A stretch of DNA of 15,997 nt, taken from the NCBI GenBank assembly GCA_965368115.1, contig CBDULQ010000066.1, positions 1 to 15,997 of the forward strand. Direction: 5' to 3'. A program made the translations under genes and the position numbers. This document shows, in pieces, positions 1 through 15,997 of this stretch. The stretch is from an uncultured Gammaproteobacteria bacterium. Lineage in GTDB: Bacteria > Pseudomonadota > Gammaproteobacteria > SZUA-229. Under the pieces are notes generated by a model. That model worked only from the letters and a program-made list of their open reading frames with translations, was not told where the DNA came from and ran no database searches. Numbering within the stretch: the stretch's first letter is position 1; the number at the start of each line of letters is the position of its first letter.

Positions 1-31
1 ACATTTATGTTGTTTCGCAAAGAAACCGCGC

Positions 32-101
32 GCGGATATAGCTTAGTGGAAAAGCGCTACCTTCACAGGTTGAGATGTGAGTTCGATTCTCGCTATCCGT
101 T
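32..101 (+). tRNA. tRNA-like element (Val-CAC-like), probably degenerate/pseudo-tRNA; no CCA
   Basis: Acceptor GCGGATA/TATCCGT (one G-U). D-arm GCTT-AGTGGAA-AAGC. T-arm GTGAG-TTCGATT-CTCGC. The anticodon region is one nt short: the best fold is a 5-bp stem (one mismatch) closing a 6-nt loop TTCACA, or a 4-bp ACCT/AGGT stem with a TCAC tetraloop. CAC sits at the anticodon position. Confidence 0.4.
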
Positions 102-200
102 TTGAATTTTAGCGACCAGTGTCGCTGTAGTTGTTGAACAGAGCCTGTAACAGAGTGCTGTGTGCGCTCAATGGTCTTATATCGACAACGTCAATATTGC

Positions 201-275
201 TGGGGCATGCGCCATCGGTAGGCGGGAGTACTGTTAATGCTCTGTATGAAAGTTCGAGTCTTTCTGCCCCAGCCA
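201..275 (+). tRNA. tRNA-Asn(GTT), CCA encoded
   Basis: Acceptor TGGGGCA/TGCCCCA (U1-A72, as in E. coli tRNA-Asn). D-arm CGCC-ATCGGTA-GGCG. Anticodon arm GAGTA-CTGTTAA-TGCTC (anticodon GTT). Variable loop TGTAT. T-arm GAAAG-TTCGAGT-CTTTC. Discriminator G, then CCA. Confidence 0.7.
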
Positions 276-292
276 GATAAATTTGGTATTTC

Positions 293-368
293 GCTTCGGT
301 AGCTCAGCCGGTAGAGCGCCTGTCTGAAGAGCAGGGCGTCGGTGGATCGAAACCACCCCGAAGCGCCA
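293..368 (+). tRNA. tRNA-Phe(GAA), CCA encoded
   Basis: Acceptor GCTTCGG/CCGAAGC. D-arm GCTC-AGCCGGTA-GAGC. Anticodon arm CCTGT-CTGAAGA-GCAGG (anticodon GAA). Variable loop GCGTC. T-arm GGTGG-ATCGAAA-CCACC; position 54 is A, which is unusual. Discriminator G (E. coli Phe has A73), then CCA. Confidence 0.7.
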
Positions 369-369
369 T

Positions 370-444
370 GACGAGAAGGTTGCTGGTAACCAGGCGGGTA
401 TTACAAACCTGTTGGCGCAAGTTCGATTCTTGCTCTCGTCACCA
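370..444 (+). tRNA. tRNA-Val(TAC), CCA encoded, non-canonical D-arm
   Basis: Starts 1 nt after the CCA of tRNA-Phe. Acceptor GACGAGA/TCTCGTC. Anticodon arm CGGGT-ATTACAA-ACCTG (one G-U; anticodon TAC). Variable loop TTGGC. T-arm GCAAG-TTCGATT-CTTGC is perfect. Discriminator A, then CCA. The D region GTTGCTGGTAACCAGG folds only as CTGG/CCAG around a 3-nt loop, which is aberrant. Confidence 0.6.
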
Positions 445-492
445 GATATCGGGCCGATGATGCTGGTTTAAAAATCGTCGGTCCTTGTACAG

Positions 493-568
493 GGCCCTGT
501 AACTCAATGGGTAGAGTGGCTGATTGTCTATCAGCAGGTTGCGTGTTCGAGTCACGTCAGGGCCGCCA
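493..568 (+). tRNA. tRNA-Asp(GTC), CCA encoded
   Basis: Acceptor GGCCCTG/CAGGGCC. D-arm ACTC-AATGGGTA-GAGT. Anticodon arm GCTGA-TTGTCTA-TCAGC (anticodon GTC). Variable loop AGGTT. T-arm GCGTG-TTCGAGT-CACGT. Discriminator G, then CCA. The listed ORF 507..716 is spurious and overlaps this gene. Confidence 0.75.
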
Positions 569-599
569 GTTAAGAATCGGAAGCTTGATTCCGAGATAT

Positions 600-673
600 G
601 GTGAAGTTAGTTCAATGGTAGAACTCCTGATTGTGGCTCAGGCGATGCGAGTTCGATTCTCGCCTTCACCCCA
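600..673 (+). tRNA. tRNA-His(GTG); no encoded G-1; 3' end C-CA, so the CCA call is ambiguous
   Basis: Acceptor GGTGAAG/CTTCACC is perfect. D-stem GTTC/GAAC with loop AATGGTA. Anticodon arm CCTGA-TTGTGGC-TCAGG (anticodon GTG). Variable loop CGAT. T-arm GCGAG-TTCGATT-CTCGC. Discriminator C, as expected for His. The upstream base is T, so the bacterial G-1:C73 extra pair is not encoded. Three nt (TTA) separate the acceptor and D stems. Confidence 0.6.
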
Positions 674-701
674 GGTTTGTGTGTATTCACAGAGAAAATA
701 T

Positions 702-784
702 GGGTCGTTCGTCTAATGGTATGACACCGGACTTTTACTCCGGCGCGAATCGCATTGAGAGTTCGAGTCTCTCACGACCCACCA
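702..784 (+). tRNA. tRNA-Lys(TTT)-like with a 13-nt type-II-like variable arm, CCA encoded
   Basis: Acceptor GGGTCGT/ACGACCC is perfect and identical to E. coli tRNA-Lys. D-stem GTC/GAC. Anticodon arm CCGGA-CTTTTAC-TCCGG (anticodon TTT). The variable region CGCGAATCGCATT folds as a GCG-AAT-CGC mini-hairpin. T-arm GAGAG-TTCGAGT-CTCTC. Discriminator A, then CCA. Total length 83 nt. Confidence 0.55.
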
Positions 785-897
785 CGAATTGAAGAACTTG
801 CCAGAAGTTTAGCGGTGAGGGTTCTGTATGCCCTGCCTGCGCACTGACGCTATCCATTGCAAAGTGTGTACAAAACACTGGAAAAGCTTCAATACCA

Positions 898-975
898 GCG
901 AAGCTAGCTCAATTGGGTAGAGCAACTGACTTTTAATCAGTGTGTTACAGGTTCGAATCCTGTTCTTCTCAACCA
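898..975 (+). tRNA. tRNA-Lys(TTT)-like, body very similar to E. coli tRNA-Lys but acceptor stem imperfect; possibly a pseudo or variant tRNA
   Basis: D-arm GCTC-AATTGGGTA-GAGC. Anticodon arm ACTGA-CTTTTAA-TCAGT (anticodon TTT). Variable loop GTGTT. T-arm ACAGG-TTCGAAT-CCTGT. Acceptor 5' GCGAAGC pairs with 3' TCTTCTC at only 5 of 7 positions. The 3' end reads A-ACCA, one extra nt before CCA. Confidence 0.45.
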
Positions 976-1398
976 ACCTGTTACGTTGGCTAAGGTAAAG
1001 GCGAAAGCCTGCGGTTCGACTCCGCTTAAATGAGTGTCGAAAGACACAGACGACGACCAGGCCTCCGGTGAAGCCGGCGCCGCTTTGCGGCTCGGCTGCT
1101 CACAACGTGTATAGGGCCTGTGCAGTCGGCTTGGATGTGCAGTGCAGTTTGTCTGTAACGCCGTGTTGAAAAGGAAATTTTTCAAGGATGAAATCTCGGC
1201 TACACGGGCAGATGAATATGTACGTCACCCCGGCTGTCCGCCCCTTATGCGTGAGGTCGTCGCGTTTATATTCAAAGATTCTCAATTAAACCTGAAGGAG
1301 GTCTCATGAAGATTCGTTAACAGCCGGTAGTAGCATCCCTGTGAATGGGGACCGGCCAGGAAATGCTGCGTACTATTTATTAATCAAGGAGAATAATC

Positions 1399-2544
1399 AT
1401 GTTTGGAATTAAGCGTATTGTCATTGCACAACACGAACGCGCACTTTACCTGAAGAACCGTACTATCGAAAAGGTTCTGGAGCCGGGCGTGTACTGGATG
1501 TTTGACCTGTTCGGTCGGATCGATATTCAGGTTTATGATATTAATCAGCCGGAATTTAATCACCCTAACCAGGAAATGATTGTCAAAGAATACAGGGATC
1601 TTTGCGATCATCATTTTCAGGTCGCAGAACTCGGTGATCACGAGGTTGGTTACCTTTATGTCGATAACAAGCTGACTAACGTACTGTTTCCGGCTACTCG
1701 TCATCTGTACTGGAAAGGTCCTTACGATATTCGAATCGAAACTCAGAATATCGAGCGGGACTACCAGGTCGAGGCGGATAAAATGGCGCTTCTGGCCTAC
1801 AAGCGGCTAGCTACCCTGGGCAACCATGTTGTCGAAGCCGTGCTGCCGGTCGAAGTTGCTGCACAGCACATCGGTCTTCTGTTTATCGATGGTGAACTGG
1901 TGAAAACCCTGAAACCGGGTCTTTATGTGTTCTGGAAGTTCAATCGAAAGGTTGCTGTGGAATATGTTGATACCCGGCTGCAGGCGATGGAGGTTTCCGG
2001 TCAGGAGATCCTGACTCGAGACAAGGTAAGCCTGCGGGTTAATCTATCAGCATCTTACAAGATCGTCGATCCGGTAACTGCACGAACTGCACTCGTCAAT
2101 ATGACTGAGTACCTGTACCGGGAAGTACAGTTCGCAATTCGTGAGGCCATTGGCACTCGTCTACTGGACGAACTACTGGCTAATAAAGGTGAGCTGGATC
2201 AGGTGATTTTCGATTCAGTTAAAAGCAAAGCGAAAGACAACGGTATTCATGTACAAGGCGTGGGAATCAAGGACATTATCCTGCCGGGTGACATGAAGGA
2301 CATTATGAACCAGGTGGTTCAAGCCGAAAAAGCTGCGCAAGCTAATGTCATTAAACGTCGCGAAGAAACCGCTGCGACTCGTTCACTGCTGAACACTGCA
2401 CGACTGATGGATGAAAATCCGACTCTGCTGCGACTGAAAGAGCTGGAGGCTCTTGAAAAAGTCACCGAAAAAATCGATAAGCTGACTGTGTTCGGCGGAC
2501 TCGATGGTGTGCTTAAGGAAGTCGTAAAAGTCAGCATGAACTAG
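1399..2544 (+). CDS. SPFH/band-7 (slipin/prohibitin-like) domain protein, 381 aa, no N-terminal TM segment
   Basis: Strong SD AAGGAG 7 nt before the ATG. A typical SPFH core is present (…QEILTRDKVSLRVNLSASYKIVDP…VQFAIREAIG…). The C-terminal half is a coiled coil (QAEKAAQANVIKRREETAATRSLL…). The N-terminal ~190 aa contains a partial internal repeat. GC content is lower than in the rest of the window. Confidence 0.85.
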   Translation: MFGIKRIVIAQHERALYLKNRTIEKVLEPGVYWMFDLFGRIDIQVYDINQPEFNHPNQEMIVKEYRDLCDHHFQVAELGDHEVGYLYVDNKLTNVLFPATRHLYWKGPYDIRIETQNIERDYQVEADKMALLAYKRLATLGNHVVEAVLPVEVAAQHIGLLFIDGELVKTLKPGLYVFWKFNRKVAVEYVDTRLQAMEVSGQEILTRDKVSLRVNLSASYKIVDPVTARTALVNMTEYLYREVQFAIREAIGTRLLDELLANKGELDQVIFDSVKSKAKDNGIHVQGVGIKDIILPGDMKDIMNQVVQAEKAAQANVIKRREETAATRSLLNTARLMDENPTLLRLKELEALEKVTEKIDKLTVFGGLDGVLKEVVKVSMN

Positions 2545-2706
2545 CGTTTTGGGTTCAGACTGAGACTCCGGGCCAGGGAAGGTTCGGGGGCTGTCGGCTT
2601 GATTTAAAAGGACCAGAGCAGGAGGTGATGCGCTGGACTTAGTAACAGGCAAATATCTTTTCCATTGAGTGGGCCTGCCAAATGGGCGGGTTCATATTCA
2701 TATCAA

Positions 2707-2783
2707 ACCCACGTGGCCCAACTGGCAGAGGCGCTCGGCTTAGACCCGAGATGATGAAAGTTCGAACCTTTCCGTGGGTACCA
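2707..2783 (+). tRNA. tRNA-Leu(TAG) with a short (5-nt) variable loop, class-I-like architecture, CCA encoded
   Basis: Acceptor ACCCACG/CGTGGGT. D-stem GCC/GGC with an 11-nt loop. Anticodon arm CTCGG-CTTAGAC-CCGAG is perfect (anticodon TAG). The variable loop ATGAT is only 5 nt, whereas bacterial tRNA-Leu normally has a long arm. T-arm GAAAG-TTCGAAC-CTTTC. Discriminator A (a Leu identity element), then CCA. Confidence 0.6.
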
Positions 2784-2789
2784 GATTTT

Positions 2790-2864
2790 TCGCTGGTGGT
2801 GTAACAGGTAACACTCCGGACTTTGACTTCGGCATTGATAGTTCGAATCTATCCCGGCGAGCCA
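2790..2864 (+). tRNA. tRNA-Gln(TTG), CCA encoded
   Basis: Acceptor TCGCTGG/CCGGCGA, with U1-A72 as in E. coli tRNA-Gln. D-arm GTGT-AACAGGTA-ACAC. Anticodon arm CCGGA-CTTTGAC-TTCGG (anticodon TTG). Variable loop CATT. T-arm GATAG-TTCGAAT-CTATC. Discriminator G, then CCA. It lies 6 nt after tRNA-Leu. Confidence 0.7.
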
Positions 2865-2918
2865 ATTTCTGTATGCAATGTATATCCAGACCTTATTCAT
2901 CAACACAGGACAGGAGAG

Positions 2919-3482
2919 ATGGGATATACCATGCAACATATTCTCGCCGTCGATATCGGCGGCAGGCCTTTTGACTGGCTGCACTGGCAACACGTAGTAC
3001 AGCTATATGCACGGGATGAGATCGCCTGGGAAACCGGCACCGCGCTGTACCGTATTCGAGGCGGTCTCAATCGTCGAACCCGACAATGTAGTGAAATAGA
3101 GCTGACGTCCGTTGTATCGGTTCGAGGTGCAAATACCGCTGCTGTCTATCAGGGGCAGCCGTCGCTAAGTAATCGCACGCTATTTGCCAGGGACGATTAC
3201 CTGTGTATGTATTGTGGTCGTCGGTTGTCCATGTCGCAGCTAACTCGGGATCATATTATGCCGAGGGCGCAGGGTGGTCGTGATGACTGGGAAAATGTTA
3301 CTACCGCATGTAAGTCCTGTAATAATCGCAAGGGTAACAGGACCCCGGAGCAGGCAGGTATGCCGTTGCTGGCGGTACCTTATGTGCCGAATCATGCGGA
3401 ATTTCTGATGCTCGCCAATCGCCGTATTCTGGCGGATCAGATGGTATTCCTGCGTCAATATGTACCCAGGACTCGCCGTTAA
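2919..3482 (+). CDS. HNH endonuclease (small HNH nuclease, ~188 aa)
   Basis: The HNH motif reads CMYCGRR…DHIMPRAQGG…WENVTTACKSCNNRKGN (C-x2-C … H … N … C-x2-C … N). SD AGGAGA precedes the ATG at 2919. The listed ORF start at 2823 would overlap tRNA-Gln and is unlikely. A rho-independent terminator follows. Confidence 0.8.
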   Translation: MGYTMQHILAVDIGGRPFDWLHWQHVVQLYARDEIAWETGTALYRIRGGLNRRTRQCSEIELTSVVSVRGANTAAVYQGQPSLSNRTLFARDDYLCMYCGRRLSMSQLTRDHIMPRAQGGRDDWENVTTACKSCNNRKGNRTPEQAGMPLLAVPYVPNHAEFLMLANRRILADQMVFLRQYVPRTRR

Positions 3483-3485
3483 ATA

Positions 3486-3524
3486 GAACAAACCCGTTTC
3501 GTCCGGAAGCGGGTTTGTTCTTTT
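3486..3524 (+). terminator. rho-independent terminator after the HNH gene
   Basis: The stem GAACAAACCCG … CGGGTTTGTTC is perfect over 11 bp and is followed by TTTT. Confidence 0.75.
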
Positions 3525-3626
3525 CAGTCCTGTACCAATACCGCTCACTGTGCTTGCTCTCGATGTTTACACTGCCGGACTAAGGGCTCCGTCATCAGGC
3601 TTAACTGAGGAGGCTGGCAATAAGGG

Positions 3627-3642
3627 TATAACATGTTATAAT
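3627..3642 (+). promoter_or_regulatory. perfect 14-bp palindrome TATAACATGTTATA overlapping a TATAAT -10 box; candidate operator plus promoter of the TSUP gene
   Basis: The palindrome spans 3627-3640 and TATAAT spans 3637-3642. A weak -35-like TGGCAA lies 16 nt upstream. The ACATGT core is shared with the motifs at 10779-10797 and 5303-5311. Confidence 0.5.
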
Positions 3643-3695
3643 AAGTTAATTTTTTGCGGTATGAATATGGTAAATATTCTTTAAAACAATAAGTT

Positions 3696-4442
3696 ATGGA
3701 ATATATCTCAAGTATTATTGATACTCGGTGGGCACTTGCAGCGGTTGCCGTTCTGCTCGCCGGGGTGGTGCGTGGCTTTTCCGGTTTTGGTGCCGGGCTG
3801 ATTCTGGTGCCGACCCTGGGCGTGCTCTACGGCCCGGTCGAAGCGGTGGTATCGGTGATGTTACTGGAGCTGATTCCCACTGCTCAGATGTTGCCGCGCG
3901 CACTCAAACACTGTCACTGGCCCAGTGCTGCGCCCATGTTATTGATGGCGACGCTGACCATTCCGTTGGGTTCGTTTGTGCTCGTCGTGATGGATGAACA
4001 TCTGGTACGCGGCCTCATTGCCGTGGTGGTGTTGCTGGGTTGTGCCTGGCTGGCCAGTGGCAGGCGTCTCGTGTCTGCTACGGTATCGACCCGATCCGGT
4101 CCACTGCTGACCGGAGGACTCAGCGGTCTGTTGAGCGGGGCGGTTGGACTGGGCGGTTTGCCGGTGGTGATGTATTACCTGTCCGGTACGCATCGAGCCC
4201 AGGCGACGCGTTCGAGCATCATTGTGATATTGCTGGCCAGTGTGCTGGTGTCTTTGATCACGTTTCTCCTGCATGGCATCGTCAGTGAACAGATTGTCAT
4301 GCGTTGTCTCACCCTGGCGCCGTTATTGCTCTTTGCAACCTGGCTGGGTGGTTGTATATTCGGCAGAGTATCGGAGCAGTTGTTCCGTCGGCTGTTACTC
4401 ATTCTGTTGAGTATGGTCGGTCTGGTCACGCTGGCGATCTGA
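3696..4442 (+). CDS. TSUP family permease (TauE/SafE-like sulfite/organosulfonate exporter family, DUF81)
   Basis: The 248-aa polytopic membrane protein has the duplicated Gly-rich TSUP pattern: (AGVVRGFSGFGAGLILVP…) and (LLTGGLSGLLSGAVGLGGLPVVMYYL…). Confidence 0.8.
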   Translation: MEYISSIIDTRWALAAVAVLLAGVVRGFSGFGAGLILVPTLGVLYGPVEAVVSVMLLELIPTAQMLPRALKHCHWPSAAPMLLMATLTIPLGSFVLVVMDEHLVRGLIAVVVLLGCAWLASGRRLVSATVSTRSGPLLTGGLSGLLSGAVGLGGLPVVMYYLSGTHRAQATRSSIIVILLASVLVSLITFLLHGIVSEQIVMRCLTLAPLLLFATWLGGCIFGRVSEQLFRRLLLILLSMVGLVTLAI

Positions 4443-4489
4443 TGTAAATCCTGTGTTCGAACCATTCTATGCAGAAGGGGAATAACCAT

Positions 4490-4927
4490 ATGGAACTGCG
4501 CGCGTTGATTCAACAGGCCGAAGATATTCGTCAGCAACGTCACGCGCTGGCGCAACAGGATTTACAGCTCAGGCAACAACTGGAACACATCGAAGCGGAG
4601 ATTAAAAAGCTCGCCGATACCGATGAGCTGAATTACGAGAACCTCTCGGAACAGGAATTTCAGTTGTTGCTGTCGGAACTGGGCGACGATAAGCGCATCA
4701 AGATCGAAGTGGTGTACGCCGAGCCGAAACGCCAGATCATCAACGAAGTTCAGGTGCCCGACGGTGCGACCATCGAAGACGGTATCGTGCTTTCCGGTAT
4801 TCTCGACGAGCTACCGCATATTGAATTAACCGAAACCCGGGTGGGTATCTTCGGTGCCATCAAGCCCCTGGCGGAAGTTTTGCGTGACGGCGACCGCGTC
4901 GAAATCTATCGACCGGTTAACAGTTAG
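4490..4927 (+). CDS. rnfH: RnfH-family (UPF0125, RatB/YfjF-like) beta-grasp protein with a ~65-aa coiled-coil N-terminal extension
   Basis: The C-terminal ~85 aa (KIEVVYAEPKRQIINEVQVPDGATIEDGIVLSGILDEL…VGIFGAIKPLAEVLRDGDRVEIYRPV) closely resemble E. coli RatB/RnfH (VEVAYALPEKQY…EGATVEEAI…VGIY…DGDRVEIYRPL). SD GAAGGGG lies 9 nt before the ATG at 4490. An in-frame ATG at 4469 is an alternative start. Confidence 0.7.
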   Translation: MELRALIQQAEDIRQQRHALAQQDLQLRQQLEHIEAEIKKLADTDELNYENLSEQEFQLLLSELGDDKRIKIEVVYAEPKRQIINEVQVPDGATIEDGIVLSGILDELPHIELTETRVGIFGAIKPLAEVLRDGDRVEIYRPVNS

Positions 4928-5365
4928 TCTTTTAATCAGTTTTTTCTTTCTGCTGCAGCGCGGGCAAGCTCGCGCCTGTTCATCTTTTTCTATTCCTTCC
5001 TGTCTGCTTCGCGACGGAAAAAACTGTTTTGATATTAATTCCTTAGCGATGTTTTTCTGCATTCCTGCCTAGCACGACCAGTACTTGTATTAAGACTTTC
5101 AGACAGTGACGCACCAGTATGCGTTATTGAAGTGCCCCGTATCCTTGCATCGCACCATTATCGTTCGTGCTGCCTGTTAATTCAGACTTTCGTGATATTT
5201 CTCAATGCAAGCCGTTTTTCGTTTAAAAACATTAACCTGTCTCTTGATGCGGGTAATTGTTTATGCCTTGGCACAGGCTGTGCAACAGTATTACCAGTCA
5301 ATATGACATGTTGTAACAAGTTAACTCATCAAAACGGGCTGACATAAAAACGCGAGGAAATGGTT

Positions 5366-6739
5366 ATGAAGAAACGAATTGTCGCATTGCTAACACTGAT
5401 GGTGTCCTGCTCGGGGGTATCCGCCGAGACCATCCGTATTGCAATCGGTCATCAGAGTAAGTGCACCGACACCTACACCGCAGGCATTATTGTTAAAGAA
5501 CTCAAATTGATCGACAAGTACCTCCCCAGAACCGGTAAATACAAAGACGCTGAATACGAATACAACTGGAAAGACTACGCGTCCGGTTCGCCGATCACCA
5601 ATCAGATGATGGCCAACAAGCTCGACTTCGGTGTTATGGGTGATTACCCGCTGATCGTCAATGGCGCCAAGTTCCAGGAAACCAATAGCCTCGAGTCACT
5701 TTACATCGCCGGTACCGGTTACAACGTGAAAGGTTCAGGTAACGCCATCGTGGTGCCGGTCAAATCCGATGTATTCGAACTGGAAGACCTGAAAGGCAAA
5801 ACCATTTCCGTGCCGGTTGGTAGTGCTGCCTGGGGTATGACCCTGAAAGCGCTTCAGGACAAAGGCATTCGTGAACATGTCGAAATCAAGAACCAGAGTC
5901 CTTCGGTGGGTGCCGCCAATATTGCGCAGGGTAAGATCGACGCGCACGGTGACTTCTGTCCCTGGTCCGAAATCATGGAATTCCGCGGTACCGGCCGCAA
6001 GATCTTCGACGGTAGTGAAGCCGGCGTACCTTACCTGCACGGTGTAGTCGTGCGTAAGGACTATGCGGAGAAATATCCCGAAGTGGTCATCGCTTTCATG
6101 AAAGCGATTGTTGAAGCCGGTGACTGGGTACGCAAGGACCCGGTGATGGCTGCAACCAAACTGGAAGAGTGGACCGGTGTAGAGCGCGAAGTACAGTACC
6201 TGTATTTCAGCAAGGGTGGCGCATTGACGCTTGACCCGACTATCAAAGATGCCTGGGTCGATGCACTGAAATTCGATCACACGGTGCTGGTGAAAGAAAA
6301 AGCCATTCCGCCGCTGGATTTCAATGCCTGGATTACCGACAAGTACATCCGCCAGGCCTATAGCGAAATGAAACGTGATTACGAAGCGGATCTGACCTAC
6401 ACCCGGGACCCCAAGGCAGAAAACATGAAGCTGCCGCCGGCTGAAGTCTGGCATGCGGACAAGGGTATTATCAGCTACGACAGTGTTGCCGCCATGTTGG
6501 ATGATGCCGCCAAATTCAAGAAAGACGGCAAGCTGCGTGCATCCTATGTTTTCGATAACACCACCGGCCTGAAGATCTTCGCCAAGATTGCCTTCTACGT
6601 GAAAGATAAAGAGGGTAAATATGTGGCCTTCATGCGCAAGCCGGATGCCAGCGAGTTCGCTACGACATCCGGCGGCCAGCTGGTCGACAAAATCGAAACA
6701 TCAACAGGTGAATTCCTGCAACTGAGTTCCCTCAACTGA
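5366..6739 (+). CDS. ABC transporter periplasmic substrate-binding protein, NitT/TauT (NMT1/SsuA/TauA/NrtA-like) family, signal peptide
   Basis: The signal peptide MKKRIVALLTLMVSCSGVSA-E is present. The ~458-aa length recalls the NrtA/CmpA-sized members. The gene precedes a cognate permease and a NitT/TauT-type ATPase. A GAGG motif lies 9 nt before the ATG at 5366; the in-frame ATG at 5360 is too close to the SD. Confidence 0.8.
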   Translation: MKKRIVALLTLMVSCSGVSAETIRIAIGHQSKCTDTYTAGIIVKELKLIDKYLPRTGKYKDAEYEYNWKDYASGSPITNQMMANKLDFGVMGDYPLIVNGAKFQETNSLESLYIAGTGYNVKGSGNAIVVPVKSDVFELEDLKGKTISVPVGSAAWGMTLKALQDKGIREHVEIKNQSPSVGAANIAQGKIDAHGDFCPWSEIMEFRGTGRKIFDGSEAGVPYLHGVVVRKDYAEKYPEVVIAFMKAIVEAGDWVRKDPVMAATKLEEWTGVEREVQYLYFSKGGALTLDPTIKDAWVDALKFDHTVLVKEKAIPPLDFNAWITDKYIRQAYSEMKRDYEADLTYTRDPKAENMKLPPAEVWHADKGIISYDSVAAMLDDAAKFKKDGKLRASYVFDNTTGLKIFAKIAFYVKDKEGKYVAFMRKPDASEFATTSGGQLVDKIETSTGEFLQLSSLN

Positions 6740-6759
6740 TTGATGAGCTTCATTGGGTT

Positions 6760-6780
6760 CCGGCGGTTAGCCGCCGCCGG
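6760..6780 (+). other. GC-rich intercistronic hairpin between the SBP and permease genes
   Basis: CCGGCGG-ttagccg-CCGCCGG forms a 7-bp G/C stem with no clear U-tract. A role as an attenuator or mRNA-stability element setting SBP:permease stoichiometry is conceivable. Confidence 0.4.
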
Positions 6781-6812
6781 TTCTCCAATGATTTTTCCAG
6801 CCGGGTAGAGCA

Positions 6813-7775
6813 ATGACATTGGAAAGCGCAAAACTAATTAAACAGGATGACCTGGATACGCCGGAGACGAATCCGGACGCCGCCAGCGACACGCAGGCGA
6901 CGGCACAGGTCAAGCCGATCAAGCAAGCGGATGCTGATTCCGCCACCGCGGAAACAGCCGTTATGAATACAAGACCTGCGGCCAGCACCGGTCGGCCCGC
7001 AAAAAAAGTGCCCTGGGATCGCTATGCGATTCGCGTTGCGGCGGTCATCGTGGCCGTTTTGCTCTGGCAGCTTGCATCGTCCACAGGGTTTAACTTTGTG
7101 ATCAATTTCGAGAACATTCCATCGCCACAAAAAGTGGGTGCACAGTTCGTTCACCTGCTGGGCACGGAAGAGTTCTATACCCACATCGTTGTCAGCCTTA
7201 AACGCATACTGATCGCTTTCACCATGGCCTCGGTGCTGGGTGTTATCGCCGGTATATTCATGGGGCGCTCACGTCTGGTCTATGACGTGCTCATGCCCTA
7301 TATCGAAATTTTACGACCGATCCCGGCCGTGGCCTGGATTCCGCTGTCCATTCTGATGTTGCCGACGGAAGAATCGAGCATCATCTACATCACTTTCCTC
7401 GGCGCTTTGTTCCCAGTGATTCTGAATACCATCCATGGCGTCGAGCAAACACCGGAAACGCTGGTAAGGGCGGCGCGTTCACTGGGAGCGAATAATCGCG
7501 CCATCATGTGGCATGTGATTCTGCCCGGCGCCTTGCCCAGCATCATGGCGGGTCTGGCGATTGGCATGGGTGTGTCCTGGTTCTCGCTGCTGGCCGGCGA
7601 GATCATCAGCGGTCAGTACGGTATCGGTTACTTCACCTGGAACTCCTACACACTCGTGGAATACCCGAACATCATTATCGGCATGCTGACAATCGGTGGC
7701 CTGGGTACCTTGTCTACCTGGCTTGTAAAGCAGGCGTCCAAGCCGGCACTTCGCTGGCAGAGTTCGGAGCATTGA
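6813..7775 (+). CDS. ABC transporter permease (BPD_transp_1; SsuC/TauC/NrtB-like)
   Basis: The conserved permease loop LGANNRAIMWHVILPGALPSIMAGLAIGMGVSWFSLLAGE is present, with six or more hydrophobic helices. A ~90-aa low-complexity hydrophilic N-terminus may mean the real start is later, for example the ATG near 6962. Confidence 0.8.
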   Translation: MTLESAKLIKQDDLDTPETNPDAASDTQATAQVKPIKQADADSATAETAVMNTRPAASTGRPAKKVPWDRYAIRVAAVIVAVLLWQLASSTGFNFVINFENIPSPQKVGAQFVHLLGTEEFYTHIVVSLKRILIAFTMASVLGVIAGIFMGRSRLVYDVLMPYIEILRPIPAVAWIPLSILMLPTEESSIIYITFLGALFPVILNTIHGVEQTPETLVRAARSLGANNRAIMWHVILPGALPSIMAGLAIGMGVSWFSLLAGEIISGQYGIGYFTWNSYTLVEYPNIIIGMLTIGGLGTLSTWLVKQASKPALRWQSSEH

Positions 7776-7776
7776 T

Positions 7777-8430
7777 ATGTACGCAAGAATACTGATCAAC
7801 GAAATTCGCCAGCACTGGATCATGTTTCTCGGCATCAGTATCGGCTTTGTGGTGATGTACTACGGCAGCCTGTTGCTACTCACCATGCTGCGTTTCGGCG
7901 AGATTCCGAACTATGTGGAGTTCTATGACATTTTCAAAATCTATGCCGGCATTTTCGAAGGTACGCCGTCGCTCAGCGATGCACTGATGATCCTGAAAGA
8001 CGAAGCCTGGATCGAAACCGGTTATAAAAATCCGGATTACTACGGCGTTGCGACCTGGAGCTACATGCTGATTCCACCGAAGATGTTGCTGGTGTTATTG
8101 CTTGGTATGTTGCTCGGCGTGTTCAGTATCCTGGTGACTTCGAAACGCAAGGCTTGTGCACGAGGTGTGGATAAAAAAATGGTCGCTGCTGCAGGTGTGG
8201 GTTCTTCACTGGTCTGCCTGACCAGTGCGACCCTGACCTGGGTGGTGTGTTGTGCGACGCCGTCCTGGGTGGTGGCCCTGGCCATGCTCGGTATGAACGC
8301 CTCACTGGCCCTGTTCCTGGAACCGCTGGGGCAGGTGATGATGTTGCTGGGGCTGGGCATTATGTTTGCCATCATCATTGTGCAACTGCGCCAGATGGCT
8401 GCCTATAAAACACACGAGCATCATTCCTGA
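7777..8430 (+). CDS. uncharacterised polytopic membrane protein (217 aa) inserted between the permease and ATPase genes
   Basis: The start is translationally coupled: permease TGA at 7773-7775, ATG at 7777. Several hydrophobic segments and a Cys cluster (…SSLVCLTSATLTWVVCCATPSWVV…) are present. I recognise no family. Confidence 0.55.
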   Translation: MYARILINEIRQHWIMFLGISIGFVVMYYGSLLLLTMLRFGEIPNYVEFYDIFKIYAGIFEGTPSLSDALMILKDEAWIETGYKNPDYYGVATWSYMLIPPKMLLVLLLGMLLGVFSILVTSKRKACARGVDKKMVAAAGVGSSLVCLTSATLTWVVCCATPSWVVALAMLGMNASLALFLEPLGQVMMLLGLGIMFAIIIVQLRQMAAYKTHEHHS

Positions 8431-8462
8431 AATTAGACTGATAACAGACGAGAGATAGACGC

Positions 8463-9329
8463 GTGCTGAATGTAAAAGAAGACATCGATCATCAGGCCGA
8501 CATGCCGCCGCTGGGTGCGCCCCGTATGCAACAGCATAAACCCTCCCAGGGACGTATCGTCATCGACGACGTTTCGGTGAGGTTTCCCGGCGGTGCGGTT
8601 GCGGTCGAGGGCGCCTGCCTGACCGTGGAGCCAGGTGAATTCATCTGCCTGCTGGGTCCTTCCGGTTGCGGAAAATCGACCCTGATGAATACCGTTGCCG
8701 GTTTCGTTCAACCCACTAGCGGTCGGGTTAGTGTCGACGACAGGGTCATCGAAAAACCCGGCTTCGATCGCGGCATGGTATTCCAGCATCATTCGTTGTT
8801 TCCCTGGAAAACCGTTCGCGACAATATTGCGTTCGGACCGCTGATGGCGAACAAGGGCAAAAACGAAGCGATTAGTATCGCGCGAACCATGCTTGGTATG
8901 GTCGGGCTGAGTGCGTATGAAAATCGTTACCCGGGTGTGCTGTCCGGTGGAATGAAACAGCGTGTGGGTATTGCACGTGCACTGGCCAACTATCCCAATG
9001 TATTGCTGATGGACGAACCCTTCGGTGCACTGGATGCGCAGACTCGCACCATGATGCAGGAGAATCTGCTGCAGATCTGGGGCGAATTCGGTATCAGTGT
9101 GATTTTTGTAACCCACGACATCGATGAAGCCGTATTTCTTGCCGATCGTGTGGTGGTGATGAGTGCTAGCCCCGGCCGGCTGATTGCGGATATCAAGGTC
9201 GATCTGCCACGACCGCGTGAACCGGACATGGTGACGTCGGATGTATATATCCAGACCAAGCGCCAGTGTCTGGACCTGATTCGAGAAGAATCCTTACGCG
9301 CCTTCGAACAACAGGGTGACAAGGGTTAA
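8463..9329 (+). CDS. ABC transporter ATP-binding protein, NitT/TauT family (SsuB/TauB/NrtD-like)
   Basis: Walker A GPSGCGKST, signature LSGGMKQRVGIARAL, Walker B LLMDEPFGALD and H-loop VTHDIDEA are all present. The start is uncertain: GTG at 8463 has a GAGAGA SD, and in-frame ATGs follow at about 8500 and 8527. Confidence 0.85.
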   Translation: MLNVKEDIDHQADMPPLGAPRMQQHKPSQGRIVIDDVSVRFPGGAVAVEGACLTVEPGEFICLLGPSGCGKSTLMNTVAGFVQPTSGRVSVDDRVIEKPGFDRGMVFQHHSLFPWKTVRDNIAFGPLMANKGKNEAISIARTMLGMVGLSAYENRYPGVLSGGMKQRVGIARALANYPNVLLMDEPFGALDAQTRTMMQENLLQIWGEFGISVIFVTHDIDEAVFLADRVVVMSASPGRLIADIKVDLPRPREPDMVTSDVYIQTKRQCLDLIREESLRAFEQQGDKG

Positions 9330-9338
9330 ACGAAAAGT

Positions 9339-9989
9339 ATGAACATGAACGTATTGTATGACCACACAATCGGCCGGAGTGCGGCGATCCTTGCGATCGT
9401 CGCCGTGCTGATCCTCGGTTGCAGTACGCAAACTGAAAGCGACATGCCGGAATCGATTCGCGATGTTGCTCTGGAAACACCGATCGCTCTGGCAGATGTG
9501 AAACTGCTGGATGATCAACAACAGCCGGTGACGCTGGAAAATTTTACCGGTCACTGGACCCTGGTGACCTTCGGTTACACCCATTGCCCGGATATCTGTC
9601 CGGCGACTCTGTCGCAGATCGGCATGCTGTACAAGCTGGTGCAACAGGATGGTGTAAAGGATCTACCCAGGGTGTATTTCGTCAGTGTCGATCCGCAGCG
9701 CGATGCTCTGGAATACCTGGGTGAATACACCCGTTATTTCAACACAGCGTTCATCGGTATCAGTGGTGACCAGCAGGCGTTGAAAAATTTCGAAGACCAG
9801 TTTGGTGTGTTTCATCGATATGAGAAACAGTCGGGCTCGGAAAATTATCTGGTGGATCACAGTGCGGATATTTTCCTCGTCGATCCACAGGCGCGTATCG
9901 TGGCGAGCTTTCAGCCGCCGATGAATTTACGTCAGGTTGCCGATCTGTATGCGGGGTTTGTTGATTATTATGCCGGGAAACAGAGTTGA
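9339..9989 (+). CDS. Sco1/SenC family copper chaperone / thiol-disulfide oxidoreductase, lipoprotein
   Basis: Lipobox LILGC-S. The Sco CxxxC motif reads HCPDICP, downstream His, thioredoxin-like fold signature (…YFVSVDPQRD…). Confidence 0.85.
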   Translation: MNMNVLYDHTIGRSAAILAIVAVLILGCSTQTESDMPESIRDVALETPIALADVKLLDDQQQPVTLENFTGHWTLVTFGYTHCPDICPATLSQIGMLYKLVQQDGVKDLPRVYFVSVDPQRDALEYLGEYTRYFNTAFIGISGDQQALKNFEDQFGVFHRYEKQSGSENYLVDHSADIFLVDPQARIVASFQPPMNLRQVADLYAGFVDYYAGKQS

Positions 9990-10734
9990 TGAACTTGTTG
10001 ATCGCGATACTTTGTCAGCGACACGCCACTGGTTGTGGCGAGGTGGTCTGCTGTGGGGTGCATTCATCATGATGAACAGTATCGAACTGCGTGCCGACAC
10101 CATCGACAACAGCGGCCAGGAGCCTTATGAGCAATGCGGTTACTGCCACGAATACGACGGTAATACGGTGATGGCAGATTTTCCGCGCCTGGCGGGACAG
10201 TGGCCGGCGTATCTGCGAAAACAGTTACATGATTTCAGGGCGAAGCGTCGCATCAGTTCGCATATGAACCCGACCGCAGAACTGCTCAGTGACGAAGACA
10301 TCGAGTCGGTTGTGGCTTATTTCAACAGCCAGCTGCCGCGTGCAAAACAGTTACCGGCGCAGAACGAAAACGATGCGCAGCATGCCCGGCGCCTGTTTAC
10401 CCATGGTGATACACAACGCGGTTTGCCGGCCTGTATCGAATGCCATGGCGACCAGGGTCAGGGCAGGGCGCAACCGCTGGCACCGAACATTGCCGGTCAA
10501 CAACCGGATTATCTGCAACGCCAGCTGAACAACTTCCGCGCCGGCGAACGTAGTAACGACCCAAACGCTCGCATGCGTCAGGTTGCGGCGCTGTTGACGG
10601 ATCACGAGATCGTCATTCTGAAGGATTTTCTGGCGCGTATGCAGCCGGTGAAAGCGCCTGCGCAAACCGTATCCGGCGCGGCTGAATCGAATCTTAATTT
10701 AACCCGAAACACAACGGCGCAGACAAAACATTAA
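9937..10734 (+). CDS. di-haem cytochrome c4-family protein
   Basis: Two CxxCH haem-binding sites (CGYCHE, CIECHG), each followed by the c4-type motif (LAGQ…YL.KQL.DFR / IAGQQPDYLQRQLNNFRAGER). The ORF overlaps the sco gene by 53 nt in another frame. The true start may be an internal ATG at 9970 or a TTG near 10009, either of which would yield a signal peptide (…GGLLWGAFIMMNSIELRA-DT). Confidence 0.75.
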   Translation: MPICMRGLLIIMPGNRVDELVDRDTLSATRHWLWRGGLLWGAFIMMNSIELRADTIDNSGQEPYEQCGYCHEYDGNTVMADFPRLAGQWPAYLRKQLHDFRAKRRISSHMNPTAELLSDEDIESVVAYFNSQLPRAKQLPAQNENDAQHARRLFTHGDTQRGLPACIECHGDQGQGRAQPLAPNIAGQQPDYLQRQLNNFRAGERSNDPNARMRQVAALLTDHEIVILKDFLARMQPVKAPAQTVSGAAESNLNLTRNTTAQTKH

Positions 10735-10774
10735 GTCTGCATAAACAATAACTTGTACTGATCAGGTGAAGCCC

Positions 10775-10797
10775 TATAATGACATGTCATAACATGT
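10775..10797 (+). promoter_or_regulatory. gntR promoter -10 (TATAAT) overlapping the palindrome ATGACATGTCAT and a second ACATGT repeat; candidate autoregulatory operator
   Basis: TATAAT spans 10775-10780 with a -35-like TTGTAC 16 nt upstream. A perfect 12-bp palindrome spans 10779-10790, followed by AACATGT at 10791-10797. GntR/HutC operators are typically palindromes built around GT…AC. Confidence 0.5.
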
Positions 10798-10814
10798 AGA
10801 TACAGGTACCGATT

Positions 10815-11567
10815 ATGAGCACAGATCGTAAACAGTTTTCACCTCTCAGTAATGGTTCGTTACAGCCCCTGTATATCCAGATCAAGGAGGCGATCAAACA
10901 GCGCATCCTTGATGGGGATTACGCCGCCCACGAACGCCTGCCGTCGGAATCGGAGCTGATGAAAGTGTTCGGTGTCAGCCGCATCACCGTACGCCAGGCG
11001 TTAAGGGATCTGCATAGCGACGGCATGGTGTTCAGCGTGCAGGGAAAGGGCACTTTCGTATCCAAACCGAAAGCAGTGCAGGACGTGCAACGGCTGCAGG
11101 GTTTCGGTGAGGCGATGGCGCCGAAAGGTTATGAAACATCGGCGCGAGTGATCAGCGTAAGTGAAACCCGGGCCAGCCAGGAAGTGGCGGAAGCGCTGGA
11201 TATCACGCGCAACGTCAAGGTCGTCGAACTGAAACGGGTGCGTTTTCTGAATCGCGAACCCATTTCCATCGACCACAGTTTCTTCCCGCTGGACATCGGT
11301 CAGAAACTGCAGGCCCGCGACCTGACACAGGATGTCTTTCCGCTACTGGAAAACGAATTCGGCGTTCTGCTGAGTCATGCGGATTTGCAGATCGAAGCGA
11401 CCGCGGCCAGTGAAGAACAGGCGAGTTTTCTCAACATCGACGTCAATCGGCCGGTGTTGAAGATCAAACGCCTGGTGTTCAACCAGCAGGGTAAGCCGGT
11501 GGACTTCGAATATCTGTTTTATCGCGGTGATGCTTTCCAGTATCACCTGCGCGTAGACAGAAAATAG
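10815..11567 (+). CDS. GntR-family transcriptional regulator, HutC/FarR subfamily (HTH_GntR + UTRA domain)
   Basis: The N-terminus (…LPSESELMKVFGVSRITVRQALRDLHSDGMVFSVQGKGTFV) is a classic GntR winged-helix domain. The C-terminal ~150 aa are UTRA-like. Confidence 0.85.
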   Translation: MSTDRKQFSPLSNGSLQPLYIQIKEAIKQRILDGDYAAHERLPSESELMKVFGVSRITVRQALRDLHSDGMVFSVQGKGTFVSKPKAVQDVQRLQGFGEAMAPKGYETSARVISVSETRASQEVAEALDITRNVKVVELKRVRFLNREPISIDHSFFPLDIGQKLQARDLTQDVFPLLENEFGVLLSHADLQIEATAASEEQASFLNIDVNRPVLKIKRLVFNQQGKPVDFEYLFYRGDAFQYHLRVDRK

Positions 11568-11713
11568 CGACACTCAGGGCTCGATGTGTCGTTGCAGCGT
11601 AATCGTTCGTCAGAATTACAGTACGCACGATTGCATAACAGGGATGTGAATATTGTTCTGTCCGAGGATTCGGGCAGAGACATCAGGATCACGACTCAAA
11701 ATAGGTGAAAACA

Positions 11714-13459
11714 ATGGCACACGAGAAAATTACCGACGAAATCCTGGAGTGCGATGTACTGGTCATCGGTGGTGGTACCGCAGGACCCATGGCCGCCGTC
11801 AAGGCCAAGCAAAGCAATCCCGATCTCAACGTGGTGGTGCTGGAAAAGGCCAACGTCAAACGTAGCGGCGCAATCAGTATGGGTATGGACGGCCTCAACA
11901 ATGCGGTGATTCCCGGTCACGCCACCCCCGAACAATACGTCAAGGAAATCACTGTCGCCAACGACGGTATCGTCAACCAGAAAACCGTCATGGCCTACGC
12001 ACAGAAAAGCTTCGACATGATCAAGCAGCTGGACGAATGGGGCATCAAGTTCGAGAAAGACGAAACCGGCGATTATAACGTCAAGAAAGTCCATCACATG
12101 GGCACTTATGTACTGCCCATGCCGGAAGGTCATCACATGAAGAAGGTGCTGTATCGTCAGTTACGTCGGCATCGAGTCAGCGTGGTGAACCGTTTCATGG
12201 CCACGCGCTTGTTCAAGGACAGTGAAGGTAAAATTTGCGGCGCGTTCCTGCTCAATCCGCGCACCGGAGAAACGGCCGTGATTCGTGCCAAGACGGTGAT
12301 TCTGTGTACCGGTGCTGCCGGTCGCCTGGGTCTGCCGTCTTCCGGTTACCTGTTCGGTACCTATGAAAATCCCACCAACGCCGGTGACGGTTACAGCCTG
12401 GCCTATCATGCGGGTGCCGAGCTGAGCGGCCTGGAATGTTATCAGATCAATCCCCTGATCAAGGACTACAACGGTCCGGCCTGTGCTTATGTGACCGGGC
12501 CCATGGGTGGATATACCGCTAACGCCCAGGGTAATCGTTTCATCGAATGCGACTACTGGAGCGGGCAGATGATGATGGAATTCTACAAGGAACTGGAAGG
12601 CGGTAAGGGGCCGGTGTTTCTGAAACTGGATCACCTGGCCGAGGAAACCGTCGAGGAAATCGAAGAGATTCTGCATACCAACGAGCGTCCCAGTCGTGGT
12701 CGTTTCCACGAACGGCGCGGCACCAACTATCGGGAAAAAATGGTCGAGATGCACATTTCCGAAATCGGTTTCTGCAGCGGTCACAGTGCTTCCGGTGTGT
12801 GGGTTGATGAAAACGCACGCACCACCGTACCCGGTTTGTATGCTGCAGGCGACCTGGGTAGTGTGCCGCACAACTATATGCTGGGCGCTTTCGTGTATGG
12901 CGAACTGGCCGGAGTCGATGCGGCCAGTTACTGTGCTGAACACGCGCTGGGCGAAATCGATCCGGAGGAAGTGGAAAAAGAAAAGCAGCGCGTACTCGCG
13001 CCTTTACAAAGGGAAGACGGTATTCCGCCCGCGCAGATGGAATACAAGCTGCGCCGCATGGTGAACGATTATCTGCAACCGCCCAAAGTGACGCGCAAGA
13101 TGGAAATCGGTCTGGACCGTTTCGCGGAGATTCGCCAGGACCTGGACATGCTGTGCGCCAACGATCCCCACGAACTGATGCGCGCCATGGAAGTGCATTT
13201 CATTCTCGATTGTGCGGAGATGGCGGCTCATTCATCGCTGTACCGTACCGAGAGCCGTTGGGGTCTGTATCACTATCGCGTCGACTATCCCCAGGTGGAT
13301 GAAGACAACTGGTTTGTGCATGTGCAGACCATCAAGGGTGAAAACGGTCAGCCGACCTGTTTCAAACGACCCATCGATCCCTATGTCGTCGAGCTGGATG
13401 AAACCGAGAAAGACGCTTATCAAAAACTGCGTGTTGCCAGCAACACGGCCGAAATGTAA
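11714..13459 (+). CDS. FAD flavoprotein of the fumarate-reductase/succinate-dehydrogenase superfamily, closest in motifs to adenylylsulfate (APS) reductase alpha subunit (AprA-like), ~581 aa
   Basis: Dinucleotide-binding motif DVLVIGGGTAGPMAAV. An AprA-type RSGA…G…N motif (KRSGAISMGMDGLNNAV; compare AprA ERSGAVAQGLSAIN). The C-terminal motif ESRWGLYHYRVDYPQVDEDNWFVH matches the AprA/FrdA (ESR…YR.D(Y/F)P…D.NW) signature. SD AGGTGA lies 5 nt before the ATG at 11714; the listed GTG at 11705 is less likely. The protein is shorter than canonical AprA (~640-660 aa). Confidence 0.75.
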   Translation: MAHEKITDEILECDVLVIGGGTAGPMAAVKAKQSNPDLNVVVLEKANVKRSGAISMGMDGLNNAVIPGHATPEQYVKEITVANDGIVNQKTVMAYAQKSFDMIKQLDEWGIKFEKDETGDYNVKKVHHMGTYVLPMPEGHHMKKVLYRQLRRHRVSVVNRFMATRLFKDSEGKICGAFLLNPRTGETAVIRAKTVILCTGAAGRLGLPSSGYLFGTYENPTNAGDGYSLAYHAGAELSGLECYQINPLIKDYNGPACAYVTGPMGGYTANAQGNRFIECDYWSGQMMMEFYKELEGGKGPVFLKLDHLAEETVEEIEEILHTNERPSRGRFHERRGTNYREKMVEMHISEIGFCSGHSASGVWVDENARTTVPGLYAAGDLGSVPHNYMLGAFVYGELAGVDAASYCAEHALGEIDPEEVEKEKQRVLAPLQREDGIPPAQMEYKLRRMVNDYLQPPKVTRKMEIGLDRFAEIRQDLDMLCANDPHELMRAMEVHFILDCAEMAAHSSLYRTESRWGLYHYRVDYPQVDEDNWFVHVQTIKGENGQPTCFKRPIDPYVVELDETEKDAYQKLRVASNTAEM

Positions 13460-13469
13460 GGAGCCTGTT

Positions 13470-13703
13470 ATGCCATTTGCACTCAATCAAACCAATGTTC
13501 CGGTTGTGGTCAACGCGGAAGCCTGTATCGCCGACAAAGGCTGTAATGCCTGTGTCGATGTATGTCCACTGGACGTGCTGGAGATCAACAAGGAAAAAGG
13601 CGTTGCCTTTATGAAATACGATGAATGCTGGTACTGCCTGCCCTGCGAGACAGACTGTCCCACCAACGCCATTCACGTCAACATTCCTTATTTACTGCGC
13701 TAG
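13470..13703 (+). CDS. small 2x[4Fe-4S] ferredoxin resembling the N-terminal domain of APS reductase beta subunit (AprB-like), 77 aa
   Basis: SD TAAGGAG lies 6 nt before the ATG, immediately after the stop of the flavoprotein. The Cys clusters are CIADKGCNACVDVCP and CWYCLPCETDCP. The pattern …LEINKEKGVAFMKYDECWYCLPC… parallels AprB (…KEKMKAYNREPDMCWECYSC…). The AprB C-terminal tail is absent. Confidence 0.65.
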   Translation: MPFALNQTNVPVVVNAEACIADKGCNACVDVCPLDVLEINKEKGVAFMKYDECWYCLPCETDCPTNAIHVNIPYLLR

Positions 13704-13719
13704 GCCGGGAGATTTTTAG

Positions 13720-14682
13720 ATGAATTTATCATTCGACGATACGCCGGAACTGGCGGAAGTAAAAACGCGCCTGGCGGATGCGGATGCCGGTGTGCGTCGC
13801 ATCGCGGTGATGGACCTGATCGATATTTACGAAGACGGCTGTATCGAGCTGGCCATCAAGGCTTTGTCAGATGACGACGCAGGCGTGCGGAAACAGGCGG
13901 CGGCCACCCTGGAAGAGTTCGAAGGCCAGGAAGTGATCGCGGCGCTGCTTGAAGTGCTCTCCGATGCCGACGAAGACGTGCGTAACACGGCTGCGGAAAC
14001 CCTGGCTGAAAACAAGGACCCGGCTGCTGGCGTCCTGATTCTGGAAAAACTCAAGGACGATGCCGTGTTCGTCAAGGCGGCATGCCTGCGTGCACTGCGT
14101 GAGTTACGTCTCGACGCCGCCCAGGCGCCGGCGCTGGAACTGCTGGGCCATGCGGACGCCGGCGTGCGTCGCGAAGCCATCGGTGTACTGGCTTATCTGA
14201 AAAAAGATGAAGTACTGATGGCGCTGATGGATGCGGCACGTAACGATGAAGATCCGTATGTGCGCCGTGTCGCCATGGGCTCACTGGTGTTCAGCAAAAC
14301 CGCGCGCGCCGGTGAAACCCTGATCGAAGGCATGCGGGATGACAACTGGCAGGTGCGTGAGGAAGCTGCGTTCGTGGCCGGCAAAATGGGTCTGCAGGAC
14401 GGTGTGGAAGCATTAATCGACGCCATGAATGACGATTACTGGCAGGTGCGCGTCAAGGCCGCCGCCAGTCTAGGCAAACTGAAAGCGGAGCAGGCGGTGG
14501 ATGTGCTGGGACAGGCGCTGTCCTACAACATCAGCAATCTACGTAAGGAGGCGGCGGCGTCTCTGGGTGAGATTGCATCGCCGGCCGGTCTGCCGTTTTT
14601 ACAGACCGCAGCCCAGGATGTGGACCCGGATGTGCGCAAGATCGCCAACTGGGCCATCGAACAAATCGAGAAAGCGAAGTAG
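13720..14682 (+). CDS. HEAT-repeat (PBS-lyase/E-Z type) protein, 320 aa
   Basis: About 8-9 tandem units of ~30 aa follow the pattern (D..VR..A..ALG.L….A...L...L.D) (e.g. DAGVRRIAVMDL, DAGVRKQAAATL, DEDVRNTAAETL, DAGVRREAIGVL, DPYVRRVAMGSL, NWQVREEAAFVAG, YWQVRVKAAASLG, DPDVRKIANWAI). SD GGGAGA lies 7 nt upstream. Confidence 0.75.
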   Translation: MNLSFDDTPELAEVKTRLADADAGVRRIAVMDLIDIYEDGCIELAIKALSDDDAGVRKQAAATLEEFEGQEVIAALLEVLSDADEDVRNTAAETLAENKDPAAGVLILEKLKDDAVFVKAACLRALRELRLDAAQAPALELLGHADAGVRREAIGVLAYLKKDEVLMALMDAARNDEDPYVRRVAMGSLVFSKTARAGETLIEGMRDDNWQVREEAAFVAGKMGLQDGVEALIDAMNDDYWQVRVKAAASLGKLKAEQAVDVLGQALSYNISNLRKEAAASLGEIASPAGLPFLQTAAQDVDPDVRKIANWAIEQIEKAK

Positions 14683-14694
14683 GGGGGAGATGTT

Positions 14695-15021
14695 ATGGCT
14701 TTTGTAGTAGGCGAGGCCTGTATCCGTTGCAAGTACACCGATTGCGTGGATGTGTGTCCGGTGGATGACTGCTTCCGCGAAGGTGAGAACTTTCTGGTCA
14801 TCGACCCGGTGACCTGTATCGACTGTGGACTGTGTGTGCCGGAGTGTCCCGCCGACGCGATTTTCGCCGAAGACGATGTGCCGGCGGAGCAGCAGGAATA
14901 CATTGCATTGAACGCGGAGCTGGCGCAACACTGGCCGCCGATCAATTCACCCAAACCGCCGTTGGCGGATGCGGATGACTGGGTGGATACCGGCGACAAA
15001 TTGCAGTACCTGGTGCGCTAA
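14695..15021 (+). CDS. fdxA: 7Fe ferredoxin, Azotobacter FdxA type ([3Fe-4S][4Fe-4S])
   Basis: [62 protein letters not shown] is the canonical FdxA sequence pattern. SD GGGGGAGA is present. Confidence 0.85.
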
Positions 15022-15048
15022 TCGACGAAACTGAAACGGGAAACCGGT

Positions 15049-15624
15049 GTGAGCGAATACCTGTTACTACTGTTCGGAACCATTTTCGTGAACAACCTGG
15101 TGTTGTCGCGTTTTCTTGGCCTGTGCCCGTTCATGGGTGTGTCGAGAAAACTGGAAACCGCGATCGGTATGGGGCTGGCGACGGCGTTCGTGCTCACCCT
15201 GGCTTCCGTATGCAGTTACCTGGCGAATCGTTATCTGTTACAGCCGTTGCAACTGGAGTTTCTGAAGACACTGACGTTCATCCTGGTCATCGCCGTGATC
15301 GTACAGTTTACCGAAATGGTGATCCGCAAAACCAGTCCGTTGCTGTACAACGTACTGGGTATTTACCTGCCGCTGATCACCACCAACTGTGCAGTACTCG
15401 GTGTCGCCCTGCTCAATGTACAGGCGCAGAACAGTTTTCTGCAGTCCGCGTTTTACGGGTTCGGTGGTGCACTGGGTTTCACCCTGGTGATGATCCTGTT
15501 CGCCTCGATTCGGGAACGCATCGAAGTGGCTGACGTGCCCTTATCGTTTCGCGGTGCACCCATAGCATTGATGACGGCGGGTTTTATGGCGGTGGCCTTC
15601 ATGGGCTTCAGTGGCATGGCATAG
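15049..15624 (+). CDS. rnfA: Rnf/Rsx electron-transport complex subunit A
   Basis: Near-identical over long stretches to E. coli RsxA (…[37 protein letters not shown]… / …[29 protein letters not shown]…). GTG start. Confidence 0.9.
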
Positions 15625-15631
15625 GATCGAT

Positions 15632-15997
15632 ATGGCAATCATTGCACTCACATTACTGGCGCTGGTGTTTGGTCTGCTGCTGGGTTATGCGGCGATTCGT
15701 TTCAAGGTCGAGGGCGATCCGATGGTGGATCAGGTGGATGCGGTGCTACCACAGACCCAGTGCGGCCAGTGCAGCTACCCCGGCTGTCGACCTTATGCGC
15801 AGGCCATCGTCGACGGCGAAGCGGAGATCAACCAGTGTCCGCCGGGTGGTGAAGCAGGCATGCGCGCACTGGCGGACCTGCTGAACCGTGAACCCATTCC
15901 TCTGGTGGTCGAAGATGCGGGTGAGGATGATGGTTTACGTAAGCTGGCATTGATCAACGAAGACACCTGCATCGGTTGTACCAAGTGTATACAGGCC
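15632..15997 (+). CDS. rnfB: Rnf/Rsx complex subunit B (5' partial; runs off the window)
   Basis: [91 protein letters not shown]… matches E. coli RsxB, including the CGQC(G/S)YPGCRPYA motif. No stop codon occurs before the window end. Confidence 0.85.

Follow-up and report, generated by a model that had tools for sequence, protein, structure and literature searches.

A probable horizontally acquired island of divergent tRNA genes and a b7a-tRNA/Band-7 module in a gammaproteobacterial chromosome

We analyzed a stretch of 15,997 nucleotides (the 16-kb window) and found that positions 32-3482 probably form a horizontally acquired chromosomal island made of two known kinds of element, namely an accessory tRNA array and a b7a-tRNA/Band-7 module. 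The reading that we favor, with reasonable confidence, is that of a chromosomal RNA-damage island, in which structurally divergent backup tRNAs are located beside an RNA-repair cofactor module. Each part is of a known kind, and what is new is the combination of array and module, together with several conserved odd tRNA shapes. The features are collected in Table 1.

Table 1. Features of the island, with positions in the window and the basis for each assignment
Feature	Position	Strand	Basis
tRNA-like gene, 70 nt	32..101	+	ARAGORN; Rfam 54.8 bits, one loop position deleted
tRNA-Asn(GUU)	201..275	+	ARAGORN; Rfam 53.4 bits
tRNA-Phe(GAA)	293..368	+	ARAGORN; Rfam 59.9 bits
tRNA-Val(UAC)	370..444	+	ARAGORN; Rfam 36.1 bits
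tRNA-Asp(GUC)	493..568	+	Rfam 64.3 bits
tRNA-His(GUG)	600..673	+	Rfam alignment register
tRNA-Lys(UUU)	702..784	+	ARAGORN; Rfam 59.9 bits
Conserved spacer	785..897	+	97% identity to L002 vs ~86% for other spacers
b7a-tRNA (band-7-associated tRNA-like RNA; ARAGORN: Lys(UUU))	898..971	+	Aligned upstream-of-SPFH elements
Conserved leader module	972..1076	+	Zero differences from L002 over 105 nt
Mini-ORF and structured leader before SPFH start codon	1306..1378	+	Conserved in L002
SPFH/Band-7 ('slipin') protein, 381 aa	1399..2544	+	Pfam Band_7 E 1.4e-29
tRNA-Leu(UAG)	2707..2783	+	ARAGORN; Rfam 56.5 bits
tRNA-Gln(UUG)	2790..2864	+	ARAGORN; Rfam 57.4 bits
HNH endonuclease, 187 aa (ATG 2919) or 183 aa (2931)	2919..3482	+	Pfam HNH E 1.6e-18; HNH_5; PHROG HNH families

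Chromosomal setting and origin

The tRNA unit is accessory, horizontally acquired and non-syntenic. Synteny comparison showed that the TauE-RnfH block of relatives has different genes upstream, without tRNAs, and the island is thus absent at the same site. In addition, GC3 is 0.51-0.52 in the SPFH and HNH genes against 0.59-0.70 in the flanking genes, and a related array with orthologous tRNAs (locus L004) occupies a different genomic context. Arrays of this kind are patchily distributed and occur in differing genomic contexts. An earlier note on this DNA had stated that the array is unlike a housekeeping tRNA operon, and its absence from the syntenic site and its foreign GC3 bear this out. 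That it is nevertheless an ordinary housekeeping operon of the lineage would agree with all ten genes scoring above the Rfam tRNA threshold and with the mostly encoded CCA, as in gammaproteobacterial genes, but is exceedingly improbable in view of these same two observations, the deviant architectures, the HNH linkage and the patchy distribution.

The note had also called the array probably phage or mobile-element derived, and this interpretation is only partly supported: the unit is indeed accessory and horizontally acquired, but nothing points to a phage or integrative element at this site. The 16-kb window and 20 kb of the related locus L002 contained neither phage genes (structural and replication genes included) nor an integrase or att repeats, a megablast of the window returned no phage match, and the SPFH protein had no phage relatives by tblastn or in IMG/VR. 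The flanks of the island are metabolic chromosomal genes, and the SPFH/b7a module is, judging from its gene neighborhoods, a component of cellular RtcB operons. For these reasons we consider it very unlikely that the array belongs to a phage or is what remains of a prophage, and serves phage counter-defense against host anticodon nucleases, even though the HNH protein has relatives in jumbo phages and altered-anticodon-loop phage tRNAs have been proposed or shown in the literature to evade tRNA-targeting defenses. Among the phage relatives, that of Salicola SCTP-2 (one of the full-length relatives at 36-43% identity) lies inside the tRNA region, no tRNA lies within 9 kb of that in Ralstonia RsoM2USA, and others occur in Arthrobacter Atuin and Myxococcus Mx1.

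Architecture and conservation of the array tRNAs

ARAGORN predicted exactly ten tRNA or tRNA-like genes, all on the forward strand, and the Rfam tRNA model RF00005 matched all ten with 36.1-64.3 bits (threshold 29), in agreement with the number first reported for positions 32-2864. Nine of them were recovered at the gathering threshold, and tRNA-Asn (53.4 bits) only in a more permissive run. CCA is encoded on eight of the ten genes, matching the earlier description of "most", while the spacers range from 1 to 113 nt and not from 1 to 30 nt as then given. Both protein genes that had been described as embedded in the array exist, but only the SPFH gene is embedded, as the HNH gene lies just after the last tRNA, outside the array.

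Between this array and L002 there are 19 differences over 754 positions of the tRNA genes and 63 over 452 spacer positions (Fisher P = 7e-14); the genes, which are under purifying selection, evolve about five times slower than the spacers. Relative to the more distant L004 array, the Asp, Leu, Asn, Gln and Lys genes preserve their stems by compensatory changes, and Asp still has its U37 and Leu its short arm. Odd tRNA features also recur in independent arrays. Based on the slow evolution relative to the spacers and the compensatory stem changes, the odd shapes are conserved and are not folding artefacts, an explanation that the earlier note had left room for should covariance models score the genes as ordinary tRNAs; all ten score above the tRNA threshold, yet the oddities are genuine.

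The same comparisons bear on whether a longer array, acquired laterally, has left a decaying and non-functional remnant here, with odd architectures that are pseudogene damage. The array has ten genes where related loci have 15-25 or more, RtcB would have been lost, two genes carry no CCA, the D arm of tRNA-Val is poor and its L002 copy no longer encodes CCA, tRNA-His is missing position 66, and the variable arm of tRNA-Lys looks like an insertion. Against this stand the roughly fivefold stronger conservation of genes over spacers, the changes in L002 that restore pairs in gene 32-101, the compensatory stem changes relative to L004, and the conservation across lineages of U37 in Asp, the short-arm Leu and the long-arm Lys, which together make decay unlikely. 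We keep to the reading of a conserved set of divergent tRNAs, whose members are described below.

The first gene (32-101), for which a collapsed anticodon loop had been noted in a Val-like tRNA, indeed has a 6-nt anticodon loop (UUCACA), along with a G1.U72 pair and U73; it encodes no CCA, and its isotype is undefined. The L002 copy keeps the loop length (UUCACC), with an anticodon-stem U.U mismatch repaired and a T-stem G.U changed to G-C. No homolog was found in the other loci, and its assignment to the Xanthomonadales distal tRNA-like family was rejected (R2 34.9 bits). tRNA-Val(UAC) has the aberrant D-arm described earlier, as U8 is absent, three nucleotides separate the acceptor and D stems, the 3-bp D stem contains a U.G pair and the score is 36 bits; it has A32 and an encoded CCA, the latter mutated in L002. 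tRNA-His, in turn, had been thought to have no encoded G-1, which is incorrect. ARAGORN gives this gene no CCA and a misplaced U8. In the Rfam register, g600 is G-1 and pairs with C73 (c670), CCA occupies 671-673, and U8 and A9 are canonical. The actual deviation is the missing position 66, which leaves U7 unpaired; the gene also has G37 and C38.

The 13-nt variable arm of tRNA-Lys(UUU) at 702-784 was confirmed, and it is found in L002 and, with 14 nt, in L021, whereas the loop of the L004 ortholog is of normal size (5 nt). The gene further has C38, an E. coli-like acceptor stem, A73 and CCA. tRNA-Leu(UAG), as claimed, has no long variable arm, being 77 nt in length with a 5-nt variable loop, and it combines a Leu-type D arm with A73, CCA and A37; A14, A15-U48, G18G19 and A20a were identified from the sequence. 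Relative to L004, compensatory changes are seen in its anticodon and T stems, and the short-arm architecture also occurs in L019, L021, L026, L081 and L009. Since every E. coli LeuRS identity element is present and published identity rules show that the long arm is dispensable for leucylation, tRNA-Leu(UAG) should be chargeable despite the missing arm.

Of the remaining genes, tRNA-Asp has a pyrimidine at position 37 (loop UUGUCUA), G73 and CCA, and is identical in L002; its U37 is kept in L004 (with a compensatory anticodon-stem change), L043 and L044. tRNA-Phe has G37, G73 and CCA where the E. coli counterpart has A37 and A73, and G37 is the rule among related arrays. tRNA-Gln has U1-A72, G73, C38 and CCA, with 87% identity to its L004 ortholog. 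tRNA-Asn has a canonical loop (CUGUUAA), G73 and CCA, is 98.7% identical to the L002 copy, and shows compensatory changes relative to L004 in the acceptor, anticodon and T stems. Overall, eight array tRNAs (Asn, Phe, Val, Asp, His, Lys, Leu and Gln) are structurally divergent yet, judging from their sequences, should be chargeable.

The b7a-tRNA/Band-7 module and its RtcB connection

The tRNA-like gene at 898-971 had been taken as a second tRNA-Lys(UUU) with an odd acceptor stem. The odd stem stands, as it is frayed with two C.U mismatches and lacks a proper CCA, but the tRNA-Lys assignment was rejected: 41 elements that occupy the equivalent place ahead of SPFH homologs align with it, and it is a b7a-type tRNA-like RNA. 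Its L004 ortholog has the same body with the anticodon GAU. Across 80 related genomes, ARAGORN found a tRNA-like gene 200-800 nt (mostly 350-570 nt) upstream of the SPFH homolog in 69, and a covariance model added 7, giving at least 76 of 80; among the remaining 4 loci, 3 have no upstream sequence. The cloverleaf covaries (92.7% of cells paired versus 69.6% in shuffles), with acceptor pairs 1-3 often unpaired. An association of b7a-tRNA, Band-7 and RtcB has been published, as has a definition of the b7a-tRNA. The earlier note overlooked this module, of which one "tRNA" and the SPFH gene are parts, as in RtcB repair systems.

The b7a elements lend themselves to a further explanation, namely that the RNAs are not primarily translational decoders but mostly serve as decoys, sponges or sensors, their targets being toxins that cut tRNA or else repair or regulatory proteins. 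Besides the frayed acceptor stem and the usually absent CCA, the b7a elements display 24 different "anticodons" among 59 loci with 7-nt loops, and 14 more loci have 6- or 8-nt loops, with Y32, U33 and R37 nevertheless mostly kept. The 6-nt loop of gene 32-101 fits as well, a sponge role for array tRNAs has been suggested in the literature, and RtcR is reported to be activated by fragments of damaged tRNA. But in eight of the ten genes the acceptor stem is intact, the discriminator base is correct and CCA is encoded, and 23 of 26 Anabaena array tRNAs were reported to be aminoacylated in vivo. As an account of the whole array this is quite unlikely; it may hold for 898-971 and 32-101, while for the other genes we retain the reading as backup tRNAs.

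The spacer preceding the b7a-tRNA contains a palindrome (AGTGT-N7-ACACT, 864-880) and a -10-like TTCAAT (888-893) just 5' of the tRNA-like gene, and is 85% identical to L004 over 72 nt. A consensus promoter scan did not flag this spacer; it is a candidate promoter/operator of the b7a-SPFH unit. The leader module that follows contains a 5-bp hairpin with a 7-nt loop (973-989), GGC-GAAA-GCC (1000-1009), a T-arm-like TGCGG-UUCGACU-CCGCU (1010-1026) and the hairpin GUGUC-GAAA-GACAC (1034-1047), and it is kept with covarying stems in many SPFH loci. Closer to the SPFH start codon, a mini-ORF (1306-1320, AUG AAG AUU CGU UAA) is preceded by a Shine-Dalgarno site. L004 has AUG UGA at this site, and the downstream stem covaries (CCC/GGG versus CCU/AGG). 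The mini-ORF and leader may possibly exert translational control of SPFH.

By inspection, no hydrophobic segment was seen in the SPFH protein. In 45 of 80 related genomes the gene for its homolog is followed directly by RtcB; homologs also adjoin rtcR in Citrobacter and sit inside the rtc locus of P. aeruginosa. L004 additionally carries RtcB in two copies, along with genes for a PrfH-like release factor and for an RlaP nucleotidyltransferase. This gene context identifies SPFH as a cellular RNA-repair-locus protein. In most relatives, the module of b7a-tRNA, structured leader and SPFH heads an RtcB operon, whereas here the ligase is missing. The 16-kb window contained no RtcB, RtcR or sigma-54 promoter, which leaves the repair half incomplete at this locus.

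HNH linkage, proposed working and related systems

On megaplasmids of Variovorax and Methylibium, full-length relatives of the HNH protein (36-43% identity) lie beside horizontally spread tRNA arrays of 27-42 genes. Among the SPFH loci, HNH genes and arrays of at least six tRNAs co-occur (10/12 loci versus 4/68 others, P = 3.6e-8). The HNH core resembles DNA-cutting HNH domains, and the protein may cut DNA and thereby promote spread or maintenance of the array like a homing endonuclease, by analogy with SegB of phage T4.

The earlier note had also stressed that the array matches known anticodon-nuclease targets. Finding at least three of the four Q-anticodon nuclease isotypes among the eight isotypes of the array is not distinguishable from chance (P = 0.15). 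Nuclease-evading replacement tRNAs are plausible, and would be compatible with the conserved U37 in Asp, G37 in Phe and short-arm Leu. We infer that the island would supply replacement tRNAs, presumably expressed and aminoacylated, once ribotoxins or translational stress have cut or depleted the cell's own set; the altered anticodon loops or arms of the replacements may make them poor nuclease substrates. SPFH and the tRNA-like RNA could then serve as a cofactor or scaffold, possibly a decoy, in the handling of damaged tRNAs.

Among known systems, the published long tRNA arrays (2021, PMC8421152) are likewise dense same-strand clusters of extra tRNAs, laterally spread and with some non-functional members, and have a linked HNH gene, with rtcB and further genes for RNA or translation functions in the neighborhood; translational stress induces their tRNAs, which are aminoacylated. 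Here, in contrast, only 10 genes in two blocks lie on a gammaproteobacterial chromosome, with HNH downstream and an SPFH gene and tRNA-like RNA embedded. As a side observation, an array this short relative to the published ones may be a decaying remnant. The b7a-tRNA/Band-7/RtcB systems share the tRNA-like gene immediately upstream of the SPFH/Band-7 gene, a family found beside RtcB as counted above, but here RtcB is absent from the window and ordinary-looking tRNAs and HNH surround the module.

Phage tRNA clusters (T4 with SegB, T5 tRNA-Lys versus PARIS, and mycobacteriophage cluster C1; PMC10264068, PMC11464382, PMC13096335) have clustered tRNAs with anticodon-loop or arm differences, a DNA endonuclease among the tRNA genes, and a proposed replacement of nuclease-destroyed tRNAs in common with this locus. 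They differ in that the present locus is not in a phage, its endonuclease is of the HNH and not the GIY-YIG family of SegB, and nuclease resistance is putative here. Finally, the Salmonella rsr-yrlBA-rtcBA operon (Ro60 and Y RNAs with a tRNA-like domain) also brings together a repair ligase, a tRNA-mimicking noncoding RNA and a candidate scaffold protein, but that protein is Ro/TROVE and not SPFH, the RNA family is different, and it has no tRNA array.

The tRNA array and its unusual genes

ARAGORN places ten tRNA or tRNA-like genes on the forward strand of the window, arranged in two blocks (eight and two genes) inside 2.8 kb, and the Rfam model RF00005 matches nine of the ten at its curated threshold of 29 bits and all ten, at 36.1-64.3 bits, in a permissive run. 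Both tools thus agree with the earlier note on ten such genes at 32-2864, and in the permissive Rfam scan of window 1-3000 tRNA was the only known family matched. A CCA end is encoded by 8 of the 10 genes, and the spacers, previously put at 1-30 nt, measure 1-113 nt. Enrichment of the isotype set for colicin E5-type or known nuclease targets was not significant.

Features of the island and of related elements in retrieved loci (L-numbers)
Locus	Feature	Coordinates	Strand	Source
Window	tRNA-like, isotype undefined	32-101	+	ARAGORN
Window	Terminator-like hairpin with U-rich tail	110-127		
Window	tRNA-Asn GUU	201-275	+	ARAGORN
Window	tRNA-Phe GAA	293-368	+	ARAGORN
Window	tRNA-Val UAC	370-444	+	ARAGORN
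Window	tRNA-Asp GUC	493-568	+	ARAGORN
Window	tRNA-His GUG	600-672	+	ARAGORN
Window	tRNA-Lys UUU (Lys-a)	702-784	+	ARAGORN
Window	Palindrome and -10-like motif	864-893		
Window	b7a element, triplet UUU (Lys UUU by ARAGORN label)	898-971	+	ARAGORN
Window	Partial tRNA-like leader	972-1076		
Window	Leader hairpin	973-989		
Window	Leader GNRA hairpin	1000-1009		
Window	Leader T-arm-like element	1010-1026		
Window	Leader second GNRA hairpin	1034-1047		
Window	Mini-ORF region	1306-1378		
Window	SPFH/Band-7 gene	1399-2544		Pfam
Window	tRNA-Leu UAG	2707-2783	+	ARAGORN
Window	tRNA-Gln UUG	2790-2864	+	ARAGORN
Window	HNH endonuclease ORF	2919/2931-3482		Protein-domain searches
L004	b7a element, triplet GAU	8793-8867		
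L006	b7a element, triplet GUU	9440-9515		
L018	b7a element, triplet CAU	9485-9559		
L020	b7a element, triplet GAU	9477-9551		
L022	b7a element, triplet GUU	9417-9491		
L070	Xanthomonadales distal element	9261-9330		
L071	Xanthomonadales distal element	158-227		
L074	Xanthomonadales distal element	9463-9532		
L080	Xanthomonadales distal element	9486-9555		
L094	Xanthomonadales distal element	9517-9586		
L095	Xanthomonadales distal element	9458-9527		

Several genes depart from the usual architecture in the way that the earlier note had described: the isotype-undefined element has an abnormal anticodon loop of 6 nt, tRNA-Val(UAC) has an aberrant D-arm with U8 absent and a D stem of 3 bp, Lys-a carries a long variable arm of 13 nt, and tRNA-Leu(UAG) has a 5-nt variable loop and no long arm. 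tRNA-His was said to have no encoded G-1, but in the Rfam register g600 is G-1 and pairs with C670 (position 73), CCA lies at 671-673, U8 and A9 are in place and position 66 is the one missing. The anticodon loops depart from the bacterial norm too, and those of Asp (U37, loop UUGUCUA), Phe (G37), Lys-a and Gln (C38) and Val (A32) are conserved. The His loop has G37 and C38, and the Leu loop has A37.

The same set of ten genes is present at the equivalent locus of another population (L002 and L003), whose SPFH protein is 96% identical. Between the window and L002, 19 of 754 tRNA gene positions differ, compared with 63 of 452 positions in ordinary spacers (Fisher P = 7e-14), and the isotype-undefined element shows four changes, two of which restore base pairs, with its 6-nt loop unchanged. 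A locus further removed (L004 and L005; SPFH 77%) has an array of 15 genes, in which the Asp, Leu, Gln, Asn and Lys genes have recognisable orthologs. Differences in their stems are compensatory, and Asp retains U37 and Leu its short variable loop. Similar forms recur in other arrays. U37 of Asp is also found in L043 and L044, with C37 in the array of a Methylibium plasmid, and G37 of Phe is the rule across related arrays. Leu genes 77-78 nt long are found in L019, L021, L026, L081 and one Variovorax plasmid, and in L019 the short gene stands beside four normal long-arm Leu genes. An extra-arm Lys is present in L021 (3180, 84 nt, 14-nt arm), an extra-arm Asn in L066 (4993, 84 nt, 13-nt arm) and a further Asn/Lys-type tRNA in L045 (15749, 86 nt, 13-14-nt arm), so that insertion into short-arm tRNAs is recurrent in such arrays. 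The low divergence relative to spacers, the compensatory stems and the recurrence in other arrays argue against the alternative that the odd shapes arise from faulty folding; judged from these comparisons, the oddities of the array tRNAs are genuine and not artefacts.

U33 is nearly universal in tRNA, and array tRNA-His genes with C33 were seen in L019 (gene start 11924, loop ACGUGGC), L026 (7389, ACGUGAA) and L040 (8975, UCGUGAC). The isotype-undefined element is followed at once by a hairpin that resembles a terminator and has a U-rich tail; the sequence as far as position 134 is kept in L002, and the element may form its own transcription unit.

As read from its sequence, tRNA-Leu(UAG) has A73, A14, A15-U48, G18G19 and A20a, which constitute the identity set of E. 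coli LeuRS. According to reviews, the long arm of tRNA-Leu is kept in all organisms except animal mitochondria, but for leucylation in E. coli it is dispensable. The presence of the identity set, together with this dispensability, makes it likely that the short-arm tRNA is charged.

The b7a-tRNA/SPFH module and RNA repair

The SPFH/Band-7 gene of the window (Pfam Band_7, E 1.4e-29) shows 50-65% identity to SPFH genes that precede the gene for the RNA-repair ligase RtcB. We scanned with an SPFH alignment, using one genome per species, and obtained 80 loci, mostly from Gammaproteobacteria, in 45 of which RtcB lies directly downstream of SPFH. A tRNA-like gene of 68-79 nt on the SPFH strand, 200-800 nt upstream (mostly 350-570 nt), was detected by ARAGORN in 69 of the 80 loci and by covariance model alone in 7 more; three of the four other loci have no upstream sequence. 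Its counterpart in the window stands at -501 relative to SPFH, with the range of -800 to -200 holding in 76 of the 80 loci, and can be aligned with 41 others. The cloverleaf covaries (92.7% of cells paired vs 69.6% in shuffles), with double changes at all five pairs of the anticodon stem, and at the three outermost pairs of the acceptor stem 29, 15 and 12 of the 42 sequences, respectively, show no pairing. The "anticodon" is highly variable (24 triplets among 59 seven-nucleotide loops, with 14 more loops of 6 or 8 nt), and Y32, U33, R37 and A38 are mostly retained. In the closest clade the bodies are near-identical and variation is confined to positions 34 and 35; positions 32, 33 and 36-38 read CU..UAA, the one exception being A33 in L006. 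This pattern looks like anticodon switching and not free loop drift.

The earlier note had considered this gene an odd second tRNA-Lys(UUU). The oddity holds, with two C.U mismatches and no CCA, but the identity does not: by its position and fold, the gene is a predicted b7a-tRNA, the band-7-associated tRNA-like RNA of Band-7/RtcB repair systems. According to a preprint that cites Burroughs and Aravind 2016, the existence of b7a-tRNA has never been validated by experiment.

Like the known b7a-tRNA/Band-7 RtcB systems, the window has an SPFH protein of the family and a tRNA-like gene directly upstream, but it lacks the adjacent RtcB and the RtcR/sigma-54 control found in some members. No match to two RtcB queries was obtained in the window by tblastn and no RtcR is present in it; the genes downstream of SPFH are tRNA-Leu, tRNA-Gln, HNH and TauE. 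Sigma-54/RtcR control of the SPFH gene was rejected, as 873-2224 contains no sigma-54 consensus with three or fewer mismatches and matches in the whole window are at chance level. The SPFH relatives of Citrobacter and E. coli share an operon with a nucleotidyltransferase gene; in Citrobacter this operon is divergent from rtcR, and in P. aeruginosa an SPFH gene lies within the rtc locus. A larger relative of the island with 15 tRNAs (L004, 661-12561) encodes, together with SPFH and HNH, two RtcB, a PrfH-like release factor, an SF0329 protein and an RlaP nucleotidyltransferase; members of the RlaP family attach nucleotides to the ends of cleaved tRNAs.

Directly 3' of the b7a gene lies a conserved partial tRNA-like leader of 105 nt, which has zero differences from L002 and whose stems covary across many SPFH loci. 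Conservation and covariation of this leader suggest that the functional RNA may be longer than the 74-nt cloverleaf. Nearer to the SPFH gene, a strong Shine-Dalgarno sequence is followed by a four-codon mini-ORF (MKIR-stop; AUG-UGA in L004) and then by a conserved stem-loop, whose inner GUAGCAU has a second possible pairing partner in AUGCUGC, immediately ahead of the SPFH start; this region could be a translation-sensing leader. Ending 5 nt 5' of the b7a gene, a palindrome (AGTGT-N7-ACACT) with a -10-like TTCAAT, both kept in L002 and L004, is a candidate regulated promoter of the b7a-SPFH unit. In Xanthomonadales (Lysobacterales) the b7a element is closely preceded by a second, tandem tRNA-like gene of 70 nt, which has a closed GNRA-type loop (C-GCAA-G, C-GAAA-G or C-GCGA-G) in place of the anticodon loop. 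Assignment of the isotype-undefined element of the window to this distal family was rejected, since it scores 34.9 bits with the family's covariance model, below ordinary tRNAs.

The HNH gene and possible roles of the island

Full-length relatives of the HNH endonuclease (36-43% identity) are found on megaplasmids of Variovorax, Methylibium, Burkholderia and Polaromonas, and more distant ones on plasmids of Acaryochloris (33% identity) and of mycobacteria, with further relatives in jumbo phages; a scan of IMG/VR returned partial, distant relatives only. On the Variovorax and Methylibium plasmids the gene stands at array ends, after most of a 42-gene tRNA array in Variovorax and directly after 27 tRNA genes in Methylibium, and in Salicola phage SCTP-2 it lies amid tRNA genes. 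Among the 80 SPFH loci, 12 have at least six same-strand tRNA genes near SPFH, and HNH is present in 10 of these 12 compared with 4 among the 68 remaining loci (P = 3.6e-8). On this co-occurrence, the window is one case of a recurrent composite of tRNA array, HNH, b7a-tRNA and SPFH, to which RtcB is usually added. In its core the HNH protein is similar to HNH domains that cut DNA, and by analogy with SegB of phage T4 the protein may have a homing role.

Published L-arrays are unusually long and dense (26-43 genes), have spread laterally with a conserved HNH gene and rtcB nearby, and are induced under translational stress, with their tRNAs mostly aminoacylated. The island shares with them the lateral, patchy accessory status and the linked HNH gene, but at 10 genes it is shorter; related loci have 13-34.

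Each component is of a known kind; new are their combination, the lack of the ligase and the unusual but conserved shapes of the tRNAs. Beyond the genes, folds, constraint and linkages observed, the island would supply backup tRNAs upon damage to host tRNAs, along with an RNA-repair cofactor module. It physically joins tRNA replacement (accessory arrays) and tRNA repair (RtcB with Band-7/tRNA-like cofactors), which are mostly discussed apart, and recurrence of this link in at least 12 gammaproteobacterial lineages suggests that both strategies act jointly against tRNA-targeting toxins or translational stress. Evasion of nucleases by the array tRNAs is plausible on the model of phage tRNAs. A more elaborate possibility, which we consider rather unlikely, is a toxin-proof translation kit, in which charged array tRNAs would resist anticodon- or arm-cutting nucleases through their conserved deviations (including the short-arm Leu), SPFH-bound b7a RNA would act as bait or sensor, and the b7a triplets (CAU, GAU, GUU, UUU) would diversify by lineage to match the toxins met. 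The short-arm tRNA-Leu, with its predicted leucylation, the U37 tRNA-Asp, the extra-arm tRNA-Lys and the b7a RNA are defined objects for tests. Were the variants both charged and nuclease-resistant, they would reveal the extent to which a tRNA can change shape and still function, and the idea of nuclease-proof tRNAs would extend from phages to cellular islands.

Accessory status and genomic setting

Empty sites were sought by protein search and contig look-ups. In relatives that have the downstream TauE-RnfH-ABC block in common with the window, TauE is preceded by HiPIP/NnrU or an M48 peptidase and not by tRNAs. The island is therefore missing upstream of TauE-RnfH in relatives, contrary to the possibility, allowed for in the earlier note, that its tRNA genes are syntenic in related genomes. 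Searching metagenomes for such sites with TauE gave no matches. GC3 of the SPFH and HNH genes is 0.51-0.52, compared with 0.59-0.70 in ten flanking genes, and the orthologous array of L004 lies in a different genomic context.

The phage or mobile-element origin proposed earlier is borne out in part. This is an accessory island, acquired laterally and with plasmid and phage relatives, but it is not phage-borne and lacks an integrase and att sites: no phage DNA matched the window, its neighbouring genes are cellular, no phage genes occur at the locus, the SPFH protein has no phage relatives (none in the IMG/VR scan either), and no integrase is encoded in the window, L001 or L002. The island is cellular and tied to the RtcB/Band-7 repair system. 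The only att-like flanking repeat, rejected as likely due to chance, is a 13-mer with one mismatch, TATCAAACCC(T/A)CG, at L001 398-410 (the terminator upstream of the island) and window 2701-2713 (the tRNA-Leu 5' end), which does not bracket the island. In L004, the end of the contig contains a fragment of an rve integrase.

The DNA comes from a metagenomic contig. The remainder of the window (3696-15997) has ordinary chromosomal content with higher GC3: TauE, RnfH, an NMT1-type ABC transporter, SCO1, a dihaem cytochrome c, a GntR regulator, an FAD flavoprotein with ferredoxins, a HEAT-repeat protein and, by sequence appearance, a putative RnfA-like gene. The organism names attached to relatives of the SPFH gene (Candidatus Thiodiazotropha or Sedimenticola) suggest that the source is a sulfur-oxidising gammaproteobacterium.

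Follow-up and report, generated by a model that had tools for sequence, protein, structure and literature searches.

The closest described systems are the APS reductases AprAB of A. fulgidus (1jnr/2fja) and D. gigas (3gyx) and the PAPS reductase of Methanothermococcus thermolithotrophicus (8a8o; NF005331), which belongs to the type called 'AprAB-like' in the DiSCo survey. Arg265 is reportedly essential in APS reductases, in work attributed to Fritz in 2002 and Schiffer in 2006. For AsfA/AsfB, found in Pseudomonas putida S-313 and C. metallidurans (Rmet_4334/5), a transposon insertion in asfA is reported to abolish arylsulfonate use (PMC4267179). We analyzed a stretch of 15,997 nt from an uncultured gammaproteobacterium (the window) that contains a flavoprotein of the NF006131/PRK08275 family. 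This family is generically named in NCBIfam, and we found no experimental study of it in the literature. The locus is best explained as one instance of an import-and-convert module that is conserved across genomes.

The first-pass annotation had placed four genes at 11714-15021, and all four open reading frames are indeed present there on the plus strand. They encode an FAD flavoprotein (alpha subunit, 581 aa; 11714..13459; PF00890 and PF02910), a 2x[4Fe-4S] ferredoxin (beta subunit, 77 aa; 13470..13703; Fer4 families), a HEAT/PBS-lyase-type repeat protein (320 aa; 13720..14682; HEAT_2, E = 5e-56) and an FdxA-type ferredoxin (108 aa; 14695..15021; NF045490, DUF3470). The flavoprotein starts at ATG 11714, which is preceded by the ribosome-binding site AGGTGA, and a database protein 100% identical to it (P0001) likewise has 581 aa. 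GTG 11705, the start given by the ORF tool, falls within this ribosome-binding site. The gaps from flavoprotein to ferredoxin, HEAT protein, FdxA and rnfA are 10, 16, 12 and 27 nt, and a scan revealed no terminator-like site on the plus strand from 11714 to 15624; the four genes are thus tightly packed and lead straight into rnfA/rnfB. The size differences noted earlier were also confirmed: the flavoprotein is about 60-80 aa shorter than AprA (581 aa versus 643 in A. fulgidus and 662 in D. gigas), and the ferredoxin corresponds to the N-terminal domain of AprB only (77 aa versus 150-166 aa, aligning to AprB residues ~2-64). As had been stated, the window genes include no Qmo/AprM-type protein.

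The flavoprotein scored 1078.7 bits against NF006131 (cutoff 587), but only 183 bits against aprA TIGR02061 (cutoff 641.75) and 303 bits against the AprA-like model NF005331 (cutoff 557), and was far below cutoff for the TfrA, SdhA/FrdA, NadB and TcuA models. In the tree it belongs to a clade of its own (100% bootstrap), nested in a group of 12 members whose sister (86%) is AprA plus PAPS reductase, whereas SdhA, FrdA, NadB and AsfA branch outside this AprA supergroup. The protein thus lies in no characterised clade and fails every characterised NCBIfam cutoff. Its best PDB sequence match was 8a8o_A (1.3e-69), and a Foldseek search with the AF2 model (pLDDT 91.8) retrieved 8a8o_A with TM 0.89/0.93 and 1jnr_A with TM 0.88/0.80.

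Alignment columns showed that the flavoprotein keeps the equivalents of Asn74 and His398, as is the case throughout the AprA supergroup (22/22 members), and that FrdA, SdhA and NadB have neither. In AprA, these two residues contact the sulfite adduct. Arg260, Arg265, Trp234, Tyr235 and Tyr95 are constant across the AprA/PAPSR clade and are all replaced in the flavoprotein, where the Arg265 position is occupied by Leu. Among the AprA active-site residues that the first-pass annotation named, Asn74 is therefore retained, whereas Tyr95, Arg265 and Trp234 are lost. Since the catalytic Arg265 is gone together with Arg260, Trp234 and Tyr95, the protein is not to be read as an APS or PAPS reductase, and 'AprA-like' refers to its fold and ancestry and not to its reaction. 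The C-terminal ESRW...DYP...NW motif, previously taken to separate AprA from FrdA/SdhA, is kept as in AprA but proved to be a variant of a motif common to the whole Succ_DH_flav_C domain.

The 77-aa ferredoxin matched AprB (3gyx_B, 1.1e-6; 1jnr_B, 1.5e-6; 8a8o_C, 2.7e-6) and corresponds to its ferredoxin domain alone, the C-terminal segment and the tail being missing; the AprB tryptophan in CW.C..C...CP is kept in the alignment. The HEAT protein aligned with the fusion family NF010374 (898 aa) over positions 631-896, and in Streptomyces (P0122, 925 aa) flavoprotein and HEAT protein are fused. No His-Glu metal motifs were found when its sequence was read. It is probably the third subunit, for which a scaffold role may be proposed. 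FdxA scored 150.9 bits against NF045490 (cutoff 135) and is probably a lineage-specific electron donor; it is assigned to the 7Fe type according to its family.

A search for the NF006131/PRK08275 family in one-genome-per-species contigs gave at least 591 matched stretches, and 87 non-redundant loci were surveyed. Conservation of the module extends over Gamma-, Beta- and Alphaproteobacteria, Acidithiobacillia, Actinobacteria and Cyanobacteria. The small ferredoxin occurs in 86/87 loci; the HEAT protein was counted in the 63 fully flanked loci and was found in 62 of them. The proposed four-gene cassette is thus conserved for flavoprotein, ferredoxin and HEAT protein, but not for FdxA (25/87). 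The conserved unit is in fact larger than four genes, comprising the HutC/GntR regulator, flavoprotein, ferredoxin, HEAT protein, an SsuA/TauA-like ABC importer and usually DUF971, which may act in Fe-S maturation. FdxA, Rnf (5/87) and TauE were added only in particular lineages. Rnf (5 loci) and an Nfn-like ferredoxin reductase (8 loci) are confined to loci with FdxA: one or the other occurs in 13/25 of these versus 0/62 others (Fisher p = 5e-9, uncorrected for phylogeny).

The TSUP/TauE gene, the NitT/TauT-type ABC importer and the GntR regulator with UTRA domain were found beside the core as described earlier, and all are encoded on the plus strand. The GntR/HutC-family regulator (10815..11567; PF00392 and PF07702 for the UTRA effector domain) directly precedes the flavoprotein gene in 73/87 loci. 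The importer spans 5360-9329. Its periplasmic substrate-binding protein (459 aa; 5360..6739; NMT1/SsuA/TauA-like, PF09084 and PF13379) has a C-terminal extension of ~130 aa, occurs in 68/87 loci and has PDB matches to SsuA (3uif, 4.6e-17) and TauA (6ssy, 3.5e-15); its 115 bits against SsuA_fam do not reach the cutoff of 163.5. The closest models of the NitT/TauT-family permease (6813..7775; PF00528; 71/87 loci) are SsuC, NtrB and TauC, and those of the ATPase (8463..9329; PF00005; 73/87 loci) are taurine and nitrate ATPases, all below cutoff. Between the permease and ATPase genes lies a lineage-specific membrane protein (217 aa; 7777..8430) with an invariant WVVCC(A/S)TPxW motif and no match in Pfam or NCBIfam; its homologues occupy the same position in the surveyed loci L009, L010, L068, L081 and L104. 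A SCO1/SenC protein (9339..9989; PF02630, 1.8e-37), which accompanies the 217-aa protein in 5 loci, and a dihaem c-type cytochrome (9937..10734; PF00034, two matched stretches) are further lineage-specific insertions. The cytochrome probably starts downstream of the listed TTG; its homologue in L104 has 218 aa.

Downstream of the core are RnfA (15049..15624; PF02508, 3.3e-60), the first gene of rnfABCDGE, and the N-terminal part of RnfB (15632..15997; translation containing CGQCSYPGC), which runs off the window; the complete rnfABCDGE follows in L104, a 92%-identical relative, and is also present in L001 and L003. RnfH is encoded at 4469..4927 (PF03658, 1.3e-26), so that the whole module stands between rnfH and rnfABCDGE, a layout repeated in L104 and L001. 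The peripheral, lineage-specific TSUP/TauE-family transporter gene (3696..4442; PF01925, 2e-27) adjoins rnfH in the window and in L104, and follows rnfE in L001 and L003.

Sulfur-scavenging genes were found near the module in 20/87 loci, mostly in Burkholderiales. They encode SsuD-like monooxygenases, TauD, a sulfate-type binding protein, a DASS transporter, and an SrpI encapsulin accompanied by a SufS-like desulfurase and a CysE-like protein. A module version on a Nostoc plasmid is flanked by sulfonate-binding proteins and metX/metY, and sulfur-scavenging neighbours recur in three phyla altogether. These neighbours in other genomes lend independent support to the earlier guess of a sulfur substrate. 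A 2025 plasmid survey arrived independently at an annotation of this module, in 'F. caldus', as a system to take up and assimilate organosulfonates, in silico only (PMC12375680).

We tentatively propose that the module encodes a reductase that receives its electrons from ferredoxin and liberates sulfite from an organosulfonate or sulfate ester taken up by the importer, a reading to which we give slightly less than even odds (about 0.45). Under control of the HutC-type regulator, the SsuA/TauA-like importer would take up a small organic sulfur oxyanion (sulfonate or sulfate ester), which a cytoplasmic three-subunit enzyme (AprA-related FAD subunit, AprB-like 2x[4Fe-4S] subunit and HEAT scaffold) would convert. 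Reduced FdxA would donate electrons, which would reach FAD by way of both clusters and the conserved tryptophan; the reduced FAD would attack the substrate sulfur and sulfite would leave, as in APS/PAPS reductases, with a different leaving-group pocket because the AMP-side residues are replaced. In this organism, Rnf, whose genes flank the module, would keep FdxA reduced, and in other lineages the Nfn-like enzyme may do so. Substrate identity, direction of electron flow and sulfite release are what we infer here. In favour of the proposal, sequence, fold and tree all place the flavoprotein nearest to PAPS reductase and AprA, and the binding protein is closest to SsuA and TauA. The wide conservation of the module, the retained Asn74, His398 and AprB tryptophan equivalents, the recurrent sulfur-scavenging neighbours, the confinement of Rnf and Nfn-like genes to FdxA loci, the tight gene packing up to rnfA and the plasmid-survey annotation also speak for it. 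Several points speak against it. The regulator is of HutC type, whereas sulfur-starvation genes are usually controlled by CysB/Cbl/SsuR-type regulators; the binding protein stays under the SsuA_fam cutoff, and sulfur neighbours are limited to 20 of the loci. Sulfur oxidisers, the likely host type, are rarely short of sulfur, and the leaving group would be poor if the C-S bond of an unactivated sulfonate were cleaved reductively. The nearest sister subfamilies of the flavoprotein are neighbours of carboxylate-type TctCBA transporters. Because Arg265 is replaced by Leu, sulfite-adduct chemistry is not assured.

The substrate could alternatively be a non-sulfur organic anion (a carboxylate, nitro or nitrogen compound) handled by a reductase or dehydrogenase, the sulfur neighbours being coincidental. 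Consistent with this, the nearest sister subfamilies of the flavoprotein (P0138, P0139) are encoded beside tricarboxylate-type transporters (TctCBA), a catabolic substrate is what HutC regulators usually sense, and all three transporter components remain below sulfonate-specific cutoffs; the substrates of NitT/TauT transporters also include nitrate, cyanate, bicarbonate and pyrimidine precursors. However, the fumarate/aspartate-binding His/Arg motifs (QxHPT, RGEGG) are unconserved in the flavoprotein, the PDB matches of the binding protein include SsuA and TauA but neither NrtA nor CmpA, sulfur-scavenging neighbours recur across phyla, and the supergroup-specific Asn and His are the residues that contact the sulfite adduct in AprA. 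We regard this alternative as unlikely.

Still less likely is that flavoprotein and ferredoxin form only an electron-transfer pair feeding a separate desulfonating oxygenase, as suggested for AsfA/AsfB, so that the C-S bond would be cut elsewhere, e.g., by SsuD. The AsfAB operon logic is indeed alike (FAD_binding_2 flavoprotein, small 2x[4Fe-4S] ferredoxin, SsuA-like ABC importer), and luciferase-like monooxygenases and TauD stand beside the module in some Burkholderiales loci, but most loci have no oxygenase. Moreover, the C. metallidurans CH34 AsfA, located via the published asfA primers (which matched nothing in the NF006131/PRK08275 family), is 25% identical over the N-terminal 249 residues only, reaches 56 bits with the PRK08275 model and branches outside the AprA supergroup. 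The flavoprotein gave no Pfam match to an NAD(P)H-binding domain, and its capping and substrate domain is complete, with many family-specific invariant residues (such as DYWSGQMM and ERPSRGRFH). The role proposed for AsfAB is itself not known to have been demonstrated biochemically.

The enzyme might also work oxidatively, as a dehydrogenase on an imported sulfonate (e.g., 3-sulfopropanoate or cysteate) that passes electrons via ferredoxin to Rnf. These two compounds are sulfonate analogues of succinate or aspartate. Reversibility is common among enzymes of the fumarate reductase superfamily, and Rnf can operate in both directions, but the potentials of such C-C/C-N dehydrogenations are far too positive for ferredoxin reduction. 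In other lineages the alternative partner is the Nfn-like enzyme, which is related to ferredoxin-linked NAD(P)H oxidoreductases in the PDB, and the module has no hydratase or sulfo-lyase as a conserved follow-up enzyme. We consider the oxidative direction improbable. Least credible is an assimilatory, ferredoxin-fed APS/PAPS reductase of the dissimilatory-like type: the M. thermolithotrophicus enzyme is both the closest solved structure and the closest characterised enzyme, and AprAB-like enzymes of Clostridia likewise lack the AprB tail, but the NF005331 score and the five replaced residues speak against it, as do the sulfonate-type rather than sulfate-type importer and the absence of sat, cysC and cysDN from the recurrent annotated gene clusters of the 87 loci, the true PAPSR type of Ilyobacter being encoded in a DASS-cysC-aprA-like-fdx-cysD-cysN cluster.

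Compared with known systems, the flavoprotein shares its superfamily (PF00890 and PF02910) and fold (TM ~0.8) with fumarate reductase/SdhA flavoproteins and L-aspartate oxidase, but lacks their substrate His/Arg motifs and scores far below their HMM cutoffs; the module also lacks the membrane anchor and three-cluster FrdB/SdhB subunit of fumarate reductase/SdhA. AsfA/AsfB, with a LysR instead of a HutC-type regulator and no HEAT protein, belongs to a different family and is only a distant analogue. AprAB has the same fold (TM 0.88), the FAD plus two [4Fe-4S] layout, the ESRW...DYP...W motif, the Asn74 and His equivalents and the AprB tryptophan, but the window flavoprotein is 62-81 aa shorter and lacks the catalytic Arg and the nucleotide-facing residues, its beta subunit lacks the AprB tail, and sat, qmo and aprM genes are absent. 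The PAPS reductase of M. thermolithotrophicus is similar in combining an FAD alpha subunit with a short ferredoxin-like beta subunit without AprB tail and in keeping the Asn74 and His equivalents and the beta-subunit tryptophan. It differs in sequence (~29-35% identity), clade and beta-subunit length (104 aa versus 77 aa) and in having Arg260, Arg265, Trp234, Tyr235 and Tyr95; the window module adds HEAT and DUF971 partners and is tied to a sulfonate-type ABC importer and HutC instead of sat/cysC/cysDN. The equally uncharacterised NF010374 (PRK13800) fusions of Actinobacteria, single polypeptides of 900-925 aa in place of two genes in the window, belong to the same flavoprotein clade (57-59% identity) and are likewise encoded next to GntR, a small ferredoxin and an ABC importer of SsuA-like type.

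To the right of a tRNA-rich left end, 16 genes of the window all run in the same direction on the + strand. The four genes that the first-pass annotation had placed together lie exactly where it put them: the AprA-like flavoprotein (11714-13459, 581 aa, with AGGTGA preceding the ATG; it matches the 100% identical database protein P0001), a 2x[4Fe-4S] ferredoxin of the Fer4 families (13470-13703, 77 aa), a HEAT/PBS-repeat protein (13720-14682, 320 aa; HEAT_2, 5e-56) and FdxA (14695-15021, 108 aa; NF045490 at 150.9 bits against a cutoff of 135, with a DUF3470 domain). They are followed by rnfA (15049-15624) and by rnfB, which starts at 15632 and continues past the window end. The successive intergenic gaps are 10, 16, 12 and 27 nt, the last being that between fdxA and rnfA, and a scan of 11714-15624 for terminator-like sites on the + strand found none. 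The same annotation had described a shortened flavoprotein, a truncated AprB and the lack of qmo and aprM, and all of this was confirmed: solved AprA chains exceed the flavoprotein by 62-81 aa, the ferredoxin spans only the first ~64 residues of AprB, and neither qmo nor aprM, nor sat, is among the genes of the window.

The left end contains an array of ten tRNA genes (32-971 and 2707-2864; ARAGORN), for Asn, Phe, Val, Asp, His, Lys (two, one of them 83 nt long), Leu and Gln and one without an assignable anticodon loop. Genes for an SPFH/Band-7 protein and an HNH endonuclease are interleaved with it (1399-2544, 2823-3482), and its GC content is 0.49 compared with 0.53-0.59 in the remaining window. 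The region is possibly a tRNA island that is mobile or stems from a phage.

The flavoprotein belongs to the family NF006131 (PRK08275), matching profile positions 5-575 of 577 with 1078.7 bits (cutoff: 587), but this family carries only the generic name 'fumarate reductase/succinate dehydrogenase flavoprotein subunit'. It scored below the cutoffs for AprA (TIGR02061, 183 bits against 641.75), the AprA-like proteins of the type of the PAPS reductase of Methanothermococcus thermolithotrophicus (MtPAPSR; NF005331, 302.8 against 557), FrdA/SdhA (TIGR01812, 178 against 567.3), NadB (TIGR00551, 119 against 452.75) and TcuA (NF006130, 61 against 369, N-terminal part only), and far below that for TfrA. 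The closest solved protein is the MtPAPSR alpha subunit (8a8o, E = 1.3e-69), followed by Archaeoglobus fulgidus AprA (1e-40). An AF2 model built from a 79-sequence alignment (pLDDT 91.8) adopts the MtPAPSR alpha-subunit fold (Foldseek against 8a8o_A: E = 1.5e-45, TM 0.89/0.93, rmsd 2.1 Å); the TM values were 0.88/0.80 for A. fulgidus AprA (1jnr_A) and ~0.81 for FrdA, giving the same ranking as sequence comparison. The family is tight: in a library clustered at 50% identity, two further full-length representatives are more than 57% identical to the flavoprotein, and the next are at 44% or below. Public names of the members of its cluster are generic or misleading, e.g. 'PreA subunit'.

In a neighbour-joining tree with 100 bootstraps, the core family received 100% support and was nested in a 12-member clade, also with 100% support, that is sister (86%) to the clade of A. 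fulgidus AprA, MtPAPSR and an Ilyobacter AprA-like protein. E. coli SdhA, FrdA and NadB and the Cupriavidus metallidurans AsfA fell outside this AprA supergroup. The phylogenetic comparison with AprA, FrdA/SdhA and NadB that had been proposed for the flavoprotein thus placed it in a clade of its own, inside no characterised one. Sister subfamilies with 35-44% identity to the flavoprotein, represented by P0139 (loci L105 and L106), P0138 (L091) and P0126 (L092), are paired with a ferredoxin of 64-78 aa and have no HEAT protein; they neighbour either TctCBA transporter genes, once together with that of a GltD-like protein, or a gene for a PF03601 membrane protein. A pattern of 'importer plus flavo-FeS enzyme' with differing substrates seems to run through the clade as a whole.

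The active site was compared using A. fulgidus AprA numbering, with His398 mapped via MtPAPSR His346. In the AprA/PAPSR clade of the alignment, Asn74, Trp234, Tyr235, Arg260 and Arg265 are kept in ten of ten sequences, Tyr95 in eight of ten, and His398 in all nine sequences covering that stretch. The window family retains just Asn74 (N62) and His398 (H357) of these sites. Tyr95 is replaced by Glu78, Trp234-Tyr235 by Tyr217-Glu218, Arg260 by Tyr243 (Phe in two core members) and Arg265 by Leu248, and the replacements at Tyr95, Trp234-Tyr235 and Arg265 are invariant across the core family. Among the residues named beforehand for this comparison, the Asn74 equivalent therefore stood, whereas those of Tyr95, Arg265 and Trp234 did not, and the flavoprotein does not possess the AprA active-site set (Asn74, Arg265, His398, Trp234, Tyr95). 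Both retained residues are specific to the AprA supergroup as a whole: Frd, Sdh and NadB carry Ala or Val at the Asn site and lack the His. In AprA structures, the equivalent residues reportedly contact the FAD-sulfite adduct. We infer that the sulfite-handling half of the site has been retained and the AMP (leaving-group) half rebuilt. The family-specific invariant blocks DYWSGQMM and ERPSRGRFH and the conserved Cys354, which adjoins H357, are candidate parts of the new pocket. In MtPAPSR, Lys120, Arg121 and Ser122 form the PAPS-specific loop for the 3'-phosphate (PMC10322725); these positions are Thr, Tyr and Val in the flavoprotein, which also lacks the two Arg among the catalytic residues of APS reductases. 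The fumarate/aspartate motifs are missing as well, with YQINPL in place of QxHPT and TGPMGG in place of RGEGG. Because these active-site residues and motifs are replaced, the enzyme is predicted to be neither an APS/PAPS reductase nor a fumarate- or aspartate-type enzyme.

In AprB, a beta-sheet segment succeeds the ferredoxin domain, and a long tail at the C-terminus clasps AprA. The 77-aa ferredoxin scored 33.7 bits with the AprB family TIGR02060 (cutoff: 135.65); it aligns only with residues ~2-64 of AprB (the ferredoxin domain of the D. gigas protein) and then ends. It keeps the AprB tryptophan in 'CW.C..C...CP', and the equivalent residue of MtPAPSR, Trp42, has been proposed as an electron relay to FAD (PMC10322725). 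The HEAT protein matches the C-terminal third of NF010374/PRK13800, a family of 898-aa flavoprotein-HEAT fusions, and a Streptomyces fusion (P0122, 925 aa) shares 57-59% identity with the window flavoprotein. The existence of such natural fusions is strong evidence for the HEAT protein being a subunit of the enzyme. Its solenoid is predicted to cover the surface where the AprB tail sits in AprAB and to provide the docking site for FdxA. A PDB match to deoxyhypusine hydroxylase (4d4z) raised the alternative of a diiron enzyme, which was ruled out, as no His-Glu or other metal-binding motif was found in the HEAT protein sequence.

To what extent these genes travel together was determined from a flavoprotein scan of one-genome-per-species contigs, in which at least 599 stretches matched and at least 591 encode a relative. 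The best 80 of these at least 591, the window and loci from other look-ups gave 87 non-redundant loci, 63 of them with full flanks. The small ferredoxin is encoded in 86 of the 87 loci (63 of the 63 fully flanked ones) and the HEAT protein in 79 (62). A DUF971/GBBH-like_N protein is found in 60 (53), a GntR/UTRA regulator in 73 (56), and the binding protein, permease and ATPase of an ABC importer in 68 (54), 71 (56) and 73 (58), respectively; FdxA is present in 25 (13) and Rnf genes in five (two). Co-occurrence of the proposed four-gene cassette is thus conserved for flavoprotein, ferredoxin and HEAT protein, but not for FdxA with its 25 of 87 loci. The conserved unit is larger than those four genes, and FdxA, Rnf and TauE are optional additions. 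The gene order is GntR-flavo-fdx-SBP-perm-ATPase-HEAT-DUF971 in Pseudomonas, Acinetobacter and many Burkholderiales, GntR-flavo-fdx-HEAT-FdxA-SBP-perm-ATPase in Thiobacillus-type loci and GntR-fdx-SBP-perm-ATPase-flavoHEAT in Streptomyces, and Mesorhizobium pMLa has the minimal set DUF971-flavo-fdx-HEAT. Carriers include sulfur oxidisers, methanotrophs, rhizobia, Pseudomonas, Cupriavidus, Acinetobacter baumannii, Streptomyces and cyanobacteria, and the module is often plasmid-borne.

Among the 87 loci, Rnf genes adjoin the module only in Sedimenticola, Thioalkalivibrio, two uncultured Gammaproteobacteria and the lineage of the window, and in these Rnf-bearing genomes it is flanked by rnfH on one side and rnfABCDGE on the other. 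Eight FdxA loci without Rnf, and the At. caldus plasmid pTcM1, encode next after the module a protein of ~1150-1200 aa whose parts match both subunits of NfnI (5jca_L, 5e-12; 5jca_S, 5e-6), the NADH-dependent ferredoxin:NADP oxidoreductase (PDB 5jca). Possibly, this uncharacterised Nfn-like protein acts as a ferredoxin:NAD(P)H oxidoreductase in a single chain. Of the 25 loci with FdxA, 13 have an Rnf or Nfn-like gene; of the 62 lacking FdxA, none does (Fisher p = 5e-9, uncorrected for shared ancestry). The recruitment of two unrelated ferredoxin-reducing systems to the same position argues that the enzyme consumes reduced low-potential ferredoxin, a direction of electron flow that we infer. 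In the organism studied here, Rnf would supply the reduced ferredoxin to the enzyme.

In the window, the entire importer-regulator-enzyme module parts rnfH (4469-4927) from rnfABCDGE (15049-15997 within the window). At 133-152 aa, the RnfH reading frame is long, its RnfH domain being limited to the final ~75 residues, and a TauE/TSUP gene adjoins rnfH or rnfE in four of four genomes (the window, L001, L003 and L104, a 92%-identical relative). The Nfn-like protein is an apparent fusion of NfnB-like (GltD-type, Fe-S + FAD) and NfnA-like (PyrK-type) parts; it is encoded at L006 (16609-20145), L096 (10574-14035), L011, L013, L014, L018, L029, L030 and L050, and among the loci examined only beside FdxA-bearing, Rnf-less versions of the module.

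The importer did not reach the cutoffs of the SsuABC/TauABC families (SsuA_fam 115 bits against 163.5; SsuC 148 against 347; taurine ATPase 251 against 357). The nearest characterised relatives of its binding protein, which has an extra C-terminal domain of ~130 aa, are SsuA (3uif, 4.6e-17) and TauA (6ssy, 3.5e-15). An Rfam scan of the 432-bp non-coding gap between rnfH and the binding-protein gene (4928-5359) revealed no riboswitch and no significant match, the best being a snoRNA below threshold (E = 0.6). The intergenic DNA from the GntR regulator gene to the flavoprotein gene measures 146 bp. Between the permease and ATPase genes lies a gene for a 217-aa membrane protein (7777-8430) with an invariant WVVCC(A/S)TPxW motif and no match in Pfam or NCBIfam. 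It is followed by genes for an SCO1/SenC protein (9339-9989) and a dihaem cytochrome c (9937-10734), and the trio occupies the same position in five further gammaproteobacterial loci (L009, L010, L068, L081, L104), which hints at a step in the periplasm or membrane that is linked to copper or thiols and coupled to the importer.

One or more sulfur-type neighbour genes are present in 20 of the 87 loci, mostly in Burkholderiales; they encode luciferase-like (SsuD-type) monooxygenases, TauD, an SrpI type-2A encapsulin set, a sulfate-type binding protein or a DASS transporter. In six or seven Burkholderiales loci, the encapsulin set beside the module comprises the SrpI-type (type 2A) encapsulin, a SufS-like cysteine desulfurase of 630-700 aa and a CysE-like acetyltransferase (L079, 13378-17697; L083, 6075-8832), with a DUF971 gene between the set and the HEAT gene. 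On a Nostoc plasmid, the flavoprotein, ferredoxin and HEAT genes stand among those for two sulfonate-binding proteins, an Mrp/NBP35 protein and metX/metY. The same module was annotated in silico as organosulfonate uptake and assimilation in a 2025 survey of 'Fervidacidithiobacillus caldus' plasmids (PMC12375680).

These clues to the substrate are indirect. The most likely function would be ferredoxin-dependent sulfite release from an imported organosulfur anion, to which we assign a probability of roughly 0.45. What speaks against a function in sulfur metabolism is the HutC type of the regulator, the concentration of the sulfur-type neighbours mostly in Burkholderiales loci and the pairing of the closest sister subfamilies (P0138, P0139) with TctCBA transporters. 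A nitrate, bicarbonate or cyanate importer, conceivable from the size of the binding protein (440-480 aa) and from a single 'nitrate' annotation, is not supported by the PDB matches, which are SsuA and TauA.

The known desulfonation classes are, to our knowledge, O2-dependent oxygenases (SsuD, TauD, MsuD) and glycyl-radical or ThDP lyases. If sulfite release is the function, the module could represent a third class, although we regard this more specific proposal as rather unlikely: an O2-independent, ferredoxin-driven flavo-iron-sulfur sulfonate (or sulfate-ester/thiosulfonate) reductase that would strip sulfite via an FAD-N5 adduct, with the HEAT protein docking the ferredoxin and with direct wiring to Rnf in some autotrophs.

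The initial interpretation as an uncharacterised AprAB-like module has held and been extended, the flavoprotein forming its own clade and the cassette being conserved. To summarize, we regard the module as a genuine and widespread, but uncharacterised, variant of the AprAB type: its subunit set is new (HEAT, usually DUF971), its substrate pocket has been rebuilt, and it comes with its own importer and regulator. Literature searches found no experiments on the flavoprotein family. Everywhere, the flavoprotein bears the annotation 'fumarate reductase/succinate dehydrogenase flavoprotein subunit', which runs counter to its own HMM scores and active-site motifs. Sulfite release from organosulfur anions, if true, would mean a widespread oxygen-independent mining of organosulfur compounds and a re-use of the APS reductase scaffold for another leaving group, and would bear on sulfur cycling in soils and the sea and on the long-standing problem of sulfonate assimilation without oxygenases. 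The link to Rnf or the Nfn-like protein, exclusive to the FdxA versions, would give the reduced ferredoxin made by Rnf a concrete physiological consumer in sulfur oxidisers that are non-diazotrophic. Direct tests are feasible, as several carriers are amenable to genetics.

Among known systems, the asfA/asfB products are reportedly a reductase-ferredoxin pair for arylsulfonate use. The module follows the operon logic of asfRABC in Pseudomonas putida S-313; arylsulfonate use there requires both a flavoprotein-ferredoxin pair and a binding protein of the SsuA-like type. Identity of the flavoprotein with AsfA was nevertheless ruled out. The AsfAB pair of C. metallidurans CH34 (Rmet_4334/5), located with published asfA primers, has an AsfA with 25% identity to the flavoprotein over 249 aa, 56 bits on PRK08275 and a position outside the supergroup, and on the family loci the forward primer had at least two mismatches, with no proper pairing. 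The CH34 AsfA is a distant paralogue, and we keep AsfAB as an analogue of the module. An APS or PAPS reductase is very unlikely in view of the HMM cutoffs, the lost arginines and the gene context: dissimilatory APS reductase is associated with sat and qmoABC or aprM, none of which is among the annotated recurrent neighbour clusters of the 87 loci, and the true PAPS-reductase type lies in a DASS-cysC-aprA-like-fdx-cysD-cysN cluster, unlike the module. A fumarate reductase for the reverse TCA cycle of sulfur oxidisers was rejected in view of the missing substrate motifs and of the importer and regulator with which the module travels. The module probably operates in the manner of AprAB and of the AprAB-like PAPS reductases, with which it shares its descent, but it belongs to neither group.
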